A stretch of 64,000 bases of DNA, taken from positions 1 to 64,000 of the IMG/VR virus record IMGVR_UViG_3300035142_000030. One strand, 5' to 3'. Below, piece by piece: positions 1 through 64,000 of this stretch; the first letter of the stretch is position 1, and the number at the start of each line of letters is the position of its first letter. Source of the stretch: a virus. The translations under genes were made by a program, and so were the position numbers. The notes under the pieces were generated by a model. It did no database searches, was not told the DNA's origin, and saw nothing but the letters and a program-made list of their open reading frames with translations.

Positions 1-1
1 C

Positions 2-2266
2 AAAGCGCAAGCTAAAGTAAAATATCATGGTACAGAATATAGAAAATATGTAGATAAATATCAAGATGTAGACGAATACCAATGGTTAAATACAGATGAT
101 ATAGACCTACATCCTATACGCACAAAGTTACCAGAATGTCCTGACTGGCATCTAATCACTAACTTCGGACAAGAACTAGAAGATCAAGTATTCGTAAGAG
201 AAAAAATTCCTTTTAAATTAGATTATCTTATTAAGAAAACTAGAGCAGATGTTCGCAAGGATAAGAAACTGGACACTATGTCTTCAAAGTATAGAGCTTT
301 CTATAATCAAGTTTGGGATGTATTAGAAGGAGATAGAAATTATTCTGATGTATTAACATGGATAGCTGAACAATGGTACTATAGGTTATATGGTAAATGG
401 TATTTTATTAATGGCAAACCAACATATATTTGCGGGTGGCATTGGTTTTATCTTAATTATTGGCATATAGAAAACTTTGGGTTACCTGAATACAGAGATA
501 GAGATAGAAGGTGGTATTGGGCTATGTGGTATTTTTATAATGATACTACAGTTCCAATTAAAGAAAATGGCAAATTAGTTTACAATGATGATGGAAGCTT
601 AAAATTAGAGGATGTAGGATACAGGACGGTTGATGGAGTAAATGGTCTTAAGGGTCGTCGTATGGGGGATACCACAAAAGCAGATGAAGCAGAGTTCTGT
701 GTGGTAAGTGCTATGCGTGAAGGTAAAGGGGGTATACAAGGAGATTCTGGAGAAACAGGTCAAAAAGCTTTTTTAGAAAAATTAATGTTTTCATATAATA
801 AATTACATTTTATATGGAAGCCTGCACAAACACAATTAAATCCTAGAAGTGAATTATTATTTGATAGTGATGATGTAGATTTTGGTTTGCAGAGTTTAAT
901 TGATTACGCAACAACAGCAGGGAAAAGTCATTATGATGGTCGCAAACTGCATTTCTATCATGGAGACGAGGTTGGGAAAGTGAAGGATCACAGTATTCAT
1001 GAAAGACACTCTGTTGTAAGACGATGTTTAAAGATAGGTAGCAAGACTGTTGGATTTGCTATATATACCACAACAGTAGATGATATGGGGCTTAAATCAG
1101 GGATGGAGTTTGAAAAGCTATCCAATAGTTCTCATTACGAAAAACGGTCAGATAGTGGATTTACTCAATCAGGGATGGTTAATTTATTTTTTCCTGCTTA
1201 TGATGGTTTTGAAGGTTTTATAGGGAAATATGGAGAAAGTATAATAGATACACCTACAGAACAGCAATTGCCATATGTAGCTACCAAGAAAAGAAACTCT
1301 GACGGAAAATATATGGGAGCTAAAGAGTATTTACAAACTGAACGTGATGCATTGACAGAAGTTGGAGACTTTGTAGAATTAGCTCATCAGAAAAGATTAT
1401 ATCCATTTACATTTGCAGAATGTTTTACTCCGCCTGCACAAAATATATTCTTTAATATGGATATATTAGAAACTAATCATATAGATTTAAAGAGAGATAA
1501 TGAAGCAGCTATACAAGGTAACTTCGAGTGGGTAGATGGACAAGACTCTTGGGTAGACTTTTTCCCTTCGTCTAATGGTAAATGGTTTGTGAGTAAAGTG
1601 TTGGACAAATCACAAGCCAATAAAAAGTTTATAAATAGAGGAGTTTATTTTCCTGCCAATGCAGATGTGTTTGTTTCGAGTTCTGATGCTTTTAGATTAG
1701 AGAAAACGCAAGGTGGTATGTCAGATGGAGGTGGAGTTGTTCGATGGAAAAGAGACCCTAAGATAGATGCTGATAATAAAGATATTTCAACATGGGAGTC
1801 GTGTCGTTCTGTTGCTGTATACAGATATAGACCAGCGTCTATAGAAGAATATTGTGAGGATATGCTTAAGCAAGATATTTATTATGGAAGCATGCAATAT
1901 CCAGAGAACAACGTAAACCATGTAGCAGATCATTACAGAAGAAGAGGATATGACGGTTATTTATTACACGATACAGACCCTAAGACAGGAAGGCTAAAAC
2001 CTAATGCAGGTTATCATAGTGGTGGAGCAATGAAACAGAAATTATTTAATTTAGTGGCAGCAGACATACAAAAGCATGGATTAAGAAACAGACACATACA
2101 AATTACAGAAGAATGTATGAAGATTAAGGGATTAGATGATATGACCAACTATGACTTATTTACTGCTTATGGAGGAACTTTACTAGCAGAAGAGTCTCAG
2201 CACTTTCAATATTTACAACAAATGCAGCATGGAGATACGTATGATATTGAAGGGTTCTTTTATTGA
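2..2266 (+). CDS. terL: Terminase large subunit (5' end before the window; the track start at 278 is internal)
   Basis: Frame is open from position 2 to the ATG at 278. Walker A-like KGRRMGDTT, Walker B FYHGDEVGK, crAss-type KPTYICGWHWFYLNY and RRGYDGYL segments; directly upstream of the portal. Confidence 0.92.
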   Translation, partial: KAQAKVKYHGTEYRKYVDKYQDVDEYQWLNTDDIDLHPIRTKLPECPDWHLITNFGQELEDQVFVREKIPFKLDYLIKKTRADVRKDKKLDTMSSKYRAFYNQVWDVLEGDRNYSDVLTWIAEQWYYRLYGKWYFINGKPTYICGWHWFYLNYWHIENFGLPEYRDRDRRWYWAMWYFYNDTTVPIKENGKLVYNDDGSLKLEDVGYRTVDGVNGLKGRRMGDTTKADEAEFCVVSAMREGKGGIQGDSGETGQKAFLEKLMFSYNKLHFIWKPAQTQLNPRSELLFDSDDVDFGLQSLIDYATTAGKSHYDGRKLHFYHGDEVGKVKDHSIHERHSVVRRCLKIGSKTVGFAIYTTTVDDMGLKSGMEFEKLSNSSHYEKRSDSGFTQSGMVNLFFPAYDGFEGFIGKYGESIIDTPTEQQLPYVATKKRNSDGKYMGAKEYLQTERDALTEVGDFVELAHQKRLYPFTFAECFTPPAQNIFFNMDILETNHIDLKRDNEAAIQGNFEWVDGQDSWVDFFPSSNGKWFVSKVLDKSQANKKFINRGVYFPANADVFVSSSDAFRLEKTQGGMSDGGGVVRWKRDPKIDADNKDISTWESCRSVAVYRYRPASIEEYCEDMLKQDIYYGSMQYPENNVNHVADHYRRRGYDGYLLHDTDPKTGRLKPNAGYHSGGAMKQKLFNLVAADIQKHGLRNRHIQITEECMKIKGLDDMTNYDLFTAYGGTLLAEESQHFQYLQQMQHGDTYDIEGFFY

Positions 2267-2283
2267 AAAATAGTGTGTTAGTT

Positions 2284-2298
2284 AATTTAGTATTTTTG
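2284..2298 (+). promoter_or_regulatory. Bacteroidota-type -7 promoter element (TATTTTTG) with AATTTAG extension
   Basis: TAnnTTTG at 2291-2298 upstream of the portal; same AATTTAGTAT(A/T)TTTGT context at 19058 and 26981. Confidence 0.6.
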
Positions 2299-2316
2299 TG
2301 GTAAACATTTTGCAGA

Positions 2317-4677
2317 ATGATATACGTAGATGAAAAGTACACGGATGCTTCTAAATTTCAGTTTCCAGATAGATATACTGATCCAAAGGAAAAGAAAAAA
2401 GAATATTGCTTAAAAAACGCACAAGCTATTTATAGCACACACGTAAGGAATAAGTCAGGAATACCAATAGACATTATTCCAGAATGGCAGAATTTAAGAC
2501 TTTATGGGAAAGGACTTCAAGATGAAAATCAATATATACGCACACTAACAGGAGGTAATGAATCCAACAATTCAAGTGTATTGGATGTTGTGTCAACAGA
2601 TTCTACTACATACAACACCAAGTTAGAAAGACGTAAAGCATGGGACAACGTTAATAAGCAAATCATATCACTTGCTCCTAAGATTAAAGATCATTTTTAT
2701 GGGATGTTTAAGAAGCAAGAATATGATGTTACCGCAAATACTATAGATGAAGATTCAGGTGCTTTAATGGAAGATATGAAGTTTAGGCTTTTAGCACAGT
2801 CTATGTTTGCTAAAGAACTAGCTTTACTTCGAAGAACAGGCAACTTACCAGAACCAAGACAAGACTTTTTACCACAAGATATGACCGAATTAGAACTATT
2901 TGAGTCAGCAGGTGGATTTAAACTTAATTACGCTATGGATATGGAAAAGCTTTTGAAGCACACATTCCATATAAGCGATTGGGATAATAATATAAAACAA
3001 AAACTTATAGATGACGCTACAGATATTGGAGTAGTGGCCACTATAGAAGATTATGATGAGGACATAGGTAAATCAAAAATACGATACGTAGATGTATGTA
3101 ATTTAGCTATTCAATATTCAACAGCTTATGATTTTGAAGATTCAGAATGGTTTGGATATATGGAATATTGGCCTGTAAGTAAATTAAGACAAAAAGGTTT
3201 TTCTAAAGACTTCCTAATGGAGCAGATAGAAAATTATGGAGGTAAGTTTGGAAATCCAGATACGGTAGGTTACGAAGAAGACTTAGGGTTTAATAGACAC
3301 AATTATGATGCATTTAAGATTCCAGTATTTATTACTTATTGGATAGATATGGATGCAGAGTACCAAGAAGTTTTTATGGACTCTCAAGGCAGAAAAAGAG
3401 TAAAACCCTTAAAGTTTGGAAAGAAAGTAGACACAGAAAAAAAAGAAACAAGGATAAAAAAGGAACGTCCATTATATACTTCAAAATGGATAGTAGGCAC
3501 AGACGAAGTGTTTGACGAAGGTAAAGCATACAATCAAACTTTTAAGGATGAAAAAGCAATACTTCCGGTACGCGTAGTTAAACTAACAGACAACTCCATA
3601 ATAAAGCGTTTAAAGCCTATATTTGATGATATGCAAATGGCATGGTTGAAGTATCAGAACGCTCAAATAATGGCAATGAACGCAGGCTACGCAATAAATG
3701 TAAGGTTATTAAACAACATTAGTTTAGGTGGTAAAAAGCTATCCATGAAAGATGTGTTTGATATTATGCGCGAAACAGGAAACTTATTCTATTCAGATAC
3801 ACCTATTTTTGGGAAATATGAAGGAGGCGCGGTGAATCCAGTAACACATTTACCTGGTGGTATGGGAAATCAGTTACAAGAGGCAGTTACTAAGTTTGAA
3901 TGGGCTATTAAAATGATAGAACACGAGACGGGGCTTACTCCTATATCAATGGGAGCGACTCCATCTCCAGAGCAAGGTAAGGCAACTACAGAGCTTTCGA
4001 TGGCAGCTACACAGAATGTAATACGTCCTATAATAGATAATATAATGGTGTTAAAGGGTCGTATAGCGGAGAACTCAATGCTTCGCATACAATTACTTAT
4101 TAGAACAAATGAACGTACTAGAAAGGCTTATACGAGGATTATAGGCAAAAAAGGAATAGAGGCATTAAGAGCAGCAGAAGGTAGGGCGGTAGCTTATGGT
4201 ATTGATCTTGAGCCAAGGCCTACGGATGAACAGAAGGCTTGGGTTATGCAATTAGTTAATGAGGCTATTGCACTTGGAAGAGATGGTGTACAGAGCCTTG
4301 AGATCAGCGATGCTTTAGCTCTTATAAATCAGTTAGAAAACGGAGGTAACCTTAAAGAAATAGGAATTAGATTAGCTTATAAAATAAAACAATATAAATT
4401 AGAGCAGCAACAGAAAGCACTGCAATCAATACAAGTCACATCGCAAGAAACTCAGAAACAGAATGCTCAGAAAGCTCAATTAGAATCTCAAAGAAAGCAA
4501 CAAGATGCTCAGATAGAATTGGGTAATATGAAGCAAGAACATAATCAGAATTTACAGATAGAAACGTTCAAAGCTAACGCTGACTATAAAGAACTATTGA
4601 CCGAATTAGCTTTTAAGGAACGCGAATTAGAATCGAAAGAAAGAATTGCTAAACAACAAAAAACAACATCTGTATAA
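2317..4677 (+). CDS. Portal protein (crAss-like)
   Basis: 786 aa after terL; LRLYGKGLQ, ISLAPKIKD, RETGNLFY motifs and Q-rich coiled-coil C-terminus typical of crAss-like portals. Confidence 0.88.
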   Translation: MIYVDEKYTDASKFQFPDRYTDPKEKKKEYCLKNAQAIYSTHVRNKSGIPIDIIPEWQNLRLYGKGLQDENQYIRTLTGGNESNNSSVLDVVSTDSTTYNTKLERRKAWDNVNKQIISLAPKIKDHFYGMFKKQEYDVTANTIDEDSGALMEDMKFRLLAQSMFAKELALLRRTGNLPEPRQDFLPQDMTELELFESAGGFKLNYAMDMEKLLKHTFHISDWDNNIKQKLIDDATDIGVVATIEDYDEDIGKSKIRYVDVCNLAIQYSTAYDFEDSEWFGYMEYWPVSKLRQKGFSKDFLMEQIENYGGKFGNPDTVGYEEDLGFNRHNYDAFKIPVFITYWIDMDAEYQEVFMDSQGRKRVKPLKFGKKVDTEKKETRIKKERPLYTSKWIVGTDEVFDEGKAYNQTFKDEKAILPVRVVKLTDNSIIKRLKPIFDDMQMAWLKYQNAQIMAMNAGYAINVRLLNNISLGGKKLSMKDVFDIMRETGNLFYSDTPIFGKYEGGAVNPVTHLPGGMGNQLQEAVTKFEWAIKMIEHETGLTPISMGATPSPEQGKATTELSMAATQNVIRPIIDNIMVLKGRIAENSMLRIQLLIRTNERTRKAYTRIIGKKGIEALRAAEGRAVAYGIDLEPRPTDEQKAWVMQLVNEAIALGRDGVQSLEISDALALINQLENGGNLKEIGIRLAYKIKQYKLEQQQKALQSIQVTSQETQKQNAQKAQLESQRKQQDAQIELGNMKQEHNQNLQIETFKANADYKELLTELAFKERELESKERIAKQQKTTSV

Positions 4678-5294
4678 TGGGACAGTTTAACGATATGCTT
4701 AATAAAATGATGATTGTGGAGAGTATGGGCTTTAATCCATATATAGAAACATATAGTTCAAGAATGGGAAAGATACCAACACAACCAACCAACGGAACAA
4801 GTTCAGATGATGATCCTGTATATAGTGGAGGACAAATATCAGAGGCATACATTACAGAAGGTTATGATGATCCTTTTGCTAACTTAGTGACCGATACAGG
4901 AGAATTAAATTTATCACAACTAAGTACAGGATACAATTTAGCTCCAGAATTAGGAATAGATCAACAACAATATATTGATTTTGTAAATAAAGAATACCAA
5001 CAAAATGTAGAAGATTATTATGGGGTTGGTAACAGAATAGAGGTACGAGAAGGAGGAGCGTTAGGTATAACAAAACCTAAAACTACTAAGCCAAATTATA
5101 GATTTGAACAGGGGGTACGTCAAGGTGATGATTTGGCAGAAGGTAAATTTAAAAAAGGTGACCCAATTTATTATAGATGGGATGACAATACAGGTAAATA
5201 CATAACATATGATACTAAAGAAGCTTACGATAAAGCTAGAGAAAACTATAAAAAGACGACAGGGGAAGAAAGTAATTTAGGCCAAGAAAAGTAG
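4677..5294 (+). CDS. Hypothetical protein, head module
   Basis: 205 aa, TAATG overlap with the portal stop. Confidence 0.6.
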   Translation: MGQFNDMLNKMMIVESMGFNPYIETYSSRMGKIPTQPTNGTSSDDDPVYSGGQISEAYITEGYDDPFANLVTDTGELNLSQLSTGYNLAPELGIDQQQYIDFVNKEYQQNVEDYYGVGNRIEVREGGALGITKPKTTKPNYRFEQGVRQGDDLAEGKFKKGDPIYYRWDDNTGKYITYDTKEAYDKARENYKKTTGEESNLGQEK

Positions 5295-5332
5295 TAAATA
5301 TTTATACCCAAAACGCACATTTACAGTTTTAT

Positions 5333-5340
5333 TATATTTG
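5333..5340 (+). promoter_or_regulatory. -7 promoter element TATATTTG
   Basis: TAnnTTTG in the intergenic gap upstream of the 5374 ORF. Confidence 0.55.
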
Positions 5341-5373
5341 CAAATAGAAAAATTAAACTAACTGAACAACGAT

Positions 5374-6618
5374 ATGAGTACTGAGAAATTTAATAGCGGA
5401 GACGCAGAATTAGATGCATTAATCAATGCAGATAAAGAACAAGCAGAAAAAAAAGTAGATGCTAAAACAGAGACTACTAATACAACAGAAGAAATAAAGA
5501 CCAAAGAAAAGGTCGAAGGTGATAAAAAAGAAGAAACAGACGTTCATATAAATACTGAAAAAAAAGATGCAGAGTCTGATACGGACAAAGTGAAAGATGA
5601 CAAAGTTGAGTTAAATATTGATGCTTTCAACAGGGTGTTTGGAACAGAATATAAATCAACAGAAGACATCAAACCTTTATTAGAGTCAAGTACTCAGTTA
5701 AAAGAACTCAGGGCGAGTTTATCAGAGAAAGAAAGCTTGATAAAAGAAAAGGAAGAACTTTTAAACAAAAAGACCGACGGGTTGAGTTTGTTTGCCGATG
5801 AGACAATGTATAAGATCAACCAAGTTTTAATCAATAATCCAGATTTGAACAAAGAAGCAGTCATTAGATTAGCTTCATCAGATTTGGATAATATGGAAGA
5901 CGTAGACGTCCTTAAACTTCAAAAGTTAGTAAAACTTAAAGGGAAAGGATACGATGAATCAACTATAGAGTATGCTATTAACAAGAAGTATGATTTAGTT
6001 GATGATCCTAGTGATTTAGAGGGGGAAGAATTAAAGCAGTATAACGCAAATAAGTTTCTAAGAAGCGAAGATGCGCAAGCTGCAAGAGATGAACTAAGCA
6101 AGATGATGAAAGTTGATGTTCCTGAAAAGATTGATTTGCTAGAAATGGATAAACAATCTAAAGAAGAGGCAAAAAAGAAATTAAAAGAAAGCTTAGATTC
6201 TTGGAAAAACAAATCCAAAGATGTGATTAAATCGCTAGACAAGTATACTGTAGAGTTTGATAAAGGAGACGAGGGGAGGTTTGATTTTGCATATGATAAT
6301 GAATTTAAGGGGTATCTTGAAAAGAATTTACCAGAATATGCAGCAAGAGTAGGGTTAGATGCTAACGATCCTAAAAGCATGGAAACATTAAAAATGGCTA
6401 TCGAAAAGGATTTTGAACATGCCTATTTACCAAAAATGTTTAAAGCTTTTCGGGAAGACTTAATAGCCAAAATGGAAGATAAAGATTATAAACGTAAGCA
6501 CAATGTAAAAGACCCTAAAGAAGAAGAAGCTCCTGTAAGGTTAAGTGAAGCGGAGAAGAAGAACAAAGAGGTTGATGAAAAAGTATTAAATGACTTAAAT
6601 AAGAATCAATATTTTTAA
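5374..6618 (+). CDS. Acidic coiled-coil protein upstream of the capsid gene (scaffold-like)
   Basis: 414 aa, E/K/D-rich, disordered N-terminus, position matches the gene preceding the crAss-like capsid gene. Confidence 0.65.
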   Translation: MSTEKFNSGDAELDALINADKEQAEKKVDAKTETTNTTEEIKTKEKVEGDKKEETDVHINTEKKDAESDTDKVKDDKVELNIDAFNRVFGTEYKSTEDIKPLLESSTQLKELRASLSEKESLIKEKEELLNKKTDGLSLFADETMYKINQVLINNPDLNKEAVIRLASSDLDNMEDVDVLKLQKLVKLKGKGYDESTIEYAINKKYDLVDDPSDLEGEELKQYNANKFLRSEDAQAARDELSKMMKVDVPEKIDLLEMDKQSKEEAKKKLKESLDSWKNKSKDVIKSLDKYTVEFDKGDEGRFDFAYDNEFKGYLEKNLPEYAARVGLDANDPKSMETLKMAIEKDFEHAYLPKMFKAFREDLIAKMEDKDYKRKHNVKDPKEEEAPVRLSEAEKKNKEVDEKVLNDLNKNQYF

Positions 6619-6631
6619 AAGATAAGAAACA

Positions 6632-8083
6632 ATGGCAGCAGATAACGAAGTAGTACAAGGATTATATAACGGATCATGGGCATCATTGCACGATTTTGAT
6701 TTTCCTTATCAGGTACAAAATAAACTTTTCCAGAAATATGGAAGAGGACAGTTCGCAATCGACATTATGCGTCGAATGGGCTTTGAATTTAACTTTGCAG
6801 GTACTCCTCACTATGCACACGAAGAAGGTAAGATGTATTCTACACTTACTACTTTTGGAGCATCAACAGGTGGAGCAACAGCAGGAGCGGAAGTAACATT
6901 TGAGTTAGCAGAAGATAGTGTTGATAGTAATGGAAATACTTTCGCTAGAGTAGGATTTACTGTATTACATAAACATACTGATAAAAAGGTATATGAATTA
7001 CTTATTAAAAGTATTGAAGCATCTTCAGGATCAGTAAGTGGTTCTACTTTTGACACTAAGACCATCACAGCAAAACCATTAGATTCTTCATTAGCTGTAG
7101 GTGTTGGTGGTATTGAAGACGGAACAGTATTAACAGTAGGAGCTTCAGCTAAAGCAGAAGACACTGATTCAGTAACAGGAACAACTAAGGGAGTGTTCCG
7201 TAGAGCTTTCTACGACAGAATATCAAGAGAAAATAAGACATTAACAGGATATCAATTAGGTAGAGAAAGATGGACTGACAAGTTGATCGGTGGAACAAGA
7301 TATTTATGGTCAGATGTTTATGCTCATGAAGATTTTTTAATGGATGCTCAAATTGAGTTAGGTTCATTTATTGGACAAAGAAATACTAATAGTGTAACAG
7401 AAACAGACAACGAAGGTAATGCAGCTCCAGTTAAGAGTGCAGATGGTTACTGGAAGTGGATGGATGGATATGCAGGTAAAATAACTTATGGGACTGGAGA
7501 TTTTGATTTCTATACTTTTGATGAAGTTCCTGAGTATCTAAGATCACAGCATGTTATTTCTAATATGGCATGGTTAGCCGTAGGCCCTAAATTGTATAAG
7601 AAAATGGAAAATGCTGGTTACGAATTTGTACAGCAAGTTTCAGGTGGAACTGATTTTACTAAGTTAGTATCAGCAGGATTTAAAGGAGATGAGCAAAGAT
7701 TGCTAGGAACTAACTTCTCAGTATTCCATAAAAATGGAATCATGTTTTACGTAACAGTTCTTGATTCATTTGGTAATCCTGACATGTTAGGTAACGACGA
7801 CTTAGACTTCCAAGAGTCAGGTTTCATTATTCCTATGGGGAATGGTATTGTTGATCCTAAGACAGGAAAGAGCTTACCAAACGTAGGATTAGGCTATAAT
7901 ATTTATGGAGATGTAAACCGTAAGAGAGTTATTGCTCCATTAGATGGTATGACAGGACGTAAAGGGGCTAGAGTTGTATCATCTAAAGATAGAACAAGCA
8001 TTGAGATGTTGTCTCACTACATGCCTTTCATGATGGGAGTTAATCAAACAATGCAATTATTACCTTTTGAGTCTTATACATAG
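6632..8083 (+). CDS. Major capsid protein
   Basis: 483 aa, strongly biased codon use, KLFQKYG N-terminal segment, synteny with portal and scaffold, followed by a hairpin. Confidence 0.8.
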   Translation: MAADNEVVQGLYNGSWASLHDFDFPYQVQNKLFQKYGRGQFAIDIMRRMGFEFNFAGTPHYAHEEGKMYSTLTTFGASTGGATAGAEVTFELAEDSVDSNGNTFARVGFTVLHKHTDKKVYELLIKSIEASSGSVSGSTFDTKTITAKPLDSSLAVGVGGIEDGTVLTVGASAKAEDTDSVTGTTKGVFRRAFYDRISRENKTLTGYQLGRERWTDKLIGGTRYLWSDVYAHEDFLMDAQIELGSFIGQRNTNSVTETDNEGNAAPVKSADGYWKWMDGYAGKITYGTGDFDFYTFDEVPEYLRSQHVISNMAWLAVGPKLYKKMENAGYEFVQQVSGGTDFTKLVSAGFKGDEQRLLGTNFSVFHKNGIMFYVTVLDSFGNPDMLGNDDLDFQESGFIIPMGNGIVDPKTGKSLPNVGLGYNIYGDVNRKRVIAPLDGMTGRKGARVVSSKDRTSIEMLSHYMPFMMGVNQTMQLLPFESYT

Positions 8084-8110
8084 ACTTTAATTAATTAATA
8101 TTATAGAGTG

Positions 8111-8140
8111 TAGCCCTCGTTCAAGCATCGGGGGCTATTC
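8111..8140 (+). terminator. Hairpin after the capsid gene
   Basis: TAGCCCTCG...CGGGGCTA stem, weak T tail. Confidence 0.45.
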
Positions 8141-8168
8141 TTGTACTTAAAAACTAAATATAAACGCT

Positions 8169-9230
8169 ATGATTTACGTAAACAACGAAAAAGCAAATTT
8201 AAAAGATCACAAATCACAGGTAGGTAAGGAATATGCGAAAGCATTAGATTACTTTAATAAAATAGGATGGCCTGTAAGATTTAAAGTAAAGAAACAAATT
8301 TTATCTCCAGATGAGACAGAGGACGGTAGAGTGTTTATGGTAATGCCAAGTTACTATATACATCACTCAGCAATTATCAATACAGAATATGGAACAGAAC
8401 AATGGAGATATAGTCCTAATCCTCCAATCGATAAAAACGTAAGAGGACAATCCGTATTGGAATGGCCTAAAGAAGGTAGAGGTAAAACATATAATCGCAA
8501 GGTTATATCCTTTAAAAAAGAACAAGCAGACCTAGTATTCTTTTTATGGTTTAAGAGCAAACCATTTCAATCTATTTATGACATTGATGACGCTAAAGCG
8601 CAAGCAGAAGCAGAAGTAAGAGCTAAAATGGATGCAGTTAAATTAGATAGTGTATTCTACAATGAGTCCTCTGTGCTTCATACGGACGAGAATAAGCTAA
8701 GAACTATTGCAAGGGCATATAATGTATCACAAGTAGACACAAAGGACAAGAATCAAGTCCTAGTAGCCTTAGATAACGTAGTAAGAAACTTAGTAAAGAG
8801 CAAAGTATTAACAGTAGATGAATTTATGGAATCATTAAGTTTAGATACTTTAACAGAGTTGTCTGCTAAGATTCAGAAAGCACATGATGATAAGCTAATC
8901 ACATTTGATGACAAGCAGAACACATGGTTCTATGTTGATGCGGGAGGTAGAGTATCTGAAGAGATTGTACGCGTTCCTATGAGTAAGACAGAACATAAAT
9001 ATAATTATTTAAGGGATTTCTTTATGACTAATACGCGTAAGTTAGAAGTTTTCTTAGAACATATCGAAAACGATTCTAACAAAGCACTAACGATAGACTT
9101 GGATAACTTAGAAAGTTTAGATTGGACTAAAGAGATACTACCATTTATTAATGCAGTAGGAATAGCAGGTACAGGAGCAGGAAGAACTAAGGCTGTTGTA
9201 TATAATGAGATCAGAGAGAAGTGTCGGTAA
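8169..9230 (+). CDS. Conserved crAss-like protein downstream of the capsid gene
   Basis: 353 aa; KLRTIARAY segment and position resemble the crAss gene following the capsid gene. Confidence 0.55.
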   Translation: MIYVNNEKANLKDHKSQVGKEYAKALDYFNKIGWPVRFKVKKQILSPDETEDGRVFMVMPSYYIHHSAIINTEYGTEQWRYSPNPPIDKNVRGQSVLEWPKEGRGKTYNRKVISFKKEQADLVFFLWFKSKPFQSIYDIDDAKAQAEAEVRAKMDAVKLDSVFYNESSVLHTDENKLRTIARAYNVSQVDTKDKNQVLVALDNVVRNLVKSKVLTVDEFMESLSLDTLTELSAKIQKAHDDKLITFDDKQNTWFYVDAGGRVSEEIVRVPMSKTEHKYNYLRDFFMTNTRKLEVFLEHIENDSNKALTIDLDNLESLDWTKEILPFINAVGIAGTGAGRTKAVVYNEIREKCR

Positions 9231-9254
9231 AAATGTGATATAATTAATATTAGG

Positions 9255-9287
9255 AAGCTTTGTCAAAAAATTGGCAAAGCTTTTTTT
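9255..9287 (+). terminator. Rho-independent terminator
   Basis: AAGCTTTGTCAA-AAAA-TTGGCAAAGCTT followed by a T run. Confidence 0.8.
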
Positions 9288-9290
9288 GTT

Positions 9291-9298
9291 TATATTTG
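9291..9298 (+). promoter_or_regulatory. -7 promoter element TATATTTG
   Basis: TAnnTTTG immediately after the terminator, upstream of the 9324 ORF. Confidence 0.5.
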
Positions 9299-9323
9299 TA
9301 CTATTATTTAAAAGAATAAAATT

Positions 9324-12300
9324 ATGGCGTTTAGTAACAGTGATCTTGATGTTTCGTTATATTTCGATTTAGATAACAATCGTTTTAGACTAAAAGATAA
9401 TTCAGACTATGCAGGAGCATCTCCAGCAATAGCATTAGCAGATGTAGTGGGGGTGTACACATTGACTGATCCTAATTCAAATATATTACACCAGAATGTA
9501 GATTTTGACAGTCCAGACATAGATTTAGACAGCAGCTTGTATAGTTCGTATGTATCTTTTACTCCTACAGATGGAGATTATACATTGTTATATTCAGTAT
9601 ATGATTCAGATACTATTACAACTTATACAAAATCATTTACATTCACATATGACGCAGATGATATTCCTGATGTAGTTATAGGCATCGAGTCGAATGTAGG
9701 ATTGGCAACTATTGAAGCGACAGATGAAACAGCATATGGAGCTACTATAACCCTAAATAGCAGAACACATACTTTAACATATCCTAGTACATGGGGAAGT
9801 ACTACATCAACAAGCATATTAGTAGACACTATATCTCTTACAGATTTATATACAGGAGAGTATTCTGATACTATTACTTCAGATATTACTATAACAGGAA
9901 CAGATAACCTTATTTTAGAGAAAACAATTACAGGAACTCAAACTCACGATGTTTGGGATCAGGATGGTTATTATGCAGTAAGAACAGCATTAGATACGTT
10001 TTATGATAGATGGACTACAGCACAAACAGATAATCCTAAAAAAGGAAGAGAATACGCAGAAAAATGGAATAAGATAAGTGCTAATTATGGGATGTATAAT
10101 GCACATAAACAGAATGGAGATTTAGAGAATGCAGGAGAGTATCTAAATAACATTAAAACATTATTAGCAGCAGAGGGTATAGATACGACTATAGACCCTA
10201 GTGTTAGCGTTCCAGTTACAGCATCTATTCCAGGATATGCAGCCCAATGGCTTAGTGGAAGCGGAGCGCCAGCCGCAAGTTTAGGTAGAATTGTAGATTT
10301 TTACTATAGAGAGGACACTAATGGGATTTATTCGAAAGCTACAGGCAGTTGGGTTTTAATTGGTACAGCAGGGGCTAATACTATTATAGAATTTAGTGCT
10401 GATGGGGCTACTGGATGGACGACGACATATGCAAATGGATTAAATTATATAAGATTTAGTGGAAATGGAGGTATAACATGGACTGTTGCAGCTAAATTTA
10501 TAGATGGATATTATTATTATGCTTATGCTAGTGATGATAGTGGTACAGATTTTATATGTAATGATAATCCAACTTTTATATTTAATCCAGTATTAGAATA
10601 TATAGCTATTAAAAAGTTTAGTTCATCTCATAATGGAGATTTAGTTGCAGGAGACTTTAGTGGATTATTTACTAAATATAGAGATAATGGGATAATAGCA
10701 TATTGCACAACTCCTTCTGTGGGAATATCTACTGATTCGGATGGTAATAATCCTATATTTCCAGCAACTAATCCAAAGGTATTAGTTCAAGATGGAGAAA
10801 ATGATGTAACAAGTAATTGGACTGTTGCTATATCTGATACTACTGGTGTTACTGCATCTATAGTTAGTGATAATCAAGTTGATATTACTGGAATATCTGC
10901 TAATGTTGGAAGTATTGAAATAACTTGCAGTAGATCAGGATATGATGATTTACAGGTTATTATAGCAGTTTTTAAGTCTAAGGATGCAGCTACAAATATT
11001 AATCTTAGTAGTATTGATAATTTAACATTGGAAATTACTGATGCTTATGGTAGAATGGGAAATATTACTAGCATTAGTGGTATGGATAAACCTTCTATTA
11101 CTAAATTAGATTACAGAACTATTGCTTATATTGATGAAGGAAATCATTTATTATCTACATATAGATATGATGTTGATTCTAAAAATTTCCAACTTGTAGG
11201 CAACACTCTTGATATAGGTGGAACTATAGTAAAGCCAGCAATTTCAGCTTTAAATTCTACTACCATTGCTTTAATAGAAGAAACAGGAGATGCGCTAACT
11301 GTGTATAGTTGGGATGGAACTGATTGGACTTCTGTTGGAACGCCTTTAGTTAGGTCTGGGTCTGATTTTGCATTAACAAAATTAGATACGAATAGAATTG
11401 TTTTAGTTGATGGAGTTAACATTGAAACTTATGATTGGGATATAGGGACAGAAACATGGTCTAAAGTAGGAAATACTTTAGATATTGAAACTGCTGGATC
11501 AGCTACTTACGGTTGGACGTTTAGCGGATTACCTTCAGTTACAGCTATAGATAGTGAAACTGTTGCATATTCTATAGATGCTCAATCAAGTTTAGGTACA
11601 GGAGTACATATAATGATAATAACATTTAATGGCACTAATTGGTCATTAAATATAGCTAGTGTTGGTACAGAAGGTCAAGAAGGGAATGTAGCTGTAGAAT
11701 ATATAGGGCAAGATTCTAGTGGTTATGATAATGTTCTTATGTCTATAGGAAGGGATGGGGTTGATTCAGATAATAAATTGGCATTATGGATTTGGGAAGG
11801 TTCTGGAATTTTTTATTTAGACGATGATGTAAATCTACAAAGTACTACTAATTGTAATGCTTCCATATCTATACTTGAGATATTAGACATTGATGCAGGA
11901 GAATTACATGTGTTACGTGCGGAAGATGGTAACAATAGGTTGGAATTTTATAACCCTTTTAATCCTTCAATAGTGTATGTAGGTAGAGAAGGGGTGAGAG
12001 AATATACGTTAAGTGATGGTGTTTTTGACGGAGAAACTATAACAAGAGATAATGATGGAAAGTTTTTAGTAGATTTTGTTGATTTAGATAAGACTTTTAA
12101 AAAGGTAAGTGATTCATCTGAAGTTTTTGAAGTTGATTACACCGAAGCTTTATTTTATGCTGGTGGTGTAGCTCCGTTAACTGAAACAAGAATAGCTATT
12201 TTATATGCAGATTCTCCTGGAGGGTTTTATCTAAAAACTATAGATTATAATAATGGTATATGGTCTATAGTAGGTAATACTTCTTCTTCTTTAACTAATT

Positions 12301-13022
12301 TCGGAACGTCAGGAATCAAGTTGGAGAATTTTGGTAAAAATAGAGTTTTAGCTTTCGGTTCACCAACTCCTAGTTGGAGTACGTTAGAGGTGTTTAGTTT
12401 TGATGGAACTAATTGGAGTAGTGATGGTTCTCAATTATTAGATTTTACTACAGGAAACTTAGCGGTTAATTGTGTAACTGTTGTTGATGATGAACATGTG
12501 ATTGTTGCTCTTGCAGATCAAAGGACAACAGGACACATTACACTTAGAAAATATCAATTTACTGGGGGAAGTTTTTCACAAGTCGGTAATGATTTTCAGA
12601 TTGTAGATACTTCTGTTACACATAGTCCTAACATAGACTTTCAAATGGAAAAAATTAATGAATCATATTTTTATATGTATTATTATATAAATGCTACAGG
12701 ATTAAATTATTTTGGAAAATTTCATTTTGATGGTACTAACTTTACGCAAGTGTCTTCTGAAAATATAGATTTAGGAGCTGGTATTTCAATAAAATGTTTA
12801 CAAGATGGCACTTTATTAATATGGAGAGATACGACAGAGAAGATATATAATTATAAGTATATAAATGGAGCTTTACATGTTCTTGATAGTGGCACAACGT
12901 TGAGAGCTTCTGTAGATTATGGTGTAATTAATCTTATGTTTGATGGGAAGATTTTAGGACATTATACTGGAACTAGTGCCGATACTCCAGTTGATTTGTA
13001 TTTTAGATATAAATTTTCATAG
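9324..13022 (+). CDS. Large virion fibre/receptor-binding protein with beta-propeller repeats
   Basis: 1232 aa, T/S/D/G-rich; WLSGSGAPAASLG fibre motif; about 8 repeats of [YF]x[FW]DG[TS]x[WF]SxVGN. Confidence 0.65.
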   Translation: MAFSNSDLDVSLYFDLDNNRFRLKDNSDYAGASPAIALADVVGVYTLTDPNSNILHQNVDFDSPDIDLDSSLYSSYVSFTPTDGDYTLLYSVYDSDTITTYTKSFTFTYDADDIPDVVIGIESNVGLATIEATDETAYGATITLNSRTHTLTYPSTWGSTTSTSILVDTISLTDLYTGEYSDTITSDITITGTDNLILEKTITGTQTHDVWDQDGYYAVRTALDTFYDRWTTAQTDNPKKGREYAEKWNKISANYGMYNAHKQNGDLENAGEYLNNIKTLLAAEGIDTTIDPSVSVPVTASIPGYAAQWLSGSGAPAASLGRIVDFYYREDTNGIYSKATGSWVLIGTAGANTIIEFSADGATGWTTTYANGLNYIRFSGNGGITWTVAAKFIDGYYYYAYASDDSGTDFICNDNPTFIFNPVLEYIAIKKFSSSHNGDLVAGDFSGLFTKYRDNGIIAYCTTPSVGISTDSDGNNPIFPATNPKVLVQDGENDVTSNWTVAISDTTGVTASIVSDNQVDITGISANVGSIEITCSRSGYDDLQVIIAVFKSKDAATNINLSSIDNLTLEITDAYGRMGNITSISGMDKPSITKLDYRTIAYIDEGNHLLSTYRYDVDSKNFQLVGNTLDIGGTIVKPAISALNSTTIALIEETGDALTVYSWDGTDWTSVGTPLVRSGSDFALTKLDTNRIVLVDGVNIETYDWDIGTETWSKVGNTLDIETAGSATYGWTFSGLPSVTAIDSETVAYSIDAQSSLGTGVHIMIITFNGTNWSLNIASVGTEGQEGNVAVEYIGQDSSGYDNVLMSIGRDGVDSDNKLALWIWEGSGIFYLDDDVNLQSTTNCNASISILEILDIDAGELHVLRAEDGNNRLEFYNPFNPSIVYVGREGVREYTLSDGVFDGETITRDNDGKFLVDFVDLDKTFKKVSDSSEVFEVDYTEALFYAGGVAPLTETRIAILYADSPGGFYLKTIDYNNGIWSIVGNTSSSLTNFGTSGIKLENFGKNRVLAFGSPTPSWSTLEVFSFDGTNWSSDGSQLLDFTTGNLAVNCVTVVDDEHVIVALADQRTTGHITLRKYQFTGGSFSQVGNDFQIVDTSVTHSPNIDFQMEKINESYFYMYYYINATGLNYFGKFHFDGTNFTQVSSENIDLGAGISIKCLQDGTLLIWRDTTEKIYNYKYINGALHVLDSGTTLRASVDYGVINLMFDGKILGHYTGTSADTPVDLYFRYKFS

Positions 13023-13382
13023 ATGAGAAAAATTATTTTATGTTTGTTATTATTATTGTTATCTTTTATAGGTTTATCCCAAGTTAGGGATACTATAATT
13101 ATTGATAACATAAAATATGAAATTATTATTAATACTATAACCCATAAGGTTAAGAGTTGTGAAATAATAGAAGAGGAAACATTTTTTGAAAAAATTTATA
13201 TTGGATTTTCTACTCCTATAAATTATGGAAATTATAAGCAAGAGATTATATACGATGCTAGTGAGTGGGGAAAACTGTCGTTGGGATATGATTTTGGACA
13301 TAAAGCAATAACTATTGGAGCTTATGTTAGTTTAGGAAGGTTACATAAAAGAGAAGACAAAATTAATGTAATATATTTTTAG
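13023..13382 (+). CDS. Hypothetical secreted/outer-membrane-like protein
   Basis: N-terminal signal peptide MRKIILCLLLLLLSFIGLSQ. Confidence 0.5.
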   Translation: MRKIILCLLLLLLSFIGLSQVRDTIIIDNIKYEIIINTITHKVKSCEIIEEETFFEKIYIGFSTPINYGNYKQEIIYDASEWGKLSLGYDFGHKAITIGAYVSLGRLHKREDKINVIYF

Positions 13383-13384
13383 AT

Positions 13385-14134
13385 ATGGCTTACACAAATA
13401 ATGATATATTAAATATAATCAACTTCACTATACGTAAAGATACTAATGGACAACCTCTAACACAAGAAAGGTTTACGAATCTATTAGATATGAGAGGATT
13501 AGAATATTTTGAGGAAATGTATGATAGATACGAACAGACTCAAGAGATGACTGATTCCTTAAAAAGATTTAAAGTGACAAATAGTTCTTTAACGCCTAGT
13601 GGTACAAATTATTTAACAATACCCACTAACTATGCTCATTCAGGATATTTATATTATAAAAAAGAAGGTATAGATATAAGGCCAGTAGAAATTGTGAGTG
13701 ACGATCAATTTATGATGAGGCAAAGTTCATCAATAGAAGTCCCTAGCTCTAGTTATCCTATTGCAAGATTTACTACTGATTATATAGAATATTTACCTGC
13801 AACATTAGATGATAATTATTTTACTCTATCTTATTTGAGGTATCCAACATCTCCAGTATATGATTATTATATAGATGCTAATGGTATTGTACAGTATTTA
13901 GAGGTGGGAGAAGGTCATAATTGGTCTGATGGAGAAACAGATTCAAGTGGAGTAGTACATAATGAAGCTAGTACGTCTGTAAGTGGATACGAATATACAT
14001 CACAAACAGTAGAGTTGGATTTTAATGAAGAAGACAAGTTAAAGATAGCGGCTAAGATATTACAATCTATGAGTATTTCGATTAATGAAGCAGGAGTGTT
14101 CCAGTACGCAGAAAAAATTAAAAACGAAAGCTAA
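13385..14134 (+). CDS. Tail ring/tubular protein
   Basis: 249 aa; LKRF and LSYLRYP motifs as in crAss-like ring proteins. Confidence 0.65.
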   Translation: MAYTNNDILNIINFTIRKDTNGQPLTQERFTNLLDMRGLEYFEEMYDRYEQTQEMTDSLKRFKVTNSSLTPSGTNYLTIPTNYAHSGYLYYKKEGIDIRPVEIVSDDQFMMRQSSSIEVPSSSYPIARFTTDYIEYLPATLDDNYFTLSYLRYPTSPVYDYYIDANGIVQYLEVGEGHNWSDGETDSSGVVHNEASTSVSGYEYTSQTVELDFNEEDKLKIAAKILQSMSISINEAGVFQYAEKIKNES

Positions 14135-14763
14135 TGATTACTAAAAAAGAATTAATAGAGCTAGTAAGGCATCGAGTGAATGGAGAATTTCAAGCCAAGC
14201 AGCTAGGTAAGGTTGGAGATCAGATGTTAGCTTATTATATAGGAAGAGCATTTAATCAGATGCTCATTGAGGTTTTTAGACGTAATCTAGCAAACTTTGA
14301 TCCTTATACAAAAGAATATACAGGTATAGCTATAAGTCAAGATGAAACTACTAATGTTTATTATTCCACATTACCAGCACCAGTAGTACAGTTACCTAGA
14401 ATAGGTGATGGAGTGTTACAGGTAAGTGGAGACACTAGCGCAAGTTTAGAATTTGTGCCAATAACAAACAATTGTTTGCAGGTTAAAGATGGATTAGATG
14501 TAGATACGATAGATGATGTTGTTGGTTATTGTTTTAAGAATGGTCGAATAGAATATCAGGGGATAACTAACACGATTGCAGAAGGAACGGTCAGAATGCT
14601 TCTTGTAATACCTTTTGAGGAATATTTAGAAGATGACTATGTTCAGATACCAACAGGTACAGATGAAGCTCTTATACGGTCTGTAATTGATCTTCTTATA
14701 GGTACTCCAGATGCAGATAGAGCTAACAACGCAAATTCACTAAATAAAAATATGATACAATAA
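14134..14763 (+). CDS. Tail ring protein (putative)
   Basis: 209 aa, TAATG-coupled, between ring-protein genes. Confidence 0.55.
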   Translation: MITKKELIELVRHRVNGEFQAKQLGKVGDQMLAYYIGRAFNQMLIEVFRRNLANFDPYTKEYTGIAISQDETTNVYYSTLPAPVVQLPRIGDGVLQVSGDTSASLEFVPITNNCLQVKDGLDVDTIDDVVGYCFKNGRIEYQGITNTIAEGTVRMLLVIPFEEYLEDDYVQIPTGTDEALIRSVIDLLIGTPDADRANNANSLNKNMIQ

Positions 14764-15482
14764 TGGCACACTCAAGTGGATGGATAAGTATAAAAAACAT
14801 GACTAAAGAAATACTTCTTGAGACAGGTCGTGATATGGGAGAATATAAGAAGTTAATGCACTATGTTATTAACGGGGTTCGAGACCTTAACATATACCAT
14901 TATGACAACGTAAAGACGGTAAAGAAAATATGCAATGATATAGGAGTTATAAACTTCCCTTCAGATTATGTGAGCTTTGTATCATTAGCTATGGCTGATG
15001 GAGGATTAATATGGACACTTACACGTAGAGATGATCTGATACGCACAACAACTGAATTAAACGGAGACGAAACTTTAGATTCTACTATTGGAGAAGGGGT
15101 AGATATAGATACAGGAACGAATTATGGATATAAAACTATCGGAGGGAAGAACGATTATTATTATACTTTAGAGGAAGAAAATAATAGGATAATAGTAAGA
15201 CCAGTTTCTACTACTAGAACATTTTTCTTACAATATATTACATCAGGAATAGATTTAGATGATGGAAACGAAACAACCATTCCAGTAAAAATTAAAGAAG
15301 CATTAAAATATTGGGTTTTATATAAAGAAGCTATGAATAGCGATAGTGGAAATAAGAATCTTGTGGCTATGTATAAGAACGAATACAGAGAAGAAGTAAG
15401 CAAATTAAGATTCTTACAGCTTCCTACAGCAGACGAATTAAGAGATATGGTATATGCTAATTATGAAAGATTAAATAGATAA
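14763..15482 (+). CDS. Tail ring/tubular protein (P22 gp4-like, putative)
   Basis: 239 aa; INFPSDYV and LQYITSG motifs; directly upstream of the stabilisation protein. Confidence 0.6.
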   Translation: MAHSSGWISIKNMTKEILLETGRDMGEYKKLMHYVINGVRDLNIYHYDNVKTVKKICNDIGVINFPSDYVSFVSLAMADGGLIWTLTRRDDLIRTTTELNGDETLDSTIGEGVDIDTGTNYGYKTIGGKNDYYYTLEEENNRIIVRPVSTTRTFFLQYITSGIDLDDGNETTIPVKIKEALKYWVLYKEAMNSDSGNKNLVAMYKNEYREEVSKLRFLQLPTADELRDMVYANYERLNR

Positions 15483-18400
15483 TGAACGATATTACAGATC
15501 AAATATTATTTACAGGTGGATTAGATCAAGACTCAGATGAGAAGTTTATACAACAGGGAGATTATGTGGATGCTAAGAATATAATTACAGTTGAAGATGG
15601 GAGTAAAGGTATAGTTATTAACATTAAAGGAAATGAGTTTATTTTTTCTGCTGGAGGATATGGAAACTATATATATGATTTACTAGGATGGACATATTAT
15701 GACAGGACAAACAGCGTTATTTTATTTCTCAAAGGAGTTCAGACAGGTTCTCCAGTTGTGGGGCAATTAGAGCAAATTATAGAATATAATCCAGAAAGTG
15801 ATTCGTCTACAGTTCTTATTGATGACACCGATGTATCTTTAGGTTTTTTAGACCCCAAAACTAATGATTATTACATTGATATAAAAGTAGCAGGAGATTG
15901 GTTGGCATGGGCAGACAATGTAAATCCTCCTCGTATGATTAATATTGAAGACGTTAGGAATGGAAATATTACTATAAATGAGGCATATCTAGATTTACAT
16001 AAAAAAAGACCAACAGCATCATCAGCAAGCAAGCATATTCCTCCATTGGTTTCGTTGGGATATGATTCCGATAAAGAATACAACAATTTAGATACAGGAT
16101 ATCAATTTAAATATAGATTTGGTTATTCAGATTTTAGATATAGCACATGGAGTCCCGCTTCTGATTTGGCTATTAATCGTAATTTAGTTAGAGCGGGAGA
16201 TAATTACAATTTGTTAGGGACAGAGAATTACATTGATGTACAATTTAATTCGGGAGATGTTAATGTAGATTATATAGATATAGCAGTTCGTGAAGGAAAT
16301 ACTGGTAATTGGTTTCGTATTATTAAGATAGATAAAAGCGATCCAGAAAAAGTATACAGTACAGGAGGTGTTTTACAAACAAGTGCATTGTCTGACGACA
16401 CAGATTATGATTATAGGTTTTATAATAATGAAGGTAGAATAGCTGTTAGTAATGACGAAGCTAATAAAGCTTATGACATCGTTCCAGATACATGTGAAAC
16501 TTTATCTTTTATTGGGGATAATAGATTAGTGTTAGGAGGATGTGTTGAGGGTAAAAATCTAATTAATATAGATGTTAGCTTATCTGCTTATGATGTTTCA
16601 ATAAACCAATTTGAGTCTTTAGGAATTAGTTCCGTTACTTTTTCTGGAAACAAAGTATATGTTGATTTTGATCTTTCTAATTGTATTTTTGATGACAACG
16701 GTGAAGCTTTAGCAGGAGACTATGTTTATTTTTATTATAGGGTTGAGGTAACCTTAACACTTGGTGCATCAGATACAGCTGAAGCTGATCCGACTTATTG
16801 TGTGTTTCCAAATAATATTACGGGGATTGATAATATAGGAAATTATTTAGCAGACAATTTAACGATTGGAGATAGTAGAAGTTACAATAGTTCAACAAAT
16901 GTATTGAGGATAACATATCAATATCCTGGATACAATGTAACAGGTGTTCAGTCTCCACCTTACACGACTGACAGTTCCTTAATATTTACTAAATCATATG
17001 ACTTAAACACCTCTACTACAGGGTACGTAAATGATTTAGGTTTTAGTGATGGAACTACTCATAAATTTGCATTAATTTATGAAGATAAATATGGAGTTAA
17101 GTATCCAGCACTAACATCTTCAGACACAGAAATAGAAATTGAACCGATATCCAGTGGTACAACTCCAAAACACAGGTCTATAAGCTATACTATAAATAAT
17201 ACAGCACCATCAGGAGCAGTTGCTTATAGATGGGCGTATGCTTACAAACAAAAGAATTTTGTACAAACAATTATAACAGATGTTAGTCAATTTGAAGACG
17301 AAACAGGAGACCTTAATACAAATATGTTAGCTTTAGATGTATCAGGTTATAGTCAAATTGATAATTTTGGATATACCTTTGAATCTGGGGATCATATTCG
17401 CATAATAAGGGAGGGAGGGAGTTATGGTTCTCTTGGATCATATGTTGATGACGCTCCTTTTTTTGTTGTTGAAGACGTTAAGAGCGTTATTAATGATGGA
17501 AGTGACGATCTTTATGGGAAATGGTTAATTATCAAACAATCTTTAGTAGACGGATATTCCATATCAAATATAGGAGACCCATCTAAATTTATGAACGCTT
17601 TTATAGAAGTGCGAAAGTTAGAAGAACAAGACCAAGATTATGTGTTTTATGAAATAGGTAGTGGAGGGTATTGTGTAGGCGGAACTACGAATCACGATGA
17701 TTGGTTTACTGGAACAAATACTGGATATCTAAATCAAGGAGACGTTTGGTATCGTAATATTGTTGGGTATAGGAGAGAAGCGTCTGGAAAGGGTTCTGTT
17801 TCAGCAGGATCACCTTTTGGGCAGTCTCCACTTCCTTATGTAAATGCGCCCCGTAGGGATGTTGGGATTGCAGATGTTAATGTTGAATTTCCAGAATCAG
17901 AAAATAAATATTTTAACATTATACGATGGTCTAATAACTTTATAGAAGATACTAAGGTAAATGGTTTGTCTACATTTGACAATTTAGATAGAGTTAAAGT
18001 ATCTGAAAATCATGGAAAGATTAAAGGATTAGAAGAATTAGGAGATAGTTTAGTTGTTATATGTGAAGAAAAGGTACTTAGTTCATATGTAGGAGCTACA
18101 GAGTATACAGATACGCAAGGAAATGTTAATGTAGTAAAAAGTACTACACCATTAAGTTACTTAAGGGCGCACAACGAAAGATATGGAACGTTCTTAAAAG
18201 AAAGCATTGTAAATACGGGTAGTTATATATACTTCTATGATTTATATAATGGAGTTGTAGTGCGCAAGTCTAAAAATGGATTATATCCTATATCTGGAAG
18301 AATAGAAACTTCTAATGGAGGGTATGACTATAAAATGAGAACATTCTTTAAACAGATATCTGATGATTTAGTTTCTACATTAGAAGATAATGACGTTTAT

Positions 18401-19030
18401 GATGTTAAATGTTTTATGGGATATGATCCATATTATGAGAACATTTACATTAAATTTTTAGATAGACAAACAGCAGCTAACAACAAATGCCTAATCTTTC
18501 ACGAGCCATCAAATAGGTGGATCGGAGAATATGAAGTAGATGATGGTAGTAATAAGTCTACATTATTCCCTTTTACTAAAAAAGATATATTTAGTTTTAT
18601 TGAATCAGATGGAGGTTTATATATATTAAACAGCGACAATGTTAATAGATGTAATATTTATGGATTAGCAAGAAGCTGTTACATCCAATTCGTAACGCAT
18701 GAAAAACCTAATCTAATAAAAGTATTTAACAGCATAGGTATACATGCAGACAGCCAATGGACAGTAGACCCTATAGAAGGGGAGGCGAATAGCAACTATC
18801 CTAATGGATTCTATTCTAAGATTATAGATAGCGAATTTATCAAAGAAGAAGGAGTGTGGAGAGTAGCTATGCCTCGAAATATGAAGACGCGTAGTTCGTC
18901 AGCAACTAATTACGATAGAATTAACGGTGATGAAGCTCGCGGATATGTATTAAAGTTTAAATTGACCAATAGTGATACTGATGAAGCTAAACTATTTAAA
19001 GTGGACATTAATTCAATAGTGAGTAAGTAA
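15482..19030 (+). CDS. Tail stabilisation/muzzle protein (P22 gp10-like)
   Basis: 1182 aa; FTGGLDQDSD...YVDAKNI N-terminus, WADNVNPPRMIN and YQFKYRF motifs typical of crAss-like tail stabilisation proteins. Confidence 0.8.
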   Translation: MNDITDQILFTGGLDQDSDEKFIQQGDYVDAKNIITVEDGSKGIVINIKGNEFIFSAGGYGNYIYDLLGWTYYDRTNSVILFLKGVQTGSPVVGQLEQIIEYNPESDSSTVLIDDTDVSLGFLDPKTNDYYIDIKVAGDWLAWADNVNPPRMINIEDVRNGNITINEAYLDLHKKRPTASSASKHIPPLVSLGYDSDKEYNNLDTGYQFKYRFGYSDFRYSTWSPASDLAINRNLVRAGDNYNLLGTENYIDVQFNSGDVNVDYIDIAVREGNTGNWFRIIKIDKSDPEKVYSTGGVLQTSALSDDTDYDYRFYNNEGRIAVSNDEANKAYDIVPDTCETLSFIGDNRLVLGGCVEGKNLINIDVSLSAYDVSINQFESLGISSVTFSGNKVYVDFDLSNCIFDDNGEALAGDYVYFYYRVEVTLTLGASDTAEADPTYCVFPNNITGIDNIGNYLADNLTIGDSRSYNSSTNVLRITYQYPGYNVTGVQSPPYTTDSSLIFTKSYDLNTSTTGYVNDLGFSDGTTHKFALIYEDKYGVKYPALTSSDTEIEIEPISSGTTPKHRSISYTINNTAPSGAVAYRWAYAYKQKNFVQTIITDVSQFEDETGDLNTNMLALDVSGYSQIDNFGYTFESGDHIRIIREGGSYGSLGSYVDDAPFFVVEDVKSVINDGSDDLYGKWLIIKQSLVDGYSISNIGDPSKFMNAFIEVRKLEEQDQDYVFYEIGSGGYCVGGTTNHDDWFTGTNTGYLNQGDVWYRNIVGYRREASGKGSVSAGSPFGQSPLPYVNAPRRDVGIADVNVEFPESENKYFNIIRWSNNFIEDTKVNGLSTFDNLDRVKVSENHGKIKGLEELGDSLVVICEEKVLSSYVGATEYTDTQGNVNVVKSTTPLSYLRAHNERYGTFLKESIVNTGSYIYFYDLYNGVVVRKSKNGLYPISGRIETSNGGYDYKMRTFFKQISDDLVSTLEDNDVYDVKCFMGYDPYYENIYIKFLDRQTAANNKCLIFHEPSNRWIGEYEVDDGSNKSTLFPFTKKDIFSFIESDGGLYILNSDNVNRCNIYGLARSCYIQFVTHEKPNLIKVFNSIGIHADSQWTVDPIEGEANSNYPNGFYSKIIDSEFIKEEGVWRVAMPRNMKTRSSSATNYDRINGDEARGYVLKFKLTNSDTDEAKLFKVDINSIVSK

Positions 19031-19057
19031 TATTTATATATTTATATGGTTGGGTTA

Positions 19058-19072
19058 AATTTAGTATATTTG
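19058..19072 (+). promoter_or_regulatory. -7 promoter element with AATTTAG extension
   Basis: AATTTAGTATATTTG, identical to 26981-26995. Confidence 0.65.
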
Positions 19073-19097
19073 TAAACAGTTTAAAATATTATAAGAT

Positions 19098-19697
19098 ATG
19101 AGTTTAGATATTGGCGCAATTGTACAAGGAGGTACTGGAATTGGCGAGATTGTTGCTGGCATGTTAATACAAGATAAAACAAGTGATAAGCTTAAATCTA
19201 ATTGGGAAGATAGACCTGTATACGAAATTCCAACAAGTATACAACAACAAGTAGAGCTGTTGAGACAAAGAGCCCAACAAGGATTACCGGGAGAAGATTT
19301 AATAAGTTCACAAATACAACAAGAGACAGCACAAGGAGTTTCGGCTAGTAGGGAAGCGGCAACGTCAGCAGCAGATTTGTTGGGAGCTACAACTAATTTA
19401 TATGGACAACAAACACAGGCTTTGACAGATTTGCAGATACAATCAGCAACGCAGAGAGCGGCTAATGAATTACAATATGCACAAGGTTTGGGGACTATGG
19501 CTCAATATGAAGATAAAGCTTGGAATTGGAACGAGAGTTTAGAGTGGCAAACTAGAAGGAATGAATTAATGGGAATACAACAATCTGCATATGATATGTT
19601 AGTAGGTGGCGTAAATACGCTAGCTCAATCAGGGGCTAATATGAGCGGTAGTGGTCAGAGCTTTAATACATCATCTAGTAACCCTAACAACTATTAA
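19098..19697 (+). CDS. Putative internal virion/ejection protein
   Basis: 199 aa, Q/A/G-rich with a hydrophobic Gly-rich N-terminus, follows the tail genes. Confidence 0.55.
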   Translation: MSLDIGAIVQGGTGIGEIVAGMLIQDKTSDKLKSNWEDRPVYEIPTSIQQQVELLRQRAQQGLPGEDLISSQIQQETAQGVSASREAATSAADLLGATTNLYGQQTQALTDLQIQSATQRAANELQYAQGLGTMAQYEDKAWNWNESLEWQTRRNELMGIQQSAYDMLVGGVNTLAQSGANMSGSGQSFNTSSSNPNNY

Positions 19698-19734
19698 TTC
19701 GAGGTCAATATATGTACAGATAAATAAACAACAT

Positions 19735-21189
19735 ATGACATCAACACCAATAATATACACAGGCAAAGAAGTAGCAGTACCTAATTGGAATGAGTTTAAT
19801 AGGAACTTCAATGCTCGTATGGCTCAAATAAGTCAACAAAGGCAACAACAGAGACAATTTGAACAACTACAAAAAGAAAGACGAAGAAAAGAGTTCTTTG
19901 AAAGTTTAGATATTGATCAGTTTAACTTTACAAGCGAGAACTTAAAATCTAAACAATATCAAGTTGTAAAGGGTGTTGAGGATTATATTACAAATACTCT
20001 TAAACAAAGTGATGGAGATTTATCTGATGAAGATTTATTAAAATCAAGAATGCTTTCAGGGAGAGCCCAACAAGAAATACAGAAATATGCTAATTGGGAA
20101 AAGAATTGGAAAGTAGACTTACAAGCAGCACAGGATAGCTTAGGAGTATTATATGACGAAGAAAAAGTTAAAGAACTTATTGCTGGTTGGGATGGTAACA
20201 CACCTTATAAAAAATCAAGATTAGAACAAGCTTTTAGAGATGTATCTCCAGAAGAAATTAGAGCAAGAAGATTCCAAAAAACACAAGACCCTAATTATAT
20301 AAATGTAGTAGGACGCATGAACGGTAAAGACGTTCAAGGAAGAGAACAATATGACGAAGCTTATTATAACAAAAGAGTAGATGAAGACGGTAATGAATAT
20401 CTTGTGCCAGACTATAGAGCTCAGGTTGGATTTTTAAAGTCAATGACAGTAGAAGAAGAAGAGCAAGGATTGTTGGCAGAGAGAGCATACGATAAACAGT
20501 TTAATTCTTTAGGGGATGATCTTAAAAAGACATATATAGAAAAAGCTAAGGGATTAGGATTAGGAGAGGATGATGCTAAATATGTATATGAATTAGATCA
20601 AGCGGGAGGAGCATATTTTTCACAGCCTACTAAATTTAAGGCTACAGAAAAACAAGACCCTAAGACAGGAGGTAAAGATAAACGAACAGTCATAGATGTA
20701 ACGTCAGGAAGTGGTCAATTTGGAGATAAGTCTATAGTATCATCAGGTACTAAAATGTACTTTGATAAAGAAGGGAATAAGAAAAAAGGAACATTTAGAA
20801 GAGGAGATTTAGTATATACAGATATTGAATGGGCAAAAAATCCAGAAACAGGAGATGAGGAATGGATGGTTAAAGGATATATCCCTAAAGCAGGAGAGAT
20901 AGACATTCCAGAAGACGCATCAGAATCAGAATTAGTAAGAGCTATACTACAAGCATCTGCTATTAAGGGTGAACGTGCAGTAGAAGAAGTAAGAATACCT
21001 TACGAGTTCATTAAAGAAGAGATGGATAGAAACTATAGGTTAGAAGGTATGGATGATTTTGAGCCACTTACAACTACCTATGTTTATAATGGTGCAGAAT
21101 ATAGTGAAGATGAAATACGACAAGCAGCAGATGCGTTAGATATGTCTGTTGATGCGTATGTAAAAAAATACAAGATAAAGACTCAATAA
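19735..21189 (+). CDS. Putative internal virion/ejection protein (start re-called to MTSTPII)
   Basis: The in-frame ATG at 19735 has an A-rich leader and avoids overlap with the upstream gene; Q-rich coiled coil. Confidence 0.55.
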   Translation: MTSTPIIYTGKEVAVPNWNEFNRNFNARMAQISQQRQQQRQFEQLQKERRRKEFFESLDIDQFNFTSENLKSKQYQVVKGVEDYITNTLKQSDGDLSDEDLLKSRMLSGRAQQEIQKYANWEKNWKVDLQAAQDSLGVLYDEEKVKELIAGWDGNTPYKKSRLEQAFRDVSPEEIRARRFQKTQDPNYINVVGRMNGKDVQGREQYDEAYYNKRVDEDGNEYLVPDYRAQVGFLKSMTVEEEEQGLLAERAYDKQFNSLGDDLKKTYIEKAKGLGLGEDDAKYVYELDQAGGAYFSQPTKFKATEKQDPKTGGKDKRTVIDVTSGSGQFGDKSIVSSGTKMYFDKEGNKKKGTFRRGDLVYTDIEWAKNPETGDEEWMVKGYIPKAGEIDIPEDASESELVRAILQASAIKGERAVEEVRIPYEFIKEEMDRNYRLEGMDDFEPLTTTYVYNGAEYSEDEIRQAADALDMSVDAYVKKYKIKTQ

Positions 21190-21192
21190 TAT

Positions 21193-24100
21193 ATGTCTAC
21201 ACAAAAGCCAATATTACCAGGATTAGAAGGAAGCAATGTTTCTAACAAACCAATATTGCCAGGCCTAGATGTAAAAAAAAAAGAATTTACAGAGGAGCAA
21301 TTAAAAGAAGCAGAAACTTCTTTAAAGGGATATTCAGTAGTGTCTCAAGAATTAAAATCAGAAGTCCCTTCTATTACTAAAGAATCCACAGAATTAGACA
21401 TTGTTCAAGAACAAATAAAAAACATAACTGATTTACGTGATAAAGCACAAGCAGAAAGAATGTCATATGCTCAGCGTAAGATATCTTTAGAAAGAGAAAA
21501 GAAACAACTAGAGAGACAACTTTCTTCATTGCGTGGATCATTAAGTTCCCCTACAGGAAGAACATCTGTTAAGATAGATAAGTCAAAACAGCAAATACAG
21601 GAGAGATTAAAAGAGATTAATGATGAATTTAAGGTATCAGACCAAGATTTACAAACAACTATAGATAAAGAAAGAGATTTAGAGCAAGCACATGACTTCC
21701 TTAAAAAGTCAGAAACACTACTAGAGCAACCTAATGACAATAGTCTAAAAACATTTAAAGAAGGGTTATTCTCTCCATTAGCTAAAGATTTTTTCACTTT
21801 AGGCGTATCGCAGATGGCTAGTCAATATAATATTATGGATATTGCTAACAAGTACAGAGAAGAGGGAGAAGAGGCTTTATCTAAAGAAGAAAGAGCCACT
21901 CTTGGTGCTTATGGTATGTTTTTATTAGCCAATCAACAGCCGCAGTCGGTTACATTTAATGTTGGTAAAGCAATCGCAGAAATGATCCCTTATATGGCTC
22001 AATTTGCGTTAACAGGTGGAGTAGGAGATTTAGCTAAAGGAGCAACCCAAACGTTACTTAAGGCTGGAACAAAAAAAGGAATACAAAAAGCACTATCTCA
22101 AGGTACTGCATTTGCAGCTGGGGCTCTAGCACGTACGCCATTAATGACAATGACGCAAGAAGGCTATGCTCGACGCAGAACGGGTTTAGTTGAACCTAAA
22201 TTAACAAATGAGGGTATTGAGGGGGAAGTGAAAGCAGGAACGGAAGATAGTGTGGGAGAAGCCGCATATAAGGCATTTGCAACTACATTTGCAGAAGTGT
22301 TTACGGAAGAATTAGGAGGAATTGTTACTAAACCATTAGGTAAATTAGCTAATAGAATAGGTATTAATAGTCTCACTAAGAATATTGATAACGCAATAAT
22401 CTCAAGAATAAAAGATGTTGCTAAATTTAATGGTGTTGTAGGAGAATATTCTGAAGAGCTTATAAATAGTTATTTACAAGCAAGTCTTACTAGAGATCAA
22501 CCTTTATCTGAGGTTTGGAATGGCAAACAGCAATTAGAAACATTATTAACTGTTGGTACTATGGGGTCTTTATTTATGGTAGCGAACGTAACACTTCCTA
22601 AATCAAAAAAGAATAAATCTAAATTATCTGATGAAAGAACAAAGTCATTTGATAAAATTAACGATCAGTATAAAGAAGAAGTTCAAAAGATTTCAGATAT
22701 AGAGGATGTTACCGAGAAGGCTACTGTTATGGAACAATACCTCTATGAAAAGAATATAGAAAGCGATCAACTAAAAAATATAGTAGAATACTTAACTTAT
22801 GATAATACGATTAAATCTATAGATGTAGTAGAGGATGAAATACGCCCAGAAACTAAAATAAAAGCCGACACAGGCACTCAAATAGTTTCCGAAGAAGAAA
22901 CTACCACAGAACAAAAAGAAGCCGTTAAGCAGGCTAAAATTAAAAAAACGGAGGTAAAAGATGTACAAGAGCAAGAAAAAATGCAAGAAGAAGCCTTACA
23001 AAAAGAGCAAGAAATACAAGCGCAAGTAGAGGTTTTAGAGAAAGAGAAAGATAGCTTACAAAAAACTTTAGAAAGAGTTCCTGAAGATCAAAAACCAAAG
23101 ATTGAACGGGAGATAAGTGATGTAAATCAACAAATTGAAACACTTAAAGAAGATGCCGAAAAAATTACACAGGTGCGTCAAGAAGTTACAGAGGAAGTGG
23201 TACAGCGAGAAGAGCAGTTGGGCGATATGCAAAAGCAGCCAAAAGAAGAAGCACAAAAAAAAGTAGAACCTTACAAAACGAAAGAAGAATTTAAAAAAGA
23301 TTTCTTATCAAATGAGGTTATTGGAGAAACAGGCAAGACTATTGCAGAGATTAACTTACAAGATACTAATGTTCCAGGTTTAAAAACTTCAGAAAAGATT
23401 TCTGCTGCTAAGAACTTGCGAGAGGGTAAGATGACTAAGCAAGCAGAGATATTGAAAGACTATCTCAATAAAGCTTTTGAATCTGGCACATTAGAAATAA
23501 TTCCTATAAAAGCAGGAGGCAAATCTGTTAAAACAAATATGCCTATTACTGAAATTGCAAGACCGCAGCAAGTGATTGAAGAAACTCCTTTAACCAACAA
23601 AAGAGCTATGGGGCAAAAAGCTTTAGATTCTAAAGTATTAAATTCAGAAGTTAAAGCTAAAATAAAACAACATGGTATTGATTATTTTGTAAGAGGAGAT
23701 CAAGTAGTAACCGAAGAAGCTAATGAGATAGCAAGAATATATCAGGTTACAGGTAATAGAGATGGATTAAAATCACTTATACTAGATACTACTAATAACA
23801 TAAAAGGCGATACTCGTACAGAATTAGCTGTTGCTTACGCAGAAGAAACTCAAAAATTAGTAGATACAGCTAAGACGGTAGAAGAAAGAAAAGTTTATGA
23901 ACAAGATATAGCTGATGTTTATATAGCAGAGATGGAAGGAGCTACGGAGACAGCAAGAGATTTAAGATCAAAAGTAAGATGGCAGCGTGTTTTACAGAAC
24001 AATCCAGATGTAGTTGTTGAGTACAAAAAGCGTCAAGTTAACAAAGAAAACCAAGAGTTTTTAGAAAAAAACAAAGACGACATAAAAACAGCTAAACAAG

Positions 24101-26958
24101 TTATTGATGAGTATTTAGAGAGTGATGACTTTAAAAAGAAAGTTAGAGAAGCTGTTAAGTTAGAAAAAGGAGAATCTATAACTAAACGTCGAGAAAGAGG
24201 ACAACAAAAAATATCTAGTGCTTTAGATAAATTAGCAAATCTTTCAGGGGCTAAAAAGAATTTTGTAGCAGATAATGATGTAAATACTAATAAGGCAGAT
24301 ATTATTGAAGCTGTTACAGAACTTGCTAGTGGGATATTAGACTTAGGAGTTGCCAATATAGAAGATTTAATTCATAAAATAAAAGTTCAAACGAGAGAAT
24401 ATCTTTCTCCAACAGTTATAGATGATATTAAGGATAAGGTAATAAAAGCCACTGATGCTGAAAACAATCTGCAAGAGAAGAAGCTAACAGCAAAAGATGT
24501 CTTAGATTCTAAAGATATTAAGAAAGTTGTTGATAAGATATATTCAAAGGCATTAAAAGCAAACAGAGCAGACCTTAAACGAATACTCTTAGAATCTATT
24601 GATGTAATATTAGAAGAAGGGAGTATAGATAGCAATGCTTTTCAAGAACTATATGCTAAAGCAGCAGGCAAACCTTATGTAGATACAGAGCTATCCAATG
24701 AAATAAGACAGTCTCAAGAAACCATAAATGATGCAAGAAAGATACGTAATAATATTGAGTCATTACTAGATGAGGCTATTGCCGAAACCAAGAAAGATAG
24801 TCCAGACACAGAGAGACTAAAAAGATTAGAAGATCAAATTAAAATACAACAAAAAGAGTACAAGAAAGCTTATAGAGAGGCAGAAAAAGCTAATGCCAAC
24901 CTATCGAGGATATTTGCTCCAGAGATGACAGGAGCGCAGAAATTAAGTTCTGGTGTCCAGGCAGGACTTATGACGTTTTCTACATTCCTATTAAACCCAT
25001 TAGCTAATATGGTATCTACTATTCCTAGAACTGTAAAGATGTATATAGAATGGGGACTCGATTATGGAATGTATAGATTAGGAACAATAAAAGAAATATG
25101 GTTAGATAAACTAGACAGAAAAAAATATCCAACACTATATAGAACGATAGCTACATTGCCCGATCCTATAATGACAAGAAATGCACCTGCCTTTAGTAAG
25201 TATTATTTTAAAAACATCCCATCAGCAGTTAAGCAATCATTTCAAGATGTACTTACAGGACAAACCCCAGATGATGCCTACGTAAGAGAAATTGCAAGGG
25301 GGCTACATCCTTTAGATGCAGCTATAAGAGTTTATGAGAGATTAATAGGCAAGCGCAAAAGAGATTTTGGAAAACTATTAGGAGATATGTGGGAGTCTAG
25401 TTTAGGAGCTTATGCAGAAGGAGTATTTAGACTTTTAAACTTAGGAGATAAACCATTTAGGATTCCTGCTATGTTAGCAAGATTAAATGAGATTGCAACC
25501 ATTAAAAAGCTAAAAGGGTTAGAGAGGGAGAAATTCTTAATAAATCCTGATGAAGAATCTTTAAACGATGCTGTGCAAACAGGATTAGAATCAACATTCC
25601 AACAAACAACAAAAGCTTCTAAGATGATTATACAAATGAAGAATTGGGGGAATGATTTACCTTCAGACAATCCATTATCTAAAGTAGCTAAAGGGTTTGC
25701 AACATTATTTACTACAACACAAATACCTTTTGTTAAGACATTAGTAAATATAGCCAATGAAGGCGCTAAATACACATTTCCTTGGTATTCTGGAGTATTA
25801 GGGACAAGAGATGTGTTGCGAGGGAATAGACGGGGAGCATTGGATAACTATTCAAAAGCTATTGTAGCAAACATTATAGGAATGGGTATTGCAGAGCTAA
25901 TGGCTACAGGTCTGATGACATTAGGACGAGGAGGAAGAGAAGAAGATGATGATAAGTATAACAGAAGAAAAGTAGAAAAAGCTGAATATGTTGGTGATTA
26001 TGGTGCAAACAGATTAAATATAACAGGTACATTAAGATATTTAGCAGGAGGCAACCCAGAGTGGAGAGATGATGATGTGACGATTAATTATCAAGGATTA
26101 GGAATTATGGGAGTTGCAGCATCAGCTAAAGCAGAAGCATATAGAGGATTATCGCCAGAGGAAATACAAGAACAAGCATGGTTTGATTATACATTAGGAA
26201 TGGCGTGGGGTACGTTGCAGGGGGTGACAGAACAACCATTTTTTACAGGGCCAGCTACATTCTTGAGAGCATTTACAGAAGGAGGATACGCATTAGATAA
26301 TTGGATTCAAAATACATTAAGTGCGTTAAAAGTAGCAGCAATACCAAATACATATGTAGCAATTAATAAATATAGAGATAATAGGATTAGAGAGGTAAGA
26401 GAAAAATATTTAGAACAAACTAAGAGCAAAGGATGGAAGGAAGTTAAGAATAGATTAATATCAGAACTAAAACCAAATTCAGACTTACCAGTTAAGGTAT
26501 CTATTTATGGAGAAGATGTAGAGAGATATAAAGATAAGCAGTGGTGGAATTTGATTGATCCGTTAAAAATTAAAAGACATGAGTCAGACTTTGCTTTTAA
26601 GGTATTTGATTTATACAATAGGACTAAAGATGAATCTGTATTCCCATCATATCCTAAAGCATCTATAAAAGATAAGGACATTAGTAATGAATATGTAAAA
26701 TTAGATGCTAATCTGTATAACAAATACGCAAAAACATTGTTGTCATTTAAAGCTACAATTCTGAAAGCAGTAGTTAATTCTGCTGACTGGGAGCAAATGT
26801 CAGATAATGATAGAGTTGCTGTTTTAAGAAAAATACATGATATGTATATGCGAGAAGGAGAAGCTGGTTACATAATGAAAAAGGTTTTTATCGCACAAAA
26901 TTATGAAGAGCTAAAATTATTAGCAGAAAAACAAAAGAAAGAAAAAGAAGATAATTAA
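21193..26958 (+). CDS. Very large internal virion (cargo/ejection) protein
   Basis: 1921 aa, coiled coils plus hydrophobic A/G-rich segments; last gene of the ejection cluster; no RNAP DxDxD motif recognised. Confidence 0.6.
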   Translation: MSTQKPILPGLEGSNVSNKPILPGLDVKKKEFTEEQLKEAETSLKGYSVVSQELKSEVPSITKESTELDIVQEQIKNITDLRDKAQAERMSYAQRKISLEREKKQLERQLSSLRGSLSSPTGRTSVKIDKSKQQIQERLKEINDEFKVSDQDLQTTIDKERDLEQAHDFLKKSETLLEQPNDNSLKTFKEGLFSPLAKDFFTLGVSQMASQYNIMDIANKYREEGEEALSKEERATLGAYGMFLLANQQPQSVTFNVGKAIAEMIPYMAQFALTGGVGDLAKGATQTLLKAGTKKGIQKALSQGTAFAAGALARTPLMTMTQEGYARRRTGLVEPKLTNEGIEGEVKAGTEDSVGEAAYKAFATTFAEVFTEELGGIVTKPLGKLANRIGINSLTKNIDNAIISRIKDVAKFNGVVGEYSEELINSYLQASLTRDQPLSEVWNGKQQLETLLTVGTMGSLFMVANVTLPKSKKNKSKLSDERTKSFDKINDQYKEEVQKISDIEDVTEKATVMEQYLYEKNIESDQLKNIVEYLTYDNTIKSIDVVEDEIRPETKIKADTGTQIVSEEETTTEQKEAVKQAKIKKTEVKDVQEQEKMQEEALQKEQEIQAQVEVLEKEKDSLQKTLERVPEDQKPKIEREISDVNQQIETLKEDAEKITQVRQEVTEEVVQREEQLGDMQKQPKEEAQKKVEPYKTKEEFKKDFLSNEVIGETGKTIAEINLQDTNVPGLKTSEKISAAKNLREGKMTKQAEILKDYLNKAFESGTLEIIPIKAGGKSVKTNMPITEIARPQQVIEETPLTNKRAMGQKALDSKVLNSEVKAKIKQHGIDYFVRGDQVVTEEANEIARIYQVTGNRDGLKSLILDTTNNIKGDTRTELAVAYAEETQKLVDTAKTVEERKVYEQDIADVYIAEMEGATETARDLRSKVRWQRVLQNNPDVVVEYKKRQVNKENQEFLEKNKDDIKTAKQVIDEYLESDDFKKKVREAVKLEKGESITKRRERGQQKISSALDKLANLSGAKKNFVADNDVNTNKADIIEAVTELASGILDLGVANIEDLIHKIKVQTREYLSPTVIDDIKDKVIKATDAENNLQEKKLTAKDVLDSKDIKKVVDKIYSKALKANRADLKRILLESIDVILEEGSIDSNAFQELYAKAAGKPYVDTELSNEIRQSQETINDARKIRNNIESLLDEAIAETKKDSPDTERLKRLEDQIKIQQKEYKKAYREAEKANANLSRIFAPEMTGAQKLSSGVQAGLMTFSTFLLNPLANMVSTIPRTVKMYIEWGLDYGMYRLGTIKEIWLDKLDRKKYPTLYRTIATLPDPIMTRNAPAFSKYYFKNIPSAVKQSFQDVLTGQTPDDAYVREIARGLHPLDAAIRVYERLIGKRKRDFGKLLGDMWESSLGAYAEGVFRLLNLGDKPFRIPAMLARLNEIATIKKLKGLEREKFLINPDEESLNDAVQTGLESTFQQTTKASKMIIQMKNWGNDLPSDNPLSKVAKGFATLFTTTQIPFVKTLVNIANEGAKYTFPWYSGVLGTRDVLRGNRRGALDNYSKAIVANIIGMGIAELMATGLMTLGRGGREEDDDKYNRRKVEKAEYVGDYGANRLNITGTLRYLAGGNPEWRDDDVTINYQGLGIMGVAASAKAEAYRGLSPEEIQEQAWFDYTLGMAWGTLQGVTEQPFFTGPATFLRAFTEGGYALDNWIQNTLSALKVAAIPNTYVAINKYRDNRIREVREKYLEQTKSKGWKEVKNRLISELKPNSDLPVKVSIYGEDVERYKDKQWWNLIDPLKIKRHESDFAFKVFDLYNRTKDESVFPSYPKASIKDKDISNEYVKLDANLYNKYAKTLLSFKATILKAVVNSADWEQMSDNDRVAVLRKIHDMYMREGEAGYIMKKVFIAQNYEELKLLAEKQKKEKEDN

Positions 26959-26980
26959 GTACAACAAACGATTAACTATT

Positions 26981-26995
26981 AATTTAGTATATTTG
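26981..26995 (+). promoter_or_regulatory. -7 promoter element with AATTTAG extension
   Basis: AATTTAGTATATTTG upstream of 27019. Confidence 0.65.
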
Positions 26996-27018
26996 TAATA
27001 ATTTTAAAATAGATAGAT

Positions 27019-27294
27019 ATGGGTAATGGATTTGGATATATTTTAGCAGGTAGAGGAGGAGTAGTTCCTTACAAAGGTACTACAGAAATAACAGAAACTT
27101 TTTATGGTTTTATTCCTCAACAAGATATGACGCCAACATCATTAAAAGAGCATGGAAGCACAGATAATGTAGTTAAAGCAGGAGTAACCTACAAACAAGG
27201 ACACTTCTATGCAGCAAGAAGCACTTACTTCACAAGTATGGTTATGGCTAATGCGGATGATGAGGTTGATATTGTATTGACTAAAGAACAATAA
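27019..27294 (+). CDS. Small hypothetical (possibly structural) protein
   Basis: 91 aa ORF after a promoter. Confidence 0.55.
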   Translation: MGNGFGYILAGRGGVVPYKGTTEITETFYGFIPQQDMTPTSLKEHGSTDNVVKAGVTYKQGHFYAARSTYFTSMVMANADDEVDIVLTKEQ

Positions 27295-27304
27295 TAGTGA
27301 TATT

Positions 27305-28213
27305 ATGCCAGGAGTTGGAATTATAAATAGAACACCAAGTATATTAAGAGCTGGGGCAGGATTACCTTACCCCACAGAAGGTTTAGAAATACAATTATTA
27401 AACTCAACCTATGAAGATGGTGGTACTACATATTACCGTAATTTATTAGGTCAAGATATTCCTGTAGTTGGAACTGATGGAGGCGATGATATACTTGATT
27501 TTTCAATTTTTAATGACGATAGATTTGATAAAGGGGCAGTAGTAGGTAATAGTTTAGGATTACCAGAATATTATAATAGTCCTTTAGATGATTATTTTTA
27601 TTACGACGACACAAGTCAAACAACAAGAAGATACTGGAAACTGAAAGATTTTCATTATTTTTATGTACAAAGGCAAACTGATATTACACCAAGATTATTA
27701 AATAACGAATTTTTCTTAAAAGCCAAAGCTACCACAGATACAAGTAATGTAATTGACAGTATAAGTGAGTTATTAATATATTCAACCGAACAAACCGATA
27801 ACAACCTTTCTAAACTTAGAAAGTATATAGGTATTCAAGATGATTTTGAAATTAATATTTATGATTTTGGCGGATTTATTACTGACAGTTGGATTGCCAG
27901 AACAGGTGGAAGTATTGATTCAGAATATACAATATCTGGAAATGGAGCGTTTACAAATAATAAAATATTTGCAAGTGGCGTAAAATATAGATTATTAGTA
28001 GCGAGTGATGATTTTTCTAATGTAAACAGTTTTTATGGTTCAGGATCAAGTGGAACAGATTGGTTTTATATAACATCGGATTTTGAAGATAATATATTTG
28101 TAGCTGGTGGTGATGGTGTAGTCGATAGAGGAATAGTTATAAATACATCTGGTCAATTTACCGTAGAAACTATATGTGTATGTCAAATATATGAAAACTA
28201 CTATAAATCATGA
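27305..28213 (+). CDS. Putative structural/fibre protein
   Basis: 302 aa, D/G/S/T/Y-rich, beta-sandwich-like C-terminus. Confidence 0.45.
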   Translation: MPGVGIINRTPSILRAGAGLPYPTEGLEIQLLNSTYEDGGTTYYRNLLGQDIPVVGTDGGDDILDFSIFNDDRFDKGAVVGNSLGLPEYYNSPLDDYFYYDDTSQTTRRYWKLKDFHYFYVQRQTDITPRLLNNEFFLKAKATTDTSNVIDSISELLIYSTEQTDNNLSKLRKYIGIQDDFEINIYDFGGFITDSWIARTGGSIDSEYTISGNGAFTNNKIFASGVKYRLLVASDDFSNVNSFYGSGSSGTDWFYITSDFEDNIFVAGGDGVVDRGIVINTSGQFTVETICVCQIYENYYKS

Positions 28214-28590
28214 GTGGAAACAGAAATTTAAGTATAGAAATAAGAATAAGTGATATATCAAATATACCGCAAACTATAATTGATAAATATGATATTCAAT
28301 TTTCAAGTAAAGAAAATTGTTATATTCTTTGGATACATCCAGATGGATATAAATCATTTGATCGTAAGTTATTACCATATATGCAATATGTAAAAAGTGC
28401 TTACAATCGAAGAACGAAATCAGACCATTTAGATTTATTTATCGAAAGCAAAGAAATTGACGAATATGGAATTATCATCGGAGAAATCAAATATAAAAAT
28501 ATTCGATGGTCAGAGATTATGAATGTTGATTTATCTAAAATATTGCTTAAAAAAGAAATTGAAACGTTACAAAAACAAATGTTTAATTAA
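28210..28590 (+). CDS. Hypothetical protein
   Basis: 126 aa, ATGA overlap. Confidence 0.5.
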   Translation: MSGNRNLSIEIRISDISNIPQTIIDKYDIQFSSKENCYILWIHPDGYKSFDRKLLPYMQYVKSAYNRRTKSDHLDLFIESKEIDEYGIIIGEIKYKNIRWSEIMNVDLSKILLKKEIETLQKQMFN

Positions 28591-28601
28591 TATTATAAAT
28601 T

Positions 28602-28697
28602 ATGAAAAATTTTAAAAAATTAGAAGACGAATTAGAAAAAGAAAAAGAGGGTGAAGATGATAAAAATAATGATGAAGTTGAGCCAGATCCTGATTAA
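28602..28697 (+). CDS. 31-aa acidic peptide MKNFKKLEDELEKEKEGEDDKNNDEVEPDPD
   Basis: Translated by hand; AAATTATG start context; below the track cutoff. Confidence 0.45.
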   Translation: MKNFKKLEDELEKEKEGEDDKNNDEVEPDPD

Positions 28698-29058
28698 TAA
28701 AAAATTAATTTTACTTTTTACTTTTTTGTTTATACTGGGAAGCTATCATTTGCTAATGACATTGGTAAAACTTAATGTATTTAATTTAAATGAAGAAGCT
28801 ATTCCAAAAGTTACGTTTATATTAATAAGATTTTACCATTTTAGTTATAGCATGTTAATAGGTTTAGGAATATCTTTTAAATGGGCAAAAAATATAAACT
28901 GGATTTGGTTATATTTAACATTTAGGATAATTTACACTTTTTCAAGGCTAATACCAATTATAGATGATATTGTTAGTAAGACATTAATAGATGGTTTAAG
29001 TTTTGGAATTTTGATAATAGTGATATTGTTAATTTTCAGAAATGAAAAAAATTGGTAA
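28651..29058 (+). CDS. Multi-pass membrane protein (start uncertain)
   Basis: 3-4 hydrophobic segments. Confidence 0.5.
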   Translation: MKMIKIMMKLSQILINKKLILLFTFLFILGSYHLLMTLVKLNVFNLNEEAIPKVTFILIRFYHFSYSMLIGLGISFKWAKNINWIWLYLTFRIIYTFSRLIPIIDDIVSKTLIDGLSFGILIIVILLIFRNEKNW

Positions 29059-29242
29059 TTTTATATTGAAAAGTTTATACATTTTCATTTTGATGATATT
29101 ATCATTAATTTTGTTTTGGGAATTATACGCTAAAAATTACGTTCAAAAATATATCGATTTTGAATACGGTCACGACATCAAAGAAACTAAGAGTAATAGT
29201 AATTTAATAATTGAAATGTTAAACGATGAGCCCGAAGGATAA
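29042..29242 (+). CDS. Small membrane protein
   Basis: Single N-terminal TM segment. Confidence 0.5.
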   Translation: MKKIGNFILKSLYIFILMILSLILFWELYAKNYVQKYIDFEYGHDIKETKSNSNLIIEMLNDEPEG

Positions 29243-29549
29243 CAGTAGATTGAAAATAATAACTTGGATAGTCGCAATATTTATGCCCTTAATGTTTGCA
29301 ATTCTTGTTGCTTATTTTCCGATAATAAACAACAATTCAAAAGCGGCTACAGAAGCGTTGGTGGGAATCAAAAATTTAGAAAAAAGTCAAGCAAAAGAAT
29401 TTGAAAATATTAACGATCAAATTAACAATGTCAAAACCGATATTAGTATAAATAAACAAAATTTTAGAATAGTTACGGATAAATTGCGAGATCAGGGATT
29501 ATTGAAAAATGTTGTAATAATCGATAGAAGTTTTATTGAAAATAATTAA
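29226..29549 (+). CDS. Membrane-anchored coiled-coil protein (holin-like)
   Basis: N-terminal TM plus coiled coil, directly upstream of the endolysin. Confidence 0.45.
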   Translation: MSPKDNSRLKIITWIVAIFMPLMFAILVAYFPIINNNSKAATEALVGIKNLEKSQAKEFENINDQINNVKTDISINKQNFRIVTDKLRDQGLLKNVVIIDRSFIENN

Positions 29550-29560
29550 AAATAAATAGC

Positions 29561-29935
29561 ATGAATTTATCAAATCATCAATTTGAATTTCTAAAAGATT
29601 TGTCGTCTTTGATTGATTTTATATCAAATGTCAAAAAAATAAAAATAACAGCTACATGGTTGCATAGACCGCAAGAAGTTCAACAACAATTATATAATGA
29701 AGGTTTAACAAAAACATTAGAATCAAATCATTTGTATAGTTGTGCGATTGATTTAAACATTTTTATTGGAAATCGAATTTTAACAAATTTAAGAAAAAAA
29801 GATTTAACAAAAGAAGAAGTTTATTTGTTAAATGAAATTGGTGCTTTTTGGGAAAATTTAAATAAATTAAATCGTTGGGGTGGTTTTTGGAAATCTATTT
29901 ATGACCCTGGTCACTTTGAACGAAATGTTAAATAA
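29561..29935 (+). CDS. Endolysin, peptidase M15 family (L-Ala-D-Glu peptidase-like)
   Basis: R...Q..LY, SNHLYSCAIDL and RWGGFW...DPGHFE Zn-peptidase motifs. Confidence 0.88.
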   Translation: MNLSNHQFEFLKDLSSLIDFISNVKKIKITATWLHRPQEVQQQLYNEGLTKTLESNHLYSCAIDLNIFIGNRILTNLRKKDLTKEEVYLLNEIGAFWENLNKLNRWGGFWKSIYDPGHFERNVK

Positions 29936-29956
29936 TATAAAAAAATATATAATGAC

Positions 29957-30166
29957 ATGAAAAACGCAATGAAGGATTGGATCACTAATATAGTAGCTAT
30001 ATTATTATGGGGAATTAGTACATATGCTTATTTCTTTACCGATAAAGAAATGAAGTTCTTAGTTTATATTGGAGTGATGATGTTAGGTTTTTCTTTTTTG
30101 TTTATAGATTCTAAACAAATAAGAGCATTAATTATTAAGTTTGTAAATAAGAGAATAGAATCATGA
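29957..30166 (+). CDS. Holin candidate
   Basis: 69 aa, two TM segments, basic C-terminus, MKNAMK possible dual start, next to the endolysin. Confidence 0.6.
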   Translation: MKNAMKDWITNIVAILLWGISTYAYFFTDKEMKFLVYIGVMMLGFSFLFIDSKQIRALIIKFVNKRIES

Positions 30167-30876
30167 AAATACTAACAAAACTACTAAACGTTTTGGCAAT
30201 GATCTTTGTGGTAATCGGCATCTATTCGACTATCATGTATTTTATATCCATAAAACCATTAAAAGAAAAACACAGTGAACTTGTGCAAAAGAAGCACAGG
30301 TTGGATAGTATAATTCAAAATAATGACAAAACAATAAATATTTTAAGGGATTCTATAGAAGTAAAAGAAGCAGAAATAAGATATTCAGAAGAGAGGATAG
30401 GAGAATTAGAAACAGACATCTATAATCTAAAGAAGAAACATAAAGAAAAACTACAAGAGTTAGAGGATTACACTTTAGAACAAGTTTTAGATTATATTTT
30501 AGATTATTATGATACAGATAGTACAGAAGCATGTATCAGAACCACAGATAAAGGTATTGAGATCGTCATACAACCACGTTTAGTGTATGAGTGGACATAT
30601 ACTATAGAAAAACTAGAAAGTACCTCAAATGAACTTATATTAACCAAAAATAAAGCATCAGAATATTCTATATTAACAGAAGACCTAAAAGATAAGATTA
30701 ATTTACTAGAAGGAAGGGATAGTGTGATGGTTAATTCGTTGGAAACGGCACAAGAAAAGAATGGAGTTCTTCAACAGTTGATTGAAAATAGAGATAAACG
30801 CATCAAACAAATCAAAACACAACGTAATATAGTTGCAGGAGTAGCAGTGATAATAATAGTAATTTCTTTAATATAG
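30163..30876 (+). CDS. Spanin-like coiled-coil protein with TM segments at both ends
   Basis: N-terminal TM, long coiled coil, C-terminal hydrophobic tail; last lysis-cluster gene. Confidence 0.5.
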   Translation: MKILTKLLNVLAMIFVVIGIYSTIMYFISIKPLKEKHSELVQKKHRLDSIIQNNDKTINILRDSIEVKEAEIRYSEERIGELETDIYNLKKKHKEKLQELEDYTLEQVLDYILDYYDTDSTEACIRTTDKGIEIVIQPRLVYEWTYTIEKLESTSNELILTKNKASEYSILTEDLKDKINLLEGRDSVMVNSLETAQEKNGVLQQLIENRDKRIKQIKTQRNIVAGVAVIIIVISLI

Positions 30877-30899
30877 TTTCTTTTTCATGATTAGTTTTG

Positions 30900-30933
30900 G
30901 CGTCTGGCTTTTAGGAGTCAGACGTTTTTTTTT
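30900..30933 (+). terminator. Rho-independent terminator ending the late operon
   Basis: GCGTCTGGCTT-TTAG-GAGTCAGACGT plus T run. Confidence 0.85.
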
Positions 30934-30978
30934 ATGAATAAATGTTAATAAATACTTGTTTATGTCAAAATTTAGTTG

Positions 30979-30986
30979 TATTTTTG
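30979..30986 (+). promoter_or_regulatory. -7 promoter element upstream of cassette array 1
   Basis: TATTTTTG, with CTTG about 20 nt upstream. Confidence 0.5.
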
Positions 30987-31026
30987 GATAAAATTAATAG
31001 GTAAAAATTATGAAAGATGAAATTTT

Positions 31027-31155
31027 ATACAACGTTAAGCTTATGATACGTTGCGTTTAATAACATAACTTTTTGATAAAAATAAAAATTATATAAAATG
31101 AATATACTTAACAAATTAGCAAAATGTAAGCAATGGATTATACGCATTGTTAGCA
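31027..31155. repeat. attC-like site; its loop contains the start of the 31098 gene
   Basis: ATACAAC...TATGATACGTTGC / GCAATGGATTATA...GTTAGCA; homologous to the site at 51269-51398. Confidence 0.7.
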
Positions 31156-31478
31156 GTAGTTTATCTGGGAGGGTTTTTTATGATAATGGTAAAAAATATA
31201 TTATTCCTAAACACGTTTGGTTTAGCACAACTTTTAAAAAATATGGGAATGTACATAAAGCAAAGTTTGTTATCAACAAATACTCAAAGTCAGAACCAAA
31301 ACGAAGAATATGTAAATACATAGATGTTACAACTGGAACATATTTTTGTTTTGTAACCGCAAAAAGCAAAATAGAAGCACAAAAATTATTTTATAAGCAA
31401 TTGTGCGAATCAGGTGTTATTTTAAATGAAGAAGAAGAATGGAATCAATTTTTTTTCGGGCATGAACAAAGCGAATAA
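31098..31478 (+). CDS. Hypothetical cassette-type protein
   Basis: N-terminus KQWIIRIVSSS is encoded by the attC arm. Confidence 0.6.
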   Translation: MNILNKLAKCKQWIIRIVSSSLSGRVFYDNGKKYIIPKHVWFSTTFKKYGNVHKAKFVINKYSKSEPKRRICKYIDVTTGTYFCFVTAKSKIEAQKLFYKQLCESGVILNEEEEWNQFFFGHEQSE

Positions 31479-31489
31479 AATTTGACATT

Positions 31490-31762
31490 ATGGATATAGT
31501 AGAACATGCCATTAATAGAATTGAGTTTAATGAACACAAAATAAATGAATCTTTAAAAGAATTAAAAGAACTTAAAGATAATTTAATTGTAAAATATAAA
31601 CATCCTGAAATTGATATTAAGAGATTACTTCAAGATGAAAAATATAGATACATTATAGCACTTAAATTATCGAAAAATAATGTAGAAACTGCTAAATTAT
31701 TAGGAACTACTGAAAGAACATTTTATAGAAAAATGAATGAATTTAATTTACATAACCAATAA
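31490..31762 (+). CDS. Fis-type HTH protein
   Basis: C-terminal ALKLSKNNVETAKLLGTTERTFYRKM matches HTH_8. Confidence 0.75.
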   Translation: MDIVEHAINRIEFNEHKINESLKELKELKDNLIVKYKHPEIDIKRLLQDEKYRYIIALKLSKNNVETAKLLGTTERTFYRKMNEFNLHNQ

Positions 31763-31774
31763 AAATTAGAAATT

Positions 31775-31984
31775 ATGAGACAAGAAGTAAAATTTAGAGC
31801 ACCAATTAAAGTAATTGAAAGCGACAACTATTATTTGGTAATAGAGGATGCCGTTGGAGTTACGCATTATTTTCACAAAGAACATGATAATAAGTATGGA
31901 AAATTTAAACAAGGCGAATATGATGGATGGAGTAAACAAATTCGTAGTTTAAATGATAATACGAAAAAATGTTGTGGATTTTAA
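31775..31984 (+). CDS. Hypothetical protein
   Basis: 69 aa, AAATTATG start. Confidence 0.55.
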   Translation: MRQEVKFRAPIKVIESDNYYLVIEDAVGVTHYFHKEHDNKYGKFKQGEYDGWSKQIRSLNDNTKKCCGF

Positions 31985-32078
31985 TGTCCCGTTTAGAGGT
32001 ATATCCCGAAATAAAAAAAAAACTCGTAGAGTTTTGGGGGTACGGGATGGGTTGTGGGAATACCGAGCAAGCAATGGT

Positions 32079-32151
32079 TTATAACACAGCGGGATTTATG
32101 GGACGGTTTGGGGCTTTTGCCCCAAAATGGACTATGAAATCACAGTTAGGC
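32079..32151. repeat. attC-like site B
   Basis: TTATAAC...GATTTATGG / CTATGAAATC (extrahelical G)...GTTAGGC with an internal TTTGGGGC-TTTT-GCCCCAAA hairpin. Confidence 0.75.
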
Positions 32152-32166
32152 ATAAAATTTTTTGAT

Positions 32167-32367
32167 ATGGAATTTATAGTAGAATTAGAAGAAGGTGTTT
32201 ATTTGGCTACTTGGTCTGGCGACCCTGGGCGAACACTAAAGATTGAAAACGCACAAGTATTTGTCCGCGATAAAGATGCTGATAATGCTCTTGTTAGAGC
32301 CAGATATTATAGACCATTTAAGTATGCCAAAGTGCGAAGGCAAAAGGAAGGGTTGCGAAGCAGCTAA
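32167..32367 (+). CDS. Cassette gene, hypothetical (MEFIVELEEGVYLATWSGDPG...)
   Basis: Start re-called downstream of site B; lies in a body with 13-bp complementary ends. Confidence 0.65.
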   Translation: MEFIVELEEGVYLATWSGDPGRTLKIENAQVFVRDKDADNALVRARYYRPFKYAKVRRQKEGLRSS

Positions 32368-32386
32368 GGATGGGGGGGATTTTTAT

Positions 32387-32479
32387 GCCTAACGGTTTGG
32401 CTATGTTTAGTAGCCTAACCACTAACTTTGAAATATTTACTAAATTTGCATAGGCTATTAAATATAGCTTTTGTTATAA
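32387..32479. repeat. attC-like site C
   Basis: GCCTAAC...GCTATGTTTAGTAGCCTA / TAGGCTATTAAATATAGC...GTTATAA; 18-bp stem with two G-T pairs on the + strand. Confidence 0.8.
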
Positions 32480-32483
32480 ACTT

Positions 32484-32638
32484 TTAAGGGGGCTTCTTCG
32501 GAAGTATCAGCAGAAGGGGAACTTCGATAGCACAGTTGGTATGAGGCAACGACTTCAAACATCGTATATCGTAGGTTCGATTCCTACCGAATGACTTAAA
32601 ACGAGGCGTTACTGCACGCCTACCCTCTGCCCCCTTAA
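32484..32638 (+). ncRNA. Structured RNA with an embedded degenerate tRNA domain
   Basis: Terminal 10-bp stem TTAAGGGGGC/GCCCCCTTAA, C(UUCG)G hairpin, D-loop AGTTGGTA, anticodon arm ACGA..TCGT, T arm GTAGG-TTCGATT-CCTAC, extra AGGCGT/ACGCCT hairpin. Confidence 0.6.
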
Positions 32639-32745
32639 TTGTTTTATAACTATTAAATAAACACACCTGCATTAAAACTATTATATTTAATATAAATTTT
32701 AATATAAAAATCAAGAATTACCATAAAATTAGGGGAAATTTTTAT

Positions 32746-32753
32746 TATATTTG
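32746..32753 (+). promoter_or_regulatory. -7 promoter element TATATTTG
   Basis: TAnnTTTG four nt before the 32758 ATG (near-leaderless transcript possible). Confidence 0.45.
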
Positions 32754-32757
32754 TATT

Positions 32758-33111
32758 ATGAAAACACTAATATTATTTCTATTATTATTTCCTATCTATT
32801 CTTATTCGCAACAGGTAGGAGAAAAACTAACCCAAAAAGAATCATTAGCTCTTGTAGAAAAAGATCATTGTAACAAGTACTATTATACCTCAGAAGATAG
32901 TATCATTACTATTAGGACAAGAAAGTCAGATGATCTTATATGGGATATAGACTATCAAGTAAAGAGGACAAGTAAACTTTCATGGGTAACACAATACACT
33001 CAAATAGGAAGAAACGTATTCTATGATGAAGGAGATTATTATTTTGTATTTATTATAGGAGAATATTATTTAATACAGATTAGGAATGCGGAGAAAGTGT
33101 CGTCCTTATAA
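32758..33111 (+). CDS. Secreted hypothetical protein
   Basis: Bacteroidota-type signal peptide ending SYS-Q. Confidence 0.55.
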   Translation: MKTLILFLLLFPIYSYSQQVGEKLTQKESLALVEKDHCNKYYYTSEDSIITIRTRKSDDLIWDIDYQVKRTSKLSWVTQYTQIGRNVFYDEGDYYFVFIIGEYYLIQIRNAEKVSSL

Positions 33112-33775
33112 TTATGTTAATGTACATGAAATTATTAAAAGTGATAAGGTTTATGTGCCTAAGTTGAAATGGAAATTTGAATATGAAAGCTATTTTTTAA
33201 GTGGTGATAGGCAGCAAATATTGGATGCTATGTTTCAGCCCAAAAGTAAGGTTGTAAGAACAAATACAAGTTTTATCAGGAAGTTGGTTATAGAGATAGG
33301 GATTCAGGAGTTAAAGATTCGTAAGATAGTAGAAGGTAAAACAGCTAAAGGGTATCCTAAGATTATAGTATCTTGGCATAAACATCCTGGAAAGTATATG
33401 ATAGATGGGGAGGAGTTTAATAATTCTAGCGCTAGCAATAAGGACAACATTTATGATACTATAGACTGTTTGCATTTAGTACAAGATAAAGATAGAGCTT
33501 CTTTTGCAAAATATTGGTTTAGACCATTTACTAATTCATTTTCAAGGGAAACATTATTAAGAATCCCTAAGGGAAGGAAGTTTAAATGTATAGTTGCTCA
33601 TGTAGAAGAAGCTTTTAAGGAAAGAGACAAGCAGATGTATTACAAACAAGGGAACAGAATAGGGCAGCCAATAGTATTATTAAAGCCAGAGATAGTTAAG
33701 GTTTATCCATTAGAAACTCCCAATAAGGATATAAAAATAGATTATTTTAAATTATATAAACCTATAAAATTATAA
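33086..33775 (+). CDS. Hypothetical protein
   Basis: 229 aa basic ORF in the operon. Confidence 0.55.
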   Translation: MRRKCRPYNYVNVHEIIKSDKVYVPKLKWKFEYESYFLSGDRQQILDAMFQPKSKVVRTNTSFIRKLVIEIGIQELKIRKIVEGKTAKGYPKIIVSWHKHPGKYMIDGEEFNNSSASNKDNIYDTIDCLHLVQDKDRASFAKYWFRPFTNSFSRETLLRIPKGRKFKCIVAHVEEAFKERDKQMYYKQGNRIGQPIVLLKPEIVKVYPLETPNKDIKIDYFKLYKPIKL

Positions 33776-33778
33776 AAC

Positions 33779-34120
33779 ATGGAACAAATAATAGAGTATG
33801 AAGCTTTAGAAAGGAAAACAATATCTCGTGTTGTATGGTTAGACATGGATAGAGTGTTTTTTATTTTTAACGATGATTCTTTTTGTATTATTAAAGGAAG
33901 CGGGTGGGAAGAACCATATGCTGAAATAGATACAAATGAATATAATTTAGAACCTTACGAATGGAACTATAATGATTTATATAAATTAGGATTCATATCG
34001 AAAGAAGAATATAAGAAAATAGCTAATAATGCTAAGGATATGCACAGAAAGAGAATAGAAGAAGCAGATTTAGAAAAAATAAACATACTAAAACAAAAAT
34101 ACCCACAATATTTTAAATAA
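33779..34120 (+). CDS. Hypothetical protein
   Basis: 113 aa. Confidence 0.55.
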   Translation: MEQIIEYEALERKTISRVVWLDMDRVFFIFNDDSFCIIKGSGWEEPYAEIDTNEYNLEPYEWNYNDLYKLGFISKEEYKKIANNAKDMHRKRIEEADLEKINILKQKYPQYFK

Positions 34121-34121
34121 C

Positions 34122-35405
34122 ATGGATACACAATTTTTTACAATAGATGAAATATCAGCCAAAAACTTTAAAGGGCTTAAAGATTTTAAAGCTGACCTAA
34201 ATAATGTTTCTGTAATATTATCAGGATCAGAAGGAGTAGGCAAGTCTAATATCTATCATTTGGTTGAAGGATTAAGAAAATTTAAAGGAGCTAAAATTAC
34301 TAAAGGGGAAAAAGAAGGTAGTGGAGAGATCAGCATAAGTAAAGGGGACACTAACTATCGATTCTGCTTTAGTTTTACAGAGGACAATAAACATAAACTA
34401 ACAACATATGTAGATGGAGAAGCTAAACCGATAACAAAAGCAAGGCAAGCTTATATTTTAGAACAACTATTAGCTCCAACATTTGATATTGATGCCTTAT
34501 TAAACTCTTCAGGACAGAAACAAGCAGAAATGGTAAAAGAGGCTTTACGGATAGATACTGTAAAAGAAGAGGCATACTACCAACAGAAGTTTGAAGAAAG
34601 AAGAGATTTAAAAAGGGATTTATCTAAAAATCCTAAACCAGAAGAAGTGCCGGAAGCTAAAGAGGTAGACATAAATGATCTTTTAAAGCAGAAAAAGGCG
34701 ATAGAAGAATTTAATGCTGAACAAGACGCTAAACAAAAGATTATAGATTTCTATTTATCTATGAGTAAGAAGTTAGATAAACAGATTACCGATCCTGGTT
34801 CAGATGCTTACCTTAAACATATAGCTACCTCTAAAAACATGCATAAAGATATTATTAAGTTTATCACAGAAAACATTTTCAAGTTAGATCAACCTAAAAA
34901 ACATAAAACGCTTGAAGATGTAAATAGAAGCCTTGAGGGTGCGCAAAAGACTAACGAGAACGCTTTAGCTTATAAAAAATATTTGAGCTCTATAAAGGCT
35001 TTTAATGAGCTTAAAATAAAAGTTGATAAAGCAGAAGATGAAGTAAAGGAGGCTAGAGAAAGATTGTTAAACAAGATGAAGCAAGTGGACATTCCTGTGG
35101 ACGGGCTTGAACTAGATATGCAGATGTCAGATAGTGGAAAGATAAGCACTACATTAACTTATAATGGGCTAGAGATGAACGATGCTAATATTAATACGAG
35201 TAAAAAATACGCCATTGCAGCTTACTTACAAATGAATTTATTTAAAGAAGGGAATCTAGGAGTATTCCATGTTAATTCTTCATTTATGAGTAATTCTACA
35301 TTGCAAGATATAGCAAGGGAGTGTAGAAGATTAAATTTACAATGTCTTTTTGAGATAACTAGTAGAAAAGCTAATGAACCACTTAAAGTTGAATCTATTT
35401 TATAA
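34122..35405 (+). CDS. SMC/SbcC/RecN-like P-loop ATPase
   Basis: ISAKNFKGLKD, Walker A GSEGVGKS, central coiled coil. Confidence 0.75.
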   Translation: MDTQFFTIDEISAKNFKGLKDFKADLNNVSVILSGSEGVGKSNIYHLVEGLRKFKGAKITKGEKEGSGEISISKGDTNYRFCFSFTEDNKHKLTTYVDGEAKPITKARQAYILEQLLAPTFDIDALLNSSGQKQAEMVKEALRIDTVKEEAYYQQKFEERRDLKRDLSKNPKPEEVPEAKEVDINDLLKQKKAIEEFNAEQDAKQKIIDFYLSMSKKLDKQITDPGSDAYLKHIATSKNMHKDIIKFITENIFKLDQPKKHKTLEDVNRSLEGAQKTNENALAYKKYLSSIKAFNELKIKVDKAEDEVKEARERLLNKMKQVDIPVDGLELDMQMSDSGKISTTLTYNGLEMNDANINTSKKYAIAAYLQMNLFKEGNLGVFHVNSSFMSNSTLQDIARECRRLNLQCLFEITSRKANEPLKVESIL

Positions 35406-35417
35406 AACAATTGCTAA

Positions 35418-35618
35418 ATGAGAATAAATAAGTGTAAACTATTTGGTCATAAATGGATTCCTGTATTTATTAAAGGAGAATATAATGGAAAAACCATTAA
35501 ATTTATTGCTTGCTTTTGTGATAGATGCAGGAAAGGATATAATGAGGCACATGATATTAATAAGGCAGCAATAAATAGAGAATATGGAACTTATAGTGAG
35601 AAATATTTTAAGGATTAA
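35418..35618 (+). CDS. DUF1660-like small protein
   Basis: CKLFGHKW...CDRC motif. Confidence 0.55.
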   Translation: MRINKCKLFGHKWIPVFIKGEYNGKTIKFIACFCDRCRKGYNEAHDINKAAINREYGTYSEKYFKD

Positions 35619-35621
35619 GTA

Positions 35622-35891
35622 ATGACCCAACAAAAGAAAACATTTCTAATTAAATATACGGCTTTTGACAAGAAAGGGAAGGTTCTTAAAGCTAATGGTG
35701 AAATGAAGGTCAAGAATAAGGTTAGTAAATTTGAAGCTCAATGTAGCTTTGAAGAACATCTTAAAAAGAAGTATAATGATTTTGGAAGACTTGTGATTCA
35801 TGGTTGCACTGAAGATATTGTGAGTAATATGTTTGGCGATATCGATTCGAATGCAATGGATATTTTCAATAAAATGTTTGGAGGATTATGA
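35622..35891 (+). CDS. Hypothetical protein
   Basis: 89 aa. Confidence 0.55.
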   Translation: MTQQKKTFLIKYTAFDKKGKVLKANGEMKVKNKVSKFEAQCSFEEHLKKKYNDFGRLVIHGCTEDIVSNMFGDIDSNAMDIFNKMFGGL

Positions 35892-36035
35892 AATGATACT
35901 ACTATGGATATTATTTATATTAATCATTGTTTACTATATCTTTAAACCAGATATAGATATAACAAGAGAGAAGGATGTAATTCTCTATTATAATTGGTAT
36001 AATACCAGAAAGTACATAATAGTGTTTAGATTGTA

Positions 36036-36446
36036 ATGGAGCTAAAAATATACGACGAACAGTGTAAATTAGATTTGTATAATGAACTAAAACGTAGGCG
36101 GCTGCCCTATAAGGTTAAAATAGCTCCTATATTTCAGAATAGAACTCCTACACAAAATAAATATTACTGGAGTGTTGTGGTTAGGGGGCTTTCAGAAGAA
36201 CTTGGGTACTATCCACATGAGATACACCAACTACTGTTAAGTATGTTTGCTATGTTAGAAGAAAAAATAGATGAATATGGGAAAGCATACATAGTAGTTG
36301 AAAGTACAGCAAACATGGATAGCGTAAGAATGGAAATCTACTTAGATGACATTAGAAACTTCTTTTTGGCTGACTTTAATATTTACATACCAATGCCAGG
36401 AGAAGTTATTATAGAAGAAGTAACAGAGAAAATAATATATAAATAA
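36036..36446 (+). CDS. NinB/YbcN-like recombination-associated protein
   Basis: RTPTQNKYYW...LG...EIH...STANM motifs. Confidence 0.7.
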   Translation: MELKIYDEQCKLDLYNELKRRRLPYKVKIAPIFQNRTPTQNKYYWSVVVRGLSEELGYYPHEIHQLLLSMFAMLEEKIDEYGKAYIVVESTANMDSVRMEIYLDDIRNFFLADFNIYIPMPGEVIIEEVTEKIIYK

Positions 36447-36448
36447 TT

Positions 36449-36922
36449 ATGGAAAACAGAAAATCTAAAACAAAAGAAAGAAAGTTTTATAAGGAAAGCG
36501 AATATAACGGAAGATCACAATTTACTTTCTTAATAAAATTTGAAGGTGATGACAAACAATATGTTTATAATTCATCTGTGAAAGAACCTAAATATTTTAA
36601 AGAGGGGGAGGAACAAGAATATACCTATGAACATAAGACAGGAACAAAAAAAGATGGCACATCATGGGAGATGCATGTAGTAAAGCCCGTATACCCTAAA
36701 CCTAATTTTGGAGGAAAAGGAGGATTCCAGCAGATGACTATTGAGGATTACATTCAAAGACAGAAAGTAGATTCTGTAGGATATGCTATGAGCTATGCAG
36801 AGAAGTTAGCAGAAGCTAAAGCAATAGAAATAAATAATCTATCGGAATACGCTAAGATAGTCCTTAACTGGATGTTAGCAGAAATAGATGAAGTAGCTAA
36901 AACTTTTAAAGAAAACGAATAA
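36449..36922 (+). CDS. Putative ssDNA-binding (OB-fold) protein
   Basis: Beta-rich N-terminus, GGKGGF linker, located in the recombination cluster. Confidence 0.4.
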   Translation: MENRKSKTKERKFYKESEYNGRSQFTFLIKFEGDDKQYVYNSSVKEPKYFKEGEEQEYTYEHKTGTKKDGTSWEMHVVKPVYPKPNFGGKGGFQQMTIEDYIQRQKVDSVGYAMSYAEKLAEAKAIEINNLSEYAKIVLNWMLAEIDEVAKTFKENE

Positions 36923-37590
36923 TGGAAGATTACACAGAACAAAGATTAATAAATGTCCTTACTTTGGATATTGAAACGCTGCCATCGGGTAATCGCTTGA
37001 CAGTTGATGAAATGAGAGAGAACGCCCCCAAAAACTATAAGAAAGAAGACACCATAGTTAAATGGTGTGAGGAAAATATAGAAAATGAATATAGAGGTAG
37101 ATCGTTAGATAGTTTAAAAGGGCGCATTTTATGTATTGGAATGAAATATAATGACGAAGAACCTATCATTATTCCTTATTATAAAGATGAGAGAGACTTA
37201 ATGGATGATTTTACAGAGAAGCTTAACTCAATAGGTAAAGAAATCTATTCATGCGCTATTATGGGACATAACATTCGCAAATTTGATCTTCCTTGGCTTA
37301 TACAGAGAGGTTTTAAATATGGTTTAAAAGATATTATAAGATTACTTCCTACAGATAAGTTTGATAAAAGATTAGTAGATACTAATGAATTGTTTAATGT
37401 GGGAGTGTATGCTCATTATACGAAATTAAAAGATATGTGTATGTTCTTGGGGGTAGATACTCCGAAAGATGATATTGACGGCTCAGAAGTATATGATGTG
37501 TTTATGAAAGGAGAATTAGACAGAATCTATACTTACTGCAAAAAAGATGTAGTTGCTACTTATGAATGCTATCAAAAGATGTTACCATAA
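36922..37590 (+). CDS. DEDD 3'-5' exonuclease (PolB exonuclease-like)
   Basis: LDIETLP (ExoI), GHNIRKFDLP (ExoII), YCKKDV (ExoIII). Confidence 0.88.
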   Translation: MEDYTEQRLINVLTLDIETLPSGNRLTVDEMRENAPKNYKKEDTIVKWCEENIENEYRGRSLDSLKGRILCIGMKYNDEEPIIIPYYKDERDLMDDFTEKLNSIGKEIYSCAIMGHNIRKFDLPWLIQRGFKYGLKDIIRLLPTDKFDKRLVDTNELFNVGVYAHYTKLKDMCMFLGVDTPKDDIDGSEVYDVFMKGELDRIYTYCKKDVVATYECYQKMLP

Positions 37591-37789
37591 TGAATATACA
37601 CTACAAAAAGGGAAAGCGTGCCAAAGAGTTATTAAATATATATAAGAATCCTTATAGACAAAATACTTATGAACACGAACAATGGAAGAAAGGATTTGAT
37701 GAGGGCATACATGAACCTATAGATTATGAAGTAGAGATTCCTGATTGTGATGATGTATTAATTGAATATGAACCCTTAAATATAGATAA

Positions 37790-38077
37790 ATGACAGAACA
37801 GCTATATAGGAAGAAAGGACGTAGATATGTACCAATAGGATATTCGGATGGCTTTAATGGCTTTCCTAGTGATGGATTTTGGTTAGTTCAGCAACGAGAT
37901 GGGGTTAAGTCTTCAGAATGCATTATTAAGATAGATGATTTAGAAAACTTAAAACCTGCTGCTAATTTTATATATGCATATAAGGATAGAATAGTCGACT
38001 TTATGTTGAAAAATGAGGTAAGTAGCAACAGTCTTAATCAATATGTTTTACAAATGATAAAGAATATTACAAAATGA
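37790..38077 (+). CDS. Hypothetical protein
   Basis: 95 aa, LYRKKGRRYVP motif. Confidence 0.55.
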   Translation: MTEQLYRKKGRRYVPIGYSDGFNGFPSDGFWLVQQRDGVKSSECIIKIDDLENLKPAANFIYAYKDRIVDFMLKNEVSSNSLNQYVLQMIKNITK

Positions 38078-38373
38078 GTATGGGAAAAATATTTAATATT
38101 AACGATGATTATAGAATAACATCAGATAAATATCAGTATATCGTACAGAAACGATTCATTATTGATAAAGAAGGATCAAAGAATCATGGACAAGTGGACT
38201 GGCGTAATGAAGTTTACTTACCTAAAATAGAAGATGTATTAGAATATTTTATGGATTTAGGAATTAAAGACCACATAGAGCACATCCATATGATTAATGA
38301 ATATTTTAAAGATATGAGTGGTAAGTTTAAAGAGTTCTTAGATGCTTATAAAGATAGGAAGGGAAGGAAATGA
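38074..38373 (+). CDS. DUF5405-like protein
   Basis: YRITSDKYQYIVQK motif. Confidence 0.5.
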   Translation: MSMGKIFNINDDYRITSDKYQYIVQKRFIIDKEGSKNHGQVDWRNEVYLPKIEDVLEYFMDLGIKDHIEHIHMINEYFKDMSGKFKEFLDAYKDRKGRK

Positions 38374-38882
38374 TAAAAATAGGAATCGATCCAGGAAAGA
38401 ATGGATTTATATGCATAATGGACGATATATCTGATATTGGATATATAGAGTGTAGATACTATCCTATTCCAGTTATTGGCAAGGAAATAGACTTAAAGGG
38501 ATTAAATATTATATTTGAGAACCCTAAATTGAAAATGGGAAATATACATTGCGTAATAGAAGATGTACATGCTATATTTGGTTCATCAGCTAAAGCTACA
38601 TTTAGCTTTGGATGGATAGTAGGAGTATTAGAAGCTATGTTAGTGGCACATCAAATTTCTTATACTAAAGTTAAACCTAAAGATTGGCAAAAAGTAATGT
38701 GGGAAGGTATACCTAAACAAAAGAAACCTAATGGCAGAACAGACACTAAAGCTATGAGCTTATTAGCTGCAAAGAGATTGTTCCCTAATGAGGATTTAAC
38801 AGCTACAGAAAGATCAATTAAACCTCACGATGGAAAAATAGATGCTTTATTGTTAGCTGAATATTGTAGGAGGAAATTCTAA
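38370..38882 (+). CDS. ruvC: RuvC-like Holliday junction resolvase
   Basis: IGIDPGKNG, VIEDVH, TFSFG, P..WQK, DGKIDALLLAEY. Confidence 0.88.
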   Translation: MIKIGIDPGKNGFICIMDDISDIGYIECRYYPIPVIGKEIDLKGLNIIFENPKLKMGNIHCVIEDVHAIFGSSAKATFSFGWIVGVLEAMLVAHQISYTKVKPKDWQKVMWEGIPKQKKPNGRTDTKAMSLLAAKRLFPNEDLTATERSIKPHDGKIDALLLAEYCRRKF

Positions 38883-39376
38883 TGCCCAAACAATGTAAAT
38901 ATCCTGGATGTACAAATATTCCTTTCAGCAACACGCATGGATATTGCCTGTTTCACATGCCTAGAGCTCGTATAAAGAAAAAAAACATTTCTAAAGGGGA
39001 AAGTATTACAAAAAAGAGAAAGTCGATAAAAAACGCTTATTTTGGCTTTAAAACGCAAATGGAAATGTTTGACTATATATGGAACACAAGACCACACATT
39101 TGTTGGATGACACGAAGGCAATTAAAATATGGCAAAGGAGATAGTAAATGGAAAAATCAGTTTGCACATGGTCTTCGTAAAGGAACTTACACATATTTTA
39201 AGTTGAATCCTGACAACATAAAACTACTTGATCCAATAATACATGATCTTGTAGATAATTTTAAAGAGGAATATAGACAACAACTTCCACATATAGATTT
39301 TGATAAATGGTTTAGTTACCAAGCAGAAATGAAAATTAAATACAAAGATTTTAAAGATAAAAATTTATTGGCATGA
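38882..39376 (+). CDS. Zn-finger/NinG- or HNH-like nuclease
   Basis: CKYPGC...YCLFH zinc finger; FAH...NI.LL...H. Confidence 0.5.
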   Translation: MPKQCKYPGCTNIPFSNTHGYCLFHMPRARIKKKNISKGESITKKRKSIKNAYFGFKTQMEMFDYIWNTRPHICWMTRRQLKYGKGDSKWKNQFAHGLRKGTYTYFKLNPDNIKLLDPIIHDLVDNFKEEYRQQLPHIDFDKWFSYQAEMKIKYKDFKDKNLLA

Positions 39377-39648
39377 GAACTCCAAGAACAGACTTCGAAA
39401 AATTATTATTTGCTCATAATTATATTAAGATACTCAAAAAACAAGTAAAAGATTTAGAGTATAAGGTGTATTGCCTTAGTTATTTAGAGAATGAAAAAGA
39501 AGTTAATATAGAGTCTAATAAGTTTAAAAAATATAATAGGAATCTAATTAAACAGAATAAGGATTTAATAAAAAAGAATAAACAGCAAAAGGATAATATT
39601 AACCAATTGCAAATAGCAATTAATAAATTAAAGAAGGAAAAAGTATGA
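39373..39648 (+). CDS. Coiled-coil hypothetical protein
   Basis: 91 aa, overlapping start and stop. Confidence 0.5.
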   Translation: MRTPRTDFEKLLFAHNYIKILKKQVKDLEYKVYCLSYLENEKEVNIESNKFKKYNRNLIKQNKDLIKKNKQQKDNINQLQIAINKLKKEKV

Positions 39649-39830
39649 AAATAAGCAAAACAATTAAAGAAGGCAAGATAACATCATTCTCTATCACATT
39701 TGAAGATGACGAGGAGGTAGGATGTGCTGAAGATATGACTATATTCTCGGAAAGAGCATTGGTTAATCATTTTGAATATAGAAATAAACTACCAGATATT
39801 GTGTCACGCATTAAAAAGGAACTACAATGA
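39645..39830 (+). CDS. Hypothetical protein
   Basis: 61 aa, ATGA coupling. Confidence 0.5.
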   Translation: MKISKTIKEGKITSFSITFEDDEEVGCAEDMTIFSERALVNHFEYRNKLPDIVSRIKKELQ

Positions 39831-40009
39831 AAGAATATGAGCAATTTTTATTGGATGAATTTAATAATCTTAAAGAAGAATATCCAGCATTAATAAACAC
39901 AGCAAAGGAATACAAAGAAGGATTTAATATAGTCCTTGCAGCAATAGAACGTAGAACAAAAGCACATAAAGCAGTACTTACAAAATGGCTAAAGCAAAAA
40001 CTATCATAG
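39827..40009 (+). CDS. Hypothetical protein
   Basis: 60 aa, ATGA coupling. Confidence 0.5.
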   Translation: MKEYEQFLLDEFNNLKEEYPALINTAKEYKEGFNIVLAAIERRTKAHKAVLTKWLKQKLS

Positions 40010-40452
40010 AAGACCCTAAAATAGATTCTATATGGAAAGTTATAGAATCTACAGTGTTGGGCGCATTGAATAAAGAACCTATGCTATTTGGTTCTCCTAA
40101 ACATATCGTAACAGTAGATATGTTACGCAATAAAGGGCGTAAAAAGGAAATAGTTGTATCTCGACAGTTGTGTTATTATTTTGCTATGTATGTTTTTAAC
40201 GATGTACTAAACGATCAACCGGGACGTAATAAAGTTAATTATATGGCATTAGCATCCAGATACGATCAAGATCATGCTACAGTTATTCATTCAATAGAGA
40301 CTATAAAAAAATATCGTGACACAGAACGTCAAATATTACGTCTTATTCTTTCTTGTATAGACAAAATATTGGGTAAAATTAAAGACGGAAGTATAAGACA
40401 GCCAGCCCATAAATACTACGATTGGTTGTATCCTAAAAGCGAAATATATTAA
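39985..40452 (+). CDS. Stand-alone DnaA C-terminal (domain IV) DNA-binding protein
   Basis: RKKEIVVSRQLCYY and DHATVIHSIETI match the DnaA domain IV signature. Confidence 0.8.
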   Translation: MAKAKTIIEDPKIDSIWKVIESTVLGALNKEPMLFGSPKHIVTVDMLRNKGRKKEIVVSRQLCYYFAMYVFNDVLNDQPGRNKVNYMALASRYDQDHATVIHSIETIKKYRDTERQILRLILSCIDKILGKIKDGSIRQPAHKYYDWLYPKSEIY

Positions 40453-40529
40453 TACATTTGTTTTGTTAAATTATTATTCGTATATTAGCCCCTTTAAAAT
40501 TAACCAAATGTTAAACGAAATTAAAAGTA

Positions 40530-41054
40530 ATGAAATGCGTAATAATAACTTTAATAGTCATTTTTATTAATTTAAGCACATTTAAAGGACTTTATACCCC
40601 GAATCTATCTAACTATGTCACGGAACAAAAAGAGTCGAATATAGAGCGTAAAATACGCTTAAACGAAATTTTAAATCAAAAAGAGTTCTCTGAGCAAGCC
40701 TTAAGAGAACTTTTAGTATTATTAGAAGTACCTGATCCTAAAATTTCTTTTAATCAAGCAAGACTTGAAACAGGAAACTTTACATCAAGAGTTTTTAAAG
40801 AGGGGAATAACTTATTTGGCATGCACATGCCAAGAGTGAGAGACACTTATGCTTTTGAATATATGATAGCTGATAATAATAGAAGGGTAGCAAAGTATAG
40901 AAGTTGGCAATCAGGAGTGCTTGACTATGTACTTCTTATTAAATATTACTCTGATTTGGGGTACGACACTACTTGTTTTTATACATTTTTAATAAATATA
41001 AATTATTGCGAGTTAGGGGGAGGGTATCTAGATATTCTCAAACAAATGACGTAA
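40530..41054 (+). CDS. GH73 glucosaminidase-like muralytic enzyme with N-terminal anchor
   Basis: QARLETGNFTS...NNLFGM...Y..W..GV.DY. Confidence 0.78.
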   Translation: MKCVIITLIVIFINLSTFKGLYTPNLSNYVTEQKESNIERKIRLNEILNQKEFSEQALRELLVLLEVPDPKISFNQARLETGNFTSRVFKEGNNLFGMHMPRVRDTYAFEYMIADNNRRVAKYRSWQSGVLDYVLLIKYYSDLGYDTTCFYTFLININYCELGGGYLDILKQMT

Positions 41055-41065
41055 AAAAGGGAAGA

Positions 41066-41284
41066 CTAATCATCTTCCCTTCCTTTTAATACATTTCGTA
41101 ATACTACGACATCTTCATTCTGTGTAAGCACCTTTCTAATCTTTCTAAAATCACCTGTTTTACTTTTGAAGTTATTGCGCTCTATACATAGCTCTACTGC
41201 TTGAGCTTCTTCTACAGGGTTTAACTTATAACTAAATTCAGGAAAATCTTGCATTACGCTTTCTAATTGTACTGTATCAATCAT
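41066..41284 (-). CDS. Hypothetical protein
   Basis: 72 aa; last gene of the converging minus-strand block. Confidence 0.5.
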   Translation of the reverse strand: MIDTVQLESVMQDFPEFSYKLNPVEEAQAVELCIERNNFKSKTGDFRKIRKVLTQNEDVVVLRNVLKGREDD

Positions 41285-41347
41285 ATATGTTTATAGGTTT
41301 TAAATAAAGTAAAAATGGATTGTAAATATACTTCAAAAAAGGTTACA

Positions 41348-41620
41348 CTATTGCTCTATATTTTCTTCCTTAAAAACAAATAGTTGACCTGATTTTATAT
41401 ATTTAAGCAGATGTTCGTCTGTGGTGTGTTCGGTTATTTCATAAAGCTCATATCTTTTTGAGAGACATCCATAGATAAGATATTTCATTCCTATATTACG
41501 CCTGTGATAGTTCCATTCATTAGGGTCTATGGTTACAAAAGCCCATATACTTTTACATGGGCTTGCGTTGTCTGGTAGTTCATTGTAGAACTCTAATCCT
41601 AGAAAGTCTGTTTTATGCAT
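41348..41620 (-). CDS. Hypothetical protein
   Basis: 90 aa. Confidence 0.5.
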   Translation of the reverse strand: MHKTDFLGLEFYNELPDNASPCKSIWAFVTIDPNEWNYHRRNIGMKYLIYGCLSKRYELYEITEHTTDEHLLKYIKSGQLFVFKEENIEQ

Positions 41621-41666
41621 CTTTATTTCTTATTTCTTTTTATTAAAACGCAATCTTTGTTATCTT

Positions 41667-41945
41667 TCATATCTTAGTATATTTAATTAATTCTTGAGGA
41701 AGTCTATATAGTGTAATAAGAATATCATCATGAAAGAAAAATACATTCTCTCCATATATTCTAGGATTATTACATACTTTATGTATCTTCCATTTTCTGT
41801 TTAAATATTTTGTTAGTTTACTTTTTGTGTCAGCATGAGTCATGCCTTCTTCAAATGCTTTCTTAGCCATTCTTTCTAATGTCTTGTTCTTCCATTTGAA
41901 GCGTTCTTTTGCCTTATCTTTGGCGTGAGATGTTATTTGTATCAT
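41667..41945 (-). CDS. Hypothetical protein (ITSHAKDKAKER, RelE/DUF4258-like N-terminus)
   Basis: Likely start MIQITSHA. Confidence 0.45.
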   Translation of the reverse strand: MIQITSHAKDKAKERFKWKNKTLERMAKKAFEEGMTHADTKSKLTKYLNRKWKIHKVCNNPRIYGENVFFFHDDILITLYRLPQELIKYTKI

Positions 41946-42273
41946 AATATAATTCTTTTTTATCCGATTTCCCTTTAATGGCATATACTACTTGATCTCC
42001 TTTTTGAGTTTTAGGAATAGTGAATTCAGCAATAGCTAAGATAGTAAACTCATCAACTTTTGTAATGGACATTAAATACTCATCTATTTGTTTTATTTCG
42101 TATTCTCTTATTTCTTCCCAATATTTATCTAATACAATTTCTTCATCAAACATAGGAATATTTTCTCCTTTAGGAGTCATCCAGAAGAAACTATTAGGGT
42201 CTAATATGGGCTTTGTATATATCTTAACAACAATATCCCCATCTTTTATTTCATTTCCTTGCCAGTCTTTCAT
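41914..42273 (-). CDS. YopX-like hypothetical protein
   Basis: MKDWQGNEIKDGDIV motif. Confidence 0.45.
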   Translation of the reverse strand: MKDWQGNEIKDGDIVVKIYTKPILDPNSFFWMTPKGENIPMFDEEIVLDKYWEEIREYEIKQIDEYLMSITKVDEFTILAIAEFTIPKTQKGDQVVYAIKGKSDKKELYYDTNNISRQR

Positions 42274-42938
42274 AATATAGCCATTACATCTTTACGTTGA
42301 AAATAAACATATTGATTACCATCTAATCTTAATTGGTATTCAGCTTCTAAAACAGGATAATTTTTAGCTTTAGTAATTACTTTACTTCCTTCAGTAATTA
42401 TAGGATCATCGGTTATGTTGTCATCCTTGTAGGCAGTGTTATGAACTCCTGCTACTTTTATTTCAAATCTATCCTCGTAAAAGGATTCCTTAATCTCCAA
42501 TTCAGATCCCTTTGTTTTAGGTAGTTTTTGAGCCAATACAAAGCCGTTTAACATCTCTGTGGTATCAGTGTCCATATTGGGATTTAATTGCAATATGAGG
42601 CTTCTATATGGTAATACGTAGTATATTATATTATCACATACTACTTTTTCACAGGTTATGCCTTCGAGGTAACCGAAATAAACAATGTTACCTATTCTAG
42701 GGACAGTAGGGTTATGCCAGGGAGTTCCTGCTTCGTCATAAGTAACGCTTTCTGGTAACTTAGTTATATAACCACGCCTTACGCTATGCTCACCAGCGTC
42801 CCAGTCTAATCCATCCTTTGTTTTGCCTAACTTTATTTCTACGTCTCCTATGTTTAGCTTATCAGTATCATCAATGATTTTTACTAAAACATAGTTCTTT
42901 CTTATTTTAGCTTTTTCTATATCTGTTATTTGTATCAT
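42270..42938 (-). CDS. GroES-like protein, probably two tandem domains
   Basis: NYVLVK...IGNIVYF and NGFVL...EGSKVI...QRKDVMAIL. Confidence 0.6.
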   Translation of the reverse strand: MIQITDIEKAKIRKNYVLVKIIDDTDKLNIGDVEIKLGKTKDGLDWDAGEHSVRRGYITKLPESVTYDEAGTPWHNPTVPRIGNIVYFGYLEGITCEKVVCDNIIYYVLPYRSLILQLNPNMDTDTTEMLNGFVLAQKLPKTKGSELEIKESFYEDRFEIKVAGVHNTAYKDDNITDDPIITEGSKVITKAKNYPVLEAEYQLRLDGNQYVYFQRKDVMAIL

Positions 42939-43168
42939 ATTTTAGTTTTTATATATTCTTTAACATCTCGTAAAATAGTTCCATTATGCTTACATACAAT
43001 ATCAGCTATTTGTATATCATGCTCAAGTTCGTCATCATATTGAACATGTTCGATACTGTTATTTAATTGAGCCTCCAATGGATATACTAATAAGGCAGCT
43101 AATAAATCATTGTATTTGCCTAATAGTACCTCCATATACTTTTTATTAAAATATTCTTGTTTTGTCAT
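42935..43168 (-). CDS. Hypothetical protein
   Basis: 77 aa. Confidence 0.5.
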   Translation of the reverse strand: MTKQEYFNKKYMEVLLGKYNDLLAALLVYPLEAQLNNSIEHVQYDDELEHDIQIADIVCKHNGTILRDVKEYIKTKI

Positions 43169-43170
43169 AA

Positions 43171-43401
43171 TTAATATTGTTTTAATGGTTCTTTAGAGTC
43201 TGGCCTTCTCATAAAATTTAAATCGTTTATCAACTCTTTTGGTAAATGATCTAACATATGCATTTCAAAAACATTGTCCTCGATATGTTCAAACCAATAG
43301 GATAAAAATCTATATTTTATTATACCCTCATGCGATATTTTAGTTCCGTGATTGATTAATAAATTCACTACATCTTCAGATAATTTTATTGTATATTTCA
43401 T
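43171..43401 (-). CDS. Hypothetical protein
   Basis: 76 aa. Confidence 0.5.
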   Translation of the reverse strand: MKYTIKLSEDVVNLLINHGTKISHEGIIKYRFLSYWFEHIEDNVFEMHMLDHLPKELINDLNFMRRPDSKEPLKQY

Positions 43402-44336
43402 AACATATTTGAATTAAATTCTTCTGCTCTGCTTTCGAGCCTAAATATACGCATAAAGACACCTAACTCTTTGTATAAATATTCTTTTTTATTAGAGTCA
43501 TTATTTATTACATAATTAAATTCTGTGTCTTTCATGTTAAAGCGTCCTTTGTCCCTATCTACTCTTTCGTCTCCTACAGATTCTCTACGATCAAATTCTC
43601 CTCTGTGTATACGTACACTATATATATCATACACTTCTCCCCATTCTTTTTGTAACATCTCTAATCCATCTTCAGTAATAAGATAAGTATTTATATGACT
43701 CATATCATTAGTTAAAGAACAATAGCTATATTGCTCTTTACCTTTTTCCCCAAAAGTAGTTTCTGCTAATTTTTCTCCTAAAAGATCATTATATTCTTTT
43801 GTAGATAGAAATATATGATCGGTATCTTCTGGATTACGTTGTTTTCTGTTTGTGTAGCTATTAACTAGATTAATATTATAATGATTATATAGATATTTAG
43901 CGGCTAGAGATTTTCCAGCTCCACTCTCACCAATAATACATATAATACAAGGTTTCTCTATAAATTCAAATTGTTTTAATGATGTATTCCAGAGTTGATT
44001 GTTATAATTCTCTAAACCAATCATCTTTTTAAGGGTCACATCATTTAAGCTCTTATCATCTATATACACATCAGCGCTTATCTTTCTTGTGTCCGTACCA
44101 TAACGTTCTATCAATAATGAATCGTTCTCGTTAAAGTAATCGTACTTGATTCCTTCTGCTTCTAACCATATCTTAGCCTGTTCTGCATAATGTAAAGCAC
44201 GACAAGTGTTGATTACAATTGTATGTCCCCTATTATATAAATAGTTAATACAATATTTTGCATTAGGCAATATGTCCCCTATAAAAGGATATTCTTGTTT
44301 ACAAATAGTTCCGTCAAAATCACAAGATATTACCAT
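43398..44336 (-). CDS. HAD phosphatase fused to a guanylate-kinase-like P-loop domain
   Basis: DFDGTI...NTCR...KISADVYIDDK, then IIGESGAGKS and SYTNRKQR. Confidence 0.8.
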   Translation of the reverse strand: MVISCDFDGTICKQEYPFIGDILPNAKYCINYLYNRGHTIVINTCRALHYAEQAKIWLEAEGIKYDYFNENDSLLIERYGTDTRKISADVYIDDKSLNDVTLKKMIGLENYNNQLWNTSLKQFEFIEKPCIICIIGESGAGKSLAAKYLYNHYNINLVNSYTNRKQRNPEDTDHIFLSTKEYNDLLGEKLAETTFGEKGKEQYSYCSLTNDMSHINTYLITEDGLEMLQKEWGEVYDIYSVRIHRGEFDRRESVGDERVDRDKGRFNMKDTEFNYVINNDSNKKEYLYKELGVFMRIFRLESRAEEFNSNML

Positions 44337-44338
44337 AA

Positions 44339-44635
44339 CTATTTTAATTTAGTTTCTAATATTCCTATTAAGTTACGACAATGTATCAGAATACCATCTT
44401 CAGTATCTTTTGCCCCAGATGTTGTAAAAGTTACCACATCTCCGGGTTCAACTTTTTTTTCTGTCCATTCTCCCTTTACAGCTAACTTTAATATAAGTAC
44501 ATATACATCATCTTTTATAGCTAATACAGTACCCTTACGCTCCTTTTTAAGATATTGTTTAGGTATATATATAGAAGAATTATTTTCTTGCTTATTTACT
44601 TTTAATAATACATATTTTCCTGTAGGCTTTATCAT
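44339..44635 (-). CDS. groES: Co-chaperonin GroES
   Basis: MIKPTGKYVLLK...IYIP...GTVLAI...VEPGDVVTF...LIGIL. Confidence 0.75.
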   Translation of the reverse strand: MIKPTGKYVLLKVNKQENNSSIYIPKQYLKKERKGTVLAIKDDVYVLILKLAVKGEWTEKKVEPGDVVTFTTSGAKDTEDGILIHCRNLIGILETKLK

Positions 44636-44786
44636 AATAGTTTTAAATTAAATTCTTTAATAAGCCCCAGAAGTTGCTTATTCTTTTTATACATGATAAT
44701 TATCTTCTCCTGGGGCGTTAGTTCTTTACCTTCTTTAGGTGTATGTTTCTTGTTTTTCATATAAGTCCTCAAAATATATTACCATT

Positions 44787-45149
44787 TTAGAATGGTAAAG
44801 GATCATTATCATTATCTTCCACAGGTGGTATTTCTTCATTAGCAGAAGTTTTATTTGCTTCTACATGTGTTAGACGCCACGCTTGAAGACTATTAAAATA
44901 ACCAACCCTACCATCTTTTTCCCACTTTCTGCCTCTTACATTAAATTCTACTTTAATGCCTTCTCCTACGGAAAAACTATCTAATGCAGATACGTTATTT
45001 TGGGTTATCTCAAACTTAATATAGTCAACAAATTCTTTTTGTCCCACTAGCTCTGTTTTAGTAATTACAAACTCTCTTTTCTTAAATTTGTCAGATATTA
45101 CTATAACATCTGTTTTCATTTCTAATTTTCCTTCAATTGAATAATTCAT
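44787..45149 (-). CDS. DUF3127 family ssDNA-binding protein (start MNYSIEGK)
   Basis: FKKREFVI...IKFE...FNVRGRKW...YFNSLQAW; acidic DPLPF tail. Confidence 0.85.
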   Translation of the reverse strand: MNYSIEGKLEMKTDVIVISDKFKKREFVITKTELVGQKEFVDYIKFEITQNNVSALDSFSVGEGIKVEFNVRGRKWEKDGRVGYFNSLQAWRLTHVEANKTSANEEIPPVEDNDNDPLPF

Positions 45150-45540
45150 TTTTTTCTTTTTTATATTTATAATTAAACCATGCTTCAAATTCTTTTTCTG
45201 AAAACTCTCCACTTAATTCTTTTACGTCTCTATAACATTCTTTTAGCTCTTCTTTTAAAAGTTTTTCAATATCTTCTTCTATTCGATAATACCTTAAAAG
45301 GTCTACTCTATAACCAGTGTTGGATTTCTCCTTGTATTTGTAGAGTATGTTATCAATTTTATCCTCTATCATTAAAATTTTAGATTCTACATCAACAACA
45401 TCAGATATATTTAAATCTTCTGCTTGTGTAGTCATAGGATAAAATTCCCATTTAACTTCAGGGTTAAATTCATTCATTTTGCTTAAGAAGTTATCTAAAG
45501 CAACTTTATTTTCTGGATTTAAGTTTTTTATATTTGCCAT
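45133..45540 (-). CDS. Hypothetical protein
   Basis: 135 aa. Confidence 0.55.
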   Translation of the reverse strand: MANIKNLNPENKVALDNFLSKMNEFNPEVKWEFYPMTTQAEDLNISDVVDVESKILMIEDKIDNILYKYKEKSNTGYRVDLLRYYRIEEDIEKLLKEELKECYRDVKELSGEFSEKEFEAWFNYKYKKEKNELFN

Positions 45541-45603
45541 AATAATAAATTTTTATTGGTTATTAATTCTAATATATATTTGTACTGCTCTCAGCGCAAC
45601 AAT

Positions 45604-45702
45604 TTATAACTACGTATAAATTCAAAAACCATGTGATAAGCTCATAAACTTTAAGATTACTCCGTAATCCAGTTTCTGAACTTATACGTTTGAACGTTAG
45701 GC
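45604..45702. repeat. attC-like site D (left edge of array 2)
   Basis: TTATAAC-T-ACGTATAAATTCAAAAAC / GTTTCTGAACTTATACGT-TTGAAC-GTTAGGC; A/C mismatches become G-T pairs on the minus strand. Confidence 0.8.
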
Positions 45703-46010
45703 TCAATCGCTTGCACTCCTTCCCTCATTTAAAATTGTATCAATTTGTTATTTTAAATGCTAAAATATCAACAGTTAATCGGATTTAATACGGTTAATTG
45801 CTTATATTTAAACAATTTTAAATTCCATCCTTACAACCCTCAAAATGCCAAATATTATTTTGCCTAACAATTTGGAAAATAAGCCTTCACACAAGTCCTT
45901 TAACGTCTCTTCTATCTGTTGCATTTTACCTAATATTACAATGCCTAACTAGTAAATAAAGTCCATAAAAATCAAAACTCTGTGTTTATAAAAAATAAAA
46001 CCACCGCACA

Positions 46011-46307
46011 CTACCAACTGTTATAGAATCTGATTTTATGCACACCTTTAGGTAAATCTTTAATAAATATCTCATATCCAGAAGAAGCATCGTCATCATA
46101 TTCTTTATAATGTTTTCCTGCTTCTAAGTTTATTTCTAATTTTTCATCCAATAAGTATTCTTCTGGATATTCACTGCCAAAATATTCAGCAGTAGCCTTT
46201 GGTAAATCTACATCAGCTTCTAAACAGGCTAATAATACTTTTTTGTGTTTTTGGTAAGTTTCATCCGTATCAGGTATGAATGCTTGTACATGTGTTGACA
46301 TTCCCAT
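46011..46307 (-). CDS. Hypothetical phage protein
   Basis: 98 aa, ends IRFYNSW. Confidence 0.6.
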   Translation of the reverse strand: MGMSTHVQAFIPDTDETYQKHKKVLLACLEADVDLPKATAEYFGSEYPEEYLLDEKLEINLEAGKHYKEYDDDASSGYEIFIKDLPKGVHKIRFYNSW

Positions 46308-46358
46308 CTCTTTTTATTTTTCCGTCAAACATATTTTTAATTTTTCATAACGTTCAAA

Positions 46359-46595
46359 TTAACAACACAAAAATTCAATCGCATCTTGTTCTTTTTTAAA
46401 GGGGCTTTCACATCCTTCAATTAAAAAAGATGATTTATATGGGTAAATAACACCAATAACAGATAAGCATCCTTTATTTGCTACAATTAATTTATTTCCA
46501 CATCTTTTAAATAAGAATTTAGGAAGTTTAATTTCTTCTTCTTCTTCTACATTATTATTTTTAATAAAATCTAATGACAAAATTTCTTCTTTCAT
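46359..46595 (-). CDS. Hypothetical protein
   Basis: 78 aa. Confidence 0.5.
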   Translation of the reverse strand: MKEEILSLDFIKNNNVEEEEEIKLPKFLFKRCGNKLIVANKGCLSVIGVIYPYKSSFLIEGCESPFKKEQDAIEFLCC

Positions 46596-46748
46596 AATAG
46601 TAAGTTTTAAAGTCTAATCAAATGTATGGTAAATATTTTTAATATGCAAATTATATCCCTAAAAAGATTAATATAATTACTACAGATTTAATAAAAAGAA
46701 ATCCTCCTATTATCCAAAGTAGTGCTACTGCTAGTAATTTTAACTTTT

Positions 46749-47051
46749 TCATAGTTTTCTATTTAAAAATGTAAATAATGCTGGTATATTCTCTCTAAAT
46801 ATAGAAGCATTTAACTCAGTACCCTCTATTTCTTCATATAAAGCTGTATAGTCGTCTTTCAATACTTTCATATATATTTGCCCCAAATTAAGACCATTAT
46901 ACTCCTGAGCGAGTATATCTGCCTTTAAAATGAATTGATTAAATTTAACTTGCTTGTCCATAATTCTATGTTTTATGAGTTGTTTTCTTTTTAGTTCTTT
47001 TAGATGTTTATGGTTTAACATCTCTAAGTGATCACATATAAAATCATTCAT
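46749..47051 (-). CDS. Hypothetical protein (start likely MNDFICD or MDKQVKF)
   Basis: The track start overlaps the HNH gene heavily. Confidence 0.4.
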   Translation of the reverse strand: MNDFICDHLEMLNHKHLKELKRKQLIKHRIMDKQVKFNQFILKADILAQEYNGLNLGQIYMKVLKDDYTALYEEIEGTELNASIFRENIPALFTFLNRKL

Positions 47052-47466
47052 TGTTTTTATTAATATCCGATAATTTTTCAAAATAAAAAACTCCATCAAA
47101 AGGTTTATTCTCAGTAATTCCAAAATATTCAGCAACTTTTAATAAATACTTTTTACGCTTAATAGACTTTTCAGTTTTTGGATTTTTAGGTAACTTTCTA
47201 AGTCTTTTATGTAAGCCGCCTAAATACCAAGTTCTGAAAGTTTCTAAATCTAGTGATCCTTTATAATGGTTTATTATTTTTTGAACGGGAAACATATTTT
47301 CAATATTATGCGCTCTTTCATTCATAGCCGTATTAGTCCACCAATTTCTAATTAGTGGTTCAACATGGTCTACTTGCCAATCATCTTCCAGATCAGTTCC
47401 TGAATAGGCACATTTACCATTGAATTTTGGTCTTATAATTTCTCTATTCTTTTTTGAAATGTACAT
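47044..47466 (-). CDS. HNH endonuclease family protein
   Basis: GKCAYSG...WQVDHVEP...NMFP...NHYK. Confidence 0.8.
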   Translation of the reverse strand: MYISKKNREIIRPKFNGKCAYSGTDLEDDWQVDHVEPLIRNWWTNTAMNERAHNIENMFPVQKIINHYKGSLDLETFRTWYLGGLHKRLRKLPKNPKTEKSIKRKKYLLKVAEYFGITENKPFDGVFYFEKLSDINKNNE

Positions 47467-47524
47467 ATATTACAAAGTTTTCGAATGCTATTAATAAGTT
47501 CTATTTGGTAAAGTCTAAGTAAAA

Positions 47525-47770
47525 TCATACAATCATTTTTTCAATAATAAAAAAAGTTTTTCCAAGTATTAAATAAGGAATTTTACCTGATTCAATTCTG
47601 TTTCTAACAGTTTTATCATTTACTTTATATTTTTTCACATATTCTGATATTTCAATTAATTCATATTGATTAAACATAAATACAATTAATTGTAAATATT
47701 CAGAATAATCGAGATGCTTATTTACAATTTTTTGTATATCAAATAGACAATACTTTCTTATATTGTTCAT
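47525..47770 (-). CDS. Small HTH/excisionase-like protein
   Basis: ISEYVKKYKVNDKTVRNRIESGKIP resembles HTH_17. Confidence 0.5.
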   Translation of the reverse strand: MNNIRKYCLFDIQKIVNKHLDYSEYLQLIVFMFNQYELIEISEYVKKYKVNDKTVRNRIESGKIPYLILGKTFFIIEKMIV

Positions 47771-47830
47771 AATATCAATTAGTTAAAATTTATGTTCCAC
47801 CTATCGATTAGTTAGCTGTAATAAAATTTA

Positions 47831-48100
47831 CTATCGTTCTACCCAAAAAGGATATTCCCCTGTATAAACTACTTTATTGCCAGCATTTGGCACGTATTCC
47901 CCTCGCTCGGTTTTCATCCAGTTCATTAGTGGTTCAAATGATGTTTTAGTTTCGTAACCGAAGCATCCATATTTAAACTTTATCTCCTTTTTGAAACCTT
48001 CATTTTCAGTTAAATCTCCAAATGGTGTAACATAAGGGAATACTACCATATCACCCTCGCACACTTCAATTCCGTTTTTATCAAATATATTACTTTTCAT
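47831..48100 (-). CDS. YopX-family cassette protein (start re-called to MKSNIFDKNG)
   Basis: DKNGIEVCEGD motif; the upstream part of the track ORF is attC sequence. Confidence 0.7.
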   Translation of the reverse strand: MKSNIFDKNGIEVCEGDMVVFPYVTPFGDLTENEGFKKEIKFKYGCFGYETKTSFEPLMNWMKTERGEYVPNAGNKVVYTGEYPFWVER

Positions 48101-48118
48101 GCCGTAAATTTTACATAC

Positions 48119-48218
48119 CGCTAACAAGCGGTCATAGTTAATAAAGCCAATTAAGTTTAGTTCGTTGTAGGTTGCGGTAGTGGGTGGCTTTACTAACCAT
48201 ACCGCATCTACGTTACAG
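48119..48218. repeat. attC-like site F
   Basis: CGCTAAC-AA-GCGGTCATAGTTAATAAAGCCA / TGGCTTTACTAACCATACCGC-ATCTAC-GTTACAG, with an extra C in the left arm. Confidence 0.82.
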
Positions 48219-48266
48219 ACAATTGCCCGCACGGCATTCCGCACGGGCTATCGCTCACAACCCACT

Positions 48267-48623
48267 CTAAATTTTGTTTAGAATTTGTTCCAACGCCCAA
48301 TACTCTGGATTTGCAAGAGCAGTAACTACATTATTAATATCACAAATACTAATAATCAGCCAAATACATAAAATGATTGCAAGTATAACAATTGCAATCC
48401 AATGTCCAACTTCAGTATCATTATCATAGCATTTTTGATAATTTTTAGCAAACCATTTTATGTATCGCACATATGGTATAATTAAGAGAAAAGAAATAAT
48501 GATTAAGGTAATTCCCACAAATGCATCAATAGGTGCTTGCTTAATCATAACTCCCCACAAGTATTCGGTCGTTGTACCAAGCTTACTTGCTAAGCTTTCT
48601 AATAATGTTGTTAATTCATTCAT
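48267..48623 (-). CDS. Two-TM cassette protein
   Basis: LASKLGTTTEYLW...NPEYWAL; body ends GTTACAGACAATTG / CAATTGTCTGTAAC. Confidence 0.7.
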   Translation of the reverse strand: MNELTTLLESLASKLGTTTEYLWGVMIKQAPIDAFVGITLIIISFLLIIPYVRYIKWFAKNYQKCYDNDTEVGHWIAIVILAIILCIWLIISICDINNVVTALANPEYWALEQILNKI

Positions 48624-48666
48624 TTTAATATAATTTAGTTAAACAAAATTTTCTAATGTCAATTGT

Positions 48667-48814
48667 CTGTAACAGTCGCCTAAATACAGCATTCGTCGCA
48701 GCTTCGTATCAAATTGGTTCATATCGTATTGAAACCCTAAGGCAACTATCTGTAACTACTAAATACAAGCCAGCGAGACAAGCTCGCCATCGTGTATTTA
48801 GGCGACTGTTAGAT
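48667..48814. repeat. attC-like site G with perfect 19-bp arms
   Basis: TAACAGTCGCCTAAATACA / TGTATTTAGGCGACTGTTA. Confidence 0.8.
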
Positions 48815-49001
48815 TCCATACTCCCACGGCATTCCCACAAACCCCGCTACGCCCCACCGCACAAAAACCATCGTATGAAATCTAATGGTACGGCAAGTAG
48901 TACCACTCGCTCAATACCATTTACGTATCTGAATCTTATTACTTCCTCCAACGTACAGAATCTAACTGTCAAGTCAGAGGAAAGTAATTTTAGAACTCAT
49001 T

Positions 49002-49226
49002 CTAAACAATACGTTTACAGCTTAATTCCCAATGTACTTGTTCGGCAACTTTTAATCTACGAACTGAACTTTTTCCAGTTTCAGGTAATTTGCCTTCATT
49101 TAACCATAATAATATCATTTGTATAAAGTTGCCTGCTGGCAATTCTACTTTTTGACCTTTACCATCTATATAATAAACTGTATCAGTCAATTCGCTGTAA
49201 ACTAATTCTTTTTTTTGCTCAATCAT
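49002..49226 (-). CDS. Hypothetical protein enclosed by an 18-bp inverted repeat
   Basis: 74 aa; arms at 48884-48901 and 49276-49293. Confidence 0.6.
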   Translation of the reverse strand: MIEQKKELVYSELTDTVYYIDGKGQKVELPAGNFIQMILLWLNEGKLPETGKSSVRRLKVAEQVHWELSCKRIV

Positions 49227-49396
49227 TTCTATATAATTTTATCTGTTAATAAACAATGTTCTAAAATTCCCATCCACTACTTGCCGTACCATTGTAACTC
49301 AATTGACAGCTCTCCATCCGCACAAGGCTTCCCATCCGCCCCGCAAAATACCAAAGCAATTGAGTTACAACGCTCGGAGTTCATTCGATGTAAAAA

Positions 49397-49651
49397 TTAT
49401 GAAACACCGAGTTTATGAGCTTCTTCATCAAATGCAATTTTTATATTTGTAATTTCAGTTTGAATTTCTAATAAAAGTTCATGAAATTCTTGTTGCTTAT
49501 CTTCAATTTGTTTGTCAGCAAATTGCATTTTTGAAATTATGTTCTCCTTATAAGCATAAGCAGAGTTCAAATCATTTTTTAATTTTGTGTGCTTAGCTTT
49601 AAGAACATCAAGTCTATTTAAGTAATTACCATACTGTTCTTGAAAATTCAT
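49397..49651 (-). CDS. Coiled-coil cassette protein
   Basis: 84 aa. Confidence 0.6.
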   Translation of the reverse strand: MNFQEQYGNYLNRLDVLKAKHTKLKNDLNSAYAYKENIISKMQFADKQIEDKQQEFHELLLEIQTEITNIKIAFDEEAHKLGVS

Positions 49652-49700
49652 AATTTTTACCTTTCTATATTTAAGTTTATAATGTTCGATACGTCACAGC

Positions 49701-49810
49701 GTACAACTACGTGTAATGCAGAATTGCTACAATCGAATGATGCCGATTTACGGCTTTACTTTGCCTTGCGGCAAATCGCCGCAACTCAGCATACACTCCG
49801 AGCGTTATGC
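49701..49810. repeat. attC-like site
   Basis: GTACAAC-TAC-GTGTAATGCAGAATTGC / GCAACTCAGCATACAC-TCCGAGC-GTTATGC. Confidence 0.75.
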
Positions 49811-49842
49811 GTAAAAATACCCGCATCCTAGTTCGCTAACGC

Positions 49843-49938
49843 TCACCCATCCGCATCCTCCCACTTATCAATATACAATTTTAGCTTATAAATAAGTATT
49901 CCTATTACAATTCCGATTCCTATTAATATTAAATTCAT
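49843..49938 (-). CDS. 31-aa single-TM micropeptide cassette gene
   Basis: MNLILIGIGIVIGILIYKLKLYIDKWEDADG; fills a body with 16-bp complementary ends. Confidence 0.55.
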   Translation of the reverse strand: MNLILIGIGIVIGILIYKLKLYIDKWEDADG

Positions 49939-50095
49939 ATCCAAATATTTTTACGCATAACACCAGAGAAAATATACCGTCCCGCAGGAGACGTTCTCCA
50001 GTATCTGCAAGTTTATATTCCTAATATTTCTACTCATAACTAAAAAATCATAGCACATTAAAATCAAAACTCTGTGTTTAATAAAATAAAGCCAA

Positions 50096-50446
50096 TTAAT
50101 ATATATTCTTTCTACCCCTGTCAGCGTGCAATGGTACTAAATGATCACACGAACCGCAAAAATGTTTAGCTTTAGTCTCCCAGTAAATTCCTTCAGAATG
50201 TGTATCAAAAAGCGAATTACAATTGCTACACATCTCAATATGGTCTGGTAGTAAAGGAAAATGTTCTTGTAAATAATAAATTATTGCAAACGCTTTTTTA
50301 GCTGTCATCTTTGGCTGATGCCCACGCTTAAAAGAAAGTTGTTCAGGTAATTCACCTTGTAAAAAATTGTAAAATTCTTCTATCCATTCAAGGTCTGTAT
50401 CAATCCTCTGATCATTATTTTTAAGCAATTTTATTTCATTGTACAT
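50096..50446 (-). CDS. Zn-binding hypothetical protein
   Basis: CSNC...CGSC; enclosed by an 18-bp inverted repeat. Confidence 0.6.
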   Translation of the reverse strand: MYNEIKLLKNNDQRIDTDLEWIEEFYNFLQGELPEQLSFKRGHQPKMTAKKAFAIIYYLQEHFPLLPDHIEMCSNCNSLFDTHSEGIYWETKAKHFCGSCDHLVPLHADRGRKNIY

Positions 50447-50586
50447 AAGGCTTTATTTTTAATTAGTACTAAATTTATAATCATATTTTACCTGTAATTT
50501 CATCAAGTTTCAATCAATGTTTTAATTTTACCGTCCCATATTTTCTCTGGTGTTAGAAAACATGCCGTTTCGAACGGACGCAAAAA

Positions 50587-50868
50587 TCATTTTGCTTTCT
50601 TATATTTAGAGCCTTTACTATTACAAAAATCACATATTGCATTGTTAGGTTTGTTAGATATACATGAACTGCAAAATTTCCATTTTTGCTCATGTTTTCT
50701 AACGGTTTCACGTTCGTTTGATATTAAAATTTGATTGATAAAGTCATTCAATTGGACTATAGCGTATTCAACAGACAACATATCTAATGTGTCTTCATCT
50801 CCAATTGTATCAAGTCTATCCATTAATATCTTACGTATTCCATCAGTATAATCTTTTTTATGTTTCAT
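50587..50868 (-). CDS. Cassette protein with Cys-rich C-terminus
   Basis: CSSC...CDFC. Confidence 0.6.
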   Translation of the reverse strand: MKHKKDYTDGIRKILMDRLDTIGDEDTLDMLSVEYAIVQLNDFINQILISNERETVRKHEQKWKFCSSCISNKPNNAICDFCNSKGSKYKKAK

Positions 50869-50926
50869 AATATCAAATTTTAATTATTAATACTAATTTA
50901 GTTTATCAATTCTCAACGTCACGATT

Positions 50927-51036
50927 TTCTAACCAACGTTTATGCTTAATTAAAGCTATCAAACGATGCTCCGTTAAAGCTTTTCTTGCGTTTCACGCAA
51001 CCGCTTTAACAAAGCATACACGTGAAACCGTTAGAG
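50927..51036. repeat. attC-like site
   Basis: TTCTAAC-CA-ACGTTTATGCTTAATTAAAGC / GCTTTAACAAAGCATACACGT-GAAACC-GTTAGAG. Confidence 0.8.
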
Positions 51037-51041
51037 TGCAT

Positions 51042-51329
51042 TTAATCCAAGTGAATAAGCATTTCTCCCCACGCACTTCTACCTTTCACTTTCGGTAGTG
51101 ATGTGTAGTGTAGTGTCATTCCTGTAAATTCACACTCTTTGTTATTTAAACTTTTTTTAACCATCCAGTCTTTTGCTTCTTTCCTTATAATATCATCTTC
51201 ATTGTTTCGATGCCAGCCCACGCTAATTATCAAATTACCAATTCTAATTTTACTAAGTGAAAAACGCACTCTAACAATAGATAAAATCCATTGCTTAAAA
51301 TGTGCTAATTCGTTACGTAAGTATTTCAT
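51042..51329 (-). CDS. Cassette protein starting inside an attC loop (MKYLRNELAHFKQWILSIVRVR)
   Basis: N-terminus homologous to that of the 31098 protein. Confidence 0.6.
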   Translation of the reverse strand: MKYLRNELAHFKQWILSIVRVRFSLSKIRIGNLIISVGWHRNNEDDIIRKEAKDWMVKKSLNNKECEFTGMTLHYTSLPKVKGRSAWGEMLIHLD

Positions 51330-51398
51330 ATCAATGTTTTTATAAGTTTGAAAATTCAGTTCATTAAATCGCAACGTATCTTATCAGAGCCGTTGCAC
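51269..51398. repeat. attC-like site homologous to 31027-31155
   Basis: CTCTAAC-AATA-GATAAAATCCATTGC / GCAACGTATCTTATC-AGAGCC-GTTGCAC. Confidence 0.8.
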
Positions 51399-51485
51399 AC
51401 AATGCCCCATCTAGGGGACGTGCGACTCGCTATCGCTCCTGTCGCACTCATTGTGTGCAACAGTTTGGCGTTAGCTTGTAAATAA

Positions 51486-51662
51486 TTATTCGCTCAGTAC
51501 TTCTAAACTATAAGATGATACATAATCAATCTTTTTACCAACTATTACAACTGCATACGGTATATCATCAGCTCCCCGCACGTATCCATCAATGTATCCA
51601 ACATCTCCAACCTTAAACATCATATGTTGGTATTCTTTAATAATTTTAACTTTTGTCTTCAT
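51486..51662 (-). CDS. 58-aa hypothetical cassette protein (MKTKVKIIKEY...)
   Basis: Translated by hand; below the track cutoff. Confidence 0.6.
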   Translation of the reverse strand: MKTKVKIIKEYQHMMFKVGDVGYIDGYVRGADDIPYAVVIVGKKIDYVSSYSLEVLSE

Positions 51663-51697
51663 AATTATTTATTTAGTTATTTGTTAATTTCTGCTTA

Positions 51698-51868
51698 CTA
51701 GATGGTGCACAATGTGCAACTAGCGTTTATGCGTAATTGTAATAGGCAATTTCCAATCTCCCAGTAACTTGCGCCTAAACGTTCCAATATCATTTCAGCT
51801 TTCTCAAAGCTCCAACTTTTATAACATTGATAAAAGTTCCCTTTATAGGTATACATTATATGAATCAT
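51698..51868 (-). CDS. Hypothetical protein (start MIHIMYTYKG)
   Basis: AAATTATG context; C-terminus reads through an attC-like arm. Confidence 0.45.
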   Translation of the reverse strand: MIHIMYTYKGNFYQCYKSWSFEKAEMILERLGASYWEIGNCLLQLRINASCTLCTI

Positions 51869-51985
51869 AATTTTATATTTAAAGTTTGTACTAAATTTTA
51901 ACAATACCCTAAAAATCCTTCCCATATCTTTCGGAGTGTTATGGCTCAATTTCGCTACGCTCTACGATGACTTCATTTAATTGAG

Positions 51986-52171
51986 CCATAACGAGACAAC
52001 GTATGAAGTACAGGCTCAGTGTACTATATTAATTCTATTTTAATTTATCCGCTCAACTAGAGCATAACTACATATAAGCGTAATACTATGAGCCTTACTT
52101 CAAAGCTCTCAGAATATTTCACCGATAAAAATCGGCTCATATTCCTACGCTTATACGTTGTCTCGTTAGTA
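51986..52171. repeat. attC-like site with perfect 16-bp outer arms (right edge of array 2)
   Basis: TAACGAGACAACGTAT / ATACGTTGTCTCGTTA, plus inner TGAAGTA..AGGCTCA / TGAGCCTTACTTCA pairing. Confidence 0.75.
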
Positions 52172-52253
52172 GCAAGCGGGTTCAGTTCTCGTATCAAACA
52201 TTGTGCGTATTTGAAAGAAAAAGAAAAGCCCCGCCCGCTTTTGGCAAAGCCAA

Positions 52254-52868
52254 TTAGGATAAAGCTGCAAGTAGTTCAGTTACCCACTTATTTGAATCTT
52301 CACATCTTTTCAATTCTGCATTGTGTTCTTTTGTGTGGTATTCAATATCCCAGTTGGCATCTGCAATCATATCCTTTCTAATATCAGCAGCATTTATGTT
52401 TTCTAATTGAGAATCTATCTTGCTTAACTCATCATCGTGGTACTTTGTGTCTCCATCGTGGTCAATAGTTGTCACTATCTGTTCAATCATAAATTTAGCA
52501 ATTCCTTCGTGGTCTTTTGTTGGTGGTTTGAAATCCCTTGCTTTAATTAAAAACTCATCAAGTTTAACCCTTGCTTTTTTTATTTCCTTAATTCTTTCGG
52601 TGTGATAGGTTCTACTTTCTTTTATCTGTTTTTTGCGAGAGGCAATTATTTCAGAATCGGTAAGTTTCTCAGCTTGATTTAATTTTTCATTAGCTGTTTT
52701 TAACGCTTTAATATGGTAATCGCTCGGCGTTCTTGGCACGTACTCTTTATTCATACTTTCATCTCTCATATGTATAGTTGCTCCAAAAGCTCTCATACAT
52801 TGTTTTGCAAAATCTTGGAATGTTTCGGTTGTGCCGTCAATAATTCCTGCTGTGTAACCTGTTGGCAT
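52254..52868 (-). CDS. Conserved-looking phage protein (MPTGYTA...)
   Basis: 204 aa, helical. Confidence 0.65.
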   Translation of the reverse strand: MPTGYTAGIIDGTTETFQDFAKQCMRAFGATIHMRDESMNKEYVPRTPSDYHIKALKTANEKLNQAEKLTDSEIIASRKKQIKESRTYHTERIKEIKKARVKLDEFLIKARDFKPPTKDHEGIAKFMIEQIVTTIDHDGDTKYHDDELSKIDSQLENINAADIRKDMIADANWDIEYHTKEHNAELKRCEDSNKWVTELLAALS

Positions 52869-52914
52869 AATTTCTAATATTTAGTTATTAATAAAATTCT
52901 TTTTCCCACAAGCA

Positions 52915-53262
52915 TCAATCAAAATAAATGACTTGCTTAAATTTAGGTTCAACAAACTCAACTTTATATTCCGTATGTGGAAATTTAGATTGAACTTTTA
53001 TGTATTTGTCATTTATTTTTAATATGCTAAAATCATAATGTTCAAATGTTTCAACGTATAACTCTTTTAAATAAGTCTTATCCATAGCCCACACACAAAC
53101 TTCTTCTAACATCCACATAGCTGTATATAAGTCATTAGCTACATAAGTCAAAAACTTATTTTTAGTATCAGTTAAACTACATTTATCTCTATCAATTTTA
53201 TCCCAATGTTTATTTGCAAATTCATACATATATTCACAAATAAGTTTTTCTTCTGGTTTCAT
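52915..53262 (-). CDS. Hypothetical protein
   Basis: 115 aa. Confidence 0.55.
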   Translation of the reverse strand: MKPEEKLICEYMYEFANKHWDKIDRDKCSLTDTKNKFLTYVANDLYTAMWMLEEVCVWAMDKTYLKELYVETFEHYDFSILKINDKYIKVQSKFPHTEYKVEFVEPKFKQVIYFD

Positions 53263-53295
53263 AATTCTATAATATTTTATTTTTAGTTTAATAAA

Positions 53296-53553
53296 TCATA
53301 AATTTCGTTGTTTCTGAATGTTAATGTCAGATTTACGCTGTGTTCTGTACTCTCCATCTATTTCAAATATTTCTAGATTATTATATATTTTATGTTTAGG
53401 CTTAATCCCATCACGTACTCTAAACCATCCCATAATAGTATCACGAGGTATATTTAATAAATCCCTTAAAACACCTTTATTTTTACATAGATATTGTTCT
53501 CCTGTACTACGGTCTCTTACAAATACTTTAGTAGTTCTTCTAAATATTATCAT
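53296..53553 (-). CDS. Hypothetical HTH-like protein
   Basis: 85 aa, LRDLLNIPRDTIMGWF. Confidence 0.45.
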   Translation of the reverse strand: MIIFRRTTKVFVRDRSTGEQYLCKNKGVLRDLLNIPRDTIMGWFRVRDGIKPKHKIYNNLEIFEIDGEYRTQRKSDINIQKQRNL

Positions 53554-54080
53554 TTTCTTATTTGTGTAAGTGGATTAATATACTTTAGTCCCTCTTTCAT
53601 CCTATCGTGGAATTGCCTATTAAGGTATGATTGCCTGGGGTTGTTCCCAAATTTAGCAATTATCATTGCCCTCACTGCTTCTTTTGATATGCCAAGCTCT
53701 TTACCTATTTTAGTATACCACCAACGCTTATTGGTAAATAGATGATATGCCTTCTCTTTAATATCGTTGGGTATCTCTTTACCTTCAATGTTAAGTGTTA
53801 GATTCTCTTTATCGTTGTTTTGGATATCTCCGTCTTTATGTATCACTTTAGCGTGAGGGTTGAATATTCCATAAAACATCAAATATTTGAACTCATCTAC
53901 CGACACATCCACACGAAGCGAATAACCGAGCATTAATCGGTAGATGTATTTCTTATTTATAAACATCACTTTTACGGGTCTTTTCTGCTTTGTATTTAAT
54001 AGCTCTTCTTTTTTAGTGTCAAAGGTATACTTACCGATAGAAAGTGCCCCTAAACAAACGTACTGAGTTTTTAAATCCAT
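53550..54080 (-). CDS. Degenerate HNH plus HTH protein
   Basis: VIHKDGDIQNNDKENL; IGKELGISKEAVR. Confidence 0.6.
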   Translation of the reverse strand: MDLKTQYVCLGALSIGKYTFDTKKEELLNTKQKRPVKVMFINKKYIYRLMLGYSLRVDVSVDEFKYLMFYGIFNPHAKVIHKDGDIQNNDKENLTLNIEGKEIPNDIKEKAYHLFTNKRWWYTKIGKELGISKEAVRAMIIAKFGNNPRQSYLNRQFHDRMKEGLKYINPLTQIRK

Positions 54081-54081
54081 G

Positions 54082-54531
54082 TTATTTATTTAAAGTTTTA
54101 ATTACTTGTCTGTAGATCTCTTTAAGAGATTCTACAGGAACGTATTTTCTCCATTTATCTCCGAATATATCAGGAAAAATATTTATTCCTTTAAAATATA
54201 AAGAGCACGCATCAGAGAATAGATAGTCACTATCAAAGTGTTTATGGAACTCCTGTTTTTCATCCATAAACCCCCTATAAAAGTTAAATAGTATAGATTT
54301 TCTATTATATACTTTGCAAGGATCAAGATTACATCCTTTTAATATTCCTTTCTCATACACAAATCTTGCATAGTCACCAAGCTCATGCATATCAGTAAAA
54401 AAAACCTTTGGATGTGTCTGTTTAGAAGATATGAACTTAAAGATTTCGCTCCAGCAATGAGAAATTACAGTCTTAGGAATATCTTTTCTTCTGGATACTA
54501 TTTGAATAGTTGTTGGATGTAGTAGCCTCAT
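54082..54531 (-). CDS. Hypothetical protein
   Basis: 149 aa. Confidence 0.5.
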   Translation of the reverse strand: MRLLHPTTIQIVSRRKDIPKTVISHCWSEIFKFISSKQTHPKVFFTDMHELGDYARFVYEKGILKGCNLDPCKVYNRKSILFNFYRGFMDEKQEFHKHFDSDYLFSDACSLYFKGINIFPDIFGDKWRKYVPVESLKEIYRQVIKTLNK

Positions 54532-54583
54532 AACTATAATTTTTGTGCAAGATACAATTAATTTTCATAAAAGTCAAATAGTA

Positions 54584-54796
54584 TTACAAATAATCTAAAA
54601 TTAACTTAAACATTATCTGACTATTAAAGTTGTTTAAAGAGTCTTTATTCCTATAAACATAGACTAAGAATTGTTTTCTCTGTAGGACATTTAATTGAGA
54701 TACCCCCATCTCAAATCCTATATAATCTTGATCCTTAAAAATATCAATTAAAGAATCAAAATATAAATCCTGTTGTTCTTTTGAATCGAATCTCAT
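54584..54796 (-). CDS. Hypothetical early protein
   Basis: 70 aa. Confidence 0.5.
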   Translation of the reverse strand: MRFDSKEQQDLYFDSLIDIFKDQDYIGFEMGVSQLNVLQRKQFLVYVYRNKDSLNNFNSQIMFKLILDYL

Positions 54797-54988
54797 AAAA
54801 TGCTTTTTTAATAGTTAGTATTTTTATTTTGCTTTTTATATTCCTTTTAAAATATTAGTTTCATTGTTAATATTAAGAAGAACGCATTAAATTCTAATTT
54901 GCGTTTAAAATTATTAACCATCTCTTATTGTCAATATGTAATTTTGCGTCATTGTTAAGTATTATAATCAAATCTTAGTTACCTTTAT

Positions 54989-55186
54989 TTACCCATTAGA
55001 ACGTATATAATACAAGTTAGTGCATTTTGATATATACATACTACTTTCAATAGTTATTGGATTAGAAGCGTTAAAATGTGCCTTAATTAGTTTACTAAAC
55101 ATATAACTATCTATTTTATGATATTCTGGTATTAAATGCCCATATATAGATAGTATCTTTTTTATATGTTCCTTATCTAGTTTCAT
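54989..55186 (-). CDS. Hypothetical early protein
   Basis: 65 aa. Confidence 0.45.
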   Translation of the reverse strand: MKLDKEHIKKILSIYGHLIPEYHKIDSYMFSKLIKAHFNASNPITIESSMYISKCTNLYYIRSNG

Positions 55187-55238
55187 AATCTGAGAATTAT
55201 AATTCTTTTGCGTTTCCCATTTTATCGATGATTTTTAG

Positions 55239-55445
55239 TTAATATTTAAGTAATTCATTATTTAAGCCGTCTATACGACCTTTACAAAACTTAATCTGCT
55301 CGTTTATTTTGTGATATGTATCACAAGCAAAATTACCGTGAAGATTTACGTCAGTATTATATATTCCTTTTATTTTTTTCAAAGCAGCAATACTTTTTTC
55401 ATATTTTCGAATATTTTCTTTAATAATTAATTTTCTTGGTTTCAT
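55239..55445 (-). CDS. Hypothetical early protein
   Basis: 68 aa, AAAATTATGAAA start. Confidence 0.5.
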   Translation of the reverse strand: MKPRKLIIKENIRKYEKSIAALKKIKGIYNTDVNLHGNFACDTYHKINEQIKFCKGRIDGLNNELLKY

Positions 55446-55588
55446 AATTTTAATATTTAAATTTATTTTTAGTTAATACTTCGGTTATAGATATAACGGT
55501 TTCTATTCGTTAATATATAGTATATAACAATTAATTGAATAGTGTATCAATTCAGAGGGTTTAAACGTCCTTTATTCGTAAAGGCAGA

Positions 55589-55852
55589 TTAATAAAATTT
55601 AACTATATTTATACAATACATTAACGACCAAGTTTTGAAACCGTAACAAATTGCCTGGATTTTGCTTTTAATCTGATTTTTTAGCCTCTTTTCTGTCTCT
55701 TTTGGTTTAGTTTCGATATAATCAAACTCTGCTGTGCTAGACAATAAACAGCTATGTGTTATTGGGGTGAGATTAAAGCCAAAACAATGCAACATTGGAA
55801 AGGATTTTTCCAATAACACAAGCTGAATATTTAGTTTCTTTGTATTCTGCAT
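55589..55852 (-). CDS. Hypothetical early protein
   Basis: 87 aa; TATATTTG on the minus strand at 55875-55882. Confidence 0.45.
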   Translation of the reverse strand: MQNTKKLNIQLVLLEKSFPMLHCFGFNLTPITHSCLLSSTAEFDYIETKPKETEKRLKNQIKSKIQAICYGFKTWSLMYCINIVKFY

Positions 55853-55978
55853 TATTTTAACTTAATCTCAAATGCAAATATACAAAATATATCAATACCC
55901 TATTTTTTAGTAAATGTAAGAACGTTTGTTTAATATTTTTTATCTGTTCATTGTCGCTGAACAAACAAAATAAATGAA

Positions 55979-56167
55979 CTAATAAGCTAAATTATAATAA
56001 ATAGATGGTTCGCTAGTCACATTATATATATAACTTCCACACTTAACAAGAAGAACATCTTTACCATAATATTTATCTTTCATTCCTTTTATACTGCCTG
56101 ATGCGCTAAAATTAGGTAAATCCTTTACTTTGTCGTAAAATTCAGCTTTTAAATATTTTGTTTTCAT
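55979..56167 (-). CDS. Hypothetical early protein
   Basis: 62 aa, AAATTATGAAA start. Confidence 0.55.
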   Translation of the reverse strand: MKTKYLKAEFYDKVKDLPNFSASGSIKGMKDKYYGKDVLLVKCGSYIYNVTSEPSIYYNLAY

Positions 56168-56194
56168 AATTTCATAATTTTAGTTAATAATTTT

Positions 56195-56256
56195 GCGCCC
56201 CTATACCGAATCGAACGGCCTTCCTTATTATTTCGGACACTCCAAGTATTAGAGGC
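56195..56256 (-). ncRNA. Minimal tRNA-like element
   Basis: Acceptor GCCTCTA/TAGGGGC, D-like ATAC-TTGGA-GTGT, T arm GCCG-TTCGATT-CGGT; anticodon arm degenerate. Confidence 0.5.
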
Positions 56257-56365
56257 TTATTTTTAGCCTAAATAATGAACCATTAAACCAAACAGATATA
56301 AAACTATCAGAATAGATAAAAATATCATTAAATAGGCTAATATATAGTTAAATTTGTGTTTCATT

Positions 56366-56644
56366 TTATAACATCTTACTTTTGCATCCTTGATAAGTAT
56401 AATTTGTGTGTAGTAATTCGTCTTCTGATACTTCAAACACAGCTACGTGATTTGTGTCTTCACAAAAGTGCTTATACTCCCAAGCTTGTTTTGCTGTTTC
56501 TGGTTCGTTGTCCGTGCCTTCCGGGCAGAAGTCTGTTTCTTCATACATTCTTTTAAATTCCTGTTCAATTTCTTGTAAATTATCACTTGCAAACACTTCT
56601 TTTGCAATTTGTTGTCCCGATTTATAAATTCCTATTTTATACAT
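56366..56644 (-). CDS. Hypothetical early protein
   Basis: 92 aa. Confidence 0.55.
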   Translation of the reverse strand: MYKIGIYKSGQQIAKEVFASDNLQEIEQEFKRMYEETDFCPEGTDNEPETAKQAWEYKHFCEDTNHVAVFEVSEDELLHTNYTYQGCKSKML

Positions 56645-56846
56645 AACATTAAATCTTTTAAGGGTTAAAAAATAATACTAAGAATAGTTAAGCCAATTAT
56701 AAATGATAATACAATAGCTTTTAATGTACGAACATTCTTTTTAGTAATTAGTTCGTGTTGCTTTTTGAGTTCCATAACAGATATATTATTGTTATCTGCT
56801 ATAATTCTTAATTCTTGTTTAGTTAAGTTTTTCATAGTTGTATAGT

Positions 56847-57071
56847 TTAGTGTAAAACTTTATGTAATATTTTACCATTCCTTAAATAATTAAAATAGTT
56901 ATCGTGAGAATCGTAAGGAAATAAACTATTTCCTTTATTGTCCTGTGTAATTTTACAACCACATACATAGTCTATATGTATTTGTAGTTGTTTTAAACTA
57001 AATTTTGGATGTACATTGTCGTTAAAACTATCAAGACAATCAATAATGTGTTTATCGTTTATAATTTTCAT
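56847..57071 (-). CDS. Hypothetical early protein
   Basis: 74 aa, TAATG-coupled. Confidence 0.5.
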   Translation of the reverse strand: MKIINDKHIIDCLDSFNDNVHPKFSLKQLQIHIDYVCGCKITQDNKGNSLFPYDSHDNYFNYLRNGKILHKVLH

Positions 57072-57733
57072 TATATTTTAGATATTTCAAAAACATCAAA
57101 AGTTTTTCCGCTTGCAATAGTTTTAAAACTAAAACCTACTTTTTGCATAATATCATCATAACAAGAAACGCCTACACCACCTTCTAAATGTGGTAAAATA
57201 CCATAACCAATACCATAACTAAATAATTCATGATTTTTAGTCTCAATATTAATATCTTTTAAAGTATAAAGTAATTTTCTAAAAGATAAACTTTGATTTA
57301 CTGCTTTTGCTACTGCTACACTTTCCTTGTCATAGCCGCACCCAGAAATAGAACCAGAGTTAAAATGCTCGCATGTTCCATCGGTATAAAATACTGTTGC
57401 TTCTGCTGTTGGATTTTTCCCCCACATTTGGGACTTTTTCCACTCAACACTAATTGTAATGATTTTTAATTCTTTTGCGCTTTTAACTTGTTCAATGTGG
57501 CTTAATTGATCATTTAGTTTTTTAGCAGCTTTTTTATTTAATCTTTTAATTAAATAGTCTTTTAATTGGTCAACATTTTCCCAATCTCTATTCCTACTAC
57601 TTGCAGGTATTAAATTATTGTAATACCATTTATTAAGAATATCCTTTATTGATGTTTCTTTTTTAAGATCGCTTAAACTCTCGTTTAACTCTCTTTTATT
57701 TTCTTCTGTGATGTGATTAATTAAATTTTTCAT
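57071..57733 (-). CDS. Conserved-looking phage early protein
   Basis: 220 aa; SISGCGYDKESVAVA and EGGVGVSC motifs; first gene of the leftward block. Confidence 0.6.
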   Translation of the reverse strand: MKNLINHITEENKRELNESLSDLKKETSIKDILNKWYYNNLIPASSRNRDWENVDQLKDYLIKRLNKKAAKKLNDQLSHIEQVKSAKELKIITISVEWKKSQMWGKNPTAEATVFYTDGTCEHFNSGSISGCGYDKESVAVAKAVNQSLSFRKLLYTLKDINIETKNHELFSYGIGYGILPHLEGGVGVSCYDDIMQKVGFSFKTIASGKTFDVFEISKI

Positions 57734-58044
57734 AGCTGTAAATTTTAGTTGTTTAAATCTTTAGCAATATTACAACCGATATTTCAAAAAAACAAATTTA
57801 TTTTTAATGATTTTGTAAAATATTTTAAGGCCATTAATTAAAATACGCATAAATAAAGGCTTTAAACCATAAACATAGAATGATTTTAAATTAATAAATC
57901 TTTAAGGGACATAAACACACCTTATATATATAAGAACTAATACGCATGAAAAAATAATGCCCTGAAACCATTATAAAGTATAAAAAAATGAAAATAAATT
58001 AAAAATAATTAATAAAATACTTGACTTATATAATAATTTATTTA

Positions 58045-58052
58045 TACATTTG
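58045..58052 (+). promoter_or_regulatory. -7 promoter element TACATTTG
   Basis: TAnnTTTG with CTTG about 25 nt upstream. Confidence 0.55.
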
Positions 58053-58090
58053 CAGAATAAAACTAAATATTAATTTAAAACTATAGAGAT

Positions 58091-58378
58091 ATGAAACAAG
58101 AAGAGATTATACAAAACAATAAACTTATTGCTGAGTTTATGACAGGACAAAGCAAAGAATCGACAGTATTTATGGATTTGAACCGTTCTGCAAATGATTT
58201 AGAATATCATTCATCTTGGGATTGGTTAATGCCTGTAATTAATAAAATATATGAAATTCCTTTAAATCATGGGTGGTTTAGAATTAAATATATTATAGAC
58301 TCTTTTTATCCTATGGATATTGAAAAGACTTATAAAGAAGTTGTGGAGTATATTGAATGGTATAACGAAAACAAATAA
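58091..58378 (+). CDS. Hypothetical phage protein
   Basis: NKLIAEFM...YHSSWDWLMPV..KI motif. Confidence 0.65.
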   Translation: MKQEEIIQNNKLIAEFMTGQSKESTVFMDLNRSANDLEYHSSWDWLMPVINKIYEIPLNHGWFRIKYIIDSFYPMDIEKTYKEVVEYIEWYNENK

Positions 58379-58414
58379 TTAATTTATTTAAAAAAATTTT
58401 AAACATATAAGGAT

Positions 58415-58579
58415 ATGAAGACAAAAAAAGAACTACAAAAAGAAAATAAAGAATTAAAAGAATCTTTAAAAGATATAATTCGACAAGTAGAATATCCACA
58501 AAGATCATTAAGTGACAGGAATGGAATTATGATACAAAAACCAATATTAAAGATAAAAATATTAGATTTAGTTTCATAG
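58415..58579 (+). CDS. 54-aa hypothetical protein
   Basis: Translated by hand (MKTKKELQKENKEL...). Confidence 0.45.
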   Translation: MKTKKELQKENKELKESLKDIIRQVEYPQRSLSDRNGIMIQKPILKIKILDLVS

Positions 58580-58605
58580 TTTAATAGTTAATTTTAGTTG
58601 ATTTA

Positions 58606-58636
58606 AAGGCCTGTATTTAATCGTACAGGCTTTTTT
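58606..58636 (+). terminator. Rho-independent terminator
   Basis: AAGGCCTGTA...TACAGGCTTTTTT. Confidence 0.7.
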
Positions 58637-58891
58637 AATATAATATACCTCATAGGATATAAAATAGCCTTAAAAGCCTTAAATTATATCTTTTCGGGTA
58701 TAATTACACGCATAAACTAGGAATTAACAATAATTATAACTATATTTGTAACTCTATTAGTAATAGTACCCAGAACCAAATAACAATTAATATGAATTAA
58801 CGAGATGTAGACCGGCCTGGCGATAAATCCAGAAGAACACACAAGAAAAGGAATTATAAAAACAAGTGTTAAACTTATTTTTATTGTACAA

Positions 58892-58925
58892 ATAGCCTGG
58901 TTTAAATTAGATCAGGTTATTTTTT
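58892..58925 (+). terminator. Rho-independent terminator-like hairpin
   Basis: ATAGCCTGGTTTAA-A-TTAGATCAGGTTAT plus T run. Confidence 0.55.
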
Positions 58926-59771
58926 ATGCTTAAAGATTAAGTTTATTAAGTCTAAATAAACGTTAAAAGCCTAGATATTAAGATTTAAACCCTCTGAGAA
59001 TTGAATATTTGAAACGCTCATGCACTATGATACTGTACAGATTACTCTCAAGGACTTAAATATTAAGAACTTAAACAAATAACACGCATAAACCATAAAT
59101 CAAACATAAAATCCTTTCAAGGATATTACATATATAAGAAAGAGACAATAACAAAAAAAAACATCAATATAATAAATAATAAATACCAGCAAACTATTTA
59201 ACAATTATTATATATTTCTGTTTGCTGGATAGAATAGAGTAAGTATTTGGACAGGAAATAGATATAAATAGTATTTTAACTCCGTTAGAATTGGATATTC
59301 ATATCTATTGTGTAATATGATAGATGATATTATAAAGAATCTGTATTAAATAGATAGAATATAGTGTTATTTCAGCTAAAATATACCTTTTTGACTCACA
59401 TTTTTAGTTAAAATATCATATTTAATAATCAGGCACTTATATAATTTTGGTCTCAGTTCCACACAGCGCGAAGACCAACTTTTGAAGATTTAATATACCT
59501 CAGTTATTATCTTAGATATATAGAGAGGATTTTAACAGGATATTAGTATTATTAAAGAATGGGCAAGCTCATCAACTAATAATATATAGCATACTACTAT
59601 GTTATACCAAGTGTTTCAAAATGGAACACTTTTAGGTAAAATAAACCCAACCTATTTTTTAGGTTGGGAACAAAAAAGGCTGTAAGGCTTATAAATACTA
59701 AAGAATTGTGAAAAACGATAAATTGATTATTTGTCCAATAATTAGTATTTTGTTAATATGATTATGAGACA

Positions 59772-60368
59772 TTATAGCACATCAGGCTTGAACTCAAAGA
59801 TATATGCTTTATGCCTAGTTTCATCTTTTAAATATCGATTAATTGTTTTGCGATCTACACCGAAATGTTTAGCCGCATCGACAACAGAATCAAACTGTAA
59901 TTGTTCCCTGGTTTGTATGTGTGTGGTTAATATAGGTTTTTTCTTTGCATTTGACATTTTTATGCGTGTTTCAAGGTTGTGCGGAGGTTTTATTTTGCCT
60001 TTCCAATAACTATTCCTTTGTCCTGTCTGAAAGGATTTTAATATGTTTTCGCTATGAGTTACCCACTCTAAGTTAGATATATGATTATTTAACTTATCGT
60101 GGTCAATATGGTTAACCTCTTTCTTATATTTATTGTCGCTATATCCCTTGAAAGTGATTAATACGAGCCTATGAGCGAAGAATATCTTTGTGCGTGGTTT
60201 ATCTCTGTTCTCTTCTGTCTTCTCTTGCGTAAGATGGTATAATATATAGCCACAACTATTTAGTTGAGGTTTTAAGAATCTTTGCTTTCTGATAGAATAC
60301 ACATCACCGTTTTCATATATATAATATAAGTTTTCAAATCCTGGTAACATTATTGTTTTTCTTTTCAT
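59772..60368 (-). CDS. Free-standing HNH homing endonuclease (NUMOD4-HNH-NUMOD3/NUMOD1 type)
   Basis: PGFENLYYI.ENG, AHRLV, EVNHIDHDKLNNHISNLEWVTHSEN, ETRIKMS, FDSVVDAAKHFG. Confidence 0.88.
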   Translation of the reverse strand: MKRKTIMLPGFENLYYIYENGDVYSIRKQRFLKPQLNSCGYILYHLTQEKTEENRDKPRTKIFFAHRLVLITFKGYSDNKYKKEVNHIDHDKLNNHISNLEWVTHSENILKSFQTGQRNSYWKGKIKPPHNLETRIKMSNAKKKPILTTHIQTREQLQFDSVVDAAKHFGVDRKTINRYLKDETRHKAYIFEFKPDVL

Positions 60369-60744
60369 AATGAATTATTTAATTAATATTGATGTGTGAC
60401 AAATGTACAAAATATAATTAATATATACAAATTGCTTTTTCTTTGGCTCAAACATTTAGGAAGGAAATAATACTAGGAGTATGTTTATTTACTTAATACA
60501 GACGATCTGATGCACTTTTATAGTATGAGCGGATACTTTTTCATTTTCAATAAGTTAATGTCTTTAAAGGGGTTAATTTTAAAGGGGGTAGGTTCGCAAA
60601 TTTCGTTTTAGGTTAGCAAGTGACACCCCTCATTTTATATCTTTAAGCCCATATAGAGAATAGTACAAACATTTTAAATCCTTAAAATATACACTATTAG
60701 CTATAATAATCAGTAATAAATTATGATATTAACTATTTTATCCT

Positions 60745-60752
60745 TATATTTG
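60745..60752 (+). promoter_or_regulatory. -7 promoter element upstream of cassette array 3
   Basis: TATATTTG about 80 nt before the first attC-like arm. Confidence 0.5.
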
Positions 60753-60929
60753 TATAAAATAAAATATAATATGTGAATGTACTAAGTTTATTTGATGAGA
60801 TATCATCAAAGCTACTTCATCTTAATGGAGTCTAATGGTTGAGTATATGAGTAGTGTCCCAAACGTACAGTGGGACGCACATAAATTTTAAAAAATGTAC
60901 AAACGAGAATATAAACTATAAAAACACGA

Positions 60930-61346
60930 GTGATGAAAAATTTAAAACAGGCATTAATTGAAAATATCGCTGACATTTTAGATAGTGAAGATGTACGGTG
61001 TGAAGAGGTGTTAAACGGAATTTCCGACCCGATAAAAAGAGAAAAAAGCGAGTTGCATATAAGGATGGCAGAAGCTGCACTTGCTGAATACAAAAGAACG
61101 TGCGAGGACAGGGCAATGGAATTAGATATTGAAATATTTGACAAAAACAGAAAGGTATTACATATAGGTAGTATTATAAGCCGTTATTTATTTAAACTTG
61201 CAGAAAAGCACGATAAAGATGTTGAAGATTTACTACTAGGTATAGAACTAAGCCAACCAATTAGAGATGATGGAAAGAACATCATAGAATTAGTGGACTT
61301 AGACCTTAATAGAATTGACAAGGTTTTATGTTCTAATGGCTTATAA
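60930..61346 (+). CDS. Cassette-type protein spanning an attC-like arm (KVLHIGSIISRY)
   Basis: Stop TAA lies inside the TTATAAC core of the next site. Confidence 0.55.
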   Translation: MMKNLKQALIENIADILDSEDVRCEEVLNGISDPIKREKSELHIRMAEAALAEYKRTCEDRAMELDIEIFDKNRKVLHIGSIISRYLFKLAEKHDKDVEDLLLGIELSQPIRDDGKNIIELVDLDLNRIDKVLCSNGL

Positions 61347-61623
61347 CGTTGAATGTATGGGTAGGGCGTGAAATACCTGCAGCCCTACACGCGATAGATA
61401 AACATTAAATAACATAAATAGCGAACGATTATGAAACACGTAATAGAATTACTTACAGAACAATTAGAATTGATTAGTGACGAAATAAGATATGCAGAAG
61501 GTGAAGAACTGAAACAGTTAGACTGCAGAAACACAGAAATAGGGACTGCTCTTAAAATACTGCAGTTAGTGAGCGGTGTAAATACGGAGAACGAACAAGC
61601 CTTACCTATACATATTGTTAGGG
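61341..61623. repeat. Large attC-like site whose loop holds the start and about 55 codons of the 61431 gene
   Basis: TTATAAC-GTTGA-ATGTATGGGTAGGGCGTG / CAAGCCTTACCTATACAT-ATT-GTTAGGG (17 of 18 paired, two G-T on +). Confidence 0.8.
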
Positions 61624-61826
61624 TTTGTGCTTGGGAGGATGCTGCAGACGAGGATAAAGTACCATTTTTAGAAAAAGCTGCAGAACTTGCAGGTGATTCA
61701 ATGTTTTGTACGCGCGTTTGGAGTGCGTGGGGAGTTGGAACTATGAGCGAGAACGACTTTGTTGATGCTGCAGATGATGATGATTACGTATACGAAATAG
61801 CAAAAGCGATTTGGGAGGGGTATTAA
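61431..61826 (+). CDS. Two-part cassette protein (junction ALPIHIVRVC)
   Basis: 131 aa; C-terminal half lies in the body GTTAGGGTT...AACCCTAAC. Confidence 0.65.
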   Translation: MKHVIELLTEQLELISDEIRYAEGEELKQLDCRNTEIGTALKILQLVSGVNTENEQALPIHIVRVCAWEDAADEDKVPFLEKAAELAGDSMFCTRVWSAWGVGTMSENDFVDAADDDDYVYEIAKAIWEGY

Positions 61827-61924
61827 CCCTAACGCCTTAAAGCGTAAACTCCGTTACATGGAGAACGTAGTTCGGGAATGTAACGAGTTTAAAATGCTGT
61901 AATGGAGTTTACGCATAGTTACAA
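61827..61924. repeat. attC-like site
   Basis: CCCTAAC-GCCTTAAA-GCGTAAACTCCGTTACA / TGTAATGGAGTTTACGC-ATA-GTTACAA. Confidence 0.82.
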
Positions 61925-61976
61925 ACCGTGCCAATGGCACAAAGATTATTAGAATGTTGAACTTAAAATAAATTTT

Positions 61977-62126
61977 ATGAAACGTTTATGTAAAATGAAA
62001 CCATATTATGTAATACCAAGAGTATTTTATATATATGCTGGCTATACTGGATTAGATAATGGATTAGCAATAGGTTGGCTTGGCAGAATGTTTATTATAA
62101 TTATTCCTGTTAATGAAAGGGAATAA
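61977..62126 (+). CDS. 49-aa hydrophobic cassette protein
   Basis: Translated by hand (MKRLCKMKPYYVIPRVFYIY...). Confidence 0.45.
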   Translation: MKRLCKMKPYYVIPRVFYIYAGYTGLDNGLAIGWLGRMFIIIIPVNERE

Positions 62127-62465
62127 AATTTATGCATTTTAGCTTTAAGGCGTTACAAAACCATAGGCAAACAGTGGAAACGGTGAGCGAAGCGAATAAG
62201 TTTCGTTTGCCGTGCCTCGATGGCATGGTTTTGTAACGTACGTGTATACGCCTGTTGGTATGATTATTAATAGTATAAACTTAAATTAATAAATAATAAA
62301 ATTACGTAAATTCGCAAAAATAATAAAGACAACGAAAACAGATTTGCAGAAATGATAATACCCAGAAAAGATATTGATATAATAATTAAGAGACAAAGAT
62401 CAATATTATAACAAAGTGTTAATCAAAAATTGAATGAATAATAAACGTATTAAATATATAATATT

Positions 62466-62633
62466 ATGATAGAGCGATTTGAAGCTTTAATAGGACAATA
62501 TGAAGCTGAACTAAAGAAATTACTTAATGAATTTCGAAAAGCTGAACCATCTCCACATAAATCTGAATTAGAGATTATGATTAGGGAAAAAAAAAGAGTA
62601 ATTTCTGATTTAAAGTGGGTTTTAGTTTATTAG
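62466..62633 (+). CDS. 55-aa hypothetical protein
   Basis: Translated by hand (MIERFEALIGQYEAEL...). Confidence 0.5.
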   Translation: MIERFEALIGQYEAELKKLLNEFRKAEPSPHKSELEIMIREKKRVISDLKWVLVY

Positions 62634-62681
62634 AATAACAAACTTTAAAAAATTATTAAAAATTTATAAAAAATATGAGCG

Positions 62682-62855
62682 ATGGTAACAAGCGACAATT
62701 ATTACGAAAAGAAAATTAAAAACAGTATTGGGAAAAGATTCACACAAAAAGAAGCAATTGAATTTGAAAGAGAAATGATTAATTCCCCAACTGGCACTAA
62801 CAATTATACATGGTTTGATAGTAAAACAAAACAGCCAATTGCGTTTAATTATTGA
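62682..62855 (+). CDS. 57-aa hypothetical protein
   Basis: Translated by hand (MVTSDNYYEKK...); stops 2 nt before an attC-like core. Confidence 0.5.
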   Translation: MVTSDNYYEKKIKNSIGKRFTQKEAIEFEREMINSPTGTNNYTWFDSKTKQPIAFNY

Positions 62856-62856
62856 G

Positions 62857-62920
62857 CGGTAACGGTGGCAATAAGATTAAGCGTAGCGACCCGTAGGGTT
62901 AATTTTATTGCGTGTTATAC
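62857..62920. repeat. attC-like site upstream of the methyltransferase
   Basis: CGGTAAC-GGTG-GCAATAAGATTAA / TTAATTTTATTGC-GT-GTTATAC. Confidence 0.8.
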
Positions 62921-62951
62921 ACTAGCACGAATTATTACTAAAGATGATTAA

Positions 62952-63932
62952 ATGAACGAAAGTAGCAATAACAGTTTTTTGAGCGTTGGTGGAAAAGCCG
63001 AAGGGATAAATGTAGTAAGTATGTTTGATGGTGCAAGCTGTGGACAAATAGCTTTAGAAAAAGCAAAAGTAATGGTAAAAAATTATGTTGCTTCTGAAAT
63101 AAAGCCACATGCTATAGTAACATCTAAATTACATTACCCAAACACTATACATGTTGGAGATGTTAGATACTTGCATGTAGTAAATACGGGTGTTGAAGTT
63201 AATATTAATAGAGCACAATATAGAACAATAGGAATTGGATTAATTGATTTAATAATCGGTGGTAGCCCCTGCAAAGGGATAAGCAGATTAAACAAAAATC
63301 AAGAAGGGTTAAAGCACAAGGAAAGTATTTTATTTTGGGAGTTTGTGAGGGTTTTAGAACAAGCTAAACTGTGTAACCCAGATGTATATTTTTTACTTGA
63401 AAATACGCACGGAAATAAAGAAGCAACTCAAATAATAACTGAGACATTAGGCGTTAAACCTATTAGCATTAACAGTAAACTTGTTACAGCACAAAATAGA
63501 CCTAGATACTATTGGACAAATATACCAGGCATTGAGCAACCAAAAGACAAAGGAATAACGACCAACGATGTTTTTAAATACAACGGGGACATAGTAGATG
63601 ATTGTAGGGTAAAATGGCTTAATAACGATAGTGGTAAAAACTCTGTAAAAAAAGGATACACAAGAATAAACCCTTACCCTAAAAGTGGTTGCTTAACTGC
63701 CAATGGACATAAAAAATGGAACGAGAATTATTTGTATAAAGATGGTGTGTACAGATATTTATCTAAAGAAGAGCTAGAGGTATTGCAAACATTTCCAATT
63801 GGATATACAAAACATTTAAGTTATGATGATGCTTATGATTTAATTGGCGAGGCTTGGACGATTGATATTATAGCACATATATTTTCTTATTTGCCGATAG
63901 GCAAAAGAGGGGGAGAAAAAGATGTATGTTAA
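62952..63932 (+). CDS. C5-cytosine DNA methyltransferase
   Basis: SMFDG (motif I), GGSPC (IV), FLLENT (VI), QNRPRYYW (VIII), LQTFP and IGEAWT (IX/X). Confidence 0.9.
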   Translation: MNESSNNSFLSVGGKAEGINVVSMFDGASCGQIALEKAKVMVKNYVASEIKPHAIVTSKLHYPNTIHVGDVRYLHVVNTGVEVNINRAQYRTIGIGLIDLIIGGSPCKGISRLNKNQEGLKHKESILFWEFVRVLEQAKLCNPDVYFLLENTHGNKEATQIITETLGVKPISINSKLVTAQNRPRYYWTNIPGIEQPKDKGITTNDVFKYNGDIVDDCRVKWLNNDSGKNSVKKGYTRINPYPKSGCLTANGHKKWNENYLYKDGVYRYLSKEELEVLQTFPIGYTKHLSYDDAYDLIGEAWTIDIIAHIFSYLPIGKRGGEKDVC

Positions 63933-64000
63933 TAGCAGCGGCTATTAGACCAGATGTTTTTATTGATGCCGGGATTATTTTTGTTGTCATGATTATTGGA

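Follow-up and report, generated by a model that had tools for sequence, protein, structure and literature searches.

Perfectly complementary arms in the integron-like gene cassettes of a flavobacterial-type phage

The window analysed here is a stretch of 64,000 nucleotides of virus DNA (positions 1 to 64,000 of IMG/VR record IMGVR_UViG_3300035142_000030), and it carries an integron-like gene-cassette array of the CALIN type in a flavobacterial-type phage. Six pairs of perfectly complementary arms in this array are far beyond what chance would give, and they are links of a longer chain of such pairs, not a separate class. The explanation that we favour, and consider on balance probable, is that they are stems of recombination-site modules which were made exactly complementary by templated correction, in a phage without a recombinase.

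Perfect pairs and the chain they form

All six perfect inverted pairs listed in a sequence-only reading of the window are present, and the coordinates and perfect lengths given for them were reproduced. Five are site stems (TAAC..GTTA; pairs 1, 3, 4, 5 and 6), and pair 2 (48884/49293) is a cassette-end stem. Pair 1 (arms 48670-88 / 48793-811, 19 bp; unit 48670..48811, minus strand) has no gene, and contains a compact canonical site at 48753-48811 whose left half (TAAC TA CTAAATACA) shares the right arm. Pair 2 (arms 48884-901 / 49276-293, 18 bp; unit 48884..49298, minus strand) encloses g2 (49002..49226) and in the gene sense reads GTTA C b .. g2 .. b', with a core GTAAC at 49294-98; a local imperfect partner (48902-21) abuts the arm, with spacers of 2 and 4 nt, its two mismatches both being G.T on the sense strand. 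Pair 3 (arms 49369-80 / 49795-806, 12 bp; unit 49369..49806, minus strand) encloses g3 (49397..49651) in nested stems, namely the outer 12, one of 8 nt (49382-89 / 49732-39) and one of 14 nt which hugs the ORF (49390-403 / 49647-660); these three are contiguous on one side and split by two inserts on the other. Pair 4 (arms 49958-75 / 50538-55, 18 bp; unit 49958..50555, minus strand) encloses g5 (50096..50446) together with its 11-nt ORF-hugging repeat; the 9-nt direct repeat reported at this pair, TACCGTCCC, was found at 49975-83 and 50529-37, just inside both arms. Pair 5 (arms 51989-52004 / 52153-68, 16 bp; unit 51989..52168, minus strand) again holds no gene, and contains a compact canonical site at 52065-52168 with an imperfect stem (52067-94 / 52134-61) and spacers of 1 and 6 nt on the plus strand. 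The left arm of pair 6 (arms 61830-43 / 62142-55, 14 bp, or 17/19 if extended; unit 61830..62155, plus strand) also forms a local canonical site (61830-61921; spacers 8 and 3 nt, inner core GTTA at 61918-21), and the enclosed gene C (61977..62126) sits between two direct junction copies, TTTAYGCAT..GTTACAAA(A)CC, at 61908 and 62129. Complementarity right up to the core, as had been claimed, holds for most pairs, but the left side of pair 2 reaches no core and the core of pair 3 is only AAC/GTT.

Set against 200 composition-preserving simulations, the genome has 15 perfect inverted repeats of at least 14 nt within 1.5 kb, where the simulated mean is 2.2 (maximum 7), and 6 of at least 16 nt as opposed to 0.26; all six of the latter fall in the array at 48.6-52.2 kb. 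An assembly or amplification chimera, which the metagenomic derivation of the genome and the presence of the phage in only one run might bring to mind, is hardly credible: the separate Logan contigs of that sole public run, probably the source sample itself, match 45000-63500 (18.5 kb) with zero differences and an even depth of 12.5, the arms (at most 19 nt) are shorter than assembly words, and the repeats stop at particular cores and agree with a family of sites that other phages also have.

The six had been presented as unlike the other sites; they do exist, but the list was incomplete, as another 11 perfect pairs are anchored at cores. A chain of at least 17 perfect pairs covers 48.2-52.2 kb and 61.3-62.2 kb, and in it successive 4-nt cores alternate between GTTA and TAAC and an arm lies on both sides of each core. 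On the minus strand, a cassette-type link (GTTA..TAAC) with 14-bp arms at 48212..48673 encloses g1 (48267..48623) and has a core in common with pair 1; a compact perfect site-type hairpin lies between pairs 2 and 3 (49292..49370; 14-nt arms including the core, and a C-rich loop of 51 nt); and a cassette-type link with 16-bp arms at 49804..49961, whose cores are common to pairs 3 and 4, holds a membrane-like ORF of 31 aa (49843..49938). The stretch 50552..51275 is made up of cassette-type 50552-50703 (13 bp), site-type 50698-51035 (16 bp) and cassette-type 51030-51275 (10 bp), and its ORFs g6 (50587..50868) and g7 (51042..51329) read across cores. Two compact perfect hairpins of the cassette type follow, one at 51392..51461 (GTT..AAC; 13-bp arms with 44 nt between them), which stands between stretches of the chain and has no core in common with a neighbour, and one at 51938..51992 (GTTA..TAAC; 14-bp arms, 27-nt loop), which shares its core with pair 5. 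On the plus strand, the links upstream of pair 6 (61344..61833) are an imperfect site-type unit at 61344-61620, canonical in form (15 pairs including 2 G.T; spacers 5 and 3 nt), and then a cassette-type unit at 61617-61833 (9 bp); gene B is split between them, its first 62 codons in the loop of the former and the remainder in the latter. A compact perfect cassette-type hairpin (62151..62238; 14 nt) has the core GTTA at 62152-55 in common with pair 6. Perfect repeats of 11-14 nt also lie close around g1, g3, g5 and gene C, at both the start and the stop codon, and at g6 one lies at the start.

Canonical sites, integron likeness and breaks at cores

About 19 canonical sites in the phage and its relatives share one order, TAAC, spacer, stem, loop, stem, spacer and GTTA or GTTG. 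In the relatives, read in the gene sense, the TAAC-side spacer measures 3-6 nt and the GTTA-side spacer 1-4 nt. The ordinary sites as a whole have an unpaired asymmetric spacer of 3-8 nt against 1-4 nt, which is absent from the six pairs, in which pairing runs up to the core. Canonical stems in the relatives have roughly 10-25 pairs, about 10% of them G.T, whereas wobble occurs in none of the 17 perfect stems. On the coding strand, non-Watson-Crick positions of the canonical stems are G.T in 27 cases and A.C in 5, a bias which points to the coding (sense) strand as the one that folds; when single strands are folded computationally, the predicted structure is dominated by the perfect stems (z -4.6 and -7.1). 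Cassette ends likewise pair with each other (GTTA b .. b' TAAC), over 9-16 nt, for g1, g4, g7, the C-terminal part of gene B and the array-1 gene, and over 9-10 nt in the relatives L011, L007 and L061.

The complete 76.7-kb genome encodes no tyrosine recombinase, Y1 transposase or serine recombinase, and the Phage_integrase profile found no match in it at E up to 1; this fits a CALIN and not a complete integron. CALINs (attC clusters without an integrase) are known from virulent phages, and the sites of one Polaribacter phage have been recombined by IntI1 (Qi et al., 2023; PMC9892861). In integrons the gene lies outside the site, the terminal loop (VTS) ranges from 3 nt up to some 65 nt in a branched form and is dispensable, and pairing of the central spacer cuts recombination 27-fold (PMC2727003).

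The array resembles attC sites and CALINs in having sites that fold, are poorly conserved in sequence and lie between ..AAC and GTT.. cores, and, in the ordinary sites, in the unpaired asymmetric spacer and variable terminal loop; like integron cassettes, it has complementary cassette ends and small co-oriented genes of unknown function, in a phage without an integrase. It differs in several respects. A gene may be in the loop of a site and not only next to it, site-type units of 326-598 bp enclosing g3, g5 and gene C; ORFs cross cores from leaders in the site loop; cassette ends pair over 9-19 nt, as opposed to 7 in integrons; the folding strand appears from the wobble bias to be the coding strand, whereas integrons recombine the bottom strand; the spacer of the six pairs is fully paired; and the array lacks the attI, common promoter and IntI of a complete integron.

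In comparisons with relatives, some changes of neighbourhood fall at cores. The relative L056, whose flanking gene is 88% identical, is colinear up to ...GCTTGC[CT]AC TAAC and unrelated directly beyond; the break coincides with the TAAC/GTTA core of pair 5 (52165-68), past which L056 carries a compact site of the canonical form. In homologues of gene B and of g6 the N-termini are unrelated, but site arm, core and C-terminal part are retained, and the core codons IVRV (ATT GTT AGG GTT) are invariant. One DNA case and two protein cases have neighbours that differ from the core onward, as a crossover within the core would leave them. In the relative L005, two whole genes lie between site arms (sites of 535 and 506 bp; 16 and 19 pairs, spacers 5-6 and 2 nt), and these arms are ordinary, with wobbles, so that enclosure of a gene is independent of perfect arms. 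One of the two is a homologue of g5, which in L011 and L007 occupies the other of the two slots; the g5 module occurs in three different contexts, with homology confined to the ORF and about 25 nt on each side. Long perfect arms like those of this phage were found in none of the relatives compared, and for none of the six pairs did a close relative turn up that preserves the ancestral state.

Origin of the perfect arms

Read in the gene sense, the array consists of segments joined at alternating 4-nt GTTA/TAAC cores, the ends of each segment being complementary. Were two adjoining segments circularised, their arms could stack in one rod, with b'-TAAC-a paired with a'-GTTA-b, closed by two loops as a two-slot cassette with a gene possible in either. 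The site itself would be formed by the "a" stems, pairs 1, 3, 4, 5 and 6, whose enclosed genes lie in the site loop, and pair 2 would be a "b" stem, uniting the two ends of one cassette. Recombination at the cores would be the work of a host enzyme. A polymerase switching template within an imperfect inverted repeat would render the spacer, which in ordinary sites is unpaired and asymmetric (4-8 nt against 1-3 nt), complementary, and this templated correction would act on extra half-site copies adjoining the cores.

The arrangement in pairs 1, 2, 5 and 6 is what suggests a templated origin for the perfect arms, and its direction. In each, the arm common to both pairings still has an imperfect partner close by, canonical in form and with the asymmetric spacer, the distal partner matches the arm exactly, including the normally unpaired spacer, and the putatively converted spacer is flanked by core and inner stem, as would be expected of template-switch patches. 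Template switching is known to homogenise and expand the arms of inverted repeats (PMC13100816, PMC8604942, PMC7202029), and the likeness to quasipalindrome products would extend to an imperfect repeat made perfect over a short patch amid existing complementarity, here the spacer, and to the longer, mismatch-free arms; unlike in such products, the partner that would have been corrected often lies at a distance of 65-560 nt, the nearer imperfect one having stayed uncorrected, and many corrections would fall in one array. Given the 27-fold loss that a paired spacer causes in integrons, perfect arms are more likely locked or relic than nascent, and by this analogy they may be poor or locked substrates and not nascent cassettes.

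Several points sit uneasily with this explanation. At least 14 independent corrections in one 5-kb array are many for a neutral mutational process; the junction duplications and the 9-nt direct repeat of pair 4 have no demonstrated mechanism; and the sense-strand wobble bias is equally explained by RNA structure. As the relatives do not have long perfect arms, a lineage-specific factor is left unexplained, which may be selection or a copying step within the recombination mechanism.

Capture of genes by insertion into loops is a possibility that we hold tentatively, for pair 4 and perhaps pairs 3 and 6: empty perfect hairpins would trap gene modules in the loop, which would then be flanked by site arms. 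Without its insert of about 545 nt, pair 4 would collapse to a small hairpin (14 bp and the core, closed by a 9-nt loop), and a copy of this loop stands on either side of the insert, which fits hairpin-loop insertion and not fold-back synthesis. Empty perfect hairpins exist in both core orientations (49292-49370, 51392-51461, 51938-51992 and 62151-62238), and the occurrence of the g5 module, ORF and short flanks only, in three contexts agrees with such capture. No empty pair 4 hairpin was found, however, in an arm search which covered pair 1 only and with relatives lacking; the insert is not bounded by terminal repeats of its own, no mechanism for it is known, and the double partners of pairs 1, 2, 5 and 6 are left unexplained. 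That the array preserves steps of cassette birth, with empty hairpins that have a recombination core at the base as traps for gene modules (pair 4, with its duplicated 9-nt loop) and with short templated inverted copies of core plus arm giving new cores, by which adjoining DNA would become exchangeable units, seems to us rather unlikely.

The sequence-only reading had taken the pairs for intermediates of cassette formation, an arm being copied by fold-back synthesis or template switching so as to capture neighbouring DNA as a new unit. The idea of templated copying survives, in that one arm looks like an inverted copy of the other, whereas the capture of new cassettes by fold-back is unsupported, and nothing shows the six pairs to be cassettes being born. 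In its full form, a core and its arm would be copied inverted nearby, giving a new core and making the DNA between a new mobile unit; this we regard as unlikely. It would account for perfect partners that are exact inverted core-spacer-stem copies without wobbles beside a persisting older imperfect partner, for alternating cores and unit-specific arms if "core plus next 10-15 nt" were copied repeatedly, and for the confinement of long perfect arms to this phage, as recent events would predict. Yet the sequence past the second core resembles that past the first for 10-13 nt, and the distal half-site bears a diverged flank copy on its far side; an inverted arm copy can supply neither. The duplicated junctions (L'-spacer-GTTA-b) have b diverged to about 75-80% identity, judged by eye, and so are probably not fresh. 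Further, the 9-nt repeat of pair 4 is direct where fold-back synthesis would give an inverted one, genes also lie between imperfect asymmetric arms (two sites in L005; 61344-61620 in this phage), two of the six pairs enclose no gene, and a paired spacer lowers recombination in integrons (PMC2727003).

Improbable in our view is a function at the RNA level, in which the stems frame genes in a polycistronic transcript and serve processing, stability or translation control, the cores being incidental. Long-range processing stems that enclose genes are known from pre-rRNA stalks and from the RNase III sites of phage T7, and as in these the flanks of a gene pair into a long stem with the gene in its loop, the folding strand being the sense strand; the wobble bias and the 11-14-nt repeats at the starts and stops of g1, g3, g5 and gene C, and at the start of g6, would suit such a role. 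Unlike those stems, the array has alternating conserved cores, which RNA stems do not need, homology with a relative breaks exactly at a core, and both the pairing of cassette ends and the anatomy of the sites agree with DNA recombination sites, of which some were shown to recombine in a related setting (PMC9892861); all of this points to DNA recombination. No Rfam family matched.

Very improbable is a region of the shufflon kind, in which units flip between inverted cores and frequent flipping keeps the arms identical. Shufflons and invertons, such as the R64 Rci/sfx system and the invertible segments of Bacteroides, have a repeat arm conserved among sites and a dedicated recombinase nearby. 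The likeness lies in segments between short repeats of alternating orientation with a small common core; here inverted cores and identical inverted arms of 12-19 nt bound each unit, and flipping would leave the junctions unchanged. Against this, all genes of each array are co-oriented, here and in the relatives, the arms are unit-specific and offer no conserved binding site, and the phage genome has no invertase; contigs, from one run, show a single orientation only, which is weak evidence.

Implications for cassette arrays

Although CALINs in virulent phages have been reported before, their anatomy has barely been described, and the perfect chain with double partners is the new detail here. 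The array shows that all module ends beside crossover cores are paired, that a gene may lie in either loop, and that one arm may have two alternative partners. It also offers a clean natural comparison between versions of the same sites whose spacer is paired and versions whose spacer is not; perfect pairing could lock cassettes, mark relics or mark new units. Were cassette birth by trapping plus copying true, the array would provide a concrete and testable route for making integron-type cassettes.

Perfect inverted repeats and their arrangement on the cores

The six pairs of perfect inverted repeats described in the sequence-only reading, at 48670/48811, 48884/49293, 49369/49806, 49958/50555, 51989/52168 and 61830/62155 (pairs 1 to 6), were recovered with every coordinate and perfect length correct. 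All six are complementary up to the core, the 4-nt GTTA or TAAC that borders each stem strand or “arm,” without an unpaired spacer and without a wobble inside. Simulating the genome 200 times with a block-wise first-order model gave, within 1.5 kb, an average of 2.2 (maximum 7) perfect inverted repeats of at least 14 nt, against 15 observed; for repeats of at least 16 nt, the simulated average was 0.26 against 6 observed. All six of these longer repeats lie within the array at 48.6-52.2 kb, and comprise pairs 1, 2, 4 and 5 together with the links 49804/49961 and 50698/51035. No other exact match was found for the 19-mer of pair 1.

The suspicion that the repeats are chimeras of assembly found no support: a contig from an independent assembly covers 45000-63500 with zero differences and an even depth of 12.5. 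The arms are shorter than the assembly words. This contig derives from the only public run holding the phage, probably the source sample and represented by contigs only, and the agreement excludes an assembler artefact and little more.

The observation of the six pairs is thus confirmed, and it could be extended. A listing of every perfect inverted repeat placed 11 more perfect pairs on the same short cores: 48212/48673 (14 nt), 48808/48966 (9 nt), 49292/49370 (14 nt), 49804/49961 (16 nt), 50552/50703 (13 nt), 50698/51035 (16 nt), 51030/51275 (10 nt), 51392/51461 (13 nt), 51938/51992 (14 nt), 61617/61833 (9 nt) and 62151/62238 (14 nt). The overlap between adjacent pairs is the 4-nt core and nothing more. 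With GTTA and TAAC cores alternating along the chain, the left arm of each core pairs leftwards and the right arm rightwards. Two types of unit alternate accordingly along the DNA, a site-type unit (TAAC a .. a' GTTA) and a cassette-type unit (GTTA b .. b' TAAC); the chain is continuous over 49292-51275, with short gaps at 48811-48884, 51275-51392 and 51461-51938. Read in gene sense, pairs 1, 3, 4, 5 and 6 are site-type stems, and pair 2 is a cassette-type stem, consisting of GTTA C, an 18-nt arm, the small array gene g2 and the complementary arm, with the second core missing.

Sites, junctions and enclosed genes

Related viral contigs were retrieved through a homologue of the array gene g5 and through the 204-aa gene flanking the array. 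A plain site in these relatives reads, in gene sense, stop codon, TAAC, a spacer of 3-6 nt, stem and loop, a spacer of 1-4 nt and GTTA, with a stem of roughly 10-25 pairs; the two flanks of the gene that follows pair with each other (GTTA plus 5-6 nt .. complement plus TAAC). Judged from sequence, this layout follows the logic of integron cassettes: the site folds into a hairpin bordered by ..AAC and GTT.. cores, its asymmetric spacer is left unpaired, and crossover in the core means that a cassette begins with bases complementary to its own R'' box. As a loose stem scan yields many long decoy matches, only stems of at least 15 pairs were used. Non-Watson-Crick stem positions on the coding strand are G.T in 27 cases versus A.C in 5, an excess which points to the coding strand as the one selected to fold.

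Comparison with relatives suggests that the cores behave as junctions. One contig (L056), with a flanking gene 88% identical, runs colinear with the window as far as ...GCTTGC[CT]AC TAAC. From the following base the two are unrelated, and L056 continues with a compact canonical site and another gene; the TAAC at which homology ends is the core of pair 5. Seven homologues of gene B, a gene of the 61.3-62.2 kb part, have in common the translated right arm, an invariant IVRV and the C-terminal domain, and their N-termini are unalignable. IVRV in gene B is encoded by ATT GTT AGG GTT, spanning the core, and many standalone proteins begin just past the core position. The array gene g6 and its single homologue show the same pattern, the homologue having a different, membrane-like leader before the same junction. 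Gene B (61431-61826), g6 (50587-50868) and g7 (51042-51329) read across a core, with the leader in a site loop and the body in the next cassette.

Whole genes are also found between site arms of ordinary form. In contig L005 two consecutive whole genes, including a g5 homologue, lie between arms that have on the first side TAAC, a 5-6-nt spacer and an GCAATAAGA.. arm, and on the other side a ..TTTTATTGC arm, a 2-nt spacer and GTTA/GTTG. These gene-enclosing stems have 16 and 19 pairs, wobbles counted, and decoy cores give long-range stems of 10-11 only. The same site family is compact in this phage (61 bp, 62860-62920) and, at a different genomic position, in L056 (59 bp, 68-126), and is split around whole genes in L005 (1814-2348, 2408-2913). 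The phage itself has a canonical, imperfect site, 61344-61620, with the first 62 codons of gene B in the loop. A gene between site arms is, to judge from these cases, not confined to perfect arms. Three further contigs (L008-L010) have perfect pairs of site type, 11-12 nt long, that enclose 600-1000 bp; these were at chance level and were left uncounted.

Homologues of g5 also occupy the other slot, between cassette ends, in L011 and L007, and across the four g5 contexts homology is limited to the ORF and ~25 nt on each side. Homologues of g5 number 94, and g5 homologues in bacterial genomes come from several phyla. Most simply, the cassette can be described as having two slots: both kinds of arm would form one rod with the core mid-way, and a gene would fit either end loop. 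In attC sites, recombination can do without the terminal loop (PMC2727003).

The 9 nt directly inside both arms of pair 4 are identical and in direct orientation (TACCGTCCC at 49975-83 and 50529-37, a repeat rightly noted before), and what remains after removal of one copy and the 545 nt between is a compact hairpin whose loop is 9 nt long. This sequence arrangement fits a g5 module inserted into a hairpin loop and not fold-back synthesis, because fold-back would give an inverted 9-mer. At pair 3, one contiguous arm of ~35 nt pairs with three separated segments opposite, as if a long stem around g3 had received promoter-like and hairpin inserts in one of its arms. The gene 46011..46307 and g5 have a 3' module in common, 90% identical (..AAAATCAAAACTCTGTGTTTA..), at 45964-45994 and 50056-50086.

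Perfect AT-rich inverted repeats of 11-14 nt form an extra layer near the array ORFs. They hug the start and stop codons of g1 (48269-80/48640-51), g3 (49390-403/49647-60, with ATG and stop inside the repeat), g5 (50083-93/50449-59) and gene C (61968-78/62123-33); at the start of g6 (50723-35/50872-84) one arm is just upstream of the start and the other within the ORF. A 13-nt repeat around the g5 homologue in L005 (2471-83/2841-53) differs in sequence and has the same place as that of g5, which argues that pairing, not sequence, is conserved. Several sites have G-rich, G-quadruplex-like GGG/GGATGGG runs in their loops or flanks, on the coding strand (48812-48880, 49306-49356 and 49820-49860 on the - strand; 32025-32060 on the + strand). 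A 21-nt motif ending in a core (in gene sense GTTA, 8 variable nt, AATATT[TA]GG) has four copies, 45848-68, 45929-49, 49941-61 and 50020-39, and a complementary partner only for the copy at 49941-61 (the 16-nt arm 49804-19).

Shared arms and the origin of the perfect pairs

The 17 perfect pairs contain no wobbles or mismatches and canonical stems have ~10% G.T, a comparison biased by the selection of the pairs as perfect. The description of a “perfect copy of one arm” is accurate, and in four of the six pairs (1, 2, 5 and 6) the shared arm can also pair with a nearby partner of the ordinary kind. Pair 1 includes a compact canonical site (48753-48811) whose + strand spacers measure 2 and 6 nt; a second left half lies at 48670-88, and its 6-nt spacer complements the right spacer exactly. 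Pair 5 is arranged likewise, with its compact site at 52065-52168. The local site of pair 6 (61830-61921, inner core 61918-21) has spacers of 8 and 3 nt, and the distal arm 62142-55 is complementary to the 8-nt spacer. In pair 2, a diverged arm copy (48902-21) abuts the partner, the spacers being 2 and 4 nt. Folding predictions for single strands are dominated by the long perfect stems, and a search of Rfam gave no matching family. An 11-nt pair outside the cores, 45689-99/46348-58 (TTTGAAC GTTA .. TAAC GTTCAAA), surrounds the unit of gene 46011..46307, and its right arm is, in gene sense, the 5' spacer of the canonical site 45607-45699.

The half-site copies repeat, in direct orientation, a junction of ~30-35 nt, made up of the inner stem strand, the spacer, the core and the first 10-13 nt beyond. 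Beyond the core the repeats have ~75-80% identity by eye and similarity then stops; this post-core similarity is marginal (p ~0.03, with two of three windows offset by a few nt). Since an inverted copy of an arm cannot explain the flank beyond the core, duplication and the perfect spacer would be two separate events. The perfect spacer has pre-existing pairing on either side, from the core and the inner stem, the classical situation in which a polymerase switches template and corrects a quasipalindrome; template switching homogenises and lengthens repeat arms (PMC7202029, PMC8604942, PMC13100816). In integrons, a fully paired central spacer brings bottom-strand recombination down 27-fold, and synapsis needs spacer asymmetry (PMC2727003); by analogy, selection would keep the working local site asymmetric and leave the redundant half-site free for correction. 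We infer that the perfect arms are less likely to be new sites than to be relics or alternative folds that are locked.

The earlier proposal that cassettes form by arm copying therefore divides in two: templated copying of arms is likely, and the birth of a cassette by fold-back capture is partly contradicted by the direct 9-mer of pair 4 and by the flank beyond the core. Derivation of the distal arm from a second, inverted site of the same family was rejected, the expected other half being unrecognisable by eye in the intervening DNA, as was a long tandem duplication as the source of the double half-sites, given post-core similarity of only ~10-17 nt. Near-identical relatives that could polarise any pair were not found; searches of viral contigs with g5 (as a single protein), g1, g3 and gene B gave no usable relatives, and the gene B alignment showed only distant domain relatives.

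This single array has more than 12 long perfect arms, flanking the cores on either side, and ~250 kb of related loci have none. Neutral mutational bias is apparently insufficient for such clustering; selection for long-range pairing over gene-sized loops, or a copying step in a putative host-encoded recombination reaction, may be involved.

An attC-like cluster in a phage

The virus record is complete (76,721 bp with direct terminal repeats, the window being its first 64 kb), and its terminase and portal have distant relatives in Cellulophaga and Flavobacterium podophages. Structural genes occupy the + strand over 0-40 kb, and small genes the - strand from ~42 to 58 kb and the + strand from ~60.8 kb. 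An ORF of 312 aa at 43398-44336 (-) has a phosphoheptose-isomerase-like N-terminal part and a guanylate or nucleoside-monophosphate kinase-like C-terminal part (PHROG matches). By blastn, 48000-53000 had no match in cultured phages.

No tyrosine recombinase, Y1 transposase or serine recombinase was found in the complete phage genome, which makes the array an integrase-less cluster of attC-like sites. Such clusters are known from virulent phages, including a Polaribacter phage (PMC9892861). The array of perfect pairs adds to this known kind, and the value of the finding lies in the sites with double partners and in pair 4 as a possible case of loop capture.

Follow-up and report, generated by a model that had tools for sequence, protein, structure and literature searches.

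Integron-like hairpin sites that appear to carry the translation start of the adjacent gene in uncultured phages

The stretch of DNA that we analysed (the window) comprises positions 1 to 64,000 of the virus record IMGVR_UViG_3300035142_000030, and it makes up most of a complete phage genome of 76.7 kb. Integron-like hairpin sites lie between the small accessory genes of this phage. In the window, we found 15 inverted-repeat pairs with TAAC and GTTA cores, versus 1.1 in shuffled sequences; control searches with other 4-mer cores gave 0-5 pairs. At 31 kb, 45.6-52.2 kb, and 60.8-62.9 kb, the structures have the layout of a CALIN, with two or more attC-like sites close by and no integrase nearby. 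The features are listed in Table 1. Rfam and tRNA scans of the window gave no matches, and blastn of 45.5-52.3 kb against cultured phages gave none either.

Table 1. Genes, cores, and arms in the window (positions are those of the window; L072 and L157 are homologous sequences)
Feature	Coordinates	Strand	Remarks
ORF 31098, 126 aa	31098..31478	+	18-codon leader (..KQWIIRIV) up to GTT 31149-31151
Interlocking inverted-repeat chain with common AAC/GTT cores	48212..52168		About one minus-strand ORF per TAAC-to-TAAC unit
ORF of 93 aa	50587..50868	-	55 codons ahead of core 50700-50703 ('ETV', frame 0), then a 38-aa body
ORF 51329(-), 95 aa	51042..51329	-	Leader ..KQWILSIV, homologous to the leader of ORF 31098, crosses core 51272-51275
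Degenerate 5' core TAAT before ORF 60930	60833..60836	+	5' arm is next; the L157 equivalent is a canonical TAAC
ORF 60930, 137 aa	60933..61346	+	~60-aa N-module fused in frame to a 76-aa 'MELDIEIFDK' protein; stop TAA inside the TAAC core
Degenerate internal core ATTA	61173..61176	+	Ile codon, frame 0; translated arm 'LHIGS' upstream
TAAC core that contains the ORF 60930 stop codon and bounds the 61431 module on the left	61344..61347	+	L072 homology begins and L157 homology ends here
5' arm of the 61431 hairpin site	61353..61367	+	Base-pairs with 61596-61613 when folded at minimum energy; the ~124-nt site family has a homologous 5' arm
ORF 61431, 131 aa	61431..61826	+	Start and 62 codons in loop and arm; C-terminal CxRVWSAWGxGTM domain conserved
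3' arm of the 61431 site, translated (A)LPIH	61596..61613	+	~97% identical to L072
Internal GTTA core and arm GTTAGGGTT	61617..61625	+	Complementary to 61825-61833; GTT is Val63, frame 0; same sequence in L072
Closing arm AACCCTAAC and TAAC core (61830-61833)	61825..61833	+	Second in-frame TAA; right border of the 61431 module; L072 homology ends
Next site, TAAC...GTTA, 326 nt	61830..62155	+	Perfect 10-bp arms; loop holds a 49-aa ORF
Gene-less short GTTA...TAAC module, 86 nt	62152..62238	+	99-100% identity in four other metagenomes

An earlier note on this DNA had claimed that several ORFs start inside hairpin loops and are translated through one arm of the hairpin. This description holds for ORF 61431, which starts within the hairpin formed by the TAAC at 61344 and the GTTA at 61617. 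The arm is in its reading frame, and its body has complementary ends, GTTAGGGTT and AACCCTAAC, which bound the part of the ORF past the core. The left core precedes the start codon by 87 nt, and the GTT at 61617-61619 is codon 63 (frame 0). In the minimum-energy fold, there are bulges on the 3' arm, and this arm is better conserved with respect to L072 than the surrounding coding DNA is. The homology to L072 begins at the AAC of 61345-61347 (L072 has CAAC there); in a contig from run X4, homology to the window begins at 61830.

The protein sequences also speak to where ORF 61431 begins. Across 11 homologues, it is conserved from residue ~57 on, while the first ~45-55 amino acids are unrelated to each other; the conservation begins at '(A)LPIHIVRV'. 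Because the conserved region begins with no in-frame start codon between it and the core, ORF 61431 cannot start downstream of the core, which was the alternative that the earlier note had named. The C-terminal domain is found in at least 70 viral loci, and a scan of genome contigs found only distant homologues of it, all proteobacterial. A close protein homologue, P0026, is encoded on a bacterial contig of 4.08 Mb. Single-protein scans of viral contigs with ORF 61431 and a search of viral contigs for an exact 31-nt pattern from the 5' UTR gave no matches.

ORF 60930, which lies just upstream, had been described in the same terms, and here the description is right only in part. It has an in-frame ATT codon at the internal core (most homologues have a valine at this residue) and a translated arm, but the junction between its modules is at an internal ATG ('MELD', residue ~62), and no stable long-range stem is predicted for the homologue of this site in L157 (folding z -0.05). 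We rejected 'HIGSII' as the junction, as the real one is ~18 codons upstream. Nine homologues are stand-alone proteins of 76 amino acids that begin at MELD, and in three others the N-module is joined to different C-termini. At the DNA level, homology to L157 extends from 2 nt before the MELD ATG to the TAAC. The block of 35 nt that contains the arm and the core (61151-61185) is found with other flanks in another metagenome.

The GTT core is an in-frame codon (frame 0) in ORFs 61431, 31098, and 51329(-), as had been reported, and also in a case that the earlier note did not include, ORF 50587-50868(-), whose body has two pairs of cysteines (CxxC). The leaders of ORFs 31098 and 51329(-) are homologous as far as GTTAG, and their C-terminal halves are unrelated. 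P0029 corresponds to the body of ORF 31098 alone, with its own start, and in ORF 51329(-) a GTG two codons past the core is a possible alternative start. The claim that these two ORFs start in hairpin loops did not stand: folding of their sites gave no long-range AAC...GTT stem (z -0.01 and -1.2), and the AAC core is part of a small local hairpin instead. Neither Pfam nor PHROGs had a family for the four ORFs, and a single-protein scan of viral contigs with ORF 31098 had no match.

Beyond ORF 61431, the next site is followed by a short module with no gene. The four metagenome contigs that share this module each continue differently directly past the TAAC at 62235-62238. In one metagenome contig, this core is joined to a module that our phage has at 48884-49293.

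Uncultured viral contigs commonly contain related sites. In about 20 of these contigs, a TAAC...GTTA site of ~124 nt that contains an ATG and 14 codons is joined to gene bodies, and this leader is found ahead of at least nine unrelated families of bodies, for which the TAA of the following TAAC often serves as the stop codon. The edges of the family are sharp. On the left, pairwise identity rises from 0.27 to 0.87-1.0 exactly at the TAAC; on the right, it is 1.0 through the GTTA and 0.37 at +4. None of the 18 copies of the 14-codon leader has a stop codon or a frameshift. A blastn search with the ~124-nt site against cultured phages found no match. Matches to the pattern TTACCTATACANNNNGTTA were at about the chance level, and many were to unrelated conserved proteins (such as 'LPIHWVTPVGFP'), so we used only the subset with full sites.

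One of the bodies behind the ~124-nt site is an N6-methyltransferase that lacks its own start codon. Relatives of this protein outside of cassettes have their own ATG about five codons ahead of the DNLELM motif. In an unbiased set of N6-methyltransferase homologues, one methyltransferase body was found behind at least five families of sites with co-varying arms. Together with the conservation of ORF 61431, this start-less body gives good support to the earlier proposal that the sites supply the translation starts of downstream genes, as they appear to do from the sequences. We also found what that proposal led one to expect, namely the same N-terminal half joined to different C-terminal halves at the same residue: the ~124-nt leader with its bodies, the KQWI leaders, and the one body with its different sites. 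The leaders themselves are short, weakly conserved peptides and not domains. Many of the bodies open with GTT-ATG and so have a start codon of their own.

The reading frame across the core is not fixed, contrary to what was first thought. Among the loop-started ORFs that read through the core at other viral loci, frame 0 accounts for 34 clusters, frame 2 for 15, and frame 1 for 3 (some of these are spurious ORFs). Some copies of one methyltransferase body are read in frame 0 and others in frame 1; in the latter, a run of T is 1 nt shorter, which compensates for the shift. In the window, all four cases have GTTAG at the core. Stop-codon avoidance, which had been offered as a caveat, does explain part of the phasing because GTTAG blocks frame 1 with a TAG.

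Could these ORFs be an artefact of annotation? If they began past the core or were not genes, the in-frame GTT would reflect chance plus the avoidance of stop codons. With two frames left open by GTTAG, four of four cases in one frame would occur by chance about 1 time in 8-16, and the alternative start in ORF 51329(-) and the bodies that begin with GTT-ATG are as this explanation would have it. But ORF 61431 and the N6-methyltransferase bodies are conserved from the core or before it and have no later start, the leader copies are intact, and the layout recurs in dozens of independent loci. We consider an artefact to be very improbable.

To describe the stem, we aligned 20 sites from several families in one register. 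All 20 have the GTTA and the TAAC (once CAAC), so inverted core boxes of the R'' (...AAC) and R' (GTT...) type are at both ends. Across the alignment, 84.5% of the pairing cells can pair, versus 65% in shuffles and 35-47% in slid controls. There are compensatory changes in 16 of the 19 stem pairs, and none of 500 shuffles reached the observed covariation score. (RNAalifold on the MAFFT alignment recovered just 7 pairs, so the full stem was supplied by hand.) The sites are therefore imperfect palindromes in which the pairing is conserved rather than the sequence, as in the L''/L' stem of attC sites. An asymmetric internal loop adjoins the core. Two of the pairs are invariant G.T pairs, and the G is always on the 5' arm of the coding strand. 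As to length, attC sites are ~57-141 nt; the main family is ~120-125 nt, the 61431 site is 277 nt, and other sites in the window are 142-598 nt.

Mosaic borders show where sequences have been exchanged. Sharp borders are found at both cores. Recent borders, as seen by comparing the window to L072, to L157, and to metagenome contigs, are mostly at the TAAC core past the stop codon. Homology ends at TAAC in at least eight independent comparisons, and we did not see a body inherited together with the site downstream of it. Instead, a site and its downstream body are co-inherited, and within a site family these recur in differing upstream and downstream contexts. Junctions at the internal GTTA are also frequent, and some breakpoints fall within loops.

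We searched for an enzyme that might act on these sites. In two complete phage genomes that bear such sites, we found no tyrosine, serine, or Y1 recombinase. Neither the complete genome nor five other site-bearing records matched the integrase family PF00589 (intI), PF01797 (Y1) had no match in the genome that the window belongs to or in a complete 362-kb carrier, and Pfam searches of 30 larger non-structural ORFs found no recombinase. The array has no intI and attI beside it, as a complete integron would. An IS200-like gene occurs in one record only and is unrelated. We rejected the single-strand transposition mechanism of IS200/IS605 elements because the complete genomes have no Y1 (HUH) transposase, and we rejected the analogy with shufflons or Xer/dif modules because each pair has arms of its own, with no common binding consensus.

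We regard the layout, the covariation of the arms, the need of ORF 61431 and the N6-methyltransferase bodies for a start in the loop, and the sharp borders at both cores as established. To explain them, we lean towards integron-type gene cassettes on an integrase-less phage, in a CALIN-like array whose sites bear start codons. The order on the coding strand is a stop codon (the TAA of a TAAC core), the 5' arm, the loop, the 3' arm, GTTA, the body, and the TAA of the next TAAC. The loop, in which an ATG is followed by 14-60 codons, would have taken over the translation-initiation region; translation would run through the 3' arm and the GTT, and the body would need no start of its own. The usual mobile unit may be a site with its downstream body, swapped on the folded coding strand at the TAAC cores, between their AA and their C, which would be the exchange of integron attC recombination with the gene inverted. 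The GTTA within the ORF would then be the non-crossover R'' box. Sites might be put onto bodies at this GTTA only occasionally and regardless of the frame, which selection or small indels would then mend, and the recombinase would act in trans, from the host or from another source. Several observations do not fit well. Canonical integron recombination does not account for the frequent internal-GTTA junctions, there are breakpoints inside loops, no recombinase was found, the 61431 site and several others are far over the canonical attC length, folding lends no support to a hairpin at the 31098, 51329, and 60930 sites, and the invariant G.T pairs would suit an RNA helix equally well.

The exchange at the in-ORF core that the earlier note had proposed can be cast as canonical cassettes, each a body with its own attC, and a crossover between the G and the TT of this core, so that each move would join a new body, in frame, to the leader of the site already there and proteins would be shuffled. 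The order of elements on the coding strand (ORF, ...TAAC, hairpin, GTTA..., next ORF) is indeed the textbook order for cassettes, and the exchanges of leaders and bodies that were predicted do occur, with joins exactly at GTTA: one leader with at least nine bodies, one body with at least five leaders, and the KQWI leader common to two unrelated C-terminal halves within this genome. The compensating 1-nt indel just past the core also implies that junctions were made there. But it is the site and the downstream body that are inherited together, not the body and its downstream site; in the 61431 and MELD families, arm and body are found together in all cases, which is the finding that the note itself said would speak against shuffling; and the frames vary, with leaders that are short and variable. 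Also, the P12002L site that IntI1 recombines (see below) crosses over at its TAAC core, on the coding strand; the main crossover is thus probably not at the in-ORF GTT. In-frame chimeras joined at GTTA are seen, but the mechanism that was proposed for them is doubtful given that most recent borders are at TAAC. We think that canonical cassettes with this crossover are unlikely, and that a "portable start module" fits the data better than "protein shuffling." An RNA role for the hairpins is more unlikely still: an mRNA stem of ~24 bp around the initiation region would control processing, stability, or translational coupling past the upstream stop codon, and the modules would spread by homologous or illegitimate recombination. 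This would make sense of the invariant G.T (G.U) pairs, which are always on the transcribed coding strand; of the upstream stop codon at the foot of the stem, with the start codon in the loop; of the 5' UTR, which is strongly conserved at the nucleotide level; of the breakpoints within loops; and of the negative searches for a recombinase. Also, attC stems influence translation in integrons (PMC8876359). What it leaves unexplained are more than 20 independent mosaic borders on a 4-nt core, the complementary ends of bodies that reach the cores, and gene-less modules common to several metagenomes (such as 62152-62238), and a related site is a working substrate of IntI1 (PMC9892861). Finally, modules might be exchanged without any integrase if each "site" or "body" were a hairpin on the coding strand, closed by AAC and GTT, and a structure-specific enzyme from the phage or the host could cut and rejoin either core. 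We consider this improbable. If it were true, start-codon modules and bodies would be freely recombined, a natural counterpart of exon shuffling in which selection would enforce the phase rules.

It was only in 2023 that integron-like sites were described in virulent phages, as plain intergenic hairpins (PMC9892861). What is new here is a widespread variant, carried by this phage, by an unrelated 21-kb viral contig, and by dozens of other uncultured viral contigs, whose site holds the predicted translation start and N-terminal leader of the adjacent gene. Gene bodies, including many DNA methyltransferases, can thus exist without their own start codon, and gene callers will mis-start such genes or overlook their modular structure. 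The anti-restriction genes of these phages appear to be packed into compact plug-in units, each with its end right at the stop codon. The sites also bear on the way in which genes acquire an attC site in integrons: the body with five co-varying sites, whose junctions all fall on one 4-nt core but differ in frame, with a repairing indel, is a useful test case. For engineered in-frame attC linkers, they offer a precedent from nature.

The most similar known systems are the CALINs (attC clusters lacking an integrase) of virulent phages, above all that of Polaribacter phage P12002L (Qi et al. 2023, PMC9892861). There too, the small accessory genes, which often encode DNA methyltransferases, are separated by ...TAAC/GTTA... 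hairpins, and the phage has no integrase. IntI1 recombined the bottom strand only of P12002L_attC2 and did not recombine P12002L_attC1 (PMC9892861). By our mapping, P12002L_attC2 is just 3' of the stop codon of gp35, its bottom strand is the coding strand, and the crossover is at the TAAC core. The closest look-alike of our sites is P12002L_attC1, which is the same kind of TAAC...GTTA hairpin and is placed relative to its gene as ours are, upstream of a methyltransferase gene. In P12002L and in Winogradskyella phage Peternella_1 (with a 66-nt site), the site is a gene-less hairpin of 50-125 nt and the gene starts after the GTTA, by 20-40 nt in P12002L and by ~40-60 nt in Peternella_1. In our phage, the ATG and the leader are in the loop, the arm and the core are predicted to be translated, and there are mosaic borders at both cores; also, arms reach 10-19 bp on either side of the cores, and there is an interlocked chain of 4 kb.

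The integron arrays of bacteria, such as the chromosomal integrons of Vibrio, share with our phage the structure-defined sites with AAC/GTT cores and co-varying arms, the association of one site family with many unrelated genes, and a stop codon that is often in the ...TAAC box. Unlike those arrays, ours has no intI or attI, and its coding strand folds better, so the genes are inverted relative to the usual cassette. The loops are up to 600 nt and contain whole ORFs or the starts of ORFs, and what makes the strands asymmetric are the invariant G.T pairs, not demonstrated extrahelical bases.

A short ORF that has an initiation region of its own and extends across the crossover core is known from attI1 of class 1 integrons, where ORF-11/ORF-18 provides translation for cassettes that lack a start region (PMC8876359). 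ORF-11 is in attI, is normally ended by the TAG of GTTAG (frame 1), and acts by translational coupling (PMC8876359). In our phage, an ATG and 14-62 codons within the site likewise continue across the GTT into the body, but the location is attC-like, and the leader would be read through the core (mostly in frame 0) and become the N-terminus of the cassette protein.

Our sites can also be compared to another system of modular exchange in phages. In the promoter-early stem-loop (PeSL) cassettes of T4-type phages, conserved regulatory stem-loops flank small accessory ORFs and are points of modular exchange in plastic regions. PeSLs are thought to recombine via sequence homology. In contrast, the arms of our sites are unique to each pair, the part in common is the 4-nt core, and the borders fall on that core.

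ORF 61431 begins well downstream of the TAAC core that precedes it (see the table). In the minimum-energy fold of the single strand, positions 61353-61367 pair with 61596-61613, and the GTT at 61617-61619 is codon 63 of the ORF. The whole-region fold z-score is weak at this site, as expected given the 240-nt loop. The remainder of the ORF is bracketed by GTTAGGGTT and AACCCTAAC; its stop codon is the TAA at 61824-61826, and there is a further in-frame TAA within the TAAC core at 61830-61833. The region from approximately "(A)LPIHIVRV" to the C-terminus, which includes a CxRVWSAWGxGTM domain that is widespread in phages, is common to 12 relatives. Their N-terminal 45-55 residues are mutually unrelated, and this variable part corresponds to the variable loop of an attC-like site. 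Since no start codon is possible between the core and the conserved region, the sequence implies that the start of ORF 61431 must lie in the loop, as the earlier note had claimed.

We compared one close relative of ORF 61431 (locus L072) with the window at the DNA level. Homology starts at the AAC of the upstream core, ends at the TAAC core downstream, and is gone immediately outside both. Inside this unit, the sole replaced part is ~135 nt of N-terminal coding sequence in mid-loop; identity is ~90% in the 5' UTR, ~97% in the arm plus core, and 75-80% in the C-terminal coding DNA.

More generally, the commonest borders of exchange are TAAC cores that follow a stop codon. Besides L072 (both ends), this holds for the comparison with L157, an unrelated 21-kb viral contig, and for loci where a site (a TAAC...GTTA hairpin) precedes an N6-methyltransferase body (the coding part after GTTA). 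At those loci, the sequence past the terminal TAAC differs every time, even inside one site family, and the site and body recur jointly in differing contexts. Also, 62119/62153-62237 is found at 99-100% identity in contigs of four other metagenomes, each of which continues differently straight after the TAAC at 62235-62238. One contig (X4) is homologous from the TAAC at 61830 and, past 62240, enters the module that lies at 48884-49293 in the window phage. Given the TAAC borders on both sides and the joint recurrence, the recent mobile unit looks like a site plus its downstream body.

In L157, the MELD gene and the next gene but one share the plan of the window: an upstream stop codon, TAAC, a loop with an ATG, an in-frame GTT or ATT, and a stop TAA inside the next TAAC. 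The predicted stem of the second L157 site takes in the cores (z -2.5). When we searched IMG/VR with the arm-plus-core pattern, matches were overall about as numerous as expected by chance, and among them was one identical site type at 18 distinct loci. This ~124-nt element consists, in order, of TAAC, the 5' arm, an inner hairpin, a conserved 5' UTR, ATG, 14 codons, and GTTA. The 14-codon leader reads "M.E.Q.PTLPIHGV", and its last codons are the 3' arm. At the left edge, mean pairwise identity stays at background (0.27) as far as the last base ahead of TAAC, and from TAAC inward it is 0.87-1.0; at the right edge, it is 1.0 through GTTA and 0.37 one base on. At least nine families of bodies are fused in frame to this leader: C5-methyltransferases (two kinds), an N6/N4-methyltransferase, another methyltransferase-like protein, and five unknowns. 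In 10 of 17 leader-body fusions, the stop is a TAA with a C directly after it. The 61431 site is an expanded-loop member of this family.

We also examined 80 viral loci with relatives of the N6-methyltransferase body, chosen without regard to the site. Non-cassette relatives have their own ATG about five codons ahead of a DNLELM motif; cassette forms have no ATG ahead of the motif and lie behind at least five differing site families. The first 230 nt of the body are 77-94% identical across site groups, the sites are at background identity (55-70%) between groups, and the break is at GTTA. Each site family has private arm sequences, with the 5' and 3' arms varying jointly. That one site precedes nine bodies, and that five sites precede one body, shows that GTTA is a junction too, at least over longer times.

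In two of the site families, the body nucleotides GTTACCAGCAGTG... are read with a one-base shift ("..ECYQQCF.." not "..VTSSVF.."), and the frame is regained by a T-run that is one base shorter. GTTA junctions have thus been formed irrespective of frame and mended later. The earlier note had described a fixed frame. Across all loci, a structure-based scan for loop-started ORFs that read through the core, which is noisy and includes some spurious ORFs, gave 34 frame-0, 15 frame-2, and 3 frame-1 clusters. That the four window genes all have one frame is a sampling effect, aided by the TAG in frame 1 of GTTAG, in line with that note's own caveat about stop-codon avoidance.

In both ORF 31098 and ORF 51329(-), GTT is crossed in frame 0. 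Their 5' UTRs and 18-codon leaders are homologous (74.6% identity over 130 nt, E 2e-12), this homology ends exactly at GTTAG, and we found no similarity between their C-terminal parts. The body of ORF 31098 occurs alone elsewhere (P0029), with its own start about ten residues past the core position. ORF 60930 is a fusion: nine homologues stand alone (76 aa, starting with "MELDIEIFDK"), and three others have the window's N-terminal ~58 residues, then "..LPIQ.V" or "LLPHV", then three differing C-termini. Because DNA homology to L157 runs from 2 nt before the MELD ATG to the TAAC core, the fusion point is at that ATG and not at "HIGSII", where the earlier note had placed it. All four window ORFs named in that note have the in-frame GTT or ATT, but folding predicted no long-range hairpin at the 31098 and 51329(-) sites, and no stable stem from the upstream "arm" of the ORF 60930 site in the L157 homologue.

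Coordinates of ORFs and other features in the window
Feature	Coordinates	Strand	Remarks
ORF 61431	61431-61826	+	start 87 nt past TAAC core 61344-61347
ORF 60930	60933-61346	+	stop codon within TAAC core at 61344; crosses degenerate core ATT 61173-61175
ORF 31098	31098-31478	+	KQWI-type leader
ORF 51329(-)	51042-51329	-	KQWI-type leader
Fifth case	50587-50868	-	crosses core 50700-50703 in frame 0
Module	48884-49293		18-bp perfect arms, AAT/ATT cores; encloses ORF 49002-49226(-)
C5-methyltransferase gene	62952-63932		TAAC and 5' arm ahead of it (62860-63010)
Non-coding stretches, ~155 nt	45848-46003; 49941-50094		each just 3' of a minus-strand gene, each with a TAAC core
Protein (1921 aa) with an LPD14 "large polyvalent protein" domain	21193-26958

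Twenty sites from several families could be aligned in one register. Under a model with 24 pairs (5 core and 19 stem), 84.5% of cells hold standard pairs, as compared to 65% in column shuffles and 35-47% in slid controls. Double changes occur at 16 of 19 stem pairs, and none of 500 shuffles reached the observed covariation score. The structure of the site is under selection. All 20 sites have two invariant G.T pairs (alignment columns 5/128 and 24/114), one beside the core (TAAC-G opposite T-GTTA) and one mid-stem; otherwise the stem co-varies freely. Because the 5' arm of the coding strand invariably carries the G, that strand is predicted to fold better than its complement. The two pairs may mark the strand or serve recognition by a protein.

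Across the genome, 15 inverted repeats have one arm next to a TAAC core and the other next to a GTTA core, versus 1.1 in first-order Markov shuffles and 0-5 for each of eleven control 4-mers, so these repeats are real. At 48.2-52.2 kb they form an unbroken chain in which every core is common to the left and right neighbour repeats, and a second, shorter chain runs from 61830 to 62238. The stretch ahead of the C5-methyltransferase gene shares 87% identity with an intergenic site in Winogradskyella phage Peternella_1, and the expected GTT core appears degenerate ("INVVS" encoded GTA GTA). The two ~155-nt stretches are 71% identical to each other and may be a common 3' module family. At 32077-32481, the pair GTTAGGCATAAAA / TTTTATGCCTAAC (32145/32393) is nested within GTTTATAAC / GTTATAAAC. 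The GTT is crossed in a frame other than 0 by the long ORF 31969-32367, which therefore probably has its true start within the inner module.

The viral record is complete (76,721 bp, ~31% GC, with a 100% identical 127-bp direct terminal repeat at 1-127 and 76595-76721), and the window is its first 64 kb. After a 27-kb block of large virion genes come small accessory genes on both strands. DNA matches are few and are to phages of marine Flavobacteriia (Cellulophaga, Winogradskyella). The genome encodes no tyrosine recombinase, and a Pfam search of 30 larger non-structural ORFs found two HNH endonucleases and one T5orf172/GIY-YIG-like protein but no recombinase. Neither the Rfam nor the tRNA scan of the window gave a match. 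HNH (one with NUMOD1/4 domains) and T5orf172/MUG113 genes near cassette regions (59772-60368(-) and 53550-54080(-) in the window; 9431-9904 in L158) look like free-standing homing-endonuclease-type genes. One carrier contig (L360, record G004) encodes an IS200-type Y1 transposase (673-1104, E 8.5e-42), which is not adjacent to the contig's cassette site; the complete carrier genomes that we searched lack such a gene.

The reading that we favour is a CALIN-type cassette system whose gene has the opposite orientation to that in a classical cassette. A cassette would start with the C that follows one stop codon and end with its own stop TAA, and the ORF would begin inside its own site. The in-ORF GTT would be the non-crossover box, so that most exchanges would make no chimeras. 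The layout that the earlier note had described is real and interesting: part of the attC-like site would be translated, since the site harbours the start of the gene. The hairpin may also act as RNA. The earlier note had instead proposed exchange at the in-ORF core, with one N-terminal half joined to differing C-terminal halves. Such joins are seen for the 14-codon leader and for ORFs 31098 and 51329(-), but the arm and body co-occur in every homologue of ORF 61431. GTT junctions do occur and do give rise to new leader-body fusions; since they do not preserve phase, and since each leader is just a short peptide that varies, "protein shuffling" overstates their role.

The attI1 site of class 1 integrons contains a short ORF, ORF-11, which extends across the crossover point and provides translation for cassettes that lack a start region, and short ORFs in attC sites are thought to aid downstream translation (PMC8876359). 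These ORFs end at the core, unlike the leaders here, which are fused to the bodies. CALIN-type attC clusters without an integrase are known from virulent phages, including Polaribacter phage P12002L, and 5 of 6 tested sites recombined with attI1 under IntI1 (Qi et al. 2023, PMC9892861). By mapping the primer table of that study to the genome, we found that P12002L_attC1 is a TAAC...GTTA hairpin of 50 nt that separates two methyltransferase genes. It shares its position, orientation, and arm style with the sites of the window phage, but the P12002L genes start 20-40 nt past GTTA. Similarly, three such sites in a row lie between small genes in Peternella_1, and these genes start after GTTA. P12002L_attC2, which worked with the bottom strand only (PMC9892861), lies directly 3' of where gp35 stops. 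As the strand named "top" is antisense to that gene, the recombining strand would be the coding strand, and we infer a crossover between the AA and the C of the TAAC after the stop codon. This would match the strand asymmetry of the present sites and also the prevalence of TAAC among their borders.
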